Made by a program: the position numbers and the translations under genes. 64,000 nt of DNA from Obrimoposthia wandeli. Taxonomy: Eukaryota. Below are positions 1-64,000 of the stretch, in pieces. Numbering within the stretch: position 1 is the stretch's first letter; each line of letters opens with the position of its first letter. The notes under the pieces are model-generated. The model saw only the letters and a program-made list of their open reading frames with translations. It did not search any database and was not told the DNA's origin. The stretch lies in assembly GCA_977020255.1 (NCBI GenBank), contig CDROCS010004130.1, positions 1-64,000 on the forward strand, in the 5' to 3' direction.

Positions 1-1
1 T

Positions 2-1320
2 TTAAATTTTTGCTTTTTCTAACTTAATAACTCCATTTTTTCCAAATCGAATATAATCTAACAATGGTCTATGAGATGGACAAACATAACTACAAGAGCC
101 ACATTCAACACAGGTTTTAATATCCTCTTTACCCATTCTTTCAAATAATCCTCGCTCAGATAAACTCATTAATAAATGTGGTTCTAATCCCATTGGACAT
201 ACAAAAACACATTCACCACAACGAATACAATTTTCAACTTTTCCCCTACTCGCTTCCTCTTCATCAATCACCAATACTCCAGAAGTTCCTTTTGTAACAG
301 GAACATCAGTATTTTTAATAGCTTTCCCCATCATTGGACCGCCGTTTACGAGCTTTCGAGTTCCTTCAGGTAATCCGCCAACTTCTTCTATTAAATCTTT
401 TATTGGTGTTCCAATTTTCACCCAATAATTTGAAGGATTCTCTAATTTTTTTCCAGTAACAGTAACTACTCTATCAGTTAACGGTTTATTGTGCTGAATA
501 GCCTCATAAACTGCAAAAATAGTTCCTACATTTAATGAAATTACCCCAACATCTGATGGCAATCCACCTACCGGTACTTCTCTATTCAATATTGCTTTTA
601 CCAATTGTTTTTCACTTCCTTGAGGATATTTAACCTTTAAGGCTGCTATTTGAATTTTACTATTGTTTGAAGTAATATTCTTAAAATTAGCAATAGCATT
701 TTTTTTATTGTTTTCAATTCCAATAACTGCTCTATTCAGATTTAAAGCCTTCAATAAAATTTCAATTCCATCAGCTTCCTTCAAGCGTTTAATCTATGAT
801 CTGGCTGCGGCGTATGTTCACATTCAACTCCATTGATAATAAGACAATCAATATTTGTATCCTTATTGATGTTTAATTTTACGTGAGAAGGAAAAGTTGC
901 GCCTCCTAAACCAACGATTCCAAAATCGCTTACACGTTGTAAGATTTCTGCAGGATTTAATTCTATATTTTTCTTTAATGGAAATGGTTCTTTAACAAAA
1001 TTAGTTTCATCTTTTACATCAGTCCTAATAACAATACATTGTTGCTTATAACCACTACTATTAATTACTTTATCTATTTTAGTAACTGTTCCTGCAACTG
1101 ATGAATGAATATTAGCTGAAACAAAACCTTGAGATTTTGCAATCACTTGTCCAATTATTACCTTATCCTTTTTTTTTACAATAATTTCAGATGGAATACC
1201 TATATGCTGTGAAATAGGAATATATACAACTTTAGGAACTGACATTACTTTAATTTCACTAGCAGCAGTCAATTTATTTTCAGGCGGATGAACACCACCT
1301 AATGGGAAAGTTTTAAGCAT
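2..1320 (-). pseudogene. rnfC: Rnf/Rsx electron transport complex subunit C, split by a frameshift/garbled patch at ~780-830 (ORFs 781..1320 and 2..784)
   Basis: N-part has GGVHPPENK, GIVGLGGATFP and INGVECE; C-part has KYPQGSEKQL, GGPMMG and two 4Fe-4S motifs (CIRCGECVFVCP, CVECGSCSYVCP). The junction reads ECEHTPQPDHRLNA* where the family reads approximately ECEPYLTADHRLM. Probably an intact gene with a consensus error. Confidence 0.9.
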
Positions 1321-2244
1321 CAGTTATCACTTTTATTGGTTCAACAATTTCTTCTTTTTTCACAACTGGCTCTTTTTCTTTCTTTTTTTCAATTTTCTTC
1401 ACCTTAGGCGGTGGAAAATTGGTCTCTATAATTGAATTTGTAGGACAAACAGGAACACATTTTCTACATAGTGTACATAGTACTGGATCTATATATGCCA
1501 AGGTATTTTTCATTGTAATTGCATTCTTGACAAATAGTCTCTTCGCTGATGCCTTTTGAACACCCAATATGTTGCTAAGCAACGGCACAAGCCTTTTTAG
1601 CTGGTTCTCCTAGTCTTTCACTTAAACAAACTTAATGCCTGGCGATCTCTTTTATTTGTCGCATTTCTCAATAATATCTCTTTGGGCATTTCTTCATCAT
1701 TTTAAGCACCCTCACCACAAGAAGTACAATTATTCAGATAATAACTGGCAATCCAGTTTCATCCATATTAGTGCGCATCGAAATCAGTATTACTTTCACA
1801 ATCTCCATCTCCCAAACAACCATATTGACAATCTGTTTCACCACTATAAACCATTGATGAAATTGCACAAGTTCTTGGCCCTTGAAACTCTGTTGTTTTT
1901 GGTCGAACATCACAACTTCCCTGGCATCTTAAAACGGCTACTGTAGGATCTTTTTCTGTAACTTCTTTTCCTAATATCTCTGCAACTTGCTTCATAACAT
2001 CATTTCCTCCAACTGGACAAAACAAATCTGAAATATCTTTTGAATTCACTAATTTCTCAGCAAATGATTTACATCCAGGAGAACCACAACCAGCACAATT
2101 TGCCGCAGGAAGAATATCTTCTACATCGGCAATTAATGGATTTTCATATACATAAAACTTTTTTGAAACTATATACAATACAATGGCAGCTATTACTCCT
2201 AACGAAGCCAATAACAAAACACTATATAAAACTGAATCTGTCAT
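1313..2244 (-). pseudogene. rnfB: Rnf/Rsx subunit B (Fe-S ferredoxin subunit), disrupted by several indels at ~1530-1790
   Basis: N-terminal TM helix, LPAANCAGCGSPGC and FCPVGG; C-terminal AYIDPVLCTLCRKCVPVCP. Out-of-frame remnants (MDETGLPVI, AKKACAVA) lie between the two ORFs. Overlaps the rnfC start by 8 nt. Confidence 0.88.
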
Positions 2245-2246
2245 TT

Positions 2247-2668
2247 TTAATTAATTTTAAATAAGGAAACTTTGAAAACTTTGCGAAAGTTCTCTTGTAA
2301 AAAGTAAAGTATAATATAATAAGGTATAAGAATGAATAAAGAGATTAAACCTGAAACCCATTCTTTAACAAAACCAGAGGAAACTATCAAGGTAAATACC
2401 ATTAAACAAAGGAAACTGCTTTTAAGCCTAATTCTCTGCTTAAAACAACATCAACTTCTTCGTTTAGATTAAAAGATTGAACCGTTTTTAAAACTTCAAT
2501 TTCTTTGTCGTTTGATTCGGAGACTCCACAAGCTGATTGAGCTTTACAACCTTCACAATTAACATTTCCTTTTAAGGATACAATAATTTTATCGTCTAAG
2601 ATTTTAGATACAATTCCTCTATGATTATAGGGATCTTCATTATTTGATTTTATATCAAGTTTTTCCAT
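2247..2668 (-). pseudogene. RseC/MucC-family (SoxR-reducing system) membrane protein, frameshifted at ~2400
   Basis: HRGIV...CEGCKAQSACG motif. After the premature stop another frame gives the expected TM tail MVFTLIVSSGFVKEWVSGLISLFILIPYYIILYFL...KIN* ending at 2247, just before the rnfB ATG. Confidence 0.75.
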
Positions 2669-2935
2669 TTACAATACATCTACATTAACTTGGACTATAA
2701 AATTAATGATAAAAACCACAATAAATAATGACCGTTGTTAGCCTTTTTATTGATTTTGATTATTACGATTAATTTAACATATTAACAATATGCTTGGTAA
2801 CTTTAGTTACATATCGCAATTACTTTAAATATTTAAAAATAATAATGGATTGTTAATAAATAAAGTACTGTTACGAATCCTAAAAAATTAATAATTCATA
2901 CTTTTAAAAACTCTATTTTAAGATAACTTCGCTAC

Positions 2936-5900
2936 ATGTTTTTAATATTTGATACAGAAACCACAGGTCTACCAAAAAAATGGAATGCACCAATTACAGA
3001 TACTGATAATTGGCCTAGATGTATTCAAATAGCATGGCAATTACACGATGAACTTGGTGAATTAGTTGAACAACAGGATTACTTAATAAAACCTGAGGGG
3101 TTCAATATTCCATATGATGCTGAACAAATTCATGGAATTTCAACTCAGCTTGCAGAAGAAATTATGAGAATTGTCTGCTGAACTTTTTTAATATTAAGCT
3201 ATCAAAGCGGTGTACCTGTAGTTGGGTCAAATGCCAATTTGACTCCATTATGGATGTGTGAATATAAAGCTAGGGAAAAAAACAGAACACATCTTTAAAT
3301 GAATTACCAGTTTTAGACACCTGTACAGAAACTACTGCATCAATGTGTCAAATACCTGGCGGTAGAGGTGGAAAGTTTAAATTACCGACTTTAACTGAGT
3401 TACATGAATTCTTATTTCATTCACCTTTTTCAGAAGCTCATAATGCAACAGCCGATGTTGAAGCAACAACACGTTGTTTTTTAGAATTAATTAGAAGACA
3501 TGTTTTTACAAAAGAACAATTAGACGCTCCTTCAGATTATTTTCAAAATTTTGATTCCAAAAACCCAAATCTGATTGAAGTTATTGGACTTAAGCATTTA
3601 AACTTAAAAAAAGAGAGTGATAAACTCAAAACAAAAAGCAAATCAAGTGTTGATCAAACAACACAATCTACAAATCAACAACATAATTTAAAAGATGTAA
3701 ATTTTGCTCATTTACATTGTCATTCTCAATTTTCCATTCTTCAGTCTACCGCAAGTATTAGTAATTTAATTCAATCAGCTATAAAGGATAAAATGCCAGC
3801 TGTAGCAATGACTGATACAGGTAATATGATGGGTGCTTTTTATTTTGTAAAAGAAGCCATCGCACATAATAAATCGGTTGAAGAGTTTAATGAAAATCTT
3901 TCAGAAGGTCAGGAACCAAAACTACCGCTAAAGCCTATTATTGGAAGTGAATTTTATGTTTGTGAAGACCATTTAGACAGAACACATAAAGACGATGGAT
4001 ATCAAATTGTCATTTTAGCAAAAAACAAAAACGGTTATCATAATTTAGCTAAAATGTCATCTATTTCTCATACAGAAGGATTTTATTACGTACCGAGAAT
4101 AGACAAAAAAGTAATTGAAGAATATAAAGAAGATTTAATTGTTTTATCTGGTAATTTGAATGGAGAAATTCCTAATAAAATTTTAAACATTGGTGAAAAT
4201 CAGGCTGAAGAATCACTTCTTTGGTGGAAAGAACAGTTTGGAAAAGATTTTTATTTAGAATTAATGCGTCATGGGCAAGAAAACGAAGATCATGTTAATA
4301 GGGTCCTTATAAATTTTTCAAAAAAACATGATGTAAAGTTAATTGCCAGTAATAATACTTTTTATACAAGAGAAGAAGAAGCGGAAGCACATGATATTTT
4401 ATTATGTGTAAAAGGTGGGGAAAAAGTAGCTACACCTAAAGGAAAAGGAAGAGGTTTTAGATATGGCCTCCCTAATGACGAATACTATTTTAAGAGTCAG
4501 GAGCAAATGAAAAAATTATTTGCTGATATTCCTGATTCCATTTCAAATATTCAGGAAATTGTTGATCAAATTGAAGTATTTACTCTTGCAAGAGATGTAT
4601 TACTTCCTAAGTTCGATATTCCAGAACAATTTATTCATGAAGAAGATGCTATAGATGGTGGTGTAAGAGGGGAAAATGCTTATTTAAGACATCTTACCTA
4701 TGAAGGAGCAAAAATTAGATATGGTGATGTCCTTGATGAAAATACGATAGAACGTTTAGATTTCGAATTATCAATTATTGAAAAAACTGGTTATCCCGGG
4801 TATTTCTTAATTGTTTGGGATTTTATTTTAGAAGCCCGAAAAATGGGTGTATCAGTAGGCCCTGGACGTGGTTCTGCAGCTGGTTCTGCAGCTGCTTACT
4901 GTTTATGGATTACAAATATTGACCCAATTAAATACGATCTGCTTTTTGAGCGTTTCTTAAATCCTGATCGTGTATCACTACCCGATATTGATATTGATTT
5001 TGATGATGAAGGTAGACAAAGAGTAATTGATTTTGTAATTGAAAAATACGGTGCCAGTCAGGTTGCCCAGATTATTACCTACGGTACAATGGCAGCCAAA
5101 TCCTCAATTCGAGATACGGCCAGAGCTTTAGATTTACCACTACATGAGGCTGATAGAATTGCCAAACTAATTCCGGGAATAAAACTTCAGCATATTTTTG
5201 GTGAAGATGCAAAAAGCCAAGGCAAAGTTAAAGGACTTAGACCCGAAGAATTAGAATGTGTAAATGAATTAAGAAGTCTTGCAGAAGGAGATGAATTAGA
5301 AGCACAAACAATTAAGCAAGCCAGAGCCCTAGAAGGTTCAGTTAGAAATACGGGAATACACGCATGTGGTGTAATTATTACTCCTGAAAAAATCACCAAT
5401 TTAGTTCCTGTTTCCAAAGCAAAAGATTCCGACATGTATGTTACGCAATTTGACAATAGCGTAGTAGAAGATGCCGGTCTTTTAAAAATGGATTTCTTGG
5501 GATTAAAAACATTGACTTTAATTAAGGACAGTGTTAGAATTATTAAGGCCAAACATGGAATAGAGTTAATTCCAGATGATTTCCCATTGGATGACGAGAA
5601 AACATACGAACTTTTTCAACGTGGAGAAACTATTGGGGTATTCCAATATGAATCTCCAGGGATGCAAAAGCATATGAGATCTCTAAAGCCAACAACTTTT
5701 GCTGATTTAATTGCTATGAATGCCCTCTATCGTCCTGGGCCTATGGAATATATCCCATCGTTTATCGATCGAAAACATGGTGTAGAGGAAACAATTTATG
5801 ACCTTCCTGATATGGAAGAATACCTAAAGGAAACTTATGGTATTACCGTTTATCAGGAGCAGGTAATGTTACTTTCTCAAAAACTAGCTGGATTTACCAA

Positions 5901-7308
5901 GGGTGAAGCCGATATGTTACGTAAGGCAATGGGTAAAAAAATATTTGCCCTGCTGGAAAAACTGAAACCTAAATTTATTGAAGGTGGAAAGAAAAATAAC
6001 CATCCAGAAGATATACTTGAAAAAGTTTGGAAGGATTGGGAAGCATTTGCAGCTTATGCATTTAATAAGTCTCACTCAACTTGTTATGCTTATATTGCTT
6101 ATCAAACAGCCTATTTAAAAGCGCATTATCCAGCTGAATATATGGCTTCTGTTTTATCAAATAATATGAATGACATTAAGCAGGTTACTTTCTTTATGGA
6201 AGAATGTAAACGCGCAGGAATTCCAGTTTTGGGACCTGATGTTAATGAATCTTATTTAAAATTTGCAGTGAATAAGGAAGGTGCTATTCGTTTCGGAATG
6301 GCTGCCATAAAAGGTGTTGGTGGTGCTGCAGTTGAAGCTATTATAAATGAACGAAAAGAAAATGGTAATTTTTCCTCCATTTTCGATCTTACAAAGCGAG
6401 TTGATTTAAGAGCTTGTAATAAAAGAGCTTTTGATGGTTTAGTGATGGCAGGAGGATTAGATTCCTTTGGTAATGTCCATAGAGCCCAATATTATCAACT
6501 CGATGAAAAAGGGGTAACATTTATTGAAAGAGCCATTAGATATGGTAATAAATTTCAGGAAAATAAAAATTCTGCACAAATTTCAATGTTTGGAGAAGCT
6601 TCTGAAATTCAATTTCCAGAACCAGATATCCCATATGCTGAACCATGGGGTATGATGGAAGAATTATCCAAAGAAAAAGAATTGGTAGGTGTTTATATTT
6701 CAGGCCATCCTTTAGATGATTTTAAAAATGAAATCAAATATTTTTGTAATTCTACCTTGGCTGCATTTAAAGAAGATTTAAATAATTATGTTGGTGCAAA
6801 TCTTACATTTTCGGGAATTTTATCCGAAGTTCAGCATAGAACTTCTCAAAATGGAAACAAATGGGCTTCATTTTTTATTGTGGATTATAATGACACTCAT
6901 GAATTTAGATTGTTCAAGGATACTTATTTAAAGTTTAAACCTTTTTTAATTGACAATGAATTTAGACAATTCAAAGTTAATATAGCTGCAGGCTGGAGAG
7001 GTAAAGATGGTAAATTTGGTGAGCCAAGAGTTAATTTTACCGACATTCAAATATTGCATGATGTTCTTGAAAAATCAGCTAAAAAATTAACGATCCAACT
7101 CGATATTGATAAGCTTACTGAAAAAAAGGTTCATGAATTAAACAAAATGCTAAAAGATAATGAAGGTTCAATTCCAATAGATCTATTAGTTTATGATTTA
7201 AATGAAAAAATGAAACTTAATCTTCATAGTAGATCCTATAAAGTAAAGGTTGACAATGATTTTTTGAAATTATTAGAGACTAAAAACATCAAATTTAAAC
7301 TAAATTAA
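2936..7308 (+). CDS. dnaE: DNA polymerase III alpha subunit with N-terminal DEDDh 3'-5' exonuclease (Bacteroidota type); exonuclease part interrupted by a garbled patch at ~3160-3300
   Basis: FDTETTG (ExoI) in ORF 2936..3181; HNATADV (ExoIII), PHP motif HLHCHS, GPGRGSAAGS, PDIDIDFD and FNKSHS in ORF 3343..7308. Confidence 0.97.
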
Positions 7309-7318
7309 TAGTATTCTT

Positions 7319-8212
7319 TTAAGTTGTTAAATCTCTAAATAAACTTTCTAAATTTTTGTTTTTAGTTGCTAAACTCAAAATTTTAAGTCCGTTATCGTGT
7401 GCAAAATCAAAAACTTTTGATCGCATATCTTCTGCTGTATCAAAAGAAAGCTCCCAAATAGTATCATGTGTATTATTTACTGATTTAAGGTTAGGTATTG
7501 TTTTTACAAATTGTTTTTCAATTCTAAAATCAAATTCAACTTCAATTACCTGATCCTGATTCTTTTTTAGCGCTTCTAAATTTTCATCAGCAACAACCTC
7601 TCCTTTATTAATTAAAATTACTCTACTACAAACGGCCTCAACTTCCTGCATTATATGAGTAGAAAACAACACGGTCTTATCTTTAGCTACTTCAGTAATT
7701 AAATTTCTAATTTCTAATAATTGATTGGGATCCAGACCAGTAGTTGGTTCATCCAAAATTAAAACATCAGGGTTATGCAATAAAGCAGCAGCGAGCCCAA
7801 CACGTTGTCTATATCCTTTTGAAAGTTGATTGATCTTTTTATGAGCTTCAGGTGTTAATCCAACCTTTGCTATAATTTCATTAATTCTATCATTTTTAAC
7901 ATTATGAATAGCTGCATTAAATTGCAAATATTCTTTCACATACATGTCTAAATAAAGTGGATTGTGTTCTGGTAAATATCCAATATTTTTTTGAGCATCA
8001 ATTGTATGAGTTTTAATATTAAAATCATTGACCAAAGCTTCCCCATTTGAAGCATTAATATAGCCAGTTAAAATCTTCATTAATGTAGATTTTCCAGCAC
8101 CATTGGGACCTAAAAGACCTATTATTTCACCCTTTTCAACTGAAAAATTTATGGAATTCAGAGCCTTTTGTTCACCATATAATTTCGTGATATTTTTTAC
8201 TACTATTGACAT
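7319..8212 (-). CDS. gldA: Gliding motility-associated ABC transporter ATP-binding subunit
   Basis: Walker A GPNGAGKS, LSKGYRQRVG signature, LILDEPTTGLDP; length and C-terminal domain match GldA. Confidence 0.85.
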   Translation of the reverse strand: MSIVVKNITKLYGEQKALNSINFSVEKGEIIGLLGPNGAGKSTLMKILTGYINASNGEALVNDFNIKTHTIDAQKNIGYLPEHNPLYLDMYVKEYLQFNAAIHNVKNDRINEIIAKVGLTPEAHKKINQLSKGYRQRVGLAAALLHNPDVLILDEPTTGLDPNQLLEIRNLITEVAKDKTVLFSTHIMQEVEAVCSRVILINKGEVVADENLEALKKNQDQVIEVEFDFRIEKQFVKTIPNLKSVNNTHDTIWELSFDTAEDMRSKVFDFAHDNGLKILSLATKNKNLESLFRDLTT

Positions 8213-8301
8213 TTAACAAAAATACATTTTAATTATAATTAACTTGATATTATAACGTTGTATCATAAATATATTTTTAAGACCTTTGAAAAAAATTAAA
8301 T

Positions 8302-8460
8302 ATGGGCTGTTTAAGAGTTTTATTGTGCATCATTTTCCCTCCACTCGCTGTTGTTGACAAAGGTTGTGGATCTGTTGTAATTGTTTTTATTTTAACATGT
8401 CTTGGATGGATTCCAGGAGTTATTGCAGCCCTAATTATAAATAACAATCCTAATAACTAA
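8302..8460 (+). CDS. YqaE/Pmp3-family small membrane protein (52 aa), absent from the ORF track
   Basis: Translates as MGCLRVLLCIIFPPLAVVDKGCGSVVIVFILTCLGWIPGVIAALIINNNPNN*, with the family motifs FPPLAV and LGWIPGVI. Its TAA overlaps the lipB ATG (TAATG). Confidence 0.9.
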   Translation: MGCLRVLLCIIFPPLAVVDKGCGSVVIVFILTCLGWIPGVIAALIINNNPNN

Positions 8461-9155
8461 TGCAAAAGGTTAAATTAATAGACTTAGGTTTAAAAGATTA
8501 TAATGAAACGTGGACTTTTCAGGAAGAATACTTTCAAAAAATTGTAGATATTAAAGTAGATAACAGAAAAAATAATTTGAGTGCAAAAACACCGAATTTC
8601 TTTATTTTTGTTGAACACCCACATGTATATACTCTTGGAAAAAGTGGAGATATTAGCAATTTATTACTAGATGAAAAGCAACTTGAAGAAAAAGGCGCTA
8701 CATTTTATAAAATAAATCGTGGTGGAGATATTACTTACCATGGTCCAGGTCAGATTGTTGGGTACCCAATTTTAGATTTAGAAAATTTTTTCACAGACAT
8801 TCATAAATACTTACGTTTTTTAGAAGAAGTAATTATAAACACTTTAGCTGAATATGGAATAACATCTATGCGAAGTGAAGGTGAAACAGGAGTTTGGCTT
8901 GATGTAGGAACTCCATTTGCTCGAAAAATTTGTGCTATGGGAGTAAGAGCCAGCAGATGGGTAACTATGCATGGATTTGCCTTAAATGTAAATCCAAATC
9001 TTGGATATTTCGACCATATTATTCCTTGTGGAATTAAAGGAAAGGCTGTTACTTCTATGGAAGCAGAATTAAACAGAAAAATTCCTTTGGAAGAAGTTAA
9101 AGAAAAAATTCTAAAACACTTTATTGAACAATTTGAAGTTGAGTTTGTTCAATAA
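8460..9155 (+). CDS. lipB: Lipoyl(octanoyl) transferase
   Basis: EHPHVYTLG, RGGDITYHGPGQ, RKICAMG, HGFALNV, IIPCGI motifs. Confidence 0.96.
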   Translation: MQKVKLIDLGLKDYNETWTFQEEYFQKIVDIKVDNRKNNLSAKTPNFFIFVEHPHVYTLGKSGDISNLLLDEKQLEEKGATFYKINRGGDITYHGPGQIVGYPILDLENFFTDIHKYLRFLEEVIINTLAEYGITSMRSEGETGVWLDVGTPFARKICAMGVRASRWVTMHGFALNVNPNLGYFDHIIPCGIKGKAVTSMEAELNRKIPLEEVKEKILKHFIEQFEVEFVQ

Positions 9156-9167
9156 AAACATAATTAT

Positions 9168-9205
9168 AAAAAAAAGCTCAATTCAATGAATTGAGCTTTT
9201 TTTTT
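9168..9205. terminator. Bidirectional intrinsic terminator
   Basis: A8-GCTCAATTC-AAT-GAATTGAGC-T9 between convergent genes. Confidence 0.9.
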
Positions 9206-9222
9206 ATGTTATTTATTCTTTT

Positions 9223-10275
9223 TTAATCTTCTTCGTTATAGAAAACTTTATAAAATTTCATTTTTTTCTCTTCATCAAAACCTTTTTCTAAATATTCATT
9301 TGCCGCATCAGGTGCATCAATATCTAATTTGATTTGAATATTGGTATCTAATTTAATTTCAGTTTTTATTTTTTGCTTTTGCTTTTTCAATACAATATCA
9401 GAAACAGCGAACTGATTTCTAACTAAAACATCATTTACAGTCTCAAATTCTTTTTTATAATCATCAAATAATGATTTATGATCTTCGTTTTCTTCGAAAA
9501 TCTCCTCTTTAAAATCATTGATATTTATATCGTCATTTGACTTAAAAAAGTCAACCGTTTTTGCTAAAAATTTAGTTTTTTCATGATTACCAAAATCTTC
9601 TTTTATAATATCTTCTGAGAAATCTTTACACATTTCAAGATAGTTTTGGGTATGCTGATTGTTATCATTAGCGTACTTAACATTCAAGAAATTATTCAAC
9701 CAATATTGGGCATCATAATTATTAGTGTCAACACTTAAAATCACCTTACCTTCTTCATCTGAAGAATTAATAATTAAACAACCTTTATCTAATTTTTTAG
9801 TACTAATTCCTTTTTGAACATAAACATCCATCGTGTCATCTTCCATATAAGTTTGAAAAAAGTTTATCTTATTTTCAATTTTAAAAATCCCAACAGCCTG
9901 AGTCATGATATCTTTGTATTCAATATCTTCAAACAATGCTATAATAACATCTCCAATCTTAATTTGAGCAGAATTAGACTGTTCAAATAAATGATTTACA
10001 ATATGTTTTGAGATATCAATAAATGAAGTTTCATCTTTAAACAGTTCGGTAGCATAACTATTTAATTCATTTAAATCAATATTTGCATGATGATTAAATC
10101 GAAAACTCTCAGAAACATTCGCAAAAGGTTTTAATAGAAAAGGCTTCATTAGCTCATAACTTTCCTCGTCAAATGTGATCACATTTTCCGAAAATATGTT
10201 GGTAGCACTATTAAACTTATTTCCTACTTTGTGAATTATAAATTTTGAAATTGTAGTCCGAGTTCTTTTAATCAT
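9223..10275 (-). CDS. Nucleoid-associated protein (NdpA/YejK-like, Bacteroidota type)
   Basis: IIHKVGNK N-terminus, IGIFKIENK-like, LDKGCLI and YWLNNFL motifs; acidic ~350-aa protein. Confidence 0.75.
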   Translation of the reverse strand: MIKRTRTTISKFIIHKVGNKFNSATNIFSENVITFDEESYELMKPFLLKPFANVSESFRFNHHANIDLNELNSYATELFKDETSFIDISKHIVNHLFEQSNSAQIKIGDVIIALFEDIEYKDIMTQAVGIFKIENKINFFQTYMEDDTMDVYVQKGISTKKLDKGCLIINSSDEEGKVILSVDTNNYDAQYWLNNFLNVKYANDNNQHTQNYLEMCKDFSEDIIKEDFGNHEKTKFLAKTVDFFKSNDDININDFKEEIFEENEDHKSLFDDYKKEFETVNDVLVRNQFAVSDIVLKKQKQKIKTEIKLDTNIQIKLDIDAPDAANEYLEKGFDEEKKMKFYKVFYNEED

Positions 10276-10331
10276 TCTTTACATTTTTTAACAAAAGCAA
10301 ATGTATTATTTTTAGAATAATAAATGAACAA

Positions 10332-10934
10332 TTACAAATCTAATTTTAACTGATCTGGCAATAATTTAAAAGATTTTCTATGGTAATTTGTAACTCCAAA
10401 CTCTCTAATGGCATCTCTATGTTGTTTTGTAGGATACCCTTTATTTTTTTTCCAAAAATATTGTGGAAATTCAGCATCCAACTTTAACATAAACTCATCT
10501 CTATAAGTTTTAGCAAGAACCGATGCCGCTGCTATACTTAAAAATTTAGCATCACCTTTCACTATAGTTGTATGAGGAATATCTTTATAATCTTTAAATT
10601 TATTACCATCAACAATAATATGTTCCGGTGTTATTGGTAATTTATCTATTGATTGATGCATTGCTAAAATTGAAGCTTGCAGTATATTTATTTCATCAAT
10701 TTTTTCTTCAAAAATATAAGATACTCCAAAAGCAAGGGCTTTTTCTTCAATTATAGGCCGCAATTTATCACGCTGCTTTTCACTTAACTGCTTAGAATCA
10801 TTCAATAACGGATGTTCAAAATCTTCAGGTAAAATAACTGCTGCAGCAACAACCGGACCAGACAAACATCCTCTTCCTGCTTCATCGGTACCAGCTTCCA
10901 ATACGTTTTGTAAAAAATATTTTTTAAGTCCCAT
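10332..10934 (-). CDS. rnhB: Ribonuclease HII
   Basis: [42 protein letters not shown]. Confidence 0.97.
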
Positions 10935-11099
10935 AATAGAACAGCTAAATTACAGTAATTTCTTAAAATAATTTCTTTAATTATTAATTTAACAATCGTA
11001 ATATCTTCATTTTTAGATCTGATTTACGAATTAACAAATTCTTCATATTTTTTAATTTTGATACCACAATTTTGTAAGCTTCAATTCGTTCAAATATTT

Positions 11100-11107
11100 T
11101 ACCTTTG
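11100..11107 (+). promoter_or_regulatory. Bacteroidota sigma70 -7 element for the porin gene
   Basis: TACCTTTG matches TAnnTTTG, 16 nt before the ATG at 11124. Confidence 0.6.
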
Positions 11108-11123
11108 CCACTCAATGTATTAT

Positions 11124-13487
11124 ATGAAAAAAGTATTATTAGTTTTATTCTTAGGGTTTTATTTTTTAAATGTAAATTCTCAAATAGTTAGACAAGATAA
11201 ATCGAATGGTTTATATAAGAACGATACCACCTCTTTTAATAAGGAAGTAGAAATTCAACTTGATGGAGTAACTAAATATACTGATTACAAAATAATCTCA
11301 TTTAATAGAGATACCACGGTTATAGATACTACTTTAACATTAAAAAAAGATTTCAAATTTAATTATCTAAGAAAAGACAATTTCGAATTATTAGCCTTTC
11401 ATAATCAGGGCCAAACCTTTAATAAATTAGGGTATAATTTCACAAATAAATCTCTATTACCTTCAATTGGTGCAAGTGCTAAACATTATAACTATTTACA
11501 AGTTGAAGATATTTCTTACTATGAAGTACCAACTCCTACTTCTGAGATATTTTATAGAACTGGATTGGAACAAGGTCAAGCTTTAAATGCTTTTTTGACA
11601 ATGAATACATCAAGGCAGTTTAATTTATCATTAGCTTATAAAGGATTAAGATCTCTTGGAAAATATAGAAATTCTCTTTCAAGTCATGGAAATTTCAGAA
11701 CCACTTTTAATTATCATTCAAAAAATAAAAAATATTATTTAAGAGGGCATTTCTCTTCGTTTGATTTGTTAAATAATGAAAACGGTGGTTTACCTGAAAC
11801 ATCAATAGCTTATTTTGAAAATAATGACCCTAATTATATTGACAGAGGAAGATTAGATGTAAACTATACAGATGCCAATAATATGTTTGAAGGAAAACGT
11901 TACTACATTGATCAGCAAGCAACATTATTTTCTAAGAAAAACAAAATAGAAGAGCACAATAAGGAGATAGATTCTAAAATTAAGAGATATAATGCTGTAA
12001 TTAAGAAAATAGAAGGTCTTAAAAACGATTCTATTTCGGCACCTAAAAATTTAAGTGCAAAATCTGTTTCCAAAGCAAAGAAAAAATCAATTAAAAAACA
12101 AAAGGATTCAATAGTGCAATTGGATTCCATAAAGGTTAATAACATAGCTAAAATTGATTCTCTAGCTATAAAGGAATCATCTGTAAAGTTAGATTCAATA
12201 AAAAAAATAAATAGTATTAAGATTGATTCACTAATTAAAAAAGAACCACTTATTAAAAAAGATTCGATAAGTAAGCTTGACTCAATTTACAATGACTATC
12301 ACATAAAAATTGACTCTTTAAAGATGTTGGCAGCAACAATTAAAACGGATTCAACACAATTTATTCCACTAAAAGATAAAAGGTACTTTGATTCAAAAAT
12401 TGGTCATTCATTTATGTATGAAACCCAACATTACCGATTTAGACAAGATGCGTCTAATGCAATATTTGGAGACGCTTTTAACACTGGAAATATTGTTGAT
12501 CATACTTCATATCAAAAATTAGATAATCAAATCTATTTACAATTATTTTCACCTTATACCGGAACTTTAAAAGCCAAAATAAATTATTACAACTATAATT
12601 ATCATTACAATAGTGTTCTTTATTATAATGAAAACACAATTAATGATAAAATTAAAGGGAATGCAATTGTTGCTGGTGCAGAATGGAAAACCCAATTTGG
12701 AAAGGTGTATTTGAATGCTGATGCATCATCAATTATCTCGGGTGATATTACAGGAAGCGCACTTAAAGCTTCTGCAATGGTAAAAAAAGACAGCGTATTT
12801 AGTGTTAATTCTTTTGCCGAATTCACTTCTAAAACACCTGAATTTAACACGCTTCTATATCAAAGTGATTATAAAGAATACAACTGGCAAAACGATTTTA
12901 AGAATGAAGAAATTTCAACTATTGGTGTAGAATTTTCTTCAACTAAATGGGGAAGTTTAAGAGCAACTTATCATTTAATTGACAATTTTACTTATTTTAA
13001 TGAAAACTCGAAACCTGTACAGGCTAATGAGACATTAAATTATGTAAAAGTTAAAGCAAGTAAAGCAATCACTTATAGAAAGTTTACTTTGGACAATACA
13101 GTAATGTATCAAAATGTTTTAAAAGGTGAATCATTTTTTAGAGTTCCTCAGATAGTAACAAGAAACTCATTGTATTTTTCGAGTTACGTTTTTAAAGGTA
13201 AACCAATGTTTTTACAAACAGGTGTAACAGCGAAATATTTCACAGCATTTAAAGCCAATGCCTATAATCCTTTATTAAGTGAATTTGTATTGCAAGATGA
13301 AGCTGAAATAGGAAATTTCCCTATGGTTGACTTTTTTATAAATGCTCAAATACAACGAACGCGTATCTTTTTAAAAGTTGAAAACTTAAATGCAAGCTTT
13401 ACAGGTAGAACATATTATTCTGCCCCAAACTATCCTTACAGAGATTTAACTGTTAGATTTGGTGTTGTATGGAATTGGTTTATCTAA
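11124..13487 (+). CDS. Putative outer-membrane porin (Bacteroidota 'putative porin' family) with a ~145-aa Lys/Asp/Ser-rich insertion
   Basis: Signal peptide MKKVLLVLFLGFYFLNVNSQ, FHNQGQTFNKLGY, ENGGL, and C-terminal RFGVVWNWFI beta-signal. The start at 11124 is preferred over the track's TTG at 11058 because of the promoter position. Confidence 0.8.
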   Translation: MKKVLLVLFLGFYFLNVNSQIVRQDKSNGLYKNDTTSFNKEVEIQLDGVTKYTDYKIISFNRDTTVIDTTLTLKKDFKFNYLRKDNFELLAFHNQGQTFNKLGYNFTNKSLLPSIGASAKHYNYLQVEDISYYEVPTPTSEIFYRTGLEQGQALNAFLTMNTSRQFNLSLAYKGLRSLGKYRNSLSSHGNFRTTFNYHSKNKKYYLRGHFSSFDLLNNENGGLPETSIAYFENNDPNYIDRGRLDVNYTDANNMFEGKRYYIDQQATLFSKKNKIEEHNKEIDSKIKRYNAVIKKIEGLKNDSISAPKNLSAKSVSKAKKKSIKKQKDSIVQLDSIKVNNIAKIDSLAIKESSVKLDSIKKINSIKIDSLIKKEPLIKKDSISKLDSIYNDYHIKIDSLKMLAATIKTDSTQFIPLKDKRYFDSKIGHSFMYETQHYRFRQDASNAIFGDAFNTGNIVDHTSYQKLDNQIYLQLFSPYTGTLKAKINYYNYNYHYNSVLYYNENTINDKIKGNAIVAGAEWKTQFGKVYLNADASSIISGDITGSALKASAMVKKDSVFSVNSFAEFTSKTPEFNTLLYQSDYKEYNWQNDFKNEEISTIGVEFSSTKWGSLRATYHLIDNFTYFNENSKPVQANETLNYVKVKASKAITYRKFTLDNTVMYQNVLKGESFFRVPQIVTRNSLYFSSYVFKGKPMFLQTGVTAKYFTAFKANAYNPLLSEFVLQDEAEIGNFPMVDFFINAQIQRTRIFLKVENLNASFTGRTYYSAPNYPYRDLTVRFGVVWNWFI

Positions 13488-13495
13488 ATTAAATT

Positions 13496-14980
13496 TTAAT
13501 TAGTAGCTGCAAGTTTAGTTTTTGACAGCTGTCTGATTTTTATTTGAAAAGCTGCAAAAGTTAACGTCATAATTGGACTTAACCAGTTAAATATGGCATA
13601 AATAAAATAGCTTTCAACACCAACTCCTAATACTGTAGATTGATAAGCTCCACATGTATTCCATGGAATTAAGGCTGAAGTTACTGTTCCTGAATCTTCC
13701 AATGTTCTACTCAAGTTTTCAGGAGCTAAATCCTTTTCTTCAAAAGCATTTTTAAACATTTTCCCTGGAATAACAATTGCTAAATATTGATCAGAAGCAA
13801 GTATATTTAAACCTAAACAACTTACAACTGTACTTACAAATAATCCAAAGACTGAAGTCGCAATTTTTAATAATGAATCAGTTAGAACAACAAGTCCTCC
13901 TATTGCATCCATTATCCCTCCAAAAACCATTGCACAAATAATTAAAAATATTGTCCAAAGCATTCCTTTCATTCCTCCAGCACTAAATAATTCATTTAAT
14001 TTCTCATTTTCGGTCACAATTTCTGTATCTACAAAAATTGCATTTATAATTGAATTAATGTTCGAATTAGATATTCCACTTAATACATCTGATTGAAAAA
14101 TAAAAGCAAATATCGCTGCTAATATTACACCAGCACCTAAAGCTATTAACGGTTTTGTTTTTGTAAGAATTAAGGCGATTACTGCTAATGGTACAATGAA
14201 TAAATAAGGTGTTATATTAAATGTAGTTTTAATTGTATTTAACAAACCACTCACATCAGCATCTCCAGTTGTTTCAATATTCATACTAATAATACTAAAA
14301 ACAATTAAAGTTACCGTTATGGTTGGTACCGTTGTAATTGTCATATAACGAATATGCGTGAATAAATCCGTTCCTGCCATTGCTGGCGCTAAATTGGTAG
14401 TATCACTTAGTGGCGACATTTTATCCCCAAAATAGGCTCCCGAGATAACAGCTCCTGCAATCATTCCTGCTGGTATGCCTAATGCTGATCCAATTCCTAC
14501 CAAAGCAATACCAACAGTTGCAGAAGTTGTCCATGAACTTCCTGTAGCAATTGATATTAGTGCTGCAATTATTACTGATGCAGGTAAAAATATGGTTGGA
14601 TTTAAAACTTGAAGACCATAATAAACCATTGCCGGAATTACACCACTTACTAACCACGTTCCGGCCAGAGCTCCAACCAAAAACAAGATCATTATAGGTA
14701 AAAGAACACTTTTTAAATTTTCGATAACTTCCGTAATCATGGTTCCTATTTTCACCTTATTAAAGAATCCAACAATTGCAGTTATTCCTCCACCTATCAA
14801 TAAAATAAATTGATTCGAATATTCACCAAAAAACTCACCATCCGCATAAAAAATATTATAAGCCAACATTGTCATAAGCAACACTACGGGAATAAGTGCT
14901 TCAAATAAACTTAACTCTACATTTTTAATTATCTTTTGATCTTGTATTTCAATTTCGGATAAGTTCTTATTGTCTTGCAT
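13496..14980 (-). CDS. nhaC: Na+/H+ antiporter NhaC family
   Basis: ATGSSWTT, GAYFGDKMSPLSDTTNLA, SRTLEDSGT, IPWNTCG. Start placed at the ATG at 14980 (MQDNK). Confidence 0.92.
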   Translation of the reverse strand: MQDNKNLSEIEIQDQKIIKNVELSLFEALIPVVLLMTMLAYNIFYADGEFFGEYSNQFILLIGGGITAIVGFFNKVKIGTMITEVIENLKSVLLPIMILFLVGALAGTWLVSGVIPAMVYYGLQVLNPTIFLPASVIIAALISIATGSSWTTSATVGIALVGIGSALGIPAGMIAGAVISGAYFGDKMSPLSDTTNLAPAMAGTDLFTHIRYMTITTVPTITVTLIVFSIISMNIETTGDADVSGLLNTIKTTFNITPYLFIVPLAVIALILTKTKPLIALGAGVILAAIFAFIFQSDVLSGISNSNINSIINAIFVDTEIVTENEKLNELFSAGGMKGMLWTIFLIICAMVFGGIMDAIGGLVVLTDSLLKIATSVFGLFVSTVVSCLGLNILASDQYLAIVIPGKMFKNAFEEKDLAPENLSRTLEDSGTVTSALIPWNTCGAYQSTVLGVGVESYFIYAIFNWLSPIMTLTFAAFQIKIRQLSKTKLAATN

Positions 14981-15126
14981 TCTAAAATCTTTAGGATTGT
15001 AATGATACGCAAATTTGAAGCTAATTACAAATGAAAATTCAGGTGTCAAAAAGGAATTTCAATCAACAAAAAAAGGACGAAAGCCCACCTTTTAAAGATC
15101 TTTTTATAAAAAGAATAAATGAAGAT

Positions 15127-15600
15127 TTAATTTTTCAAGACAATTGGTAAAACAAATTCTGTTGTCACTGGCATATCTCTCTTAATTGCTGGTAACAATG
15201 TTGGTAATTTTAACAAGCTTACTTTTACGATACTATCAAATTCTGGTAACAATTCTTTTGTCTTAGTAGAAATTTGAATTTCAGACAAACTGGTTTTACC
15301 CATAGCATTCACTTTTAATTTTACCAAAACTGTATCATTTATTGCCTCTTTCGCATTTAACTGATATTCTTTTAATGAGCCATAAATATGCTGTGACAAT
15401 TCCATTTGAAAACAAATTTTTTGTTTCTCACGTGAAGGTATATCTTTACATTTAGGAAAAAGTGGAAAAGCATCAACAGTGTTAAAATCAACTATTGAAT
15501 CAACAACTTGAATCTGTTCTTTTTCATATTTATTTTCAAAATAAGAACAAGACACTATCAATAATGAACAAAAAAATGTCGTTAAACTTTGTTTCAACAT
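15127..15600 (-). CDS. Lipoprotein with TonB C-terminal-like domain
   Basis: Lipobox LIVSC; VDAFPLFPKC and C-terminal PAIKRDMPVTTEFVLPI resemble TonB_C. Confidence 0.6.
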   Translation of the reverse strand: MLKQSLTTFFCSLLIVSCSYFENKYEKEQIQVVDSIVDFNTVDAFPLFPKCKDIPSREKQKICFQMELSQHIYGSLKEYQLNAKEAINDTVLVKLKVNAMGKTSLSEIQISTKTKELLPEFDSIVKVSLLKLPTLLPAIKRDMPVTTEFVLPIVLKN

Positions 15601-15639
15601 ATATTTATATTTCCACAAGTGAAAATACAACATTTTCTT

Positions 15640-16896
15640 CTACTCAACAATTTCACCTTTAAGAAAGTATTCTTTTTTAATTTCAGTTATTCTCCTATTC
15701 GCATATTCTGTTAATTTCGGGCTCTTACCCTCAAATTTTTGAATATATCTTTGGTAATATTTTAAAGCTATTTTTTGATCTTTAAAATAGGAATCAGAAG
15801 CAAAAGCCAATTGAAATAAGGCATCTGAATTCTTATAATTATAACTCACAGCTTCCTTAAAATTCTTAACTGCAACTTTTAAGTTAAAGTCCTCTTTTTC
15901 TATAATTCCAGATAATAAATATTGCTTATCTAAATCTCCTTTTCCGTACATAATGGACTGCATTAAATAGATACGAGCCATTTTGATATTTTTCTGCTCA
16001 TAATATAAAGAACCAAGTCTATATAGTATTTTGGAATTGGTATAATCAATCTTAAGTGCTTTTTTAAAATAGGTCTCGGCCAATTCATAATCTTTCAATT
16101 TATAATAACACATACCAAACATTTCATAAGTTGAAGTGGATTTAAAGTTTAAACTATCCAACTTCGTTAATTGTTCAATTGTACCATCAAAATCTTTTGA
16201 GAAGTATAAAACATTTGCTTTTAATTGAATAAAATTGACATTTGTACTATCAATTTTTAAGCCTTTATTAATGAATAGCATTGTAGAATCTTTCATTCTA
16301 AGTTCTTTAAAAAACTTAGATAATCCATAAATACTTTTTAAATGTAATGTGTCAATTTTAAACGCATCCAAATAACTTTGCCCCATTGCTAAATTCCTAT
16401 TACGTTTCTCCAAACAGACTCCTATTTGGTATGGGTAATTAGGATTTAAACTATCCTTACCTTTTAAAAAACGAAATAATTTTTCAGCCTTTTTAGCTTT
16501 GTTTTTAGCTAAATATAATTTTCCTAAATTATGAGTAACTAATAAATTTGTTGTGTCATTTTTAATAATATCCTCGTAAATTAATATTGCCTTTGAAGTC
16601 AATCCTGTTGAATTAAAAGCAGATCCCAACTTAACTTTCAACTCTTCACTATCTTCTATAACAAGTGCTTTTTTATAAAATTCAATGGCCTTATTATAGT
16701 TTCCAATAGATTGATAAATAGAAGCCTGTTTATCTAGAACCTCAATAGTTTTCGGGTTTTCGTTTTCAAGATTAAATAGTGCTTCTTGATAATTCCCTTT
16801 TATTAATAAACTATCTACAACGCTAAAAACCGAAGATTGCGCTTCGGTTTTTAATGCTAGCATTATCAATAATAATGTAACAATACTCTTTTTCAT
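15640..16896 (-). CDS. Exported tetratricopeptide-repeat protein
   Basis: Signal peptide followed by repeated helical TPR units (e.g. YNKAIEFYKKAL, YELAETYFKKAL). Confidence 0.85.
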   Translation of the reverse strand: MKKSIVTLLLIMLALKTEAQSSVFSVVDSLLIKGNYQEALFNLENENPKTIEVLDKQASIYQSIGNYNKAIEFYKKALVIEDSEELKVKLGSAFNSTGLTSKAILIYEDIIKNDTTNLLVTHNLGKLYLAKNKAKKAEKLFRFLKGKDSLNPNYPYQIGVCLEKRNRNLAMGQSYLDAFKIDTLHLKSIYGLSKFFKELRMKDSTMLFINKGLKIDSTNVNFIQLKANVLYFSKDFDGTIEQLTKLDSLNFKSTSTYEMFGMCYYKLKDYELAETYFKKALKIDYTNSKILYRLGSLYYEQKNIKMARIYLMQSIMYGKGDLDKQYLLSGIIEKEDFNLKVAVKNFKEAVSYNYKNSDALFQLAFASDSYFKDQKIALKYYQRYIQKFEGKSPKLTEYANRRITEIKKEYFLKGEIVE

Positions 16897-16914
16897 AGTA
16901 ATTTTTAAATTGAA

Positions 16915-18654
16915 TTATTTTATTTTTTTTAAAATCATAATTATAACTCCATCTTTACCCTTCTTTCCATATTCCTTAACTGCCTCTTCACCTTTTAAAA
17001 CATTAATATTTTTAATTGCTTTAGAATCAATTTTATCTATTTCTTCTTTGGAGACCTCTTTACCATCTAAAATAAAAAGTGGATTTTTATTTACTCCACC
17101 ACTATTTAATATAACTTTTTCTCCATTGTTTTTATTTTGCTCATTACCTTCAACTTTAAATGCAATTGGTAAACTATACTTTACACCTACATTTCCCCCA
17201 TTATAAGTTCCAGGAATCATTTTTGGTAATAAATTAATAACTCTAAGAGCTTCTTCCGCTAATAACTGATGTGGCGCTCTAGATTTAGCGTCAGTAACAT
17301 TTCCCTCTTTATCTATTTTGAACATCACAAATATTCGTTTTAGGCCAGGGCTTAACCCTAAATTTTTAGACAAACTTGCATTGAAATTTTCACTCACGTG
17401 CTTAGTGATTTTCTCTTGTAAGCATTTTCTTAATTCTTCTTTAGTACCTTCACAACCTGGAAAAACAGGAACATTTTCAATTATTGCAAATGGTACATCT
17501 TCTCCTTCAACAAATTTCCATTCTTTCTTATAGTCATCTGCATTTTTATTTGTTTTAAGAAATCTAATCCGATCTCCATTATTATCAATAACTACTTGAA
17601 ACTTAAAAATTGAATTTTCAATATTAGAGGTCTTCCCATGCATTGTCTTTTCTTCATCTGTATAATCTTCAAAAGGAACAACTGTACCAGCCAAACTTTT
17701 CCCAACAAAAATTTTCCCTTCTTTCGTATCAAAATATTTCCCTTCCGTAATACTTTTATTTTGCTCTAATATGGCTTCCATTTCTAACAATTCATCTTTA
17801 GCAGCGTCAGTACAAGAAGAATAAATTAGCATTCCTAATAGTAAAGGCACTACTAACAAATACTTTAATTGTTTCATTTTTTGAGATCTTTCTTTTGTTA
17901 TCATAACTATTCTTTTTTTAATTAATGAGTGCTTAAAAAATTGATTGGTAAATGAAATACTTTCAACACTAAAAGTTTCAGACAATAGCTTATTGAAATA
18001 GGTTTTTTTATCAGTTTCCTTAACGACTTCAGCATCTGAAATATATTCGTGCAATACTGTAATTCGTTTTTGAAAAACATAAACCATTGGGTTAAACCAT
18101 AACACTATCTTCATGATTTCAAAAACCAATAAATCAATTGAATGTTTTTGCCTGCAATGCACCAATTCGTGCTGAATAATTTCAAGCTCTTTATTATCTA
18201 AATGTTGCTTATTAATAAATATATAATTGAAAAATGAGAAAGCAGACTGCTTAGTTTTTAATACAACTAAATTGTAGATGTCTTTTTTAACAACTTCATT
18301 TGAATTGATTAAGGTTATTATTTTAATAAGCTTAACTAAAAATAAAATTGAACAAATAATGACTCCTGCATAAAATATAGCTGCCATATAGTTAAACGAA
18401 GATGAATTTGAATTTACACCAATAATTATAGCTTCTGGATTTAAAAATACAGTTGGCATTTGCTCAATATATTCTTGTGGAACTGTTTGTTGAATACTTT
18501 CAAACTTTAATAATGGAATTATAAATGACAAAAAAGGTGTAATTAATAAATACCTTCTATTCCAATTAAAAAATGTTTCTTTTTGTAGAAAAAAATCATA
18601 CACTGCTAAAAACAATGCCTGAAATAAAATTACTTGTAGGATATAATTTATCAT
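16915..18654 (-). CDS. BlaR1/MecR1-like M56 metallopeptidase fused to a TonB C-terminal domain and a short plug-like tail
   Basis: N-terminal TM segments, HELVH zincin motif, WFNP, HEYISD, SLIKKRIVMI; ENVPVFPGC...MIPG...VKYSLPIAF (TonB_C); NPLFILDGKE...KYG-like tail. Confidence 0.88.
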   Translation of the reverse strand: MINYILQVILFQALFLAVYDFFLQKETFFNWNRRYLLITPFLSFIIPLLKFESIQQTVPQEYIEQMPTVFLNPEAIIIGVNSNSSSFNYMAAIFYAGVIICSILFLVKLIKIITLINSNEVVKKDIYNLVVLKTKQSAFSFFNYIFINKQHLDNKELEIIQHELVHCRQKHSIDLLVFEIMKIVLWFNPMVYVFQKRITVLHEYISDAEVVKETDKKTYFNKLLSETFSVESISFTNQFFKHSLIKKRIVMITKERSQKMKQLKYLLVVPLLLGMLIYSSCTDAAKDELLEMEAILEQNKSITEGKYFDTKEGKIFVGKSLAGTVVPFEDYTDEEKTMHGKTSNIENSIFKFQVVIDNNGDRIRFLKTNKNADDYKKEWKFVEGEDVPFAIIENVPVFPGCEGTKEELRKCLQEKITKHVSENFNASLSKNLGLSPGLKRIFVMFKIDKEGNVTDAKSRAPHQLLAEEALRVINLLPKMIPGTYNGGNVGVKYSLPIAFKVEGNEQNKNNGEKVILNSGGVNKNPLFILDGKEVSKEEIDKIDSKAIKNINVLKGEEAVKEYGKKGKDGVIIMILKKIK

Positions 18655-19022
18655 TTCTTAGCGTTTTTTTCATTAATTGCATCTAAAATCGTTCCAAGAT
18701 CATTTAAATCAACATCATTCTTCTTTACAAAAAATGAAACCATATTTTTAAATGAACCTCCAAAATAACCATCAACTAGTTTGTTTAAAGTCTGGTTGCT
18801 ATAATCCGTTTTCTTAATAAGTGGAAAATAAATATGACCTCTACCCTTTGCTTTGTGACCAACAAAATTCTTTGTTTCTAAAATTCTAATAATTGTAGAT
18901 ACTGTGTTATATGCCGGTTTTGGTATTGGTAATTTTTCAATAATTTCTTTTACAGAAGCTTCTTCTAACTCCCATAATACTTGCATTAATTGTTCTTCTG
19001 CTTTTGTTAATTGCTTCTCCAT
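18651..19022 (-). CDS. BlaI/MecI/CopY-family repressor
   Basis: LTKAEEQLMQVLW, AYNTVSTIIRILETK, YFGGSFKNMVSFF; ATGA overlap with the M56 gene. Confidence 0.93.
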   Translation of the reverse strand: MEKQLTKAEEQLMQVLWELEEASVKEIIEKLPIPKPAYNTVSTIIRILETKNFVGHKAKGRGHIYFPLIKKTDYSNQTLNKLVDGYFGGSFKNMVSFFVKKNDVDLNDLGTILDAINEKNAKK

Positions 19023-19027
19023 TTTTC

Positions 19028-19092
19028 AACTAAGTTTTTAGTTCAACAATACAAATATAACTAAATATTTAGTTTAAACTAATTTCTTAGTT
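19028..19092. promoter_or_regulatory. Triple palindromic operator AACTAA-N4-TTAGTT around the blaI-like promoter
   Basis: Copies at 19028-19043, 19059-19074 and 19077-19092. The minus-strand -7 element TATATTTG (19052-19059) lies between copies 1 and 2. Confidence 0.8.
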
Positions 19093-19156
19093 GAATAATT
19101 TAAATATTCAAATTAAAAGACTTTTAAATTATCTTTTGAATACATACATTTACCTA

Positions 19157-19666
19157 ATGGATATATTTCTTTTAATCTTAGGTTTTCTTTTAGCACTATT
19201 AGGTATCATTGGATCTTTTTTACCTGTGCTGCCAGGCCCACTAACAAGTTGGTTTGGATTATTACTACTACATTTAACAGAAGTAGTTCCAATGAACTGG
19301 ACATTTTTAGGAATTACTTTAGCCATTGCCGTACTAATATGGATTATAGATTATTTTATACCAGCAATGGGAACTAAAAAATTTGGTGGTACTCGTTATG
19401 GAGTTGTAGGAACAATGGTTGGTTTAATAGTAGGATTGCTATCCCCTATTCCCTTCGGAATAATAATTGGACCTTTTGTAGGTGCTTATATTGGAGAAAT
19501 GATAAATGATAGTAAAGATTCTAAACGAGCACTTAAAGCTGCTTTTGGTTCATTTCTTGGTTTTTTAACCTCAGCTTTCTTAAAATTTATTGCTGCAGTA
19601 ATTTTTACAGGATTGTATATTACTAAATTTTGGGAGTATAAAGCGCTGTTCTTCAGCTTCGAATAA
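19157..19666 (+). CDS. DUF456-family membrane protein
   Basis: GIIGSFLPVLPG, KKFGGTRYG, GPFVGAYIGE motifs. ATG at 19157 preferred over TTG at 19091. Confidence 0.85.
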   Translation: MDIFLLILGFLLALLGIIGSFLPVLPGPLTSWFGLLLLHLTEVVPMNWTFLGITLAIAVLIWIIDYFIPAMGTKKFGGTRYGVVGTMVGLIVGLLSPIPFGIIIGPFVGAYIGEMINDSKDSKRALKAAFGSFLGFLTSAFLKFIAAVIFTGLYITKFWEYKALFFSFE

Positions 19667-19683
19667 AATTATTGCTGTAAAAT

Positions 19684-19786
19684 AAAAAAAGCGTCCCGGT
19701 TTTTCGGGAAGCTTTCCATTGGTTTTAATCAAAAAACCTGACGCTATTAACGCCAAACAACACAACTAAACTGCATTAAATGCAGC
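19684..19786 (-). ncRNA. Candidate small RNA (~100 nt)
   Basis: Canonical minus-strand promoter (TTTG at 19816-19819, 18-nt spacer, TATATTTG at 19790-19797), two short internal hairpins and a minus-strand terminator (19684-19713) with no CDS between. The 5' end is approximate. Confidence 0.55.
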
Positions 19787-19867
19787 AGGCAAATATATAA
19801 CTTTTTCTTAGAATTCAAATAATAAATACTTTTTCTTTTAGAATTTTATATTTTTCTGAATTGGTTG

Positions 19868-19875
19868 TATCTTTG
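19868..19875 (+). promoter_or_regulatory. -7 element for lysS
   Basis: TATCTTTG, 37 nt before the ATG. Confidence 0.7.
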
Positions 19876-19912
19876 CAAATTGTAATTTATAATAAAAAGT
19901 AAAAAACGCATC

Positions 19913-21613
19913 ATGCAATTATCACCACTTGAAATAGTTAGAAGAGAATCTCTACAAAAACTACGTGAATTAGGAATCAACCCTTATCCAGCCGAAGAAT
20001 TTAAAACAACAGCTACAATAAAGAGTATTGTAGAAAAGTTTGAAGATTTTGAAGGTAAGGAGGTTGTTTTGGCAGGAAGAATGATGAGCCGTAGAATTAT
20101 GGGAAAAGCTTCTTTTGCTGAATTAAAAGATGCAAGTGGTAGAATGCAAATCTATGTTAATAGAGATGAAATTTCTTCTGAAGAAGATCCAACTATGTAC
20201 AATACTGTATTCAAAAAATTATTGGATATGGGTGACATTATTGGAATTAGAGGAAACGTATTTAAAACAAATGTTGGTGAAGTTTCTGTTAAGGTTAAGG
20301 AATTAACAGTTTTAGCTAAAAGTTTAAAACCATTACCAGTTGTAAAAACTGATGCTGACGGAAAAGTACACGATGCTTTTTCTGATGCTGAATCTAGATA
20401 CCGTCAACGTTATGTTGATTTAATTGTAAATGACCACGTAAAAGAAACTTTTATAAAAAGAACAAAGATCACCAATTCAATGCGTGACTTTTTCAATAAA
20501 AAAGGATATTTAGAAGTTGAAACTCCAGTTTTACAACCTATTCCAGGTGGAGCAGCTGCAAGACCTTTTATGACACATCACAATGCATTGGATATGCCTT
20601 TGTATTTACGTATTGCCAACGAACTATATTTAAAAAGATTAATAGTTGGTGGTTTTGATGCTGTTTATGAGTTTGCAAAAGACTTTAGAAATGAAGGAAT
20701 GGACAGAACTCATAATCCAGAATTTACTGTTATGGAATTGTATGTTGCATACAAAGACTATAACTGGATGATGGATATGACTGAAGAATTATTGGAGAAA
20801 ATTGCCATTGATACTAACGGAACAAGTGAAGTTGAAATTGGTGAACATAAAGTGAGTTTTAAAGCTCCTTATCCAAGAGTTCCAATTTTAGAAGCAATTA
20901 AAATACATACAGGTTACGATGTTGCTGGAATGAACGATGTTGAATTAAGAGAAGTATGTACTAAAGTCGGTATTCCAGTTGATGAGACAATGGGTGTTGG
21001 AAAATTGATTGATGAATTGTTTGGTGAAAAATGTGAGCATTTATACATTCAACCAACATTTATTACAGATTACCCAAAAGAGATGAGTCCGTTAACAAAA
21101 GAGCACAGAACAAACCCAGATTTAACGGAGCGTTTTGAATTAATGGTAAATGGAAAAGAATTGGCAAATGCTTATTCAGAATTAAATGACCCAATTGATC
21201 AACGTGAACGTTTTGAAGATCAAATGAAATTATCTGAAAAAGGTGATGACGAAGCAATGTTTATCGATCAGGACTTTTTAAGAGCTTTAGAGTATGGTAT
21301 GCCTCCAACATCAGGAATTGGTATTGGAATTGACCGTTTGGTAATGTTTATGACTAATAATGCGTCTATTCAAGAAGTATTATTCTTCCCTCAAATGAAA
21401 CCAGAGAAGAAAGCTCCATCTGTTGAATTAAACGATGAAGAAAAAGCAGTTTATGAAATTTTGAAAAAAGTTGAAAAAATTGAACTTTCAGCATTAAAAT
21501 CTCAAAGTGGTTTAAGTAATAAGAAATGGGATAAAACTATGAAAGGATTATCTAAATACAATATTGCTAAAGTTAACAATACTGACGAAGGTTTATTTGT
21601 TGAAATAGTATAA
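19913..21613 (+). CDS. lysS: Lysine--tRNA ligase (class II) with C-terminal extension
   Basis: RRIMGKASF, YRQRYVDL, YLRIANELYLKRL, FRNEGMDRTHNPEF, YGMPPTSGIGIGIDRL. Confidence 0.98.
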   Translation: MQLSPLEIVRRESLQKLRELGINPYPAEEFKTTATIKSIVEKFEDFEGKEVVLAGRMMSRRIMGKASFAELKDASGRMQIYVNRDEISSEEDPTMYNTVFKKLLDMGDIIGIRGNVFKTNVGEVSVKVKELTVLAKSLKPLPVVKTDADGKVHDAFSDAESRYRQRYVDLIVNDHVKETFIKRTKITNSMRDFFNKKGYLEVETPVLQPIPGGAAARPFMTHHNALDMPLYLRIANELYLKRLIVGGFDAVYEFAKDFRNEGMDRTHNPEFTVMELYVAYKDYNWMMDMTEELLEKIAIDTNGTSEVEIGEHKVSFKAPYPRVPILEAIKIHTGYDVAGMNDVELREVCTKVGIPVDETMGVGKLIDELFGEKCEHLYIQPTFITDYPKEMSPLTKEHRTNPDLTERFELMVNGKELANAYSELNDPIDQRERFEDQMKLSEKGDDEAMFIDQDFLRALEYGMPPTSGIGIGIDRLVMFMTNNASIQEVLFFPQMKPEKKAPSVELNDEEKAVYEILKKVEKIELSALKSQSGLSNKKWDKTMKGLSKYNIAKVNNTDEGLFVEIV

Positions 21614-21634
21614 AAATCTTCATTCATAATATAT

Positions 21635-21668
21635 AAAAAGGGACTACTTAATTGTAGTTCCTTTTTTT
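21635..21668. terminator. Intrinsic terminator / REP-like hairpin copy 1
   Basis: AAAAAGGGACTAC-TTAATT-GTAGTTCCTTTTTTT after lysS. Confidence 0.85.
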
Positions 21669-21867
21669 GTTTCTTATTATAATAACAATCTTATAATCAT
21701 CCTTTTAGATTCATCATTTTAAATATTTCTTTTTACAAATCCCAAGTAAATGCAGTAATTTATTCTATATTCACCATCTGTTTATAAATTCTATATACTT
21801 TTTATATTAAAGTTATTCTCTAGAATAAACATAGCAATTTTTTATTACTAAACTAATTATCTAACTC

Positions 21868-22292
21868 ATGCGTAAAAAACAATCAAGGTTAAAATTGATA
21901 GGTTTACTTCTATCTTGTCCCCTATTATTTCAAAATTGTAAAGTTTATGACTCAAAATCTGTTACAGTGGGTGAGGCATTACAATTTCCTGTGAAAGTAA
22001 AAGTAAAATCTAAAACCAATGACACTTTTAAATTTGAATATTTAAAAAAGGGAAAAGGCAAACTTTATGGAATTTCTAAAAAAAACTCAAAGACATCTAA
22101 AGAACTATTAACTAATACTTTAAACAATAATTCAAATGATAAATATGTGCAAATTTTATTAAATGATGATTTAGTTAAAGAAATACATCTTCAAAATAAA
22201 GGGAAATCCACAATAGTATCAGTACTGGTATCGCAGTTTTAAGTTTATTTGCAGGAATGGTAGCAATTGTTGGATTGTTTGGTGGCTTTTAG
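21868..22292 (+). CDS. Hypothetical lipoprotein, probably frameshifted near 22220
   Basis: Lipobox-like LFQNC. The ORF ends at 22242, but another frame continues as a hydrophobic tail STGIAVLSLFAGMVAIVGLFGGF* to 22292. Confidence 0.55.
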
Positions 22293-22348
22293 ATTTCCAT
22301 ATTTTCAAACTCACAAACCTATATTATCATAAAAAAATATTTAAAGAC

Positions 22349-22378
22349 AAAAGGAATTACAATTAAGTAGTTCCTTTT
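22349..22378. repeat. REP-like hairpin/terminator copy 2 (inverted relative to copy 1)
   Basis: Reverse complement AAAAGGAACTACTTAATTGTAATTCCTTTT is nearly identical to copy 1. Confidence 0.75.
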
Positions 22379-22420
22379 ATTATAAAAGCTATAGCCATTT
22401 TTCAAATTACTTTATTATGG

Positions 22421-23638
22421 TTAATAGTTATAATCAAGTTCCTCTCCTTCTAACTTTGCTATAACAACAGTTCCACAACTATCACTCCAAACATTTACAG
22501 CTGTACGAAACATATCTAATATTCTATCTACTGCTAAAATCAATCCAACCCCCTCTAAAGGTAAATTTACCGCTGAAAGTATTACAGTAATCATTACCAA
22601 TCCTGCCATAGGAATTCCTGCCGCACCAATTGAAGCCAAAAGTGCTGTTAACACAACAATAAGCTGCTCCAAAAAACTTAACTCTATTCCATAGGCTTGT
22701 GCTATAAACATAGCTGCTACGCATTCATACAGTGCTGTACCATCCATATTAATAGTTGCTCCAAGTGGTAACACAAAACTTGTAACCTTATTAGAAGCAC
22801 CTGCTTTATTTTCAACTGCATCCATTGTTAACGGTAATGTTGCCGACGAGGATGAGGTAGAAAATGCTGCTAATAAAGGAACTGACATTGCCTTTAGGTG
22901 CTTAGATGGATTTATTTTTCCTACAAGTTTTAAAATTAAAGGAAGTGTAACTGAACTATGAATAAATAAGCCAATCAAAACACATAGTATATAAAGTCCT
23001 AGTTTTCCGGCTACCTCAATTATATTACTTTGTTTCATTACTTGTAAGGCTATAATTCCAAAAACTCCATATGGAGTGAATTTTATAACAAATTCTGTTA
23101 TTTTCATCATCAATTCAAATCCGCCATTCGCAAATTTTCTAAAATGTTTTTTATTTTTTTTTGAAATACTACCTATAAACAAGCCTACTAAAATTGCAAA
23201 AAATATAACGGACAACATTTGATTTTCAACCATTGCCTTAAATATATTGGTTGGTATAATTTGCATCAAAGTTTTTCCAAAAGATTCAGTAGCCAAAGCC
23301 AATCCTTCAACTTCTTCCACAAATCCTAAATCCGCCCCATCTCCAGGTCTAATCAAATTCACCATCAATAAACCAGTTGTAATCGCAAAAATACTTGTTG
23401 AAACATAATATGTAATAGTTTTCATTCCAATTTTACCTAGTTTTTTCAAACTTCCCATATTCACAATTCCTGAAATAATTGATGTAAAAATCAGCGGTAT
23501 AATAACCATTTTTAAGGCTCTCATAAATAAATCCCCCATCCAACTGATATATTTCACATATTGAGGTAACCACAATCCCATCACTACCCCTAAAACAAGT
23601 GCTATTGCTATTTGCCAATGAAGTTGAACCTTAGTCAT
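22421..23638 (-). CDS. Dicarboxylate/amino acid:cation symporter (GltP/DAACS family)
   Basis: FSTSSSSATLP, LPLGATINMDGTALY, ASIGAAGIP, DRILDMFRTAVNVWSD. Confidence 0.93.
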   Translation of the reverse strand: MTKVQLHWQIAIALVLGVVMGLWLPQYVKYISWMGDLFMRALKMVIIPLIFTSIISGIVNMGSLKKLGKIGMKTITYYVSTSIFAITTGLLMVNLIRPGDGADLGFVEEVEGLALATESFGKTLMQIIPTNIFKAMVENQMLSVIFFAILVGLFIGSISKKNKKHFRKFANGGFELMMKITEFVIKFTPYGVFGIIALQVMKQSNIIEVAGKLGLYILCVLIGLFIHSSVTLPLILKLVGKINPSKHLKAMSVPLLAAFSTSSSSATLPLTMDAVENKAGASNKVTSFVLPLGATINMDGTALYECVAAMFIAQAYGIELSFLEQLIVVLTALLASIGAAGIPMAGLVMITVILSAVNLPLEGVGLILAVDRILDMFRTAVNVWSDSCGTVVIAKLEGEELDYNY

Positions 23639-23763
23639 AATAATTTTTATTAATTATAATTAAAGTTACATATTTTATTCTGACTTTATATTTACAATAG
23701 TTTTCATCATCCATTATATCAACTACTTATATTTTATTTCAGGATATTAAAAAAGGTCTTTCC

Positions 23764-23801
23764 AAAAAAAAAGGAATCACTTAATCGTGGTTCCTTTTTT
23801 T
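23764..23801. repeat. REP-like hairpin copy 3
   Basis: AAAAAGGAATCAC-TTAATC-GTGGTTCCTTTTT, located between divergent genes. Confidence 0.7.
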
Positions 23802-24008
23802 ATGAGATATTATTCATAAACATCAAAACATTAGCAAATTAACATCGAAATATTAAGTTTGTTTTGAATTAAAAATCTTCTTAATATATTTTCAAAATAA
23901 TTCCTAAACAATTCTAATTTCACGTCGAAAATTAAAGATTCATTTTAAAAAAAGAATCATTCAAAATTCTTATCTTCGGCAACAGTTTAAACCAAAAATT
24001 AAATAAAC

Positions 24009-25394
24009 ATGTTTCAAAAATTAAAAGGGTTTTCTCGTGCATTTTGGACGGCAAATATAGTTGAGCTTCTAGAGAGAGGTGCTTATTACGGAGTATTTAT
24101 TGTTATTACACTTTACTTATCTAGAATCTTAGGATTTTCTGATATGGAAGCTGCAATGATCTCAGGATTATTTTCTGGAGGTTTATACCTTCTACCAACA
24201 TTTACTGGAGCTTTAGCTGATAAAATAGGTTTTAAGTCTTCATTAATAATAGCTTTCTCATTATTGAGTATAGGTTATTTTGGATTAGGAGTTTTACCAA
24301 CAATGCTAGAATCAATAGGTTTAGTTGAATACTCTGAAAAAATACAATTTACTGGTTTATTAGAATCTAGTGAACGATGGGCAATTGTACCAATTATGGT
24401 AATAATAATGATTGGTGGTTCATTTATTAAATCGGTAATTACTGGAACTGTTGCTAAAGAAACTACAGAAGCAAATAGAGCTCAAGGTTTTTCTATCTTT
24501 TATATGATGGTAAATATTGGAGCATTTTCTGGAAAAACAATTGTAAAGCCTTTACGTGCTTCTATGGGAGATATGGGATTAGTTTATTTAAATTATTTTT
24601 CAACTGCAATGACTCTTTTAGCTTTGGTTATGATAATTTTCTTTTACAAAAGTGCTAAACAAGAAGGAGAAGGAAAAACATTGAAAGAAATTTGGGAAGC
24701 ATTACTAAGAGTTCTTACAAATGGTAGATTAATCTCTCTAATAATAATAGTTACAGGATTTTGGATGGTACAACACCAATTGTATGCAACAATGCCTAAA
24801 TATGTGTTAAGATTGGCTGGTGAAGGAGCATCACCTTCTTGGTATGCCAATGTTAATCCATTAATAGTTGTATTAACAGTTACTTTTGTAACTAGAATTA
24901 TGGCAAGTAAAACACCGCTATTTTCTATGACAGTTGGTATGTTTATTATGCCGCTTTCAGCTCTTGCAATGGCTTCTGGAAACTGGTTTGGCGGCGCTGA
25001 AATAGATCTTGGAATTATAAGTTTGCATCCAATTGCACTTATGATGATTATTGGTATTATGCTACAAGCATTAGCTGAATCATTTATTTCACCTCGGTTT
25101 TTAGAGTTTTTCTCTCTACAAGCACCAAAAGGTGAAGAAGGATTGTATTTAGGTTTTAGTCATTTACACTCATTTATTTCATCAATTGTTGGATTTGGTT
25201 TATCTGGATATTTACTATCTAAATATTGCCCAGACCCAAGATTATTTGAAAGTCATGAAGCTTGGGAAGTAGCTTCTGCAGATGCTCATTATATCTGGTA
25301 TTACTTTGGTGCAATTGCATTTGTTTCTGCTATTTCATTAATTATTTATGGAAGAGTAATTAACAAATTAGATGCTAAAAAGGCTTTAAAATAA
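24009..25394 (+). CDS. MFS transporter, POT/PTR (oligopeptide:H+ symporter)-like
   Basis: ELLERGAYYG (ExxERxxYYG motif), GFSIFYMMVNIGAF, about 12 TM helices. Confidence 0.8.
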   Translation: MFQKLKGFSRAFWTANIVELLERGAYYGVFIVITLYLSRILGFSDMEAAMISGLFSGGLYLLPTFTGALADKIGFKSSLIIAFSLLSIGYFGLGVLPTMLESIGLVEYSEKIQFTGLLESSERWAIVPIMVIIMIGGSFIKSVITGTVAKETTEANRAQGFSIFYMMVNIGAFSGKTIVKPLRASMGDMGLVYLNYFSTAMTLLALVMIIFFYKSAKQEGEGKTLKEIWEALLRVLTNGRLISLIIIVTGFWMVQHQLYATMPKYVLRLAGEGASPSWYANVNPLIVVLTVTFVTRIMASKTPLFSMTVGMFIMPLSALAMASGNWFGGAEIDLGIISLHPIALMMIIGIMLQALAESFISPRFLEFFSLQAPKGEEGLYLGFSHLHSFISSIVGFGLSGYLLSKYCPDPRLFESHEAWEVASADAHYIWYYFGAIAFVSAISLIIYGRVINKLDAKKALK

Positions 25395-25415
25395 TTTTAA
25401 CTAAGGTTAATTTTT

Positions 25416-25449
25416 AAAAAGGAACTACTTAAAAGTGGTTCCTTTTTTT
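25416..25449. terminator. Intrinsic terminator / REP-like hairpin copy 4
   Basis: AAAAAGGAACTAC-TTAAAA-GTGGTTCCTTTTTTT. Confidence 0.85.
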
Positions 25450-25585
25450 ATGCTTTAAATTCAGCATAAAACTTTAACATTTCATTAACTAATTGGGCTA
25501 CCAAAAACAGGATTTAACCAAGTCTTTTTGAGCTTAAATACCTAAATTTGAGTAATTCAAACAATTATTATAAAACCAATCTATT

Positions 25586-27739
25586 ATGAGAAAATATCTC
25601 AATACCACAACTCTTAAATCATTAGTTGTCTGCGCACTAATTATTTCAACCAGTTGTACCCAAAAAAATGAAAAAGCAGAAAATTTGAATACCGATAATA
25701 TTTTATTACAAGAATGGACAGGTCCTTATGGAGGTGTTCCTAACTTTGATAAAATGAACTTAACAGATCTTAAATCTGCATTAGAGTTTGGTATGACAAA
25801 GAATTTAGAGGATATCCATGCAATTACCAATAATTCTGAAGAACCAACTTTTGAAAACACCATTGCTGAAATGGAAAAAGCTGGTGAAGAATTAAATAGA
25901 GTATTTAAATATTATGGGTTATGGAGCGCAAATTTATCTTCACCAGAATTTAGAACTATTCAAGGAGAAATGGCACCTCTATTGTCTGACTTCAGTTCAA
26001 AAATATCTCAAAATAAAGAATTGTTCAATCGTATAAAAAAGGTTTATGACGAATCTTTAATTACTCCTTTAGAAGATGACCAACAACGTGTTGTACAGCT
26101 TGTTTATGAAGGATTTGCTATGAATGGCGCTGAGTTAGATAAAACTAAAAAAGAACGCTATGCAGCAATTAACAAAGAACTTTCTACACTTTATACAAAT
26201 TTTGGAAACAATGTATTAGCAGATGAAGAAAACTATGTTGTTTATTTAACAAAAGAACAATTAGGTGGTTTATCTGAAGGAATGATAAAATCAATGGCGA
26301 AAATTGCTACTGATAAAGGACAAGAAGGTAAATATGCAATTCCTAATACTCGTTCTTATATGAGTCCTTTTGTAACGTATTCAACAGAGAGAGAATTACG
26401 TAAAAAAGTATGGACTAATTATTATTCAAGAGGAGATAACGGAGGTGAGTTTGACAATAATGAAAACATTGCTCAAATTCTAAAACTTAGAAAAGAACGT
26501 GTTGGACTTTTAGGATATGATAATTTCGCCGCTTGGAGACTTCAAAATAGAATGGCAAAAACTCCTGAAAATGCAATGAATTTAATGAATGCAGTTTGGC
26601 CTTCAGCTATCGCAAGAGTTAAAGAAGAGGTTAAAGATATGCAAGCAGTTGCTAATGCAAATGGAGATAAAATTACTATTGAACCTTGGGATTATCGCTA
26701 CTATGCTGAAAAAGTTAGAAAGAAAAAATATGATTTGGATTCAGACGAAGTAAAACAATACCTTCAATTAGACAAACTTACGCAAGCTTTATTTTTTGTT
26801 GCTGATGAAATATTTAATTACACTTTTACTCCAGTTGAAGAAGGATCTGTTCCTGTTTTTCATGAAGATGTAAAAGTTTGGGACGTAACAAATAAATCAA
26901 CAGGTGAACATATTGGCTTATGGTATTTAGATCCATTTGCAAGACCTGGAAAAAGATCTGGTGCTTGGGCAACAACTTACAGAAGTCATACTACCTTTGA
27001 TGGGAAAAAGACTGTTTTAGCTTCTAACAATTCAAATTTTGTTAAGCCGGCTCCAGGAGAAGCAGTATTAGTTTCTTGGGATGATGCAACAACTTTTTTA
27101 CATGAATTTGGACATGCATTGCATTTCTTTTCTTCAGAAGTAAAATATCCAACATTAAATGGAGGTGTTAGAGATTATACAGAATTTCAATCACAAGTAT
27201 TAGAACGTTGGTTATCAACAGATAAAGTAATCAATCAATTTTTAGTTCATTATAAAACCGGAAAAGTAATTCCAAAAGAATTGGTTGCAAAAATTAAAAA
27301 AGCTTCAACCTTTAATCAAGGATTTGCAACTACTGAATATTTAGCGTCTGCAATTATGGATATGAAATTTCATATGACCGACCCAACAACTATAGATGTA
27401 GATGCTTTTGAAAGAGAAACGTTAAATGAATTAAACATGCCAAAAGAATTGGTAATGCGTCACCGTACACCTCATTTTGGACATGTATTTTCTGGTGAAG
27501 GTTATGCTACTGCTTATTATGGATATATGTGGGCTGATGTTATAACAGCCGACGCTTCAGAAGCATTTGCAGAAGCTCAAGGAGGATTCTACGATAAAGA
27601 GTTAGCTGCTAAAATGGTGAAATATTTATTTGCGCCACGTAACTCAATGGATCCTGCAGAAGCATATAAGTTATTTAGAGGAAGAGATGCCAAAATAGAT
27701 GCTCTAATGAGAGACAGAGGGTTTCCAGTTTCTAAATAA
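25586..27739 (+). CDS. M3-family metallopeptidase (Dcp/oligopeptidase A-like), lipoprotein
   Basis: Lipobox STSC, GKRSGAW, HEFGHALH, EFQSQVLE, YYGYMWA. Confidence 0.93.
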   Translation: MRKYLNTTTLKSLVVCALIISTSCTQKNEKAENLNTDNILLQEWTGPYGGVPNFDKMNLTDLKSALEFGMTKNLEDIHAITNNSEEPTFENTIAEMEKAGEELNRVFKYYGLWSANLSSPEFRTIQGEMAPLLSDFSSKISQNKELFNRIKKVYDESLITPLEDDQQRVVQLVYEGFAMNGAELDKTKKERYAAINKELSTLYTNFGNNVLADEENYVVYLTKEQLGGLSEGMIKSMAKIATDKGQEGKYAIPNTRSYMSPFVTYSTERELRKKVWTNYYSRGDNGGEFDNNENIAQILKLRKERVGLLGYDNFAAWRLQNRMAKTPENAMNLMNAVWPSAIARVKEEVKDMQAVANANGDKITIEPWDYRYYAEKVRKKKYDLDSDEVKQYLQLDKLTQALFFVADEIFNYTFTPVEEGSVPVFHEDVKVWDVTNKSTGEHIGLWYLDPFARPGKRSGAWATTYRSHTTFDGKKTVLASNNSNFVKPAPGEAVLVSWDDATTFLHEFGHALHFFSSEVKYPTLNGGVRDYTEFQSQVLERWLSTDKVINQFLVHYKTGKVIPKELVAKIKKASTFNQGFATTEYLASAIMDMKFHMTDPTTIDVDAFERETLNELNMPKELVMRHRTPHFGHVFSGEGYATAYYGYMWADVITADASEAFAEAQGGFYDKELAAKMVKYLFAPRNSMDPAEAYKLFRGRDAKIDALMRDRGFPVSK

Positions 27740-27762
27740 GAATAATTTATTTTAACATATTT

Positions 27763-27796
27763 AAAAAGGAATTACAGCAATGTGATTCCTTTTTTT
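27763..27796. terminator. Intrinsic terminator / REP-like hairpin copy 5
   Basis: AAAAAGGAATTAC-AGCAAT-GTGATTCCTTTTTTT. Confidence 0.8.
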
Positions 27797-27854
27797 ATTT
27801 AAAAATCAGTAACTTTAATAATTAAATTAATATTGACAATTAATCTGAAAAATC

Positions 27855-29153
27855 ATGTCTAAAAAAATATCTTATTCAAATCAAACACTCGTTTTAAAGT
27901 CATTTTTTTTAATTCTTTTTGTTATTGGATTTCAAAATATTGGTTTTTCTTCAACAAATAGTAAATTAACAGATACCATAGGGTTTCATAGATATAAAGG
28001 AAAAGTTATTGATAGTAAATCTAAAAAGAAATTAATTTTTGCTTCATTAAACGTTGACGGAACAAACATCAGTACTATTACAAATTCAAATGGAGAATTT
28101 TTATTAAAGGTTCCCAAAAAAATAATTAATAAAACAGTTACTGTTTCATTTTTGGGATACACAAGCAAAGTTTTAAACTTATCAGATTTAAAAGAAAAAT
28201 TAACTATAAAACTTGAAACTCATATTGAAGAGCTTACAGAAGTTGAAATAACAGTGAAAGATGCTAAAACTTTAATTCGTGAAGTTCTTAAACGAAAAAA
28301 AGAAAATTATTTCGATGAATTAACTACCATGACTGCTTTTTATAGAGAAACAATAAAAAAAAGAAGATCTTATGTTTCGCTTTCAGAAGCTGTTGTTGAA
28401 ATCAATAAACAACCTTACACTAACAATAGAAGAGATATTTTAAGAATTCACAAATCAAGAAAAAGTACCGATTATAGAAGGTTGGACACTATCGCTTTCA
28501 AGCTAAAAGGAGGACCTTTTAATTCTGTTTACATTGATCTTATAAAAAATCCAACATTCTTTTTCAACGATGAAATGTTTGACATTTATGATTTCTCCTT
28601 TGGAAAATCAACCAAAATTGACAATCGCCCAATTTATGTAATTAACTTTAAACAGAAACCGCATATTAAAGACCCATATTTTTATGGTAAATTGTACATT
28701 GATGCTCAATCATTGGCGCTAACTAATGCTAACTTTAAACTAAATATTGAAAATAAAGAAAAGGCAAGTAGGAACTTCATTGTAAAAAAGCCGAGGGGAG
28801 CACGAGTTTATCCAGTTGAAGTTTCTTATCAGATTGATTACAGATCAAAGAATCACAAATGGTATAATTCATATAGTAGAATTGAACTTGGATTCAAAAT
28901 AAACTGGGATAAAAAATTATTTAATACAATTTACCACACCACCATTGAAATGGCCATTACAGATTGGAAAAAAAACCCAACAAAGAATTTAATTAAACCA
29001 AAAGACAGATTAAGACCATCTGTTATTATTAGTGATAAAGCGTCAGGATTTTCTGACCCAGAATTTTGGGGGGAATACAATGTTATTGAACCTGAAAAGC
29101 CTATTGAATCTGCCATTAAAAAAATTCAAAAACAGTTAAAAAAAATAAAATAA
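27855..29153 (+). CDS. Exported protein with carboxypeptidase-regulatory-like (CarboxypepD_reg) N-terminal domain
   Basis: GKVIDSK...ISTITNSNGEF...VSFLGY motif; TAFYRE; FWGEYNVIEP C-terminus typical of Bacteroidota outer-membrane-associated proteins. Confidence 0.75.
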   Translation: MSKKISYSNQTLVLKSFFLILFVIGFQNIGFSSTNSKLTDTIGFHRYKGKVIDSKSKKKLIFASLNVDGTNISTITNSNGEFLLKVPKKIINKTVTVSFLGYTSKVLNLSDLKEKLTIKLETHIEELTEVEITVKDAKTLIREVLKRKKENYFDELTTMTAFYRETIKKRRSYVSLSEAVVEINKQPYTNNRRDILRIHKSRKSTDYRRLDTIAFKLKGGPFNSVYIDLIKNPTFFFNDEMFDIYDFSFGKSTKIDNRPIYVINFKQKPHIKDPYFYGKLYIDAQSLALTNANFKLNIENKEKASRNFIVKKPRGARVYPVEVSYQIDYRSKNHKWYNSYSRIELGFKINWDKKLFNTIYHTTIEMAITDWKKNPTKNLIKPKDRLRPSVIISDKASGFSDPEFWGEYNVIEPEKPIESAIKKIQKQLKKIK

Positions 29154-29425
29154 TTTAACCTGTATATTTAAATACTTCGCTACTTTTTTTAAAATGAAAA
29201 AGATATTTTGATGAAATTATTTTGTCAAATAGCTTATTTTCACTACTTTAGAATTGCATAATCCCAAATTCTAATTAAATACTTATGTGATTTAATTAAA
29301 AAACGTGTAATTATAAACTTGATAATTTTAAATAAAATTTAATATAAAATAAATTTATTAGATGCCATAATCATTCCATTTAATATGGGAATTGATATAT
29401 GAAATTAATTTAAATAACCCCAGTT

Positions 29426-32400
29426 ATGGAAAATTATTTTACTTTTCACCCTAAAAAGGTATGCACACGGCTAGCGTCTTTATTTAACCAAAAATCAATT
29501 CTTTTTCTTTTTATTAATGTGCTTCTTATTCAATTAAGTTTTGGACAAACGGATTATAGATCTAGATTTAATGGTCCTAGGGATTGGGATTTAAGTACAT
29601 CCTGGCAAACTTCTTTTGATAATGGTAGTAGTTGGGGAAATGCTTCCACTTATCCAGGTGAAAATGCAGGGTCTTATAATGTAACAATTCAATCTGGTGA
29701 CATTATTGAAGTACCTACAAACCTTACTACATTGGCAATGGGAGATGTTTTAGTTAATGGGACTTTAGATCTAATTGGCGGTTCAAATCCTAAAATAATA
29801 ACCTTAGATACCGAACTTATTACAATTTCTGGAGGTATAATGAATTTCGACAGCCAAAAAATTGATTTGTATTTACCCGTAAATTCTGTAATAGTTGTGG
29901 AAAACGGAGGTGATATAACTGGAGGCTGTAGCAACAATACTGAAATTTTTATTGGAAATAAATTAATTGCTGTATGTCAAGGTGGTGGAAATAGTGGAGT
30001 TCTAACTTTTGGTGAAGTTGTAACAGGAGGCGGTACATTAAATGCAATTATATCAACACCAGATACCAATCCTTTTATGTCTACCATTAATCAACTTATA
30101 ACATTAGAAGGAACATATAGTGGTTCTACATCGGAGACCGTTACTTATGAATGGTTTGTTCAGGATCCTGATGAAATAGTAACTTCATTTAGTACTTCTT
30201 CTTCAACATCATATACTCCAACAAAAATTGGAAACTATCTATTTTCATTTGTAGTTTCAACCCAGATCTCAGGATCTCCCTTCTCTAATAGTGAAACCTT
30301 AATAGTAAATGCAAGCCAATTTTTCAATAGTGATGAAGATACTGTTTTTAACAATATAGATATAGATGATGATAACGATGGAATATTAGATACAGAAGAA
30401 TGTCCAGATTTTGTAAAACCGCGTTTTTTGAATGCGGATTTTGAAGATTTAAATATTATTACTGACCTAGATAGCAATGGAGATCCGATTGATGGAGGGC
30501 CAACAGATGTAGTAGGAACTTCAGGAATCTGGAAAGGACATGAAGATGAAATTCCAAATTGGGAAAGTTCGGATCCAACAAACAATCATTTAGAAATTTG
30601 GCACAATGCTCAAACTGCAAGTAATGACTCTGGAGGACAAGCTTTTTCTGGAATTCAGTGGGCAGAAATTAATGCTACAACAAATGATGGTTTTTATCAA
30701 GATATTACTACTACACCAGGAGATATCTTGCAATGGTCGTTTGCACATCGCAAGCGAACTGGGTATTTAGGAAGCGCAAATGAAGATATTGCACGATTAT
30801 TAATTGGAGATCCCAGTGGAACATTATCAAGCCAAGGTGATTTTTCTTCTGCGGGAGATTCTTCTTGGACAGAACATACTGGAACTTATACAGTTCCTGC
30901 AGGTCAAACAACAACTCGATTAACTTTTACCGCAATTCAGGTTGCTTCTGGAGGAGGAACTTCATCAGGTAATTTTGTAGATAAAGTACAGTTATATGTA
31001 ATCCCAAACTGTAAAGATACTGATGGTGATGGTATCCCTGATTATTTCGATTTAGATAGTGATAATGATGGAATTCCAGATGTGGTTGAAGCCGGTTTTG
31101 CAAATTTAAGTGATGGAACTGGTAAAATTTCAGAAGCTAATTTTTCTGATACAAATGAAAATGGAATGCATGAAACTGCTGAAAGTAATACTCCCTTGGA
31201 TTCAGATGGTGATGGTGTCCCAAATTATATAGATTTGGATAGTGATAATGATGGAATTTTTGACGTAGATGAATCAGGAGTAACAAGTTCTAGTGCCCCA
31301 ACTAGCCTTCAAAATGGAGATGGAGATATTAATGGTGATGGAACTGGTGATGGTGCCGAAACTGAAGCTTTTAGACTTAAGGATTCTGACGACAATGGAA
31401 TTTTTGAAATTTTCGGAGATGGAATATTAGATATTTATGACTATGGAACAGGATCAAATGAATATGGAAATCTAAGTCAAGGAACCTCTCCTTTATACGT
31501 AAGGGATACTGATAGTGATGGAATACCTGATTATTTAGATATTACCTCAAATGGAAGTACATTTGATATAGATACCACATTATATTCTAGTTTAGATGCT
31601 AATTCAAATGGTATTATTGATGGCAGCACAGACACTGATGGAGATGGTATATTGGATACTTTTGATACTGACAATACTGTTTTTGGATCTCCAAGAGATT
31701 TAGACCGAAAACTACATTTGTATTTTGATGGACGGAACGATTATGTTGAAGATGATGCAACAGTAATTGATGGTAATGAAGCTTCAATAATGGGCTGGAT
31801 TAAGATTGATCCTTCTTCAACTGGCGATCAATTATTATTAGGGCAAAATAAATTCTATCTTCTCTTGAAATCAAACAAATTTCTAGAAGCAACAGCCAAT
31901 GGGAATACCATTATTTCAACATCTGCTTTAACAACTAATCAATGGATTCATATTGCAGCCTCTTTTAACACCTCGGGAACTTTAAAATTATACATTAATG
32001 GGTCAGAAATTGCAACTAATACAAGCTCTGGAGCTTCTCTCGCAGATACTTCACTTTTTACAATTGGAAAAACTTCTGGAGCTAATACAAACTTTTATCA
32101 TGGCTATTTTGATGAAGTTAAAGTTTTCAACAAAGCTTTATCAGATAATGAATTGCATAAAATGATCTATCAAGAAATTGTAAATAATTCTAATATTGTT
32201 AGAGGTACTATCATTCCTATAGATATCTCAAATTTTGTAAGTGCTGCAGATAATACTCCTTTAGCATGGGGTTCTTTAAAAAGATACTTTAGAATGGATA
32301 CTTATAAAGATGATATTATTGATGATCTATCAACAGCAGCAGTCGATGTAGGAACCGGGGCAAAAATTTATAATACAAAACTTATAGATAATCAATCCGC

Positions 32401-34225
32401 TCCTTTACCTTTTATCACCCAAATTGGTGATACTACTCTATCAAACGCAGTGACCATTTCTTCAGATGGGGTAAATGGAGCTGATGCAACCTTTTATGAT
32501 TGGTCAATTGTTAAAATAGCGAATAAAAACATAACTCATAATGCTAATCAAAAACACTTAGCCTTATTTGTAAATAGTGTTGATGCCAGTTCAAATCCAA
32601 TTGAATTTAGTATTCAAAATGATACTGAATTAAATATTAGCTGGTATTTAAAATTAGATGGGTTTATTGATTTGGAAGGAGAATCTCAATTAGTTCAAGG
32701 CGTAGAAAGTATATTGGATAATGCAAGTACAGGTTATATTGAAAGAGACCAACAAGGTGAAGGAAATACTTTTAGATATAATGATTGGTCGTCACCAGTT
32801 ATAAAAACAAATACTGCTAAGGGTACTCCATTTTCAATTGCTGATGTTTTAAGAGATGGTACTGATCCTGATATTCCAGGCTCAATTACGTATACATCCG
32901 GTTATGATGGTGTAATTTCGCCAATGACATTAAGTTCTTATTGGATGTATAAATATGCTAATTTACCATCGGATACTTATAGCGCATGGGATCATATTGG
33001 TTCTACTGGAGATTTATATGAAGGTGAAGGTTTTATTATGAAAGGAACTGGAGCTGCTTCCGATCAAAATTATGTATTCGAAGGAAAACCAAATAACGGA
33101 AACATTAGTTTTACTATTAATAATGGTAATGACTACTTAGTTGGTAATCCATATCCTTCCGCTCTAGATGCTAATAAATTTTTATCAGACAATGCAGACA
33201 TCATTACTGGTGTGTTATATTTTTGGGAGCATTGGGGAAATGACTCCCATATTCTATCCGAATATCAAGCAGGTTACGGAAGTTACAATTTATCAGGAGG
33301 ATTAATTGGCACCTCTGGAAACTCGCATCCTAACGTTAGTCAAACAGGAAGTGGATCTAAAACTCCACAACGATTTATTCCTGTGGGACAAGGATTCTTT
33401 GTTGTTGCTCAAGATGGTGGTACTATCGAGTTTAACAATAGTCAGCGTACTTTTATCAAAGAATCTTCAAGATCCTCAATTTTTATGAAAGGTACTAAAT
33501 CTAAAAATGAGCCTGCAATCAACAAAATTGAATTAGACCTAAGGCCAAAAATAAGATTAGGATTTGATGCTCCTAAAGTAGATCATCGTCAATTATTATT
33601 AACTATTGATGAAAATGCAACTGATGCTATAGATTGGGGATATGATGCCGAAATTTATGAAGTTTTCAATGATGATATGTATTGGATGATTGAAAACAAG
33701 AAGTACGTAATCCAAGGAACTAATGAAATTAATCTGGAAAAAGAAATATCATTAGGTATCCAAACTTTAGAAGGTGGAGACATTACAATAAATATAGATG
33801 AATTAGAAAATTTAGATGAAAATACTGAATTATATATCAAAGACAATTCAACAGGAGAAACCTATAATATTATTGAAAAACCTTTTAAAGTAAATTTAGA
33901 ACCGGGAGAATATTTTAATAGATTTTCGCTAACATTTCAACCTAGATTAAAAACTATAAATGAAATCGACATAATTGAAGGAATTATTATTCATATGGAT
34001 AATTCAAATTCAGTTCTTCAAATAAAAAAGGTGATAGATGCAAAAATTAAAACTATTAATTTAATTAATTATTTAGGACAAACAGTTAAATCATGGAATA
34101 AAAACCTTCTCAATAGAACCTTAAACTTACCTCTAAATAATAATAATAATAATAATACGGGAATGTATATGGTTCAAATACATACAGAATACGGAGAAAT
34201 TATAAAACAAATTATAATTAATTAG
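29426..34225 (+). CDS. Large T9SS cargo protein A (TSP3-like Ca-binding repeats, lectin-like jelly-roll, LamG, type-A-like CTD)
   Basis: Signal peptide; many DxDxDG repeats; LamG motif WIHIAASF...LYING...[13 protein letters not shown]; C-terminal NYLGQTVK...GMYMVQI...KQIIIN. Confidence 0.85.
34136..34156 (+). repeat. (AAT)7 microsatellite (poly-Asn) within the T9SS CTD of protein A
   Basis: Encodes [14 protein letters not shown]; the paralog has LPISTNSGAY. Confidence 0.85.
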
Positions 34226-34334
34226 ATTAAGTAACATCTTGAAATTGATTATTAACAAGAGCATCACACCTCTAAAACAAACTCTTTAAATTGTTTATTA
34301 TCAATTAATTAGACGAATAAAATTAGAGGTTTCT

Positions 34335-34365
34335 TTTGTTCTTTATGTTTTATTTCATAAGTTTG
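34335..34365 (+). promoter_or_regulatory. Canonical Bacteroidota promoter ~225 nt upstream of T9SS protein B
   Basis: TTTG (34335-34338), 19-nt spacer, TAAGTTTG (34358-34365). Confidence 0.7.
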
Positions 34366-34590
34366 TATTAACCCCTAATTGCAACAATATTATGCGAACC
34401 CCAAAATTAACTCATACTTTGAGTTTGATTTCTGCATCATACGTTTCTTTCCTGGATTTATTCCTATTGAAATTAACTGTACTTTTTTTAGATTTTTTAA
34501 ATTGTTTTTCGAGACGTGTTATATCCATTTTCTACTTTTGAAAATACACTACTACTATAGACAATTCACGAAGTTCTTATTCTGTTAGCT

Positions 34591-37500
34591 ATGAAACAAA
34601 AAATTACTTTTTTTAATAAAATTATAACCCTTCTATTTTTATTATTCCTTTTTAGCAACCTACTTCACGGACAAACCATAGTTTGGCAAGAAGATTTTAC
34701 CTACTCTGACCATACAGTTGTTGGAACTGCCAATAGGTGGAATACTGTAATATCTGGCTCTCCAAACTATATAAAAGTACTTTCAAATGAACTAAGAGCG
34801 AATCATTTAATAGATGAGCAAATATTTGAAACTGAATCTATTAATATTTCTGCCTATTCAAAAGTGGATATTAGCGTTGACCTTAGAACAGTTGTTTTGG
34901 GAAATATGGAAGATGCTGACTACATAAAGGTATTCTATATTCTTGATGGCGGAGTCGAAACTCTTTTCAATATAAATGGAACAAATATAAATGACCTTAA
35001 TCCTATCACTGCATCTCAAACCAGTTTATCTGGGACAACACTTGTAATAAAAATAAGAGTTAAAAATAGTGCCAGTAATGAAACCTATGGAATTGACAAT
35101 ATATTGGTTATAGAACAACCTACAGCATTTTTTGATAGTGACAATGATGGAATTGATGATAATATTGATATTGATGATGATAATGATGGGATAAAAGACA
35201 TTGATGAAGAAAATACATGTAGACTTTCTCCTTCAGGAACTACAGCAACTTATAAATTTTTAAATGAAACATTTGGAACTGGATCAAGAACAACTATTAA
35301 TACAACTTATAATGCTACAACAACATATTGTTATGAAGATGGAACTGTAGGTACAAATACTGGTTCATGCCCTTCCTTAAATTCAAAAATATTAGATGAT
35401 GGAGAATATTGTGTTGTATCAAAAATTACGGGTACAGTTGCAAGTGACCCCGAAAATATTCACGGAGATTTGGCATGGTACCAAGGTGCCGATCATACTG
35501 GTGATACAGATGGTCGAATGGCTGTTTTTAATGCTAGTTTTACCCCAGGTGTTTTTTATGAAACAACAATTACTGGAGTTTTATCAAATATGCCAATAAC
35601 TTACAGTTTTTGGGCCCTAAATATAATGGCACAATCTACATTCCCTGGTTCAATTCTACCTGATATAACTGTACAATTTCTTGACACATCAAACAATGTT
35701 TTGACTTCAATTAACACTGGTCAATTTGGGAGATGCTCAGGTGGAATTGCAGATAACTCCTGTGAAAATGGCGTTTGGAAACAGTTTACGACTAGTGTTA
35801 ATCTTGGAAATGTAAATGAATTTATTGTTCGATTCATAAATAATGCACCAGGTGGAGGGGGAAATGACCTTGCAATAGATGACATATTAATTTCACAAAC
35901 TTTATGTGATGCAGACAAAGATGGGGTTGCTGATTTATTTGATTTAGATTCAGATAATGATGGAATTCCTGATATTGTAGAGTGTGGTAACGGACAATTT
36001 AGTAATGGTACTGCTAAAATTCCTACAGGCGTTTGGGTTGATACAAATTCAAACGGGATGCATGATGCTGCTGAAAGTACTACAGCATTAGATTCTGATG
36101 GTGATGGTGTACCCAATTATTTAGATTTAGACAGTGATAATGATACCATATTTGATGTAGATGAATCTGGAGCTGGAAATTCTGGTGACTCTAACTTTCA
36201 AAATGGCGATGGTGATATTAATGGTGATGGCGTTGGTGATGGAACAGATACAGATGCGTTTAGAGAAACCGATATTAATTCTGATTCCGTTTTAGAATAT
36301 TTTACTGATGGAATTTTAGATGTTTATGATTTTTTTGAGGGTGGCACTCTTAACACTTCATATGGAAATCAAAATCAAGGGTCTACAGGTGTAGGATGGG
36401 AAAATTATGCGATTGATACCGATAATGATGGAACCCCTGATTATATTGATTTAACCTCAAACGGTAGTACATTTGATATTGATGGAACCTTATATTCAAG
36501 TTTAGATGCTGATTTAAATGGTATAATCGACGATAGTACAGATAGTGATGGAGATGGAATTGTAAATTTATTTGATACTGATGATGCCGTTTTTGGATCT
36601 CCTCGAGATTTAAATCAAAAACTTCAATTATACTTTGATGGTCGAAATGACTATACTGAAGATTCTTCAGTTATAGATGGATGGAGCGAAGCAACAATAA
36701 TGGGCTGGATTAAGATAGACCCAACTGCAACCGGAAGTCAAATTATTCTTGGACAGGATAAGTTTTATTTAGAGTTAAAAGCAGATAAAAAAATTGAAAT
36801 AAATGCAAACGGAACCATAGTTTCAAATACAACAGCATTAAACACCAATCGATGGGTACATTTAGCAGGAACTTATAGCAGTTCCAATAGCAAATTAAAA
36901 CTTTATGTAAACGGACAAATAATTGATAGTACAAATGTTACTGGTGCCCTCCCATCTGATGCTTCTCCTTTTACCATTGGAAGAAAACCAAACACAAATA
37001 GCAACTATTTTAAAGGCTATTTTGATGAAATAAGGGTTTTTAACAAAGAACTTTCTGAAAATGAATTGCATAAAATGATTTATCAGGAAATTGAAAATAA
37101 TTCTGGAATTGTAAGAGGTTCTGTTATCCCTTTAGATGTTTCTAATTACGTGAATACAACAACTGATACTCCTTTAGCTTGGACATTTCTGAAAAGATAT
37201 TTTAGAATGGACACCTATAAAGATGATATTATTGATGATTTAACAACTACTACAATCGATACAGGAAGTGGTGCGAAAATTTACAATGTAAAAATAATTG
37301 AAGTACAATCTGCTCCTTTACCTTTTATTACGCAAACAGGAGATACTACTCTTGCAAATGCAGTTGATATTCCTTCAGATGGAGTATTGGGAACCGATGC
37401 AACAACTCATGATTGGTCAATTGTTAAAATTGAACATGAAAAAATAACTCATAATGCTAATCAAAAACATTTGGGATTATTTGTAAATAGTATTGATACC

Positions 37501-39129
37501 AGTTCAAACCCAATTGAATTTAGTATCCAAAATGATAGTGAATTAAATATTAGTTGGTATTTAAAATTAGATGGTTTTATTGATTTAGAAGATGAATCAC
37601 AACTGATACAAGGAATAGAAAGTGTATTAGATGATTCAAGTTCTGGATATATTGAGCGAGATCAACAAGGTATTGGAAATAAATACAGATACAACGATTG
37701 GTCCTCACCTGTTATAAAAACAAATACAGCTAATGGAAGTACCTTTACCATTGCTGATATTTTAAAGGATGGTACAAATTCAAGTTTACCAGGAGCAATC
37801 GCATATAATAATTCAGGTTACGATGGTTCAACTTCTCCTATGACATTGAGTACTTACTGGATGTATAAGTATGTGGACTCACCCTATGGTGATTATAGCT
37901 CTTGGGAACAAATTAGAAGTTCTGGAAATTTAAACCCTGGAGATGGTTTTTTAATGAAAGGAACTGGAGCTTCATCAGATCAAAACTATGTTTTTAAGGG
38001 CAAACCAAATAATGGTGATATCTCCATAAATATATCACCAAACTATGGATATTTAGTCGGAAACCCTTATCCGTCTGCTTTAGATGCAAATCAATTTATA
38101 AATGACAATTCAACTTCAATAACTGGAACAATCTACTTTTGGGAACATTATGGAGGTGAAAGTCATATTTTAGCTGAATATCAGGCTGGTTACGCTACCT
38201 ATAATTTATCTGGGGGAATTGCTGCTGCTTCACCTCATCCAATGGTTGATCAAACAGCTCCCTCCGCTCCAAAAATGCCGGAAAGATATATTCCTGTGGC
38301 ACAAGGCTTCTTTGCTCAAGGAGATTCAGATGGAGGAACCATTATTTTTAACAATGGACAACGCACATTTATAAAAGAAGCATCTACAAACTCAATTTTT
38401 ATGAAAGGGGTTAAATCTAAAAAAGTAAATGAAACTATAGACCTTGAACAGGATTTAAGGCCAAAAATCAGACTTGGATTTAGAGCTCCTAAAATTAATC
38501 ATAGACAGTTACTGTTAACCATTGATGAAAAATCAACAGATTCAATTGATTATGGTTACGATGGAGAAGTTTATGAACTATTTGAAGATGATATGTTTTG
38601 GGTAATTGAAGATGAAAAATATGTAATTCAGGGAACAAATAAAATCAATTTAGAAAAAGAAATCCCAATTGGAATACAAACTCTAAAAGGTGGGGAAATT
38701 ACAATTAGCATAGACGAATTAGAAAATTTAGATGAAACTACAGAATTATATATCAAAGACAATTTAAATGGAGAAACCATTAAAATAAATGATCAGCCGT
38801 TTAAAACTTATTTAGAAGCCGGAGAATATAAGAATAGATTTGTTTTAGCTTTTCAACCTAAATTGAAATCAATAAATGAGATTAAACTAATTGATGGAAT
38901 ACGTATTTATATGAACAACAATAGTTCTAAACTAAACATTAAAAAAATGATTGATGTAAATATTGAAAACATTACTCTATTTAATTATTTAGGTCAAAAA
39001 ATTAAAGAATGGAATTCCAATTTTGAAGAGATAATAATTTCACTTCCTATTAGTACAAATTCTGGAGCATATATTGTCAATGTAAAAACTTCAGAAGGTG
39101 TCATCTCCAAAAAAATAATTAAAAAATAA
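34591..39129 (+). CDS. Large T9SS cargo protein B, paralog of A
   Basis: Signal peptide; shares the TSP3-like/LamG/C-terminal two-thirds with A (e.g. [10 protein letters not shown] vs [40 protein letters not shown]) but has different N-terminal modules. Confidence 0.85.
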   Translation: MKQKITFFNKIITLLFLLFLFSNLLHGQTIVWQEDFTYSDHTVVGTANRWNTVISGSPNYIKVLSNELRANHLIDEQIFETESINISAYSKVDISVDLRTVVLGNMEDADYIKVFYILDGGVETLFNINGTNINDLNPITASQTSLSGTTLVIKIRVKNSASNETYGIDNILVIEQPTAFFDSDNDGIDDNIDIDDDNDGIKDIDEENTCRLSPSGTTATYKFLNETFGTGSRTTINTTYNATTTYCYEDGTVGTNTGSCPSLNSKILDDGEYCVVSKITGTVASDPENIHGDLAWYQGADHTGDTDGRMAVFNASFTPGVFYETTITGVLSNMPITYSFWALNIMAQSTFPGSILPDITVQFLDTSNNVLTSINTGQFGRCSGGIADNSCENGVWKQFTTSVNLGNVNEFIVRFINNAPGGGGNDLAIDDILISQTLCDADKDGVADLFDLDSDNDGIPDIVECGNGQFSNGTAKIPTGVWVDTNSNGMHDAAESTTALDSDGDGVPNYLDLDSDNDTIFDVDESGAGNSGDSNFQNGDGDINGDGVGDGTDTDAFRETDINSDSVLEYFTDGILDVYDFFEGGTLNTSYGNQNQGSTGVGWENYAIDTDNDGTPDYIDLTSNGSTFDIDGTLYSSLDADLNGIIDDSTDSDGDGIVNLFDTDDAVFGSPRDLNQKLQLYFDGRNDYTEDSSVIDGWSEATIMGWIKIDPTATGSQIILGQDKFYLELKADKKIEINANGTIVSNTTALNTNRWVHLAGTYSSSNSKLKLYVNGQIIDSTNVTGALPSDASPFTIGRKPNTNSNYFKGYFDEIRVFNKELSENELHKMIYQEIENNSGIVRGSVIPLDVSNYVNTTTDTPLAWTFLKRYFRMDTYKDDIIDDLTTTTIDTGSGAKIYNVKIIEVQSAPLPFITQTGDTTLANAVDIPSDGVLGTDATTHDWSIVKIEHEKITHNANQKHLGLFVNSIDTSSNPIEFSIQNDSELNISWYLKLDGFIDLEDESQLIQGIESVLDDSSSGYIERDQQGIGNKYRYNDWSSPVIKTNTANGSTFTIADILKDGTNSSLPGAIAYNNSGYDGSTSPMTLSTYWMYKYVDSPYGDYSSWEQIRSSGNLNPGDGFLMKGTGASSDQNYVFKGKPNNGDISINISPNYGYLVGNPYPSALDANQFINDNSTSITGTIYFWEHYGGESHILAEYQAGYATYNLSGGIAAASPHPMVDQTAPSAPKMPERYIPVAQGFFAQGDSDGGTIIFNNGQRTFIKEASTNSIFMKGVKSKKVNETIDLEQDLRPKIRLGFRAPKINHRQLLLTIDEKSTDSIDYGYDGEVYELFEDDMFWVIEDEKYVIQGTNKINLEKEIPIGIQTLKGGEITISIDELENLDETTELYIKDNLNGETIKINDQPFKTYLEAGEYKNRFVLAFQPKLKSINEIKLIDGIRIYMNNNSSKLNIKKMIDVNIENITLFNYLGQKIKEWNSNFEEIIISLPISTNSGAYIVNVKTSEGVISKKIIKK

Positions 39130-39145
39130 GCTTAGCCTTTTTTAT

Positions 39146-39181
39146 AAAAAGCCACTTTATTTAGAATAAAGTGGCTTTTTT
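39146..39181. terminator. Intrinsic terminator
   Basis: AAAAAGCCACTTTATT-TAG-AATAAAGTGGCTTTTTT. Confidence 0.9.
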
Positions 39182-39265
39182 CTTTAACATAGATTTAAGA
39201 AATTTCACATAGGTGTTTAATATCTTAGGGGCTTTATTTTATTTTAAAATCAAACCTATAACCTT

Positions 39266-41764
39266 ATGAATAATAGATTTTTAACCAGTTTATTAACTCT
39301 TATGTTAATTGTTGGTATGACTTCAACAGTTGAAGCCCAAAAAAAGAGAAAAAGAAAAAAAGATAAAAAAGAAGCTATTGCACCGAAGCCAAAACCTAAA
39401 AAAGGAGCAATACAACCATATAACAAGGTGGTAACAAAAGATGCCAAAACCGATGAAGGATTGTTTAAGGTTCATACTATTGATGAAAAATACTTATATG
39501 AAATACCAGATTCTTTATTAGAAAAAGAAATGTTAATGGTAACTCGTATTGCAAAAAACACTTCAAATAACAGAAATTTTGGAGGCCAAAAAGCAAATAC
39601 TCAAGTATTGCGTTGGCAAAAAAAAGGAAAGAAAATTGTATTAAGAGTTGTTTCTCATAAAACTGTAGCTGACGAAAATCTTCCAGTCCATGAAGCAGTT
39701 GTAAATTCAAATTTTGAGCCTGTATTATTTTCATTTCCTATAAAAGCTTTTAATAAAGACACAACTGCAACTGTAATTGATGTTACTGATTTATTTTCTA
39801 CAGATGTAAAAGCTTTAGGTTTACCTAGATATGTTAGAAAAGGTTATAAAATCACTCGCTTAGATTCAAAAAAATCATTTATAGAAAGCTTAAAAAGTTA
39901 TCCTTTAAATATTGAATCTCGTCATGTAAAAACGTATGCTGCCTCTGCTCCACCTTCAAATTCAAGTACAGGAACTGTTTCAGTTGAAATGAGTAACTCA
40001 ATGATATTGTTACCTGAAGTTCCTATGAAAAGAAGAATTTTTGATGAAAGAGTTGGATGGTTTACTTCAAGTCAAACTGATTATGGTTCTGAAGCTCAAA
40101 AAAGTGAAAAAATTACTTTCTTAGACAGATGGAGATTGGAAGTTAAAGATGAAGATATTGAAAAATTTAAAAGAGGTGAATTAGTTGAACCAAAAAAACA
40201 AATTGTTTATTACATAGATAGAGCTACTCCAAAAAAATGGAGAAAATACATTAAACAAGGTATTGAAGACTGGCAAGTTGCTTATGAAGCTGCAGGTTTT
40301 AAAAATGCAATTATTGCAAAAGATGCTCCAACAAAAGAAGAAGACCCTGAATGGACACCAGAAGATGTTCGTTATTCGGTTGTTAGATATTTAGCTTCTC
40401 CAATTCCTAATGCAAATGGTCCTCACGTAAGTGATCCAAGATCTGGAGAAATTTTAGAATCAGACATTAACTGGTATCACAATGTAATGAGCTTATTAAA
40501 GGGGTGGTTTTTTGTACAAACAGCAGCTATTAATCCAAATGCTCAAAGTGCTGAATTTAAAGATGAAGTAATGGGTGAACTTATTAAATTTGTTTCTTCT
40601 CATGAAGTTGGTCATACTTTAGGTTTACCTCATAATATGGGTAGCAGCTGTGCTTATGCTGTTGATTCACTTCGTTCAGCAAGTTTCACAAAAAAACACG
40701 GTACTGCTCCTTCAATTATGGATTATGCTCGTTTTAATTATATAGCTCAACCAGGTGATGAAGGAGTTGCGTTAATGCCTAATATTGGTGTTTATGATAA
40801 GTATGCAATGAGCTGGGGTTACAGACCTATTTTAGATGTTAAAACTGCTGCAGACGAAAAAGAAACATTAGATAGCTGGATTTTAAAACACGCTGGAGAT
40901 CCTTTGTATCGTTTTGGTCACCAACAAGCTGGTGGTGTAGTTGATCCAAGTTCTCAAACAGAAGATTTAGGTGATGATGCAATTAAAGCAAGTACTTATG
41001 GAATTGCAAACCTAAAACGAATTGTTCCAAATTTAATTGAATGGACTTCTGAAAAAGGTAAAAATTATGATGATTTAAAGACTATGTATGGTCATGTATT
41101 ATCACAATACAACAGATATATGGGACATGTTTCTTCAAACTTAGGTGGTGTTTATGAAAATTATAAAACATACGACCAAGAAGGAACAGTATACAGTCAT
41201 GTAGATAAAACTCATCAAAAGAATTGCTTGAAATTCATTAACAATCAATTATTTAAAACGCCAACCTGGCTAATTGACAAAGATATCATTGGAAGAACTG
41301 AATATTCTGGTATTACTGAAAGAATTAGAAATACACAGGTAAAAACGTTAGATAACATCTTAGATTTAGGTAGAATGATGCGTATGATTGAAAATGAAAC
41401 TTTAAATGGAAAAGAAGCGTATACTTTAATTTCAATGATGACTGACTTACGCAATGGTATTTGGTCTGAGTTAAGAACTGGTAAAAAAATTGACACTTAC
41501 CGTAGAAATTTACAAAGAGCCTATGTTGAAAAACTTGGGAATTTAACAACTGCCAAAAACATTAAGAAATACAATGGTTCCAGTTATGTAAAAAACACTG
41601 CAGTAACTGTAAAACAGTCTGACATTATTCCAATAGTTAGAGGTGAACTTAACAGAATTAAAAGAGATGCCAAAAGAGCTGCAAATGCAACTACAAATAC
41701 TACCAGAAAATATCATTTACTTGATATTGTTGAACGTATTGATGCTATTTTAGATCCTAAATAA
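39266..41764 (+). CDS. Zinc-dependent metalloprotease (metzincin; DUF5117/DUF4953 EcxA-like architecture)
   Basis: Signal peptide; HEVGHTLGLPHN, SIMDY (Met-turn), DPRSGEILESDI. Confidence 0.9.
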   Translation: MNNRFLTSLLTLMLIVGMTSTVEAQKKRKRKKDKKEAIAPKPKPKKGAIQPYNKVVTKDAKTDEGLFKVHTIDEKYLYEIPDSLLEKEMLMVTRIAKNTSNNRNFGGQKANTQVLRWQKKGKKIVLRVVSHKTVADENLPVHEAVVNSNFEPVLFSFPIKAFNKDTTATVIDVTDLFSTDVKALGLPRYVRKGYKITRLDSKKSFIESLKSYPLNIESRHVKTYAASAPPSNSSTGTVSVEMSNSMILLPEVPMKRRIFDERVGWFTSSQTDYGSEAQKSEKITFLDRWRLEVKDEDIEKFKRGELVEPKKQIVYYIDRATPKKWRKYIKQGIEDWQVAYEAAGFKNAIIAKDAPTKEEDPEWTPEDVRYSVVRYLASPIPNANGPHVSDPRSGEILESDINWYHNVMSLLKGWFFVQTAAINPNAQSAEFKDEVMGELIKFVSSHEVGHTLGLPHNMGSSCAYAVDSLRSASFTKKHGTAPSIMDYARFNYIAQPGDEGVALMPNIGVYDKYAMSWGYRPILDVKTAADEKETLDSWILKHAGDPLYRFGHQQAGGVVDPSSQTEDLGDDAIKASTYGIANLKRIVPNLIEWTSEKGKNYDDLKTMYGHVLSQYNRYMGHVSSNLGGVYENYKTYDQEGTVYSHVDKTHQKNCLKFINNQLFKTPTWLIDKDIIGRTEYSGITERIRNTQVKTLDNILDLGRMMRMIENETLNGKEAYTLISMMTDLRNGIWSELRTGKKIDTYRRNLQRAYVEKLGNLTTAKNIKKYNGSSYVKNTAVTVKQSDIIPIVRGELNRIKRDAKRAANATTNTTRKYHLLDIVERIDAILDPK

Positions 41765-41792
41765 TTTATATATTCAACATTAATCTGTTGAC

Positions 41793-41826
41793 AAAAAACC
41801 TTGAATTTAAATTCAAGGTTTTTTTT
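41793..41826. terminator. Intrinsic terminator
   Basis: AAAAAACCTTGAATTT/AAATTCAAGGTTTTTTTT. Confidence 0.9.
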
Positions 41827-41952
41827 ATATCAAATTTTAACTATAACATTCTTATTACAATGAAATTCAGCTTTGTCAATTAAGGATTCTATATAAAAAA
41901 TATGACCAGTTATTAAAAAAAACAGTCTGTTTGTTTATTAATTTTAAGAATC

Positions 41953-41988
41953 ACTCATTAATTACATGACAATTATCATTTAATGAGT
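41953..41988. promoter_or_regulatory. Operator-like inverted repeat upstream of the tail-collar/adhesin operon
   Basis: ACTCATTAA (41953-41961) and TTAATGAGT (41980-41988) flank an inner ATGAC-AATT-ATCAT imperfect palindrome. Confidence 0.5.
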
Positions 41989-42020
41989 AGTTTTATAAAC
42001 CTTTAAAACAACCCAAGAAC

Positions 42021-42575
42021 ATGAAAAATCTTCCTTCCCGCAGATCGTTTTTGCAAAAAACTGCAATGGCAACTACTGGAGTAGCTCTACTTTCTTCAAA
42101 CACAGTGATTAATGCATTAACAAAAGATGATAGTCCATTTTCTGGATACAATCCTTATGCTGAAGAAAAAACAGATTTAAGAGCTTCATCATTATTTGGT
42201 AAACATTTATTTGTAAATGGAAAAATTTACAATAAATCAGGTAATTCAACAGTATCAAATATAACTATTGAAGTATGGCATTTATCTCCTAATTCAAAGA
42301 AATATAAACATAAAGCGAAGCTAAAAACCAATGGTTTTGGTGAATACAGTTTTATCACAGATTTCCCTAATAGAGAATATGGAAAAACAGCTAGGGTATA
42401 TTTTAAGGTAAAAAATAACAATACAACTTATTTTACCGAATTATTAGTAAACGATTTTGGTGCTAACATAACAGGAAAACATTGGGAAGAGAACCACCAA
42501 TTAGGTGAGAAATTATTTCCTTTTAAAGAGGGTACATTAGACTCTTCAACTATAACATTTAACATTTCAATTTAA
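42021..42575 (+). CDS. Tat-signal protein with intradiol ring-cleavage dioxygenase-like fold, probably non-catalytic
   Basis: SRRSFLQK twin-arginine motif. GKIYN...IEVWH...Y...KTNGFGEYSFITDFP matches the fold, but KTARVY replaces RPxHIH. Confidence 0.65.
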   Translation: MKNLPSRRSFLQKTAMATTGVALLSSNTVINALTKDDSPFSGYNPYAEEKTDLRASSLFGKHLFVNGKIYNKSGNSTVSNITIEVWHLSPNSKKYKHKAKLKTNGFGEYSFITDFPNREYGKTARVYFKVKNNNTTYFTELLVNDFGANITGKHWEENHQLGEKLFPFKEGTLDSSTITFNISI

Positions 42576-42600
42576 ACTAAAATTTAAAAAACAATTTATT

Positions 42601-43113
42601 ATGGAACCATATTTAGGACAAATACAAGCATTCGGTTTTAACTTTGCTCCAAGAGGCTGGGCACTTTGTGATGGACAATTATTATCTATTGCTTCATATT
42701 CCGCTGTATTTTCATTATTAGGAACAACGTTTGGTGGTGATGGAAGAACGACTTTTGGATTACCAGATTTACGTGGTAGAAGTATGGTACATGTAGGAAA
42801 TGGTCCTGGATTAGATAGCATTCGTTGGGGTGAAAAAGGTGGTAACTATCAAACTTTTTTAACTACCGCAAATATGCCTTCACATAACCATAATATATCT
42901 GTTGCTGTAAATTCAAGTAAAGGAGAAGAGCCAAATGCAACATCTATTCTTTCAAATCATTCAGGAGCTTTTCAAGAAGAATCTAATGGTACTGTTTTAG
43001 GAGGTGTTTCTCAAAGTAATGTTGGTAGTAACCAAGGAATAAATACTAGAAATCCATACGTAGGAATTTATCATTCAATAGCATTAACTGGTGTTTTTCC
43101 TTCTAGAAGTTAA
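42601..43113 (+). CDS. Phage tail-collar domain protein (MdpB/'microcystin-dependent protein' type)
   Basis: LGQIQAFGFNFAPRGWALCDGQLLSI...LLGTTFGGDGRTTFGLPDLRGR, MPSHNH, C-terminal ALTGVFPSRS; no signal peptide. Confidence 0.92.
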   Translation: MEPYLGQIQAFGFNFAPRGWALCDGQLLSIASYSAVFSLLGTTFGGDGRTTFGLPDLRGRSMVHVGNGPGLDSIRWGEKGGNYQTFLTTANMPSHNHNISVAVNSSKGEEPNATSILSNHSGAFQEESNGTVLGGVSQSNVGSNQGINTRNPYVGIYHSIALTGVFPSRS

Positions 43114-43116
43114 AAT

Positions 43117-44250
43117 ATGAAGATTGGACTTTTACTACCAAGGTCGGATATGTTTCCTTCTCTTGCTTTGGACTTTTTAAACGGTTTAAAACTTGTTTTT
43201 GATAATTCTAATAATTGTTTAGAATTACCTGAACTAATAATTGAAGGTGTTGGTAACGCAACTGATGATTCTATTATTAGAATTGCTGAAAAAATGATAT
43301 TGCAAGAAAATGTTGATTTAACTATTGCTTTTTGTGGAATTTTAAAACTTAAAGAATTAGTTAAAATTTATGACTCTTATAATAAACCTTTAATTCATCT
43401 AGATTTAGGTGGTAATTTTCTTACAAAAAAACATATCAGTAAAAATGTAATTCACTATTCATTAAACTTATGGGAGTCGTGTTACAAAGCTGGAGTTTAT
43501 GCTGCAAATCAATTTGGTAAAAAAGCTGCATTAGCAATTTCATTTTATGATGGAGGCTATCAATTAGTTGAAAGTTTTGTTGATGGTTTCACAGAAAATG
43601 GAGGTGAAATAGTTTTTAACTATGTAAGTCCAATGGAATATAAAAATGAAAATTTTGAAAATTTAGTTTCAGGTATTGAAAACTCAAAACCTGATGTTGT
43701 TTTTTCAGTTTTTAGTTACAAAGAAGGAGTAAAAGTTTTAAATGCCTTTTCACAATCAAAATTTAATGATAAAATTCCTTTAGTAGCAATACCATTAATG
43801 ACAGATGAATCAATAAATAAGGAAGAATATCAACTTCCGAATGTTTTCTCAATAGCATCTTGGGCATTTGAAGATAGCTCTATTGAAATGAAAAGTTTTA
43901 TTTCTTCTTATAAAAAGAAATATGACCAAACACCTAATATTATAAGTTTATTAGGTTTTGAAATTGGAGCTATTGTAAATTATTGTCTTAATCACAATAA
44001 AACCATTCCGGTTAAAATTGGAGAATATTTCAAAAATAAAGAATTAACATCCCCAAGAGGTAAATTGGTGTTTAACAATTTTAATGAAACAAAAGCCACT
44101 GAATTCAAGCTTAGAAAATTTGAATTTAATAATACTAACTATCAAAATACAGTAATAGGAAGAATTGAAGGATCAATTTCTAAAAATAGTCATTTAAAAA
44201 AAGAAGAAATTTCATTTTCTGGTTGGCAAAATCCATATATCTGTACTTAA
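43117..44250 (+). CDS. Type-I periplasmic-binding-protein fold (branched-chain amino acid SBP-like) lacking a signal peptide
   Basis: Begins directly with MKIGLLLPRS; alternating beta/alpha pattern, FYDGGYQ, LTSPRGKLVF, C-terminal GWQNPYICT; no ABC permease or ATPase nearby. Confidence 0.7.
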   Translation: MKIGLLLPRSDMFPSLALDFLNGLKLVFDNSNNCLELPELIIEGVGNATDDSIIRIAEKMILQENVDLTIAFCGILKLKELVKIYDSYNKPLIHLDLGGNFLTKKHISKNVIHYSLNLWESCYKAGVYAANQFGKKAALAISFYDGGYQLVESFVDGFTENGGEIVFNYVSPMEYKNENFENLVSGIENSKPDVVFSVFSYKEGVKVLNAFSQSKFNDKIPLVAIPLMTDESINKEEYQLPNVFSIASWAFEDSSIEMKSFISSYKKKYDQTPNIISLLGFEIGAIVNYCLNHNKTIPVKIGEYFKNKELTSPRGKLVFNNFNETKATEFKLRKFEFNNTNYQNTVIGRIEGSISKNSHLKKEEISFSGWQNPYICT

Positions 44251-44261
44251 AGAATTCAATT

Positions 44262-47200
44262 ATGAAAAAAACTACTTTATTCACCTTAATCCTTACCCTT
44301 CTTCTTGGGTTAGCCGATGGTTTTTCACAAAAAGTTGCTATTATAGGAATGAACCATCTTTCGGGTTCAACCACTGATGATGGATTTACTTTTGTTGCAA
44401 CAGAAATTATCCCTGCTGGAGAAATAATTTATTTCACAGATAATGAATACGATGACGCTGGTAATTCTTTTACATTTGGTATTGGAACATCCGGTGAAGG
44501 TGTAATTATATACACTGTAGGATCTGGAGGATTAGCTATAGGCGATGTTGTTTTCATAAACGAAACAGGTAGTAATACTTTCACAGTATCTTGTTCTTCT
44601 GGTATAAATTGTGGTACTGCAATTGCATCCTCAACGTTTAACAATGGAAGTTTTAATTTATCTACTAATGGAGATGGGCTATATGCCTATTCAGATTCTA
44701 ATCAAAATGTGACTGATGGTATAACAGCAATATATTCTGTAATGTACACAGGTTCTGGTGAATCACCCAGTCAAAATGGAGGAACAATTCCAAATAATGC
44801 AAACCCAATAAACGATTATCCAAATGCAATTATAGTCGATGGCTTTAATAACGATGGAGATGTTTTTATAGGCCCAGACCGAGTAGAATATAAATTCAAT
44901 CCAATTTCTTTTAGAGATGCGGTAAACAAAGTTTTATTACAAAATCCTGTAAATTATTTACAATATGTTTCCCAACAAGGTCTGTCAGTAGTTCCTTTTA
45001 CAAATTTAAATTTAACTGGTTCAAATCCAGTATTAACTGTAGCTGCTTCGCCAACCTCAGTGCTTGAAAATAGCGGTACAAGTATGGTTTATACTTTTAC
45101 ACTTGATGCAGCGGCAGCTGGTCCAATAACAGCCAACTTCACTGTAGGTGGAACAGCAACCTTTACGTCTGATTATACACAGTTCGGAGCTGTTAGTTTT
45201 AGTACAACCACTGGAACAGTAACAATTCCTAATGGAGCTACAAGTGCTACAGTTACAATAACACCATCAAGCGATACTGTATTAGAACCAGACGAAACAA
45301 TCGTTTTAACACTTACAGCCGGAACTGGTTATGATTCTGGTAGCCCAAGCTCTTCAACTATAAATATTGTTAATGATGATTCAACATCAATCACTCCTAT
45401 TGTAGCTTTAACAGGAATTAATACAAATACTACAGAAGGTTTTTCTTTTGTTGCTTTAAATGATATAGTTGCAGGAACCGTAATTTATTTTACAGATAAT
45501 GAATTTAATAACTCATCCCTTACTTTTAATTCTGGTGAATTTGTTGCTTCTTGGACTGCTCCAATAGGCGGTATTCAAAGAGGAGAAGTAATTGTAGCAA
45601 AAGAAACAAGTACTAATTCTTTCACTACAAATTGCAACAATGGCACATGCGGTCTTGTAACTCTGCATGCTGGTAGCTTCGCTCTTGCTACAAATGGCGA
45701 AACAATTTCGGCATATACAGATACTAACAATGACCCAACTGATGGTGTTACAGAAATACACTCTGTTCTATATACGGGCTCAACCACTTCTGGAGGTAAT
45801 ATTCCTAGTATTGAAGATCCTACTTCAATATATGTTGGTTCTATTCTTGTAGATGGTTTTACAACAACAGCACCTGACAGAACTGAGTACAATCCTACTT
45901 TAAGAACTGTTGATGTAGATCAAGCAAATTTTCAAAACCCAACTAATTGGTTATATTCACAAACTAATCAAGATCTTTCCATTGTACCTTTTAGTAATAT
46001 AATTATTACAACAGGTACTTCTAACCCAATTGCCACTGTTTCAATTTCACCTTCAAATGTTGTTGAAGACAGCGGAAATACAATGGTATATACTTTTATA
46101 TTAGATGCGCCTGCAAGCGGAGATGTTATTCTAAACTTTACTGTAGTAGGAACAGCAACCTTTTCAACTGACTATACAGTAACGGGATCCACAAATTTTA
46201 ATACTACAACTGGTAGTGTAACAATTTTAGATGGTACTTCTTCAGTATCTGTTAGTATTACTCCTGTTGTAGATATAACTGTTGAAACATTAGAAGATAT
46301 TGAACTTATAATTGCATCAGGTATTGGATACAATGGAGGTAGTCCAAATAATGCTATAGGAACTATTAGTAATGACGACACAAGCAATTCAGATCCTTTA
46401 GTTGCAATTTCTGGTATGTCTCATTTAACTACCGATGGTTTTTCATTTGTAGCAATTAGAGATATTCCAGCTAATACTGTGGTATATTTTAGTGAAGATG
46501 AATTTGACAATACTTCATTAAAATTCTCATCTGGTGAAGCCCTAATTCAATGGACATCTCCAGCTAGTGGTATAATTAATAAAGGAGATGTAATTGTAAT
46601 TACGGAAACTGGAACAGATTCATTTACTCCAACTTGTACTAATTCTTTAGGTAATGGTTGTGGAACTATTGTTGTAGTTCAGGGAAATTCAAACCTTTCT
46701 ACAGGAGGAGATTCTTTATATGCCTTTACAGATGATGATGCTGATCCTACAAATGGTGTAACAGACATATATGCCGTAATGTACACCGGAGGTCCTTTAG
46801 GAGTTGGAGGAAATATTCCCACAAATGAAGACCCTTCAGGTATATATCTCAATGCATTAGTTGTAGATGGCTTCCCTATATCAAATCCAAATAGATCAGA
46901 ATATGATGAAACCAAAAGAAATGTATTAGTTGAGAATGCCGATTTTGAAAATGTGACAAATTGGGTACATGCCCAATCTCTTCCAGCTTTATCAACTACT
47001 CAATTCACTAATCTTGCATTATTAATTGCTCCTACTATTACCTTTAATGATATTAATAAAACATACGGAGAAACCAGTTTTGATTTAGCTGCAACATCAA
47101 ATTCAACCGGGAATATCACATATTCTATAATTGGATTAGCTAATGGAACTAGCCTTTCTGGAACAAATAATGAAACTGTAACTTTAGGAAATACAGGTAC

Positions 47201-50200
47201 AGTAACGATTAGGGCTACACAAGCTGCAGATGGTAGTACGTATGCAAAAGGAACCAAAGATATTACTTTTACTATTGACAAAGTAGCTTTAACAGTAACA
47301 GCCAATGCAAGTCAGACCAAAATTTATGGTGCAGCTGATCCAACCACCTTAGACTATACCATCACAGGATTTGTGAATGGAGATGTAGAAGGTGACTTAG
47401 ACACACCAGTAAGCATCTCAAGAGCTGCAGGAGAAAATGTAGGGAACTACACAATCACTCCGGCTGGAGCAGCAGATACAAACTATACAGTAAGCTTTGT
47501 CACTGCACAATTCAGCATTACTAAAGCAACTTTAACAGTAACTGCCAATGCGAGTCAAACCAAAGTATATGGTGCAACCGATCCAACATTGACCTACACC
47601 ATCACAGGATTTGTGAATGGTGATGTAGAAGGAGACTTAGACACACCAGTAAGCATCGCAAGAGCGGTAGGAGAAAATGTAGGAAACTACACGATCACTC
47701 CAGCTGGAGCAGCAGATACAAACTATACAGTAAGCTTTGTCACTGCACAATTCAGCATTACTAAAGCAACTTTAACAGTAACTGCCAATGCGAGTCAAAC
47801 CAAAGTATATGGTGCAACCGATCCAACATTGACCTACACCATCACAGGATTTGTGAATGGTGATGTAGAAGGAGACTTAGACACACCAGTAAGCATCGCA
47901 AGAGCGGTAGGAGAAAATGTAGGAAACTACACAATCACTCCGGCTGGAGCAGCAGATACAAACTATACAGTAAGCTTTGTCACTGCACAATTCAGCATTA
48001 CTAAAGCAGCTTTAACTGTTACTGCCAATGCGAGTCAAACCAAAGTATATGGTGCAACCGATCCAACATTGACCTATACCATCACAGGATTTGTGAATGG
48101 AGATGTAGAAGGAGATTTAGACACACCAGTAAGCATCGCAAGAGCGGTAGGAGAAAATGTAGGAAACTACACGATCACTCCATCGGCAGCAGCAGATGCA
48201 AACTATACGGTAAGCTTTGTCACTGCACAATTCAGCATTACTAAAGCAACTTTAACTGTTACTGCCAATGCGAGTCAAACCAAAGTATATGGTGCAACCG
48301 ATCCAACATTGACCTATACCATCACAGGATTTGTGAATGGTGATGTAGAAGGTGACTTAGACACACCAGTAAGCATCTCAAGAGCTGCAGGAGAAGATGT
48401 AGGGAACTACACAATCACTCCAGCTGGAGCAGCAGATACAAACTATACAGTAAGCTTTGTCACTGCACAATTCAGCATTACTAAAGCAACTTTAACAGTA
48501 ACTGCCAATGCAAGTCAAACCAAAGTATATGGTGCAACTGATCCAACATTGACCTACACCATCACAGGATTTGTGAATGGTGATGTAGAAGGAGACTTAG
48601 ACACACCAGTAAGCATCTCAAGAGCTGCAGGAGAAAATGTAGGGAACTACACAATCACTCCGGCTGGAGCAGCAGATACAAACTATACAGTAAGCTTTGT
48701 CACTGCACAATTCAGCATTACTAAAGCAACTTTAACAGTAACTGCCAATGCGAGTCAAACCAAAGTATATGGTGCAACCGATCCAACATTGACCTACACC
48801 ATCACAGGATTTGTGAATGGTGATGTAGAAGGAGACTTAGACACACCAGTAAGCATCTCAAGAGCTGCAGGAGAAAATGTAGGGAACTACACAATCACTC
48901 CGGCTGGAGCAGCAGATACAAACTATACAGTAAGCTTTGTCACTGCACAATTCAGCATTACTAAAGCAGCTTTAACTGTTACTGCCAATGCGAGTCAAAC
49001 CAAAGTATATGGTGCAACCGATCCAACATTGACCTATACCATCACAGGATTTGTGAATGGAGATGTAGAAGGAGATTTAGACACACCAGTAAGCATCGCA
49101 AGAGCGGTAGGAGAAAATGTAGGAAACTACACGATTACTCCATCAGCAGCAGCAGATGCAAACTATACGGTAAGTTTTGTCACTGCACAATTCAGCATTA
49201 CTAAAGCAACTTTAACAGTAACTGCCAATGCGAGTCAAACCAAAGTATATGGTGCAACCGATCCAACACTCACCTACACCATCATAGGATTTGTGAATGG
49301 TGATGTAGAAAGTGATTTAGACACACCGGTAAGTATCGCTAGAGCTACAGGAGAAGATGTAGGAAACTACACCATTATGCTGTCTGGCGGTTTCGACAAT
49401 AATTATTCGTTCAACTTGTACAATGGAATATTTACTATTAATAAAAAAGAAATAACCATTACGGCAGATCCGAAATCAAAAATATATTGCGATACGGATC
49501 CAGTATTAACTTATCAAATTACTTCAGGTGACTTAGAGATTGGAGATAGTTTTTCAGGAAGTTTAATAAGAGTAATTGGGGAAAATGTGGGAAGCTATTC
49601 AATCTCCATTGGAACAATAAGTGCTGGTGAAAATTATAATACAAGTTTTGTAGCTGACGATTTATCAATAACAGTAAAAACAGTAACAATAAGCTGTCCA
49701 CCTGACATAGTAATAAATACAGATGAAGGAAGTTGTAGCGCAAGCAATGTTGCATTAGGTATAGTCTTAATTAATGGGGATGATTGTTCTGTTGCTATTG
49801 TTACGAATGATGCTCCAGATATTTTCCCTTCGGGAAATACTATTGTAACATGGATTGTAAAAGATAATTTAGGAAATATTACTGAAGTAACTTGTGAACA
49901 AATTGTTACTGTTAACGATAATGAAATCCCTACTGTTGTTACCAAAAACACCACTTTACAATTAAATGAATTTGGAACTGCAGTTATTACGACAAATGAC
50001 ATAGACAATGGATCTTCTGATAATTGTAGTATTGATTCTATAAATATCGACATAACTGATTTTGACTGTTCAGATCTGGGTGAGAATATTGTAACAATAA
50101 CTGTAACTGATATTCATGGGAATAGTTCTAACGAAGAGGCGATTGTAACAATTGAAGATAATACTCTACCAACTGTAATTACACAAAATATTTCTATTGA

Positions 50201-51320
50201 ATTAGATGAAGCTGGTAATGCAACAATTACAACAGCTGATATTGACAATGGTTCTACTGATAATTGTAGTATTGACACAATAAATATAGATAAAACTAAT
50301 TTTGATTGTTCAAATATTGGAGAGAACACTGTAACATTAACGATTACGGACATCAACAGTAATATAAGCAGTAATACTGCTATAGTAACAATAGTTGACT
50401 CCATTGCTCCTATTGCAATTTGTTCAGCACCATTTACAATTGAATTAGATGAAACAGGTAATGCCACAATTACTGCTGATGATATTAATAATGGAAGTAC
50501 GGATAATTGTACTATTGCTTCTTTAACTATTGATAAAGACTCTTTTGATTGTAACTCTATAGGTGATCAAACCGTAACATTAACGGTAACTGATAACAGT
50601 GGAAACAGCACAAATTGTGCAACTGTGATAACTGTAGTAGATACAACTGATCCATTGGTAATAACTCAAAATATTAGCATTGAATTAGATGAAAACGGAG
50701 AAGTAATAATTACTCCTGAAGACATTAATGATGGAAGTTTTGATAGTTGTGGGATTGCTTCAATGAGTTTAGATAAGGTAAGTTTTACGTGTCCTTCTTT
50801 AGGAGATCATACGGTTACTTTAACGGTTGTAGATGTTAATGGTAACAGTGCTTCTGAAATGGCTACTGTAACTTTCACTTCTGATGATTTAGATAACGAT
50901 GCTATTGCCGATGTATGTGATGATGACATGGATGGAGATGGTGTTAACAACGATATAGATAACTGTCCTTCCCATTCAAATCCAGATCAAGCCGATTTAG
51001 ATCGTAACGGAATTGGTAATGTTTGTGATACTGCTGAATTGGAAACACCTAAAGGTTTTTCTCCAAATGGTGACGGTGTTAATGATTATTTTATTATTGC
51101 AGGATTGCATAATTACCCAAATAACAACATAGAAATTTATAATCGTTGGGGGAATTTAGTCTATAAATCAAAGGACTACCAAAATTTCTGGGATGGTATT
51201 GCGCAAGGTAATGGTGTTCTTAATAAAAATGAGCTATTACCTGCAGGACCATACTTTTATGTATTAAGCATAGATGGTGGGACAAAAATAATAAAAGAAT
51301 GGGTTTATATTAATTATTAA
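44262..51320 (+). CDS. Giant T9SS type-B (CHU_C/gliding-motility CTD) adhesin with 3 repeated head domains, 2 Calx-beta-like domains, 10 MBG-like repeats, HYR-like and Cys-rich stalk repeats, and TSP3 repeats
   Basis: Signal peptide from ATG 44262 (MKKTTLF...GFSQ); C-terminal PKGFSPNGDGVNDYF...IYNRWG...WDG...YFYVL...VYINY. Confidence 0.92.
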   Translation: MKKTTLFTLILTLLLGLADGFSQKVAIIGMNHLSGSTTDDGFTFVATEIIPAGEIIYFTDNEYDDAGNSFTFGIGTSGEGVIIYTVGSGGLAIGDVVFINETGSNTFTVSCSSGINCGTAIASSTFNNGSFNLSTNGDGLYAYSDSNQNVTDGITAIYSVMYTGSGESPSQNGGTIPNNANPINDYPNAIIVDGFNNDGDVFIGPDRVEYKFNPISFRDAVNKVLLQNPVNYLQYVSQQGLSVVPFTNLNLTGSNPVLTVAASPTSVLENSGTSMVYTFTLDAAAAGPITANFTVGGTATFTSDYTQFGAVSFSTTTGTVTIPNGATSATVTITPSSDTVLEPDETIVLTLTAGTGYDSGSPSSSTINIVNDDSTSITPIVALTGINTNTTEGFSFVALNDIVAGTVIYFTDNEFNNSSLTFNSGEFVASWTAPIGGIQRGEVIVAKETSTNSFTTNCNNGTCGLVTLHAGSFALATNGETISAYTDTNNDPTDGVTEIHSVLYTGSTTSGGNIPSIEDPTSIYVGSILVDGFTTTAPDRTEYNPTLRTVDVDQANFQNPTNWLYSQTNQDLSIVPFSNIIITTGTSNPIATVSISPSNVVEDSGNTMVYTFILDAPASGDVILNFTVVGTATFSTDYTVTGSTNFNTTTGSVTILDGTSSVSVSITPVVDITVETLEDIELIIASGIGYNGGSPNNAIGTISNDDTSNSDPLVAISGMSHLTTDGFSFVAIRDIPANTVVYFSEDEFDNTSLKFSSGEALIQWTSPASGIINKGDVIVITETGTDSFTPTCTNSLGNGCGTIVVVQGNSNLSTGGDSLYAFTDDDADPTNGVTDIYAVMYTGGPLGVGGNIPTNEDPSGIYLNALVVDGFPISNPNRSEYDETKRNVLVENADFENVTNWVHAQSLPALSTTQFTNLALLIAPTITFNDINKTYGETSFDLAATSNSTGNITYSIIGLANGTSLSGTNNETVTLGNTGTVTIRATQAADGSTYAKGTKDITFTIDKVALTVTANASQTKIYGAADPTTLDYTITGFVNGDVEGDLDTPVSISRAAGENVGNYTITPAGAADTNYTVSFVTAQFSITKATLTVTANASQTKVYGATDPTLTYTITGFVNGDVEGDLDTPVSIARAVGENVGNYTITPAGAADTNYTVSFVTAQFSITKATLTVTANASQTKVYGATDPTLTYTITGFVNGDVEGDLDTPVSIARAVGENVGNYTITPAGAADTNYTVSFVTAQFSITKAALTVTANASQTKVYGATDPTLTYTITGFVNGDVEGDLDTPVSIARAVGENVGNYTITPSAAADANYTVSFVTAQFSITKATLTVTANASQTKVYGATDPTLTYTITGFVNGDVEGDLDTPVSISRAAGEDVGNYTITPAGAADTNYTVSFVTAQFSITKATLTVTANASQTKVYGATDPTLTYTITGFVNGDVEGDLDTPVSISRAAGENVGNYTITPAGAADTNYTVSFVTAQFSITKATLTVTANASQTKVYGATDPTLTYTITGFVNGDVEGDLDTPVSISRAAGENVGNYTITPAGAADTNYTVSFVTAQFSITKAALTVTANASQTKVYGATDPTLTYTITGFVNGDVEGDLDTPVSIARAVGENVGNYTITPSAAADANYTVSFVTAQFSITKATLTVTANASQTKVYGATDPTLTYTIIGFVNGDVESDLDTPVSIARATGEDVGNYTIMLSGGFDNNYSFNLYNGIFTINKKEITITADPKSKIYCDTDPVLTYQITSGDLEIGDSFSGSLIRVIGENVGSYSISIGTISAGENYNTSFVADDLSITVKTVTISCPPDIVINTDEGSCSASNVALGIVLINGDDCSVAIVTNDAPDIFPSGNTIVTWIVKDNLGNITEVTCEQIVTVNDNEIPTVVTKNTTLQLNEFGTAVITTNDIDNGSSDNCSIDSINIDITDFDCSDLGENIVTITVTDIHGNSSNEEAIVTIEDNTLPTVITQNISIELDEAGNATITTADIDNGSTDNCSIDTINIDKTNFDCSNIGENTVTLTITDINSNISSNTAIVTIVDSIAPIAICSAPFTIELDETGNATITADDINNGSTDNCTIASLTIDKDSFDCNSIGDQTVTLTVTDNSGNSTNCATVITVVDTTDPLVITQNISIELDENGEVIITPEDINDGSFDSCGIASMSLDKVSFTCPSLGDHTVTLTVVDVNGNSASEMATVTFTSDDLDNDAIADVCDDDMDGDGVNNDIDNCPSHSNPDQADLDRNGIGNVCDTAELETPKGFSPNGDGVNDYFIIAGLHNYPNNNIEIYNRWGNLVYKSKDYQNFWDGIAQGNGVLNKNELLPAGPYFYVLSIDGGTKIIKEWVYINY
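47280..49670 (+). repeat. Tandem array of 240-bp (80-aa MBG-like) units: 9 near-identical plus 1 divergent
   Basis: Lines at 47521, 47761, 48001, 48241, 48481, 48721, 48961 and 49201 all start CTAAAGCA. Unit 1 has a one-codon insertion; unit 9 diverges in its last quarter. Confidence 0.97.
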
Positions 51321-51332
51321 AAATAACAATTA

Positions 51333-52256
51333 ATGAAAATTATAGTAAAAAATATAGTAGTTGTATTATTTGTATTAATAGGATTACAAACTTATGGACA
51401 GCAAGAACCATTATATACACAATATCAAAATAATTTTAGTTTAATTAACCCGGCATACTCAGGAAGCAATGGTCATTTTACAACAACGGCTAATGTTAGA
51501 AGTCAATGGGCTGGAGAAGCTGGAAGCCCTCAAACACAAACATTTTCAATACAAGGAGCTGTTGGTAAAAATGTTGGATTAGGATTTTCGGTAGTACACG
51601 ATGAAGTGTTTATTTGGAATAATACAGAACTCTTTGCTGATTTTTCTTACTCACTTCAAATGTCAGAATCGTCAATACTATCATTTGGATTAAAAGCTGG
51701 AGGTAGTTTTTTAAATGTAAACCTACAAGACTTAGGTGTTTCTGATGATCCTTATTTAAGTGGTAACATTAATAAATTTAACCCAAATTTAGGGATAGGA
51801 GCATTATATTATAACGATAATTTTTATGCAAGTATCTCAACTGTTAATATTTTGGAAACCACTCATTATGATGAAAAAAGTACTGTTTCTAAAGCTTCTG
51901 ATGAAATGGTTTTCTATGGATCGGCAGGATATGTGTTTGATTTAGGAAATGAATTTAAATTCAGGCCTTCTTTTTTGTTAAGAGCTGTAAATGGAAGTCC
52001 GTTATCAACAGACCTATCAGCAAGTTTCTTATGGACTAATCGTTTAGAATTAGCCATTTCTCACAGATTTGACTCATCAATCTCTGGTTTACTTCAAGTG
52101 CGAGTAAATGACAATGTTAAACTTGGATATTCTTACGACAAATTAACTAGTAACCTTGGGAACTATAATAGTGGTTCACATGAAATAAGTTTAGTTTTTG
52201 ATATGGGTTTAACTGGTAAACATGCAACTAAAAAGAAGATGCCTTTCTACTGGTAA
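51333..52256 (+). CDS. T9SS PorP/SprF-family outer-membrane protein
   Basis: QQEPLYTQY...INPAYSG...RSQWAG...SPQTQT, GYSYD, SGSHEISL; lies directly after a type-B CTD protein, as expected for the family. Confidence 0.92.
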   Translation: MKIIVKNIVVVLFVLIGLQTYGQQEPLYTQYQNNFSLINPAYSGSNGHFTTTANVRSQWAGEAGSPQTQTFSIQGAVGKNVGLGFSVVHDEVFIWNNTELFADFSYSLQMSESSILSFGLKAGGSFLNVNLQDLGVSDDPYLSGNINKFNPNLGIGALYYNDNFYASISTVNILETTHYDEKSTVSKASDEMVFYGSAGYVFDLGNEFKFRPSFLLRAVNGSPLSTDLSASFLWTNRLELAISHRFDSSISGLLQVRVNDNVKLGYSYDKLTSNLGNYNSGSHEISLVFDMGLTGKHATKKKMPFYW

Positions 52257-52278
52257 TACATCATGAAAATTCTAAAAT

Positions 52279-52312
52279 AAAAAATCAGCAATTGAAAGAT
52301 CGCTGATTTTTT
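52279..52312. terminator. Bidirectional intrinsic terminator
   Basis: AAAAAATCAGC-AATTGAAAGATC-GCTGATTTTTT between convergent genes. Confidence 0.85.
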
Positions 52313-52333
52313 ATTTTATATCAATCATTCAAT

Positions 52334-53926
52334 TTACTTAATACCTTTTATAATATCATCTATTCTTTTCTTTTCAACATTGTAGTCAATGCTCTCTCCT
52401 TTTTTCTCAGGAAATTGTTCTATCATAACAGTTGTAGAAGGAAATGCAAAATCAACTCCTAAATCAGCAGCTAACTTTAATATAGCAATATGTAAACTAT
52501 GTTTTGAAGCTTGCTCTTTATTCCAATCTAAAGCAGTGAAATAAACATTTACTAAAATTGTAAGTGATGAATCTCCAAAACCAGAAAACTCAACATTAAA
52601 AGCATCATCTCTGGTTGCAGGGTTCAGCTCTATTATTTTACGAACACCTTTTACAAAGGCATCTATAAGATCTGGTGGTGTATCATAACGCAAACCTAAA
52701 TTAGTTGTGTACCTTCTAAAAGCTCTTAATCCTTTATTATTAACAACCATTTCAGATAAAGTACTATTTGGTATTTGATAAACTGAAGTATCAGCAGCTC
52801 TTACGGTTGTTGATCTAAACCCAACAGTTTCAACAGTACCAACAACAATTCCTGCTTCAATCCAATCTCCAATATGGAATGGTTTATCAATAAATATCAT
52901 TATGGTTCCAATCAAGTTTTTTACTGTGTCTTGAGAGGCTAATGCAACAGCAATTCCACCTATAGAAGCACCAGCTATAACGGCTGTTGGTTCAACTCCA
53001 AATAAAGTTAAGAATTTTAATATCCCTAAAAATATTACCAAACCAGTTAAAAAGTTATGTAAAATTGGCACCAATTGATCATCTAGTTTTCCGTGAGTTT
53101 TTTCAGCAAAATCTGCATAAATACTCATAACAACTTTCACAAGCTTTAAGAATACATAGATCCAAAAAACAGTAACCATTATATTCAGTGCTAAAAACAG
53201 AACTGTATTAACATCTAAATGCAATAACAATGATGGCAACAAAATTTTAACCATCCATATGATTAATAAAAACACTATTGGTCTGGTTAATTTTTTCAAT
53301 GCTATTCTTACCTTCTCGCTTGATTTATGAATTATCAAAAATTGTATCTTTTGTAGAATAAAAAATATGACTTTTCTTAAAATGTAAAACAAAACTGTAC
53401 TTATTAACAATAGAATAATTAATCCTAAATACTGTCATAACTCAATTTTAAACAACTTTTTATGACCAAATTCTGGAATAATTTGCTGTAATTTTTCGGT
53501 ATGCCAAGGATACATACTTTCGTAAATTTCACTTACCTTATCTATTGTTTCACTTGAATAATACCAATTTTCACCTTTTTTCTCAACAAATATTTCAGGA
53601 ATTTGATAAGGGAACAAAGTATATCTAAATCCTATATTGTATCCGGTAGTATCAGAATACATTTTATTAGTAGGAACTTTACTAAAGTCAACTTTTAAAC
53701 CTTTTCCATCCAATATTTTTTTCAATTTTATTGCAATATCAATGGCTTCTTCATTTTCAAAACCATTAATTACAGATGCAGCCTTTTCAGGTTCATAAGA
53801 ATTTGGCTGTAAAAAAAATAAATGTGTGTATATTGTTGAATTGGGATTGCTTAAATCTACTTTTACTTTATTTTGGGCAAAAAGTGATGAGGTAAGCAAT
53901 AAAAAAAATAAGGTTATTTTTTTCAT
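52334..53926 (-). pseudogene. MscS-family mechanosensitive channel with exported N-terminal domain, split by one in-frame TGA at 53435-53437
   Basis: The two track ORFs are in the same frame: ...KIEL*QYLGLIILLLISTVL... The C-part has ALASQDTVKNL, DKPFHIGDWI, VGFRSTT, IPNS and FAFPS. Confidence 0.85.
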
Positions 53927-53980
53927 TGTAATTATTTTTAAACTTAAAACAAATTTAGGATATAAATATTTATAGACTAC

Positions 53981-55924
53981 TTAATGTTTTTTCTTTTTCT
54001 TGTTATGTTTCTTTTTTCTTCGTGAAGAATAAGTAATAGTGTCATCAAAAGTATCTTTTGATTTTGTTGGTTTATTCTTTCTCCAAGAATTTGTTGAAGG
54101 TAATAACTTATCTAACAAATCTACCCTATTTAGCTTAGATAAGGTGTTTTTAATCCATTGCTGATTTTCTCTTTTATACCAAAAGAAAAAACGATGTTGT
54201 TCATCTTTTTCGTGTTTGGATTTAGGAGTTCTTGTAGGTTTTAATGTGTATGGATGAAAACCACTATAATAGATTACAGTAGCAACTGTCATAGGTGTTG
54301 GTGTAAAACCTTGTACTTGCTCTAACTGGAAACCCATATCTTTAGTTTCGGCAGCTAGGTTTGCCATATCTTCAACCTCACAAGCAGGATGATTAGATAT
54401 AAAGTATGGTATTAACTGAAGCTTTAATTTCTTAGCGACATTAATTTTATCGAAACGCTCTTTAAACTTATGGAAGTATTTAAAAGAAGGCTTACGCATT
54501 AGTTTTAAAACAGGATCACTAGTATGCTCTGGTGCTACTTTTAGTCTACCAGAAACGTGCTTAGTCATTACTTCTTCAGTATAAGCATCTAATTCTTTTG
54601 GATCTGCATTTTTATTAAATTCTGGAACTAACATATCGTGTCTAATTCCACTTCCAATAAATGATTTCTTCACTTTCGGGTGACTATCAACAGCCTGATA
54701 CAATTCTGTTAATGCCTTATGAGAAGTATCTAAATTATGACAAATCATTGGTGAAATACAAGAAGGAGCAACACATTTATCGCAGATTTCTTGAACTTTA
54801 CCTTTCATTTTATACATATTTGCAGAAGGCCCTCCAATATCTGATAAATACCCTTTAAAATCTGGCATTTCAGCTACCTGGTCAACTTCTTTTAAAACAG
54901 ACTCCTGACTTCTACTTGCTATAAACTTTCCTTGATGTGCTGATATCGTACAAAAACTACAACCGCCAAAACAACCTCTATGCATATTAATCGAAAATTT
55001 AATCATTTCGAAAGCAGGTATAGGGCCTCTCTTTTTGTATTTTGGATGTGGTAATCTTGTAAATGGCAAATCAAACGATGCATCAATTTCCTTTTCAGTC
55101 ATTGTTGGGAAAGGAGGATTAATTACTAACGTTGTGTTTCCTACATCCTGTAAAACTCTACCTCCATATAATTTATTAGATTCCTGTTCTACAATTTTAA
55201 AGTTTGCAGCAAATACTTTTTTACTTTTTAAACAATCTTCGTGAGAACTTAAAGTAACCTCATTCCAATTCTTATTTTTAGGAAGTTCCTCTTCTTTATC
55301 TTTTAAATATGCTGTTTGATTTATCGTTTTTAATGAAGAAAAAGGCACTCCTTTTTGCAATAGATTTACAATCTCACGTAATGGTTGTTCTCCCATTCCA
55401 TACACTAATAAATCTGCTTTAGATTCAGTTAAAATATTCGTTTTTAACTTATCACTCCAATAATCATAATGCGTAACTCTTCTAAGTGAAGCTTCAATAC
55501 CTCCAATTAAAACAGGAACATCTGGGAATTTCTCTTTTAATATGTTCGAATAAACTATACTTGCATAATCTGGTCTAAAACCCTTATCTCCATTTGGAGT
55601 ATAAGCATCCTTATCTCGTTGTCTTTTACTCGCAGTATAATTACTTACCATTGAATCCATTTCACCAGCAGTAACTCCAAAAAATAATCTTGGTTTACCC
55701 ATTTTTGTGAAATCTTGTAAATTATCATTTACACTTGGTTGTGGAACTATGGCTACTTTCAACCCATAACTTTCTAAAATCCTACCAATAACAGCAGGCC
55801 CAAAGGCTGGATGATCTACATACGCATCTCCACTAAAAAGAATTACATCTAATTCCTCCCATCCTCTAAGTTTCACCTCTTTATTTGTAGTAGGTAACCA
55901 ATCTGATAATTTATTCATCTTCAT
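53981..55924 (-). CDS. ygiQ: YgiQ (UPF0313)-family radical SAM protein
   Basis: SGDAYVDHP, GGIEASLRR, HRGCFGGCSFC, SDIGGPSANMY, APEH. The start is ATG 55924 or 55918 because a TATTTTTG -7 element covers the track's TTG at 55933. Confidence 0.88.
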   Translation of the reverse strand: MKMNKLSDWLPTTNKEVKLRGWEELDVILFSGDAYVDHPAFGPAVIGRILESYGLKVAIVPQPSVNDNLQDFTKMGKPRLFFGVTAGEMDSMVSNYTASKRQRDKDAYTPNGDKGFRPDYASIVYSNILKEKFPDVPVLIGGIEASLRRVTHYDYWSDKLKTNILTESKADLLVYGMGEQPLREIVNLLQKGVPFSSLKTINQTAYLKDKEEELPKNKNWNEVTLSSHEDCLKSKKVFAANFKIVEQESNKLYGGRVLQDVGNTTLVINPPFPTMTEKEIDASFDLPFTRLPHPKYKKRGPIPAFEMIKFSINMHRGCFGGCSFCTISAHQGKFIASRSQESVLKEVDQVAEMPDFKGYLSDIGGPSANMYKMKGKVQEICDKCVAPSCISPMICHNLDTSHKALTELYQAVDSHPKVKKSFIGSGIRHDMLVPEFNKNADPKELDAYTEEVMTKHVSGRLKVAPEHTSDPVLKLMRKPSFKYFHKFKERFDKINVAKKLKLQLIPYFISNHPACEVEDMANLAAETKDMGFQLEQVQGFTPTPMTVATVIYYSGFHPYTLKPTRTPKSKHEKDEQHRFFFWYKRENQQWIKNTLSKLNRVDLLDKLLPSTNSWRKNKPTKSKDTFDDTITYSSRRKKKHNKKKKKH

Positions 55925-55991
55925 ATTTTGCAAAAATACACTATTTAAAACAATTCTAAAGTAAAGCTATGTTTATAGTTAGATGCTATTT

Positions 55992-56020
55992 AGTGTTAAT
56001 GAGTGTTAATGAGTGTTAAC
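55992..56020 (+). promoter_or_regulatory. Three 10-bp direct repeats (AGTGTTAA[T/C])
   Basis: AGTGTTAATG AGTGTTAATG AGTGTTAAC in the divergent intergenic region. Confidence 0.55.
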
Positions 56021-56073
56021 ATATTAAACCTTTCTATAACTAAGAAGTCAAAGAGGTATATAACAAAATAAAT

Positions 56074-56583
56074 ATGAATATTATGAAAAAATTAGTGGGG
56101 TTAACAGTTTTTATCTTTTTAGTATCGTTATCAATAAATGCTCAAAATTATAAAAGAGGAAATAAAAACAATTCTCAATTTACACCAGAACAAAGTGCAA
56201 CGCTACAAGCTAAAAAAATGGCTTTGAATTTAGATTTAACTGAAAAACAACAAAAGGCCGTTTATAAGTTAATGAAAAAAAATGCTGAAGAAAGAACTAC
56301 TATTCGTGACGAGCGCCAGGCAAATAGACAAAATGGGGAAACTTTAACACAAGATGAGCGCTTTGCAATGGCTAATACCCGAGCAGATCGACAAATTGCT
56401 CATAAAGCAGAAATGAAAAATATTTTATCAGCAGAACAATTTGATAAATGGCAACTGCAACGCAACCAATTCGGAAACAATAAAGGAAAAATGGGTAAAA
56501 GAGGTAACAATCGAAATAATGGTAATTGTACCTGTAACAATGGATCTAATAACTCTTCCAGAGGAAACAGAAATAGAATTTAA
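56074..56583 (+). CDS. Exported helical protein, Spy/CpxP-like (DUF4890-like)
   Basis: Signal peptide; MALNLDLTEKQQ and ILSAEQFDKW (LTxxQ-like motifs); Asn/Gly/Arg-rich tail. Confidence 0.6.
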   Translation: MNIMKKLVGLTVFIFLVSLSINAQNYKRGNKNNSQFTPEQSATLQAKKMALNLDLTEKQQKAVYKLMKKNAEERTTIRDERQANRQNGETLTQDERFAMANTRADRQIAHKAEMKNILSAEQFDKWQLQRNQFGNNKGKMGKRGNNRNNGNCTCNNGSNNSSRGNRNRI

Positions 56584-56609
56584 AGTTGATGTATTGTTTG
56601 TTTGATTTA

Positions 56610-56641
56610 AAGAACCGCAACTTAATGTTGCTGTTTTTTTT
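56610..56641 (+). terminator. Intrinsic terminator
   Basis: AGAACCGCAAC-TTAAT-GTTGCTGTTTTTTTT; a TAAGTTTG -7 element for the next gene follows at 56644-56651. Confidence 0.7.
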
Positions 56642-56670
56642 ATTAAGTTTGTTTATCTTAATTTTTATAA

Positions 56671-57516
56671 ATGGCCATTCAAGACATTACAAATTATTCA
56701 TATAAAAATATTTTTACGTTAAGTACAGTTTCTTTCGAAAAGGCCTGTGTTGTAAATAAAAATAAACAAATTGATAATTATAGTATTTATTGGATAAAAG
56801 AAGGCAAAGGAACATATAGTATAGATTTTAAGAGTTATTCGTTTACTGGAAATGTTCTATTCTTTTTATCTCCTGGTCAAATATTTTCAGTAGATTCTGA
56901 AAAAATTAAAGAGGCTTATAAACTTTCCTTTATACGTGATTTTTATTGTATTGAAGCACACGATAAAGAAATTGCCTGTAATGGAGTTCTATTTAATAAT
57001 ATTTATGAAACTCCTTTTGTTCAAGTTTCTGAAAACGATATTTTAAAACTTGATTTTATTTTAGAAAGTTTAGTTGAAGAATTTAAACATCAGGACACTG
57101 CACAATATGATATGTTGCAATCTTACTTAAAACAATTTATCATTCATTCAGTTAGAATTAAAAAAGAACTTGGTTCAATTAAAGATGATAATGAATCGAG
57201 ATTATTCAAAGATTTTAGTACGCTTGTAGAACAGAATTTTAAACAACTTCATTCTGTAACAGAATATGCAAATAGATTAGGGATTTCACCAAAATCATTA
57301 ACAAAGCATCTGCAACTATTAGGCACTGTAAAACCCAGCGAGTTTATTAAGAATAGAATTATATTGGAAGCAAAACGTCAATTAATTTATTCCGATGAAT
57401 CTGTTAAACACATTGCTTTTAACTTAGGATTTAATGATCCTGCATACTTTACACGTTTTTTCACTAAAGCAATAGAAAAATCTCCATTACAGTTTAAAAA
57501 TAACTTCAAAAAGTAA
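56671..57516 (+). CDS. AraC-family transcriptional regulator
   Basis: N-terminal cupin-like region (LFFLSPGQIF); C-terminal VTEYANRLGIS...EAKRQL...IAFNLGFNDPAYFTRFF. Confidence 0.93.
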   Translation: MAIQDITNYSYKNIFTLSTVSFEKACVVNKNKQIDNYSIYWIKEGKGTYSIDFKSYSFTGNVLFFLSPGQIFSVDSEKIKEAYKLSFIRDFYCIEAHDKEIACNGVLFNNIYETPFVQVSENDILKLDFILESLVEEFKHQDTAQYDMLQSYLKQFIIHSVRIKKELGSIKDDNESRLFKDFSTLVEQNFKQLHSVTEYANRLGISPKSLTKHLQLLGTVKPSEFIKNRIILEAKRQLIYSDESVKHIAFNLGFNDPAYFTRFFTKAIEKSPLQFKNNFKK

Positions 57517-57595
57517 TTCTCAACTCCTTTTAGTTCAAAAATCTTCTTAAAACCAATGCTTAATGATTGATTTCTTTATGAAATCCAATCATCAG

Positions 57596-57617
57596 GAACT
57601 TTTGTCCATTTATTCAC
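57596..57617 (+). promoter_or_regulatory. 22-bp box, copy 1 (putative AraC operator)
   Basis: GAACTTTTGTCCATTTATTCAC, identical at 58008-58029. Confidence 0.7.
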
Positions 57618-57662
57618 TTTGATATATACCGCAATTTTGTAAAGAATTTAAAACTTAACATT

Positions 57663-57992
57663 ATGGATATCAAATTAAATCAAAACGAATATCAGGAAAC
57701 CCTAGAAAACAATAAAATTGTATTACTTGATTTTTATGCTGACTGGTGTGGACCGTGTCAAACATTATTACCAACCATTCAAAAATTAGCAGAAGAATAT
57801 GAAGGAAAGGTTGCTATTAAAAAAGTTAATGTAGATGAGAATAGTGAGTTGGCAGCGCAATTTCAAGTTAGAAGTATTCCCACACTAATTTATTTTTCAG
57901 AAGGAAAAGTGGCAGGAAGATTAACTGGATTAGCTCCAGAGAGTGAATTAAAAACACAGCTTAACAAATTAATTTCAGATTCAAAAAATTAA
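57663..57992 (+). CDS. Thioredoxin
   Basis: LDFYADWCGPC, KVNVDEN, VRSIPTL. Confidence 0.95.
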   Translation: MDIKLNQNEYQETLENNKIVLLDFYADWCGPCQTLLPTIQKLAEEYEGKVAIKKVNVDENSELAAQFQVRSIPTLIYFSEGKVAGRLTGLAPESELKTQLNKLISDSKN

Positions 57993-58007
57993 TTCTCCAA
58001 TCACAAA

Positions 58008-58029
58008 GAACTTTTGTCCATTTATTCAC
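58008..58029 (+). promoter_or_regulatory. 22-bp box, copy 2 (putative AraC operator)
   Basis: GAACTTTTGTCCATTTATTCAC; both copies are preceded by CCAATCA four nt upstream. Confidence 0.7.
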
Positions 58030-58078
58030 ATTCGTTTCTTCCGCATCTTCGCAGTATATCAATTAAACAAAATAAATT

Positions 58079-58189
58079 ATGAAAACTATACAACAAACAC
58101 AATGTCCAAATTGCTGGGGTTACCAAGAATATGATGAAAATTATCCCAACAGAATTTTATGTGGATGCAAAACAACTAATAATAAATAA
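58079..58189 (+). CDS. Unannotated 36-aa Cys-rich micropeptide
   Basis: MKTIQQTQCPNCWGYQEYDENYPNRILCGCKTTNNK*; A-rich leader (AAATAAATT) before the ATG, typical of Bacteroidota starts. Confidence 0.6.
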   Translation: MKTIQQTQCPNCWGYQEYDENYPNRILCGCKTTNNK

Positions 58190-58216
58190 AATAACTAATT
58201 ACTTAAATCAATAATT

Positions 58217-58774
58217 ATGAGCACAAGAATTGAAACATTAAACCCAGAAACAACAACAGGTAAATCCAAGGAACTTTTTAATGCAGTTCAAAAAAAATTA
58301 GGTTTTATTCCTAACCTAATAAAAGTCTTTGGAAACTCTCCAGCTACATTACAATCTTATTTAAGTTTAGGAGAATTAACAGCAAGTGGTAATTTCAGTA
58401 ATAAATTTAGAGAACAATTAGCATTAGCAATAGGCGAAGAAAATAGCTGTAATTATTGTCTTTCTGCGCACACAGCAATTGGAAAAATGAATGGCCTTTC
58501 AGATGAGCAAACTGAATTAAACAGACAAGGATTAGCCAAAGATTCAAAAGTTGAAGCAGGATTAAAATTTGCTCAAGAAGTTACAAAAAACAGAGGTGTG
58601 GTTTCTAATGAAAGTTTAAAAAATGTGAAAGAAGCAGGTTATAATGACGGTGATATTTTAGAAATTGTTTTAAATGTAGTTTCAAATACACTTACAAACT
58701 ATGTAAACCATATTGCCGATACAGAAGTAGATTTTCCAAAAGTAGAAGCTGGAAAATTTTCAATCTTAAAATAA
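58217..58774 (+). CDS. Carboxymuconolactone decarboxylase / AhpD-like peroxidase-related protein
   Basis: GFIPNL...SPATL, REQLALAIGEENSCNYCLSAH (CxYCxxxH), TNYVNHIADTEVDFP. Confidence 0.88.
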   Translation: MSTRIETLNPETTTGKSKELFNAVQKKLGFIPNLIKVFGNSPATLQSYLSLGELTASGNFSNKFREQLALAIGEENSCNYCLSAHTAIGKMNGLSDEQTELNRQGLAKDSKVEAGLKFAQEVTKNRGVVSNESLKNVKEAGYNDGDILEIVLNVVSNTLTNYVNHIADTEVDFPKVEAGKFSILK

Positions 58775-58801
58775 TAATTAACTATCTAACTAATTTACAA
58801 A

Positions 58802-59158
58802 ATGGAAAATCAAATAGAAAAAAACTTGTTACATATTCATCAATTATTAGCAGAAGCTAAATTTATTGAAGCAATGGATACTTATTTACACGATGATGTG
58901 GAACTTAGGGAAGCAAATGGCGAACCGAAAAAAGGGAAACAATTTAATTTAGATTTTGAAAATGATTTTATAAATAATCAATTGGCAGAATTTATTAGGT
59001 ATGATATTAAAGATTATGCTGTACAAGGAAATCATTCATTTTATACTGCTGAAATGGAATTAAAATTAAAAGATGGAACTACTATGTTATCTGAACAGGC
59101 AGTTGCAACAGAATGGAAAGATGGCAAAATTTACAGAGAGCGTTATTACCACGCTTAA
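58802..59158 (+). CDS. SnoaL/NTF2-like protein
   Basis: AMDTYLHDDVELRE...KKGK...EQAVATEWKDGKIYRERYY pattern. Confidence 0.75.
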   Translation: MENQIEKNLLHIHQLLAEAKFIEAMDTYLHDDVELREANGEPKKGKQFNLDFENDFINNQLAEFIRYDIKDYAVQGNHSFYTAEMELKLKDGTTMLSEQAVATEWKDGKIYRERYYHA

Positions 59159-59179
59159 TAAAATAATATTATTTAAAAC

Positions 59180-59212
59180 AAAAAAGGAGGAGTAAATTGC
59201 TCCTCCCTTTTT
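59180..59212. terminator. Bidirectional intrinsic terminator
   Basis: AAAAAAGGAGGAG-TAAATTG-CTCCTCCCTTTTT between convergent genes. Confidence 0.85.
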
Positions 59213-59216
59213 ATAA

Positions 59217-60008
59217 CTATTTGGTTAAATTTAGAGATTGGCCTATACTAATCTCATTTGTTTTTAAACCATTAATTTTTTTCAACTCCTTAACTGTTAA
59301 ACCGTATCTTCTAGAAATTGAATACAACGTATCACCTTTTATTACAAGATGACTTTTATTTGTTTTAATCTTTGATTTTTTAAACTTCTTTCCTAAAACC
59401 CTGGTATCGTATTTATGTAAATCATATTTTTCAATAAGAGCGATCAATTTAGCTGGATATCTCCTATCAGTTGCATAACCAGCTGCACTTAATCCTTTCG
59501 CCCATTTTACATAATCACCTTTTTTAAATTTGAATAATTTTGAATATCGTTGTCTTCCAGCTAAAAACAATGAATGGTCTCTATAGGATGTTTTTGGATC
59601 TTTGTATACTCTAAAACATTCTCCTTTTTCATCGTCATCATGAAATATTTCTCCACCTTTCCATCCTTTATGACATTTAATTCCAAAGTGATTATTGGAA
59701 TTTCTCGTTAATTGACTATTTCCACTTGAAGACTCTAAAATACCTTGAGCTAAAGTAATACTCGCAGGAATTTTAAAAACTTTCATTTCTTCCATAGCTG
59801 CATCTTTATATTTATCAATATACTCAACAGTTGTTTGCCTAATTGACTTTTTAGTAGAAGTTTCTTTTTTTACAACTTCCTGTTCATTAGGTGCAAAAAT
59901 AATCTCCTCATTAGGAGTGTTATTTCTTTCTGCAACACGCTTTTTCGATTTACAACTTATCAAAATTGCAATTGTTAGAAGGCTTATAAATATGTACTTT
60001 ATTTTCAT
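59217..60008 (-). CDS. GH73 glucosaminidase-domain + LysM lipoprotein (peptidoglycan hydrolase)
   Basis: Lipobox LISC, IPASITLAQGILES, NNHFGIKC, GYATD, HLVIKGDTLYSISRRYG. Confidence 0.92.
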   Translation of the reverse strand: MKIKYIFISLLTIAILISCKSKKRVAERNNTPNEEIIFAPNEQEVVKKETSTKKSIRQTTVEYIDKYKDAAMEEMKVFKIPASITLAQGILESSSGNSQLTRNSNNHFGIKCHKGWKGGEIFHDDDEKGECFRVYKDPKTSYRDHSLFLAGRQRYSKLFKFKKGDYVKWAKGLSAAGYATDRRYPAKLIALIEKYDLHKYDTRVLGKKFKKSKIKTNKSHLVIKGDTLYSISRRYGLTVKELKKINGLKTNEISIGQSLNLTK

Positions 60009-60009
60009 T

Positions 60010-60942
60010 TTAATTTATTTGGGGTAAATTTTTCTTTTTTAGTAGAACGTTCATTCCTTCAATTCCTTGTAATCCACCAGTATGAATAGCTAAAATTCTT
60101 GTTCCTTTCTTAAAAAAGTCCTTCTTAATTAAATCTACTAAACCGTACATCATTTTACCTGTGTAAACAGGATCTAATGGAATTCTAGTTTCTGCCTTAA
60201 ATTTATTGATAAAAGTAATTAATTCTTCTGATACTTTTGCATACCCACCAAAATGATACTCAGTATTTAAACTCCAGTTATCCTCTCTTAATACATGTTT
60301 TTTTATTTCATTTTGAAGAAAATCACCTTTTAATGCAGGAAATCCTATTACCTTTTGATTATTTCTTAAAGAATTTATTAATCCTGAAATAGTTCCTCCA
60401 GTTCCAATTGAAGAACAAATAAAATGGAATTTCTCATCATCTTTGTTTAATATTTCTTCACATCCTTTAACGGCATATTGATTCGTTCCTCCTTCAGGAA
60501 CCATATAAAAATCACCAAATTGCTCTTTTAAATTAGTTATAAATTCTGAAGTTTCTTTAGTTCTATATTCACTTCTCGACACAAAATGAAATTTCATATT
60601 ATGTTCTGAAGCAAACTTTAATGTTGGATTTTTAATTAAAATATTTTCTAATTCATTGGCTAATTCGTCACCTCTAATTACGCCTACTGTTTTAAAATTA
60701 TATAATAATCCGGCTGATGCAGTTGCAGCAATATGATTGGAATAAGCTCCACCAAAAGTTAAAATGGTGTCTTTATTTTGATTCAGAGCTTCTTGAAGGT
60801 TATATTTTAACTTTCTGTATTTATTCCCAGAAATAAATGGATGTAATTGATCTTCTCTTTTAATAAACAATGAAACTCCTTTTCCTTCTAATTCAGAAAA
60901 GTTAACTTCTTGATTGATGCTATTTTTTGTTTCTAAGAACAA
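60010..60942 (-). CDS. ACC deaminase / D-cysteine desulfhydrase family PLP enzyme
   Basis: KREDQLHPFISGNKYRKL, FGGAYSNH, PEGG, GTGGT, LDPVYTGK, HTGGLQG. Confidence 0.92.
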   Translation of the reverse strand: MFLETKNSINQEVNFSELEGKGVSLFIKREDQLHPFISGNKYRKLKYNLQEALNQNKDTILTFGGAYSNHIAATASAGLLYNFKTVGVIRGDELANELENILIKNPTLKFASEHNMKFHFVSRSEYRTKETSEFITNLKEQFGDFYMVPEGGTNQYAVKGCEEILNKDDEKFHFICSSIGTGGTISGLINSLRNNQKVIGFPALKGDFLQNEIKKHVLREDNWSLNTEYHFGGYAKVSEELITFINKFKAETRIPLDPVYTGKMMYGLVDLIKKDFFKKGTRILAIHTGGLQGIEGMNVLLKKKNLPQIN

Positions 60943-62852
60943 TTTTCGATTTTATCTTCAAGTTCAGACCATTCTTCCATTAAAGTTTCCACCTTATTCT
61001 TTTTCGCTTTGTAATTCTCAAAAAAGTTTGGCGCAGTGGACGTTGCTTCATAATCTTCTCCTAAAGCTGCATCCATATCTAAAATTTCTTTTTCAATAGT
61101 ATCTATTTTAACTTCAATTTTAGAAAGTTGATTTTTCAATCTTTTTATTTTCTTTTCATCTTCTCGAGAGAGTATATGACTTTCTTTTTTTGAAGTGTCA
61201 GGTTTTTTCTCAACAACAGTTCTTTTTTCAGCCTCTCTCAAATTCTCTATTTGATGCTGTTCCAAGAAAAAGTCAATATCTCCTAAATACTCTTTAATAA
61301 CTTTATCTTTAAACCCATAAACTGTAGAAGACAATCCTTGTAAAAAATCTCTATCATGAGATACTAAAATAAGAGTCCCATTAAATTTTTTAAGTGCTTG
61401 TTTTAATACGTTTTTTGAGGCTATATCTAAGTGATTCGTAGGCTCATCCATTATTAACACATTAAATGGTGTTAATAATAACTTACATAAAGCTAACCTA
61501 TTTCGTTCTCCCCCAGATAATACTTTGGCTTTTTTATCAGCAGCTTCACCACCGAATAAAAATGCACCTAACATATCTCTAACTCTTGCTCTGTTTCCAT
61601 CTGTAGCTGCATCTTCCATAATTTCTAAAACCGTTTTTTCCGGTTCTAAATATTCTGATTGATTTTGAGCGAAGTAACCAATTTCCACATTATGTCCCAA
61701 TTTTAAATGACCGCCATGGGCAATTTCACCAACTAATATTTTAGCTAATGTAGATTTTCCTTGTCCGTTTTGCCCAACAAATGCAATTTTGCTATTTCTT
61801 TCAATTAGTAAATTTACATTTTCCAATACATGATTATCACCATAACTCTTGGATAAATTTTCTGCTTCTACAACAATCTTTCCAGGATCTTTTGAAGCTT
61901 GAAACCTGATATTCATAACAGCATTATCATCGTTATCAACTTCTATGCGTTCGACCTTATCTAATTTTTTTATTAATGATTGAGCCATTGATGCTTTATT
62001 GGCTTTGGCTCTAAATTTATCGATTAATAATTGGGTAGCTTTTATTTCTTTTTCTTGGTTTTTTTGAGCTTGTAATTGTTTTTCCTTAATCTCATCGCGC
62101 AACAATAAAAACTGAGAATATGGTTTTTTGTAATCGTAAATTTGACCTAACGATATTTCAATAGTTCTGTTAGTTACATTATCTAAAAACATTTTATCAT
62201 GTGACACTAACACAACTGCTCCAGGATAATTTTTCAAAAAATTCTCCAACCATATAATTGATTCAATATCTAAGTGATTGGTTGGCTCATCAAGCAATAA
62301 AATATCATTATTCTGCAATAGTAACTTTGCCAATTCTATACGCATTCTCCAACCTCCAGAAAAAGTATCTGTTAACTTATCAAAATCTTTTCTTTGAAAA
62401 CCAAGTCCTTGTAGAATTTTCTCAGTATTTCCTTTATAATTATATCCTCCTAACAGCTCATACCTATGTGAAACATCATTTACAGCAACCATTAAATCAT
62501 GGTAGTACTCACTTTCGTAATCGGTTCTTTCTGCTAATTCTTTATTGATTTGTTCAAGTTTAATCTCTAACTCTTTAATTTCCTCAAATGCCTGATATGC
62601 TTCTTCTAAAATGGTTCTTCCTTCAACAAAATCAATATCCTGACGTAAAAAACCAATTCGAACGTCTTTATCAAAAGCCATTGTTCCTGCCGAACTCTCA
62701 ATATCCTTAGAAATTACTTTTAAAAGTGTAGATTTTCCAGCACCATTTTTCCCTATCAACCCTATTCTATCTCCTTTATTCAACTTAAAGGTAATTCCTG
62801 AAAACAAATCGGAACCTGCAAAAGAAACCGTTAAATTATGTACGTTAAGCAT
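60933..62852 (-). CDS. ABC-F family ATPase
   Basis: Two nucleotide-binding domains (GKNGAGKS, FSGGWRMR, DEPTNHLD; GQNGQGKS, LSGGERNR) and no TM segments. Start ATG at 62852 (MLNVHNL). Confidence 0.93.
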   Translation of the reverse strand: MLNVHNLTVSFAGSDLFSGITFKLNKGDRIGLIGKNGAGKSTLLKVISKDIESSAGTMAFDKDVRIGFLRQDIDFVEGRTILEEAYQAFEEIKELEIKLEQINKELAERTDYESEYYHDLMVAVNDVSHRYELLGGYNYKGNTEKILQGLGFQRKDFDKLTDTFSGGWRMRIELAKLLLQNNDILLLDEPTNHLDIESIIWLENFLKNYPGAVVLVSHDKMFLDNVTNRTIEISLGQIYDYKKPYSQFLLLRDEIKEKQLQAQKNQEKEIKATQLLIDKFRAKANKASMAQSLIKKLDKVERIEVDNDDNAVMNIRFQASKDPGKIVVEAENLSKSYGDNHVLENVNLLIERNSKIAFVGQNGQGKSTLAKILVGEIAHGGHLKLGHNVEIGYFAQNQSEYLEPEKTVLEIMEDAATDGNRARVRDMLGAFLFGGEAADKKAKVLSGGERNRLALCKLLLTPFNVLIMDEPTNHLDIASKNVLKQALKKFNGTLILVSHDRDFLQGLSSTVYGFKDKVIKEYLGDIDFFLEQHQIENLREAEKRTVVEKKPDTSKKESHILSREDEKKIKRLKNQLSKIEVKIDTIEKEILDMDAALGEDYEATSTAPNFFENYKAKKNKVETLMEEWSELEDKIENCS

Positions 62853-62981
62853 TCTTATTTTATAATTAAATGTAAATTTGTGTTTTTTGTAAAAAACATA
62901 CAAAAGTACTATAAAAAAGTTTGGCACTCAATTAAACTTTTTATTTTAAAAATTTATTGTCTTGAAAAATAAAAATAGAAG

Positions 62982-63380
62982 ATGTTAAAAAAAGGAACTA
63001 AATTATACAGTATTTTATTCAACAAATGTCCTAAGTGTCATGAAGGAGATTTTATGCAAGAAAAAAACATGTTTAAATTAAACAAGGCTTTTAAAATGAA
63101 CGACAATTGTTCTTGTTGTAATTTAAAGTATATGGTTGAACCTTCTTTTTTCTATGGTGCCATGTATATAAATTATAGCATAACCGTTGCTTTATCCATA
63201 GCAACCTTTATAGTTTCAGTCCTTTTATTTAATTTAACTCTTATAGAAAGTTTTATTCCAATTGTAGCTGTTCTCATATTAACAGCACCGCTAACCATAA
63301 GACTTTCAAGAATTATTTGGATTAATATATTTATATCTTACAAAAAAAAAGATTTTAATTCTGAGGGAAACGATCTATAG
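62982..63380 (+). CDS. DUF983-family protein
   Basis: KCPKCHEG...NCSCCNL...EPSFFYGAMYINY plus two TM helices. Confidence 0.8.
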   Translation: MLKKGTKLYSILFNKCPKCHEGDFMQEKNMFKLNKAFKMNDNCSCCNLKYMVEPSFFYGAMYINYSITVALSIATFIVSVLLFNLTLIESFIPIVAVLILTAPLTIRLSRIIWINIFISYKKKDFNSEGNDL

Positions 63381-63999
63381 ATATTTCACTGTCAAGCTTC
63401 ACATTGTGCTCTAAATGATTATATAGAGATTTAGCTAATGTTGGAGCAATCATTACTCCACGTGTCCCTAACCCATTTAAAACGGCCAAATTCTTATATG
63501 TTGGATGTGTTCCAATTAAAGGTCTTCTATCTTTAACCGTTGGTCTAATTCCTGCGGCATGATCAACAATTGTATAAGGAACTGTGATAAACAAATTTAA
63601 TTTATGAATCAATTCTAATTTTCCAGAATTGGTAGGTTCTTTTGTTTTATCCTTCCAATTAAAAGTTGCACCTACTTTGTATAAATTATTACCTAATGGA
63701 AGTACAAAAACAGCAGCTTTTATTAAAAAATCAATATTTAAATTAGGTGCATGAATAGTTATAAGTTCACCCTTAGCTTCTTGCATTGGTAAATAATTGA
63801 AAAATGGATTTTTCATTAAACCAAAACCCTCACAAAAAACAATTCTATTTCCTTTTACTCCCTTATATTCAACTTCATTATCTTTTATAACTAAATCATC
63901 GTAATTAAAAGATTCATTTTTTATGAATTCTTTTTCCGATAAATAATTTCGATAATCTTTAAGTAAAGCTTTGGTGTCAACTCTACCAGTATTTATAAG
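63355..63999 (-). CDS. FAD-dependent oxidoreductase (DAO-like), C-terminal part, 5'-truncated by the window edge
   Basis: The frame stays open from 63816 to the window end (TGRVDTK...IVFCEGFG); AKGELI, AGIRPTVKDRRPLIG, NGLGTRGV. Confidence 0.85.
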   Translation of the reverse strand, partial: LINTGRVDTKALLKDYRNYLSEKEFIKNESFNYDDLVIKDNEVEYKGVKGNRIVFCEGFGLMKNPFFNYLPMQEAKGELITIHAPNLNIDFLIKAAVFVLPLGNNLYKVGATFNWKDKTKEPTNSGKLELIHKLNLFITVPYTIVDHAAGIRPTVKDRRPLIGTHPTYKNLAVLNGLGTRGVMIAPTLAKSLYNHLEHNVKLDSEISIDRFPQN

Positions 64000-64000
64000 T

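Follow-up and report, generated by a model that had tools for sequence, protein, structure and literature searches.

A gene for a stand-alone tail-collar protein and a gene for a signal-less protein of the substrate-binding-protein fold (SBP-like) form a fixed couple, and in Bacteroidota this couple lies directly upstream of many kinds of T9SS cargo genes. The current picture of T9SS cargo biogenesis comprises the C-terminal domain (CTD), the translocon and, for type-B domains, a cognate PorP/SprF protein, and holds no conserved signal-less partners encoded next to the cargo. The two-gene module, made up of a phage fibre tip and a repurposed SBP fold, precedes T9SS cargo across at least five Bacteroidota classes, with more than a hundred related genomes in which the pair stands ahead of genes for secreted surface proteins, and no description of tail-collar coupling to T9SS cargo was found in the literature. 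A Tat-signal version of the pair occurs inside the widespread collar-triplet/GNAT cassettes, which have been puzzling since rhiABC (1992) and mrpAB (2001); the finding joins these cassettes to the T9SS-adjacent pair.

The five-gene unit and its proteins

In the window (the whole 64,000-nucleotide stretch of DNA that was analyzed, from a marine member of the Bacteroidota), the pair is part of a unit of five open reading frames, all on the plus strand and separated by gaps of 25, 3, 11 and 12 nt. The unit, its boundaries and the parts of its adhesin are as follows.

41793 to 41826, + strand: intrinsic terminator of the upstream Met-zincin gene and 5′ boundary of the unit (14-bp stem and T-run)
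42021 to 42575, + strand: Tat-signal pseudo-intradiol-dioxygenase, 184 aa, a clade-specific accessory (TIGR01409; AF2 and Foldseek)
42601 to 43113, + strand: stand-alone tail-collar protein, 170 aa, no signal peptide, invariant HxH (PF07484)
43117 to 44250, + strand: signal-less protein of type-I periplasmic-binding fold, 377 aa, C terminus GWQNPYICT (Peripla_BP_6)
44262 to 51320, + strand: T9SS cargo adhesin, 2,352 aa (Sec signal peptide; at least 10 MBG_2 stretches, TSP_3, Calx-beta, CHU_C)
44328 to 45011, + strand: head module 1 of the adhesin, residues 23 to 250 (no Pfam match; AF2 pLDDT 86)
47280 to 49372, + strand: MBG-domain stalk of the adhesin, 8.7 copies of a 240-nt repeat, 94% matching (Tandem Repeats Finder score 3604)
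51042 to 51311, + strand: type-B T9SS CTD of the adhesin, residues 2261 to 2350 (CHU_C; TIGR04131)
51333 to 52256, + strand: PorP/SprF family outer-membrane protein, cognate of the type-B CTD (PF11751; TIGR03519)
52273 to 52318, bidirectional: terminator between the PorP gene and a convergent MscS-type gene, 3′ boundary of the unit (20-bp stem, A/T runs on both sides)

The initial annotation had described same-strand genes with these four gaps, in exact agreement with the coordinates of the reading frames. The two terminators that it placed around them are real, with strong folding energies and z-scores: the 5′ hairpin (within 41785 to 41835) has a folding energy of −14.2 kcal/mol (z, −4.85), with a T-run after it, and the 3′ hairpin (within 52265 to 52325), between the convergent genes, folds at −18.8 kcal/mol (z, −6.5). 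Domain matches bear out the identities given to the five genes (Tat dioxygenase-fold protein, collar protein, signal-less SBP-fold protein, adhesin and PorP/SprF), the adhesin measuring 2,352 aa. Its statement that no other phage gene, ABC permease or catabolic gene is present also holds, as no phage, ABC-permease or aromatic-catabolic genes were identified in the approximately 12-kb flank on either side; these flanks carry two Laminin_G_3 giants, the Met-zincin, the MscS-type channel and a radical-SAM protein. As described, there is no GNAT gene beside the single collar gene of the window. The two folds that it called repurposed are so in the sense that the SBP-like protein lacks a signal peptide and any partner from a transporter, and that both His iron ligands of the dioxygenase fold are gone. 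A comparison with anti-phage defence systems gave no meaningful PADLOC match.

Judged from sequence, the five-gene stretch appears to be one transcription unit with two layers. Matching sequencing runs were of unspecified type, probably from the source sample, or were metagenomes with a low share, and no identified RNA run was among them. The first layer is of a known kind, a giant T9SS adhesin (three LTD-like head modules, MBG stalk, TSP3 repeat and type-B CTD) with its cognate PorP/SprF. The second is undescribed and consists of one or more stand-alone collars followed at once by a signal-less partner of binding-protein fold, a conserved module. The unit is a composite, and its conserved core is the collar gene or genes directly 5′ of the SBP-like gene.

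The adhesin has a canonical signal peptide when read from the ATG at 44262; the mechanical reading frame begins at a TTG at 44223. The N-terminal Sec signal peptide, as read from the sequence, is MKKTTLFTLILTLLLGLADGFSQ|K, and homologues share this layout. The model of head module 1 is an LTD-like beta-sandwich (VIA Z of 8.0 to DUF4876 and 4.8 to the lamin Ig domain), with AFDB cluster matches to LTD, PEP-CTERM and T9SS proteins (E values down to 2.5e−11). Calx-beta follows this module, which is repeated at 45372 to 46121 and 46392 to 47141; an HMM of the head module had no match in distant loci. The remaining matches are MBG_2 (E value, 7e−195), CHU_C (1.7e−26) and TIGR04131 (6e−14; 51.9 bits against a cutoff of 35) in the adhesin and PF11751 (1e−70) and TIGR03519 (9e−71; 238.6 bits against a cutoff of 90.55) in the PorP/SprF protein encoded 12 nt 3′ of it. 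This arrangement resembles the SprB/SprF-type pairs of Flavobacterium johnsoniae (sprCDBF operon), in which a giant adhesin full of repeats likewise carries a Sec signal and type-B CTD, with a PorP/SprF gene directly 3′ and accessory genes upstream in the operon. However, the upstream accessories in the window are the collar, the signal-less SBP fold and the Tat pseudo-dioxygenase rather than SprC and SprD, and, unlike the SprB/SprF arrangement, the collar/SBP-like pair also precedes cargo with type-A CTDs that needs no PorP.

The first gene encodes a twin-arginine (RR) signal, with a hydrophobic stretch after the motif (TIGR01409, 18.4 bits; cutoff, 16.7), and the motif is found in 33 of 33 homologues of the protein, which is confined to one Flavobacteriaceae/Saprospiraceae clade. 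Dioxygenase_C was below the Pfam threshold (E value, 0.004; 16.9 bits against 27.3), and an AF2 model (pLDDT 84) established the fold through Foldseek matches to minimal secreted intradiol dioxygenases (E value, 8.5e−10; probability, 1.0), including 4ilv, 5vg2 and 9yh9. These enzymes (the SACTE_2871 domain, 4ilv/4ilt; spider-mite, 5vg2; phage, 9yh9) share the same compact small fold at a TM of approximately 0.6 to 0.7. Where they have AHVHFKV and PHIHYRI, the window protein has ARVYFKV, so that both His iron ligands of the HxH strand are replaced (R-x-Y), and across the homologues the former HxH positions vary (R/K/A/N/T and Y/H/F/G). The loop of the first Tyr ligand is shortened, the Tyr positions being judged from the alignment only. 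The protein is predicted to be catalytically dead, and in its clade it bears the only twin-arginine signal of the operon.

The collar protein matched PF07484 well above the Pfam gathering cutoff (E value, 2e−28; 98.4 bits against 24) and also matched PHROG tail-fibre tips. Its sole PDB relative is T4 gp12, with a weak alignment (E value, 0.004). H95 and H97, which form the HxH metal motif, are invariant, and a C-proximal NPY strand is kept in the 33 aligned homologues. A phage tail-fibre gene may be followed by the gene for an assembly chaperone or tip adhesin, as in gp37/gp38 and gp12/gp57A of T4. The window follows the same gene grammar, with a fibre-tip gene and a partner gene directly 3′, and the collar keeps the HxH metal motif seen in T4 gp12. 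In contrast to phage fibres, the collar has no shaft or baseplate-attachment domain, and its 3′ partner has a type-I periplasmic-binding fold and is not a known fibre chaperone.

The collar/SBP-like pair upstream of T9SS cargo

Using the SBP-like protein as the sole query, 124 loci were fetched. A collar gene adjoined the SBP-like gene in nearly all loci where neighboring sequence was present and was directly upstream in all but four. The order dioxygenase, one to four collars, SBP-like and adhesin was kept in approximately 34 Flavobacteriaceae/Saprospiraceae genome loci, with collar-to-SBP gaps of 1 to 12 nt in nearly all of them. A further 80 metagenome loci encode SBP-like proteins only 23 to 28% identical to that of the window, and in these the collar is still adjoining and nearly always directly upstream. 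The pattern of collar, SBP-like and cargo holds in all four major SBP-like clades, and the pair was found across Flavobacteriia, Saprospiria, Chitinophagia, Sphingobacteriia and Cytophagia. The layout agrees with independent gene calls in Chitinophaga horti and Hufsiella ginkgonis.

A T9SS CTD was present on the gene downstream of SBP-like in 50 of 52 complete cases, compared with 15 of 457 other reading frames of at least 250 aa (Fisher, 4e−53, a value that overstates independence given the phylogenetic relatedness of the loci). In nine representatives, the CTD of the downstream cargo was confirmed with Pfam. The gap between SBP-like and cargo genes is 10 to 20 or approximately 120 nt. The cargo itself ranges from 390 to more than 3,800 aa and carries unrelated passenger domains (LTD/MBG, SprB repeats, cadherin, GEVED/fn3 or small 400-aa proteins). 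The type of CTD also varies; in most relatives the cargo is type-A with no PorP gene after it, and PorP occurs only with type-B CTDs. In one locus (L039) the SBP-like gene has a large internal deletion and the adhesin is intact, and in another (L028) the module is present with no adjacent cargo.

The initial annotation had named, as grounds for rejecting its proposal, a failure of the small genes to co-occur with large secreted proteins elsewhere; the collar and SBP-like genes co-occur with secreted surface proteins in essentially every related locus examined. Of the five-gene coupling that it proposed, the part concerning the collar and SBP-like genes beside a secreted cargo stands. The grouping of five genes as such is mistaken, as PorP is only a type-B partner, the pseudo-dioxygenase belongs to one clade and the cargo can be any T9SS protein. 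The small proteins may chaperone, decorate or cap the filament, as it suggested; it gave no route by which proteins lacking a signal could arrive at a surface filament, for which Tat piggyback is proposed below.

A domain common to all downstream cargo was considered, since single-linkage BLAST joined 80 of 94 N termini. This common head was rejected because iterated HMM searches split the N termini into at least three families linked by repeat domains only. Cytoplasmic group-transfer enzymes were identified near the pair, including a PRMT5-like methyltransferase (39 loci) and an Fmt-like formyltransferase (12 loci), and further neighbors were a sulfotransferase with APS kinase, PhyH and an Asp/Arg-hydroxylase. 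The PRMT-like gene is not an obligate member, being absent from the window and having distant Tenacibaculum and Olleya homologues with no collar genes nearby. An apparent cyanobacterial occurrence on a 'Nostoc' contig (L035) was set aside as a probable Bacteroidota contaminant because it encodes a protein with 18 SprB repeats. AraC-type genes were seen near a few of the distant loci only.

The SBP-like protein, its tail and its Tat-signal relatives

The SBP-like protein matched Peripla_BP_6 (E value, 1e−24; 87.8 bits against a cutoff of 31.7), and there is no room for a signal peptide because the fold begins at residue 2. Its reading frame cannot be extended upstream, and approximately 115 relatives are equally signal-less. 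The nearest solved relatives are the Tat-type aromatic-acid SBPs 4ey3 (profile match, E value of 1e−23) and 4evq. Permease and ATPase genes were absent from the flanks of the unit, and none were seen beside SBP-like genes in the 124 loci. A phage origin of the protein was rejected on the lack of a PHROG match and the absence of its relatives from viral contigs; no phage was found to encode it.

SBP-like proteins end in an invariant tail, GWxNPY(I/L)C, which is kept down to 23% identity. Its likeness to the C-proximal strand of the collar was spotted first and scored afterwards with a PSSM built from that strand. The tails had a median of 14.1 bits, the C termini of other reading frames scored no higher than 4.1 bits, and among 331,395 7-mers elsewhere just 3 attained the median of the tail. 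By this measure the tail mimics that strand of the collar. No motif of this kind occurs in the cargo. A 'GYNPY' in the mature part of the pseudo-dioxygenase was considered as a second strand mimic and rejected (median of −0.6 bits, not significant).

An exhaustive search with an SBP-like profile gave 388 cluster representatives at an E value of ≤1e−30. Among relatives with a placed N-terminal extension, 31 of 33 had an RR motif, and these more distant, Tat-signal relatives sit beside signal-less collar genes in the contexts Collar-Collar-TatSBP and TatSBP-Collar x3-GNAT-DUF6916. The Tat-type cassettes, outside the clade of the window's protein, contain no cargo gene. The RR signal on these relatives may be ancestral baggage; Tat signals are common in this SBP subfamily, and 4ey3 takes its name from one. 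The collar-triplet and GNAT cassettes ('MdpB', COG4675; Acaryochloris AM1_3686-3690) have tandem signal-less collar paralogues, and among their members is a protein related to the SBP-like protein of the window that ends in the same tail. In these, the SBP-like protein has its own Tat signal and comes first, with GNAT and DUF6916 after, whereas in the window there is a single collar gene without a GNAT, the SBP-like protein is signal-less, the RR signal belongs to a separate protein and a T9SS cargo gene is present. RhiB (rhiABC, Rhizobium leguminosarum) and MrpB (mrpAB, Microcystis) are cellular tail-collar proteins with no assigned function (PMC13133039, PMC3328848). Like the collar of the window, they are stand-alone PF07484 proteins from chromosomal or plasmid operons without phage genes and are co-transcribed with other small proteins; they differ in coming from organisms of other phyla and in having RhiA/MrpA-type partners, with no SBP-like partner or T9SS cargo mentioned (PMC13133039, PMC3328848).

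Possible roles of the pair

The reading favored here, at a probability of roughly 0.4, is that complexes of the signal-less collar are exported from the cytoplasm by Tat piggyback and then act together with the T9SS cargo. In the cytoplasm, the collar would fold, probably into a metal-bound trimer resembling the tips of phage fibres. It would then dock to the SBP-like protein through the GWxNPY(I/L)C tail. The folded complex could then cross the inner membrane through Tat, riding on an RR-signal partner that would be the pseudo-dioxygenase in the window and the SBP-like protein itself in other lineages. Once in the envelope, the complex may act alongside the T9SS cargo expressed with it, be it as a lectin-like tip, partner or handling factor. 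Tat hitchhiker co-export has precedents in the hydrogenase small subunit, which carries the large subunit, and in DmsA, which carries DmsB. The proposed likeness is that of a signal-less folded partner bound to an RR-signal subunit, all from one operon; the known cases, however, are redox enzymes with cofactors, and the passengers here would be a fibre-tip fold and an SBP fold. If Tat piggyback takes place, it would add a class to the known Tat hitchhikers and a new means by which bacteria arm their adhesins; otherwise, the strict gene coupling still calls for explanation.

Against Tat piggyback, signal peptides are lacking in both the collar and the SBP-like protein, and a periplasmic complex would have to cross the outer membrane without a CTD. 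Loci L039 and L028 also count against it, as does the possibly ancestral nature of the RR signal on the relatives. In addition, no RR-signal carrier was found nearby in the Chitinophagia, Sphingobacteriia and Cytophagia loci that have no pseudo-dioxygenase, so that Tat piggyback would not be the general route unless the carrier is encoded elsewhere.

The same evidence bears on a somewhat unlikely explanation in which the collar and SBP-like proteins stay in the cytoplasm. The SBP-like protein would be a ligand sensor of the AmiC type or a factor for assembly or holding, and with neighboring transferases it would modify or control something required later for the cargo, whether the collar itself, an anchor made of glycan or lipid, or the production of the cargo. 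Signal peptides are absent from both proteins in approximately 115 loci, and most Bacteroidota versions have no RR partner nearby. The recurrent neighbors (PRMT5-like, Fmt-like, sulfotransferase/APS kinase, PhyH and Asp/Arg hydroxylase, with GNAT in Tat-type cassettes) are signal-less transferases, including N-modifying ones, and hint at cytoplasmic chemistry instead of export; the distant PRMT-like homologues without collar genes nearby weaken this point. AmiC is a precedent for a cytoplasmic sensor of the Peripla_BP_6 type, and the SBP-like protein is signal-less as such a sensor would be, but the unit has no AmiR-like or other regulator and no DNA-binding, RNA-binding or signalling output domain. 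Further, all characterized collar homologues are extracellular receptor-binding tips, SBP-like relatives with the same tail are, from their RR signals, clearly predicted to be Tat-exported, and cytoplasmic modifications that depend on a fold are impossible on Sec-exported cargo.

It is unlikely that the pair makes an independent product, such as a lectin-like or competition factor or a RhiB/MrpB-type protein, that shares a promoter with surface proteins as both are needed under the same conditions and has no physical or biogenesis link to the cargo. The unrelated passenger domains downstream, the Tat-type cassettes without any cargo gene and locus L028 would fit such a product, as would the collar cassettes of Acaryochloris, which are co-regulated as a block with an acetyltransferase (PMC11633204). 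Against it, the place directly 5′ of a CTD gene is kept in four SBP-like clades (approximately 24% identity) despite swapped cargo, with short gaps to the cargo, and strict gene order over such distances is rarely kept by co-expression selection alone. Chance or inherited synteny, without a shared function, of what remains of a prophage tail and an orphan transporter SBP is suggested by the collar being a phage domain and by the annotation of SBP-like proteins everywhere as ABC transporter substrate-binding proteins, but is very improbable and effectively refuted by the neighborhood survey, given the CTD enrichment, the retention of the pair across five classes, flanks without phage genes, and an SBP-like protein absent from viral contigs and without signal peptide, permease or ATPase.

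Tat piggyback could also be part of something larger. A speculative and rather improbable proposal is that Bacteroidota, and other phyla in the Tat-signal form, own a dedicated export-and-display pathway for domesticated phage fibre tips, in which an SBP-fold escort would hold the signal-less collar trimer with a donated C-terminal tail that mimics a strand, the folded complex would pass through Tat and the collar would arm T9SS surface proteins as an exchangeable receptor-binding tip. Such a pathway would also provide a function for the long-unexplained RhiB/MrpB/MdpB cassettes. The seven-residue tail, the RR signal and the HxH motif offer experimental handles, and the pair is carried by Chitinophaga horti, a cultured species with a complete genome.

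Operon layout and predicted products

Five ORFs flanked by two hairpins make up the unit.

42021-42575, + strand: ORF 1, pseudo-dioxygenase with twin-arginine (RR) signal
42601-43113, + strand: ORF 2, Collar protein
43117-44250, + strand: ORF 3, SBP-like protein (Peripla_BP_6)
44262-51320, + strand: ORF 4, adhesin, ATG start
51333-52256, + strand: ORF 5, PorP_SprF
within 41785-41835: 5′ hairpin (−14.2 kcal/mol; z, −4.85), then a T-run; terminates the preceding Met-zincin gene
within 52265-52325: 3′ hairpin (−18.8 kcal/mol; z, −6.5); separates PorP from a convergent MscS-type gene

The mechanical ORF of the adhesin started at a TTG (44223); the ATG at 44262 yields a canonical signal peptide (MKKTTLFTLILTLLLGLADGFSQ followed by K), agreeing with the N-termini of all homologues. 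With this start, the intergenic gaps are 25, 3, 11, and 12 nt, exactly as in the initial annotation, and the hairpins bear out its flanking terminators. The domain calls were also upheld: twin-arginine signal, Collar, Peripla_BP_6, MBG_2/TSP_3/CHU_C adhesin, and PorP_SprF (E value, 1e−70). Just 5′ of the unit lies a second, predicted surface-protein cluster, in which tandem giant paralogues with a central Laminin_G_3 domain (29426-34225 and 34591-39129; 1599 and 1512 aa) are followed by the DUF5117/DUF4953 Met-zincin (39266-41764).

The twin-arginine signal of the first gene scored above the NCBIfam cutoff and was present in 33/33 homologues. As the dioxygenase domain fell below the Pfam threshold (E value, 0.004), the fold was checked by AF2 modelling from 28 homologues, and the model (pLDDT 84) resembles minimal secreted intradiol dioxygenases (4ilv [E value, 8.5e−10], also 5vg2 and 9yh9). 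In a profile alignment, the family motif ARIYFKV falls on AHVHFKV and PHIHYRI of the enzymes; thus, both His iron ligands are substituted, by residues that vary even inside the family, and the loop of the first Tyr ligand is shortened. By alignment, the product lacks the His iron ligands of a catalytic dioxygenase, and the name pseudo-dioxygenase is justified. In the window's clade, the carrier of the RR signal is this small, catalytically dead protein, the product of the operon's first gene.

The collar protein (Collar; E value, 2e−28; beginning at residue 6) is a tip alone, with both shaft and signal peptide absent; collar proteins always lacked a signal peptide. It matches tail-fibre distal ends in PHROGs, and its invariant H95-x-H97 corresponds to the metal site of T4 gp12, the only solved relative. 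RhiB and MrpB are cellular collar proteins of the same kind (PMC13133039, PMC3328848). The SBP-like protein (E value, 1e−24; domain from residue 2) is closest among solved structures to the Rhodopseudomonas aromatic-acid binding proteins 4ey3 and 4evq (E value, about 1e−23). It has no signal peptide and no transporter genes nearby, thereby lacking two features that define a transport SBP; no relatives were found in viral contigs. Its Bacteroidota family members are about 379 aa with an invariant C-terminus, GWQNPYICT, and five distant versions (23 to 28% identity to the window's) keep the end GWxNPYLC(V/H).

The adhesin carries at least 10 MBG_2 repeats, TSP_3, and CHU_C/TIGR04131, a type-B C-terminal sorting domain (CTD). 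Its stalk includes a tandem array (47280-49372) in which a 240-nt unit encoding MBG domains occurs 8.7 times (94% match); units this similar could vary in number by recombination or collapse in the assembly. The head module (residues 23 to 250) occurs in three copies, with Calx-beta after copy 1; it has no Pfam match, and Foldseek found no solved structure for its AF2 model (pLDDT 86). The model is similar to DUF4876 (Z 8.0) and to the lamin tail Ig domain (Z 4.8), and in AFDB to LTD-like modules from PEP-CTERM, SLH, and T9SS proteins. Compared with SprB/SprF-type pairs, the adhesin/PorP half is an ordinary member.

Collar and SBP-like genes lie 5′ of T9SS cargo genes across Bacteroidota

The SBP-like protein alone served as query, so neighbours were recovered without bias. 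In a first scan of one genome per species (42 loci), about 34 Flavobacteriaceae and Saprospiraceae loci carried a pseudo-dioxygenase, one to four collar genes, the SBP-like gene, and an adhesin homologous to the window's over roughly its first 700 aa. The last collar gene and the SBP-like gene were 1 to 12 nt apart in nearly all loci, and the SBP-like gene and adhesin 10 to 20 nt or about 120 nt. Downstream genes in common with Lutibacter citreus (locus L001) and Lutibacter aestuarii (locus L039) indicate that the window DNA is from a Lutibacter-like organism. A type-B CTD followed by PorP occurred only in the window and these two loci; other complete adhesins had a type-A CTD and no following PorP. 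Thus, of the five-gene unit first proposed, the collar, SBP-like, and cargo genes are conserved (cargo being the predicted T9SS-secreted protein encoded 3′ of SBP-like), whereas PorP falls outside the conserved unit. The L. citreus locus has a second adhesin and PorP pair directly 5′ of the cassette (1222-8216), giving tandem cargo/PorP units with a single accessory module.

A second scan, of metagenomes with the five distant SBP-like proteins as queries, added 80 loci, and a collar gene lay directly 5′ of SBP-like in nearly every one with upstream sequence. A T9SS CTD was encoded by the gene directly 3′ of SBP-like in 50/52 complete cases, versus 15/457 for the remaining ORFs (≥250 aa) of these loci, and among the 15 are several downstream genes missed by the selection rule (Fisher, 4e−53, a statistic that ignores relatedness of loci). 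The survey across Bacteroidota thereby placed the collar/SBP-like pair beside secreted-protein genes, as had been anticipated. The pattern was kept in each of four SBP-like clades (single linkage, at least 40% identity). Representatives with Pfam-confirmed CTDs had passengers unrelated to one another: SprB repeats, cadherin, GEVED/fn3, Big_9, cadherin-like with CHU_C, and a 408-aa protein. Since cargo N-termini formed at least three families in iterated HMM searches, the pair's unvarying partner is T9SS cargo in general, not the window's head. For two cultured species, gene calls made independently and with Pfam precomputed gave Collar, Peripla_BP_6, and a 2388-aa CHU_C protein in Chitinophaga horti and two Collar genes, Peripla_BP_6, and a 3801-aa MBG_2/CHU_C protein in Hufsiella ginkgonis. 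By source names, the family spans Flavobacteriia, Saprospiria, Chitinophagia (Puia, Flavitalea, Dinghuibacter, Chitinophaga), Sphingobacteriia, and Cytophagia. Across phyla, collar and SBP-like genes form a fixed couple, and in Bacteroidota this couple is locked in place directly 5′ of T9SS cargo genes.

Bacteroidota-type cassettes with SprB repeats or a window-type adhesin head also appeared under the labels "Nostoc sp. XA013" (L035, a 10-kb contig), "Alteromonas" (MAG, L021), and "Gemmatimonadales" (MAG, L033, with frameshift-like breaks); these are probably contaminant or mis-binned contigs.

Tat-type relatives and the SBP-like tail

When 1.84 billion cluster representatives were searched exhaustively with a profile, 388 matched at E values of ≤1e−30. 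Among the best 150, many were 410 to 442 aa, with the match beginning at residue 40 to 60; twin-arginine motifs were found in 31/33 placeable N-terminal extensions and a GWxNxY tail in 29/33 extended relatives. One large branch of SBP-like proteins carries an RR signal, which the Bacteroidota members lack. All three informative contexts of the Tat-type form contained collar genes: one read Collar, Collar, Tat-SBP-like, and the layout below was found twice, in line with the earlier statement that tail-collar genes recur with a GNAT.

L129:4211-7936, also contigs with the relative P0310: Tat-SBP-like, Collar x3, GNAT, DUF6916 cassette

In this form, DUF6916 and GNAT may belong to the fixed set as well. 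Because the layout is that of the collar triplet and GNAT cassette, co-regulated in Acaryochloris (PMC11633204), the cassette has a member, presumably Tat-exported and not remarked on before, that is homologous to ORF 3 of the window.

The tail of the SBP-like protein, x-N-P-Y-(L/I)-C-(V/T), is similar to the conserved C-proximal strand of the collar itself, x-(N/Q)-P-(Y/F)-L-(G/V/A)-(I/V/L). With a PSSM from 141 collar strands, the median score of SBP-like tails was 14.1 bits, against a collar self-score of 18.7. Among 869 other ORFs no C-terminus exceeded 4.1 bits, and only 3/331,395 7-mers elsewhere attained the tail median. The NPY-type motif was absent from the pseudo-dioxygenase and cargo. 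As the similarity was spotted before its test, it is no more than suggestive.

Possible export route and neighbouring enzymes

We infer a path from cytoplasmic folding to envelope action: the collar would fold and assemble in the cytoplasm, bind the SBP-like protein through the latter's tail, be exported folded by Tat on an RR-signal partner (in the window, the pseudo-dioxygenase), and act with the cargo in the envelope. This piggyback export plus envelope partnership has a probability of about 0.4. Against it, no RR partner was found near the Chitinophagia, Sphingobacteriia, and Cytophagia versions, RR signals are common in the window's SBP subfamily anyway, and outer-membrane passage has no explanation in the model.

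Signal-less group-transfer enzymes recurring beside the module (PRMT5-like, 39 loci; Fmt-like, 12) also count against piggyback export and point to cytoplasmic chemistry; a cytoplasmic role of the collar/SBP-like pair is conceivable, if rather unlikely. Further recurring members of this group are a sulfotransferase (together with APS kinase), PhyH, and an Asp/Arg hydroxylase. The PRMT-like gene adjoins the module in 39/124 loci and is absent from the window; examples are as follows.

L010:7155-8189, − strand: PRMT-like gene
L002:1210-2235, − strand: PRMT-like gene
L036:7975-9006, + strand: PRMT-like gene

Its product of about 340 aa has motif I of SAM methyltransferases as well as the PRMT-like motif DDLLRTKRF, and some relatives match PF05185 (PRMT5). 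Relative to the module, the gene points away in Flavobacteriaceae and in the same direction in Chitinophagaceae, and the two forms share 27% identity (E value, 5e−35); more distant homologues had no collar genes nearby. In distant versions of the module (L126:103-5405, also L036, L037, L064, L082, and L105), signal-less APS kinase, PhyH, sulfotransferase, Asp/Arg hydroxylase, and Fmt-like formyltransferase genes lie 5′ of the collar genes. The enzyme cluster suggests covalent modification of protein or an amino sugar.

Two loci further count against piggyback export. In L. aestuarii (L039:9992-10393), a large internal deletion leaves only residues 2-58 and 299-377 of the SBP-like protein, and a 452-nt gap holding a 118-aa ORF separates pseudo-dioxygenase from collar; the adhesin and PorP are intact. 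The accessory module may be decaying in this close relative. In L028, the module is present without adjacent cargo. That the pair is an independent product co-expressed with the cargo is rather improbable, and chance adjacency can be set aside as very improbable. In a full-text search, outside which most subscription journals lie, no paper linked tail-collar proteins with T9SS or described the SBP-like partner. New here is a widely conserved, putative accessory module attached to a known secretion-cargo arrangement.

Other neighbours were observed. A conserved ORF of about 125 aa (beginning MYTLNVQNDYIWQI; L002:256-633, L021:6715-7092, L022:3142-3579), without a match in Pfam or PHROG, precedes an extra distal collar gene 5′ of the PRMT-like gene. 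In one metagenomic clade (L067:8210-9250 and 5606-6775; also L068, L071, L078, L079, and L083), a patatin-like phospholipase and a membrane-anchored AraC-type regulator are encoded directly 5′ of the collar gene.
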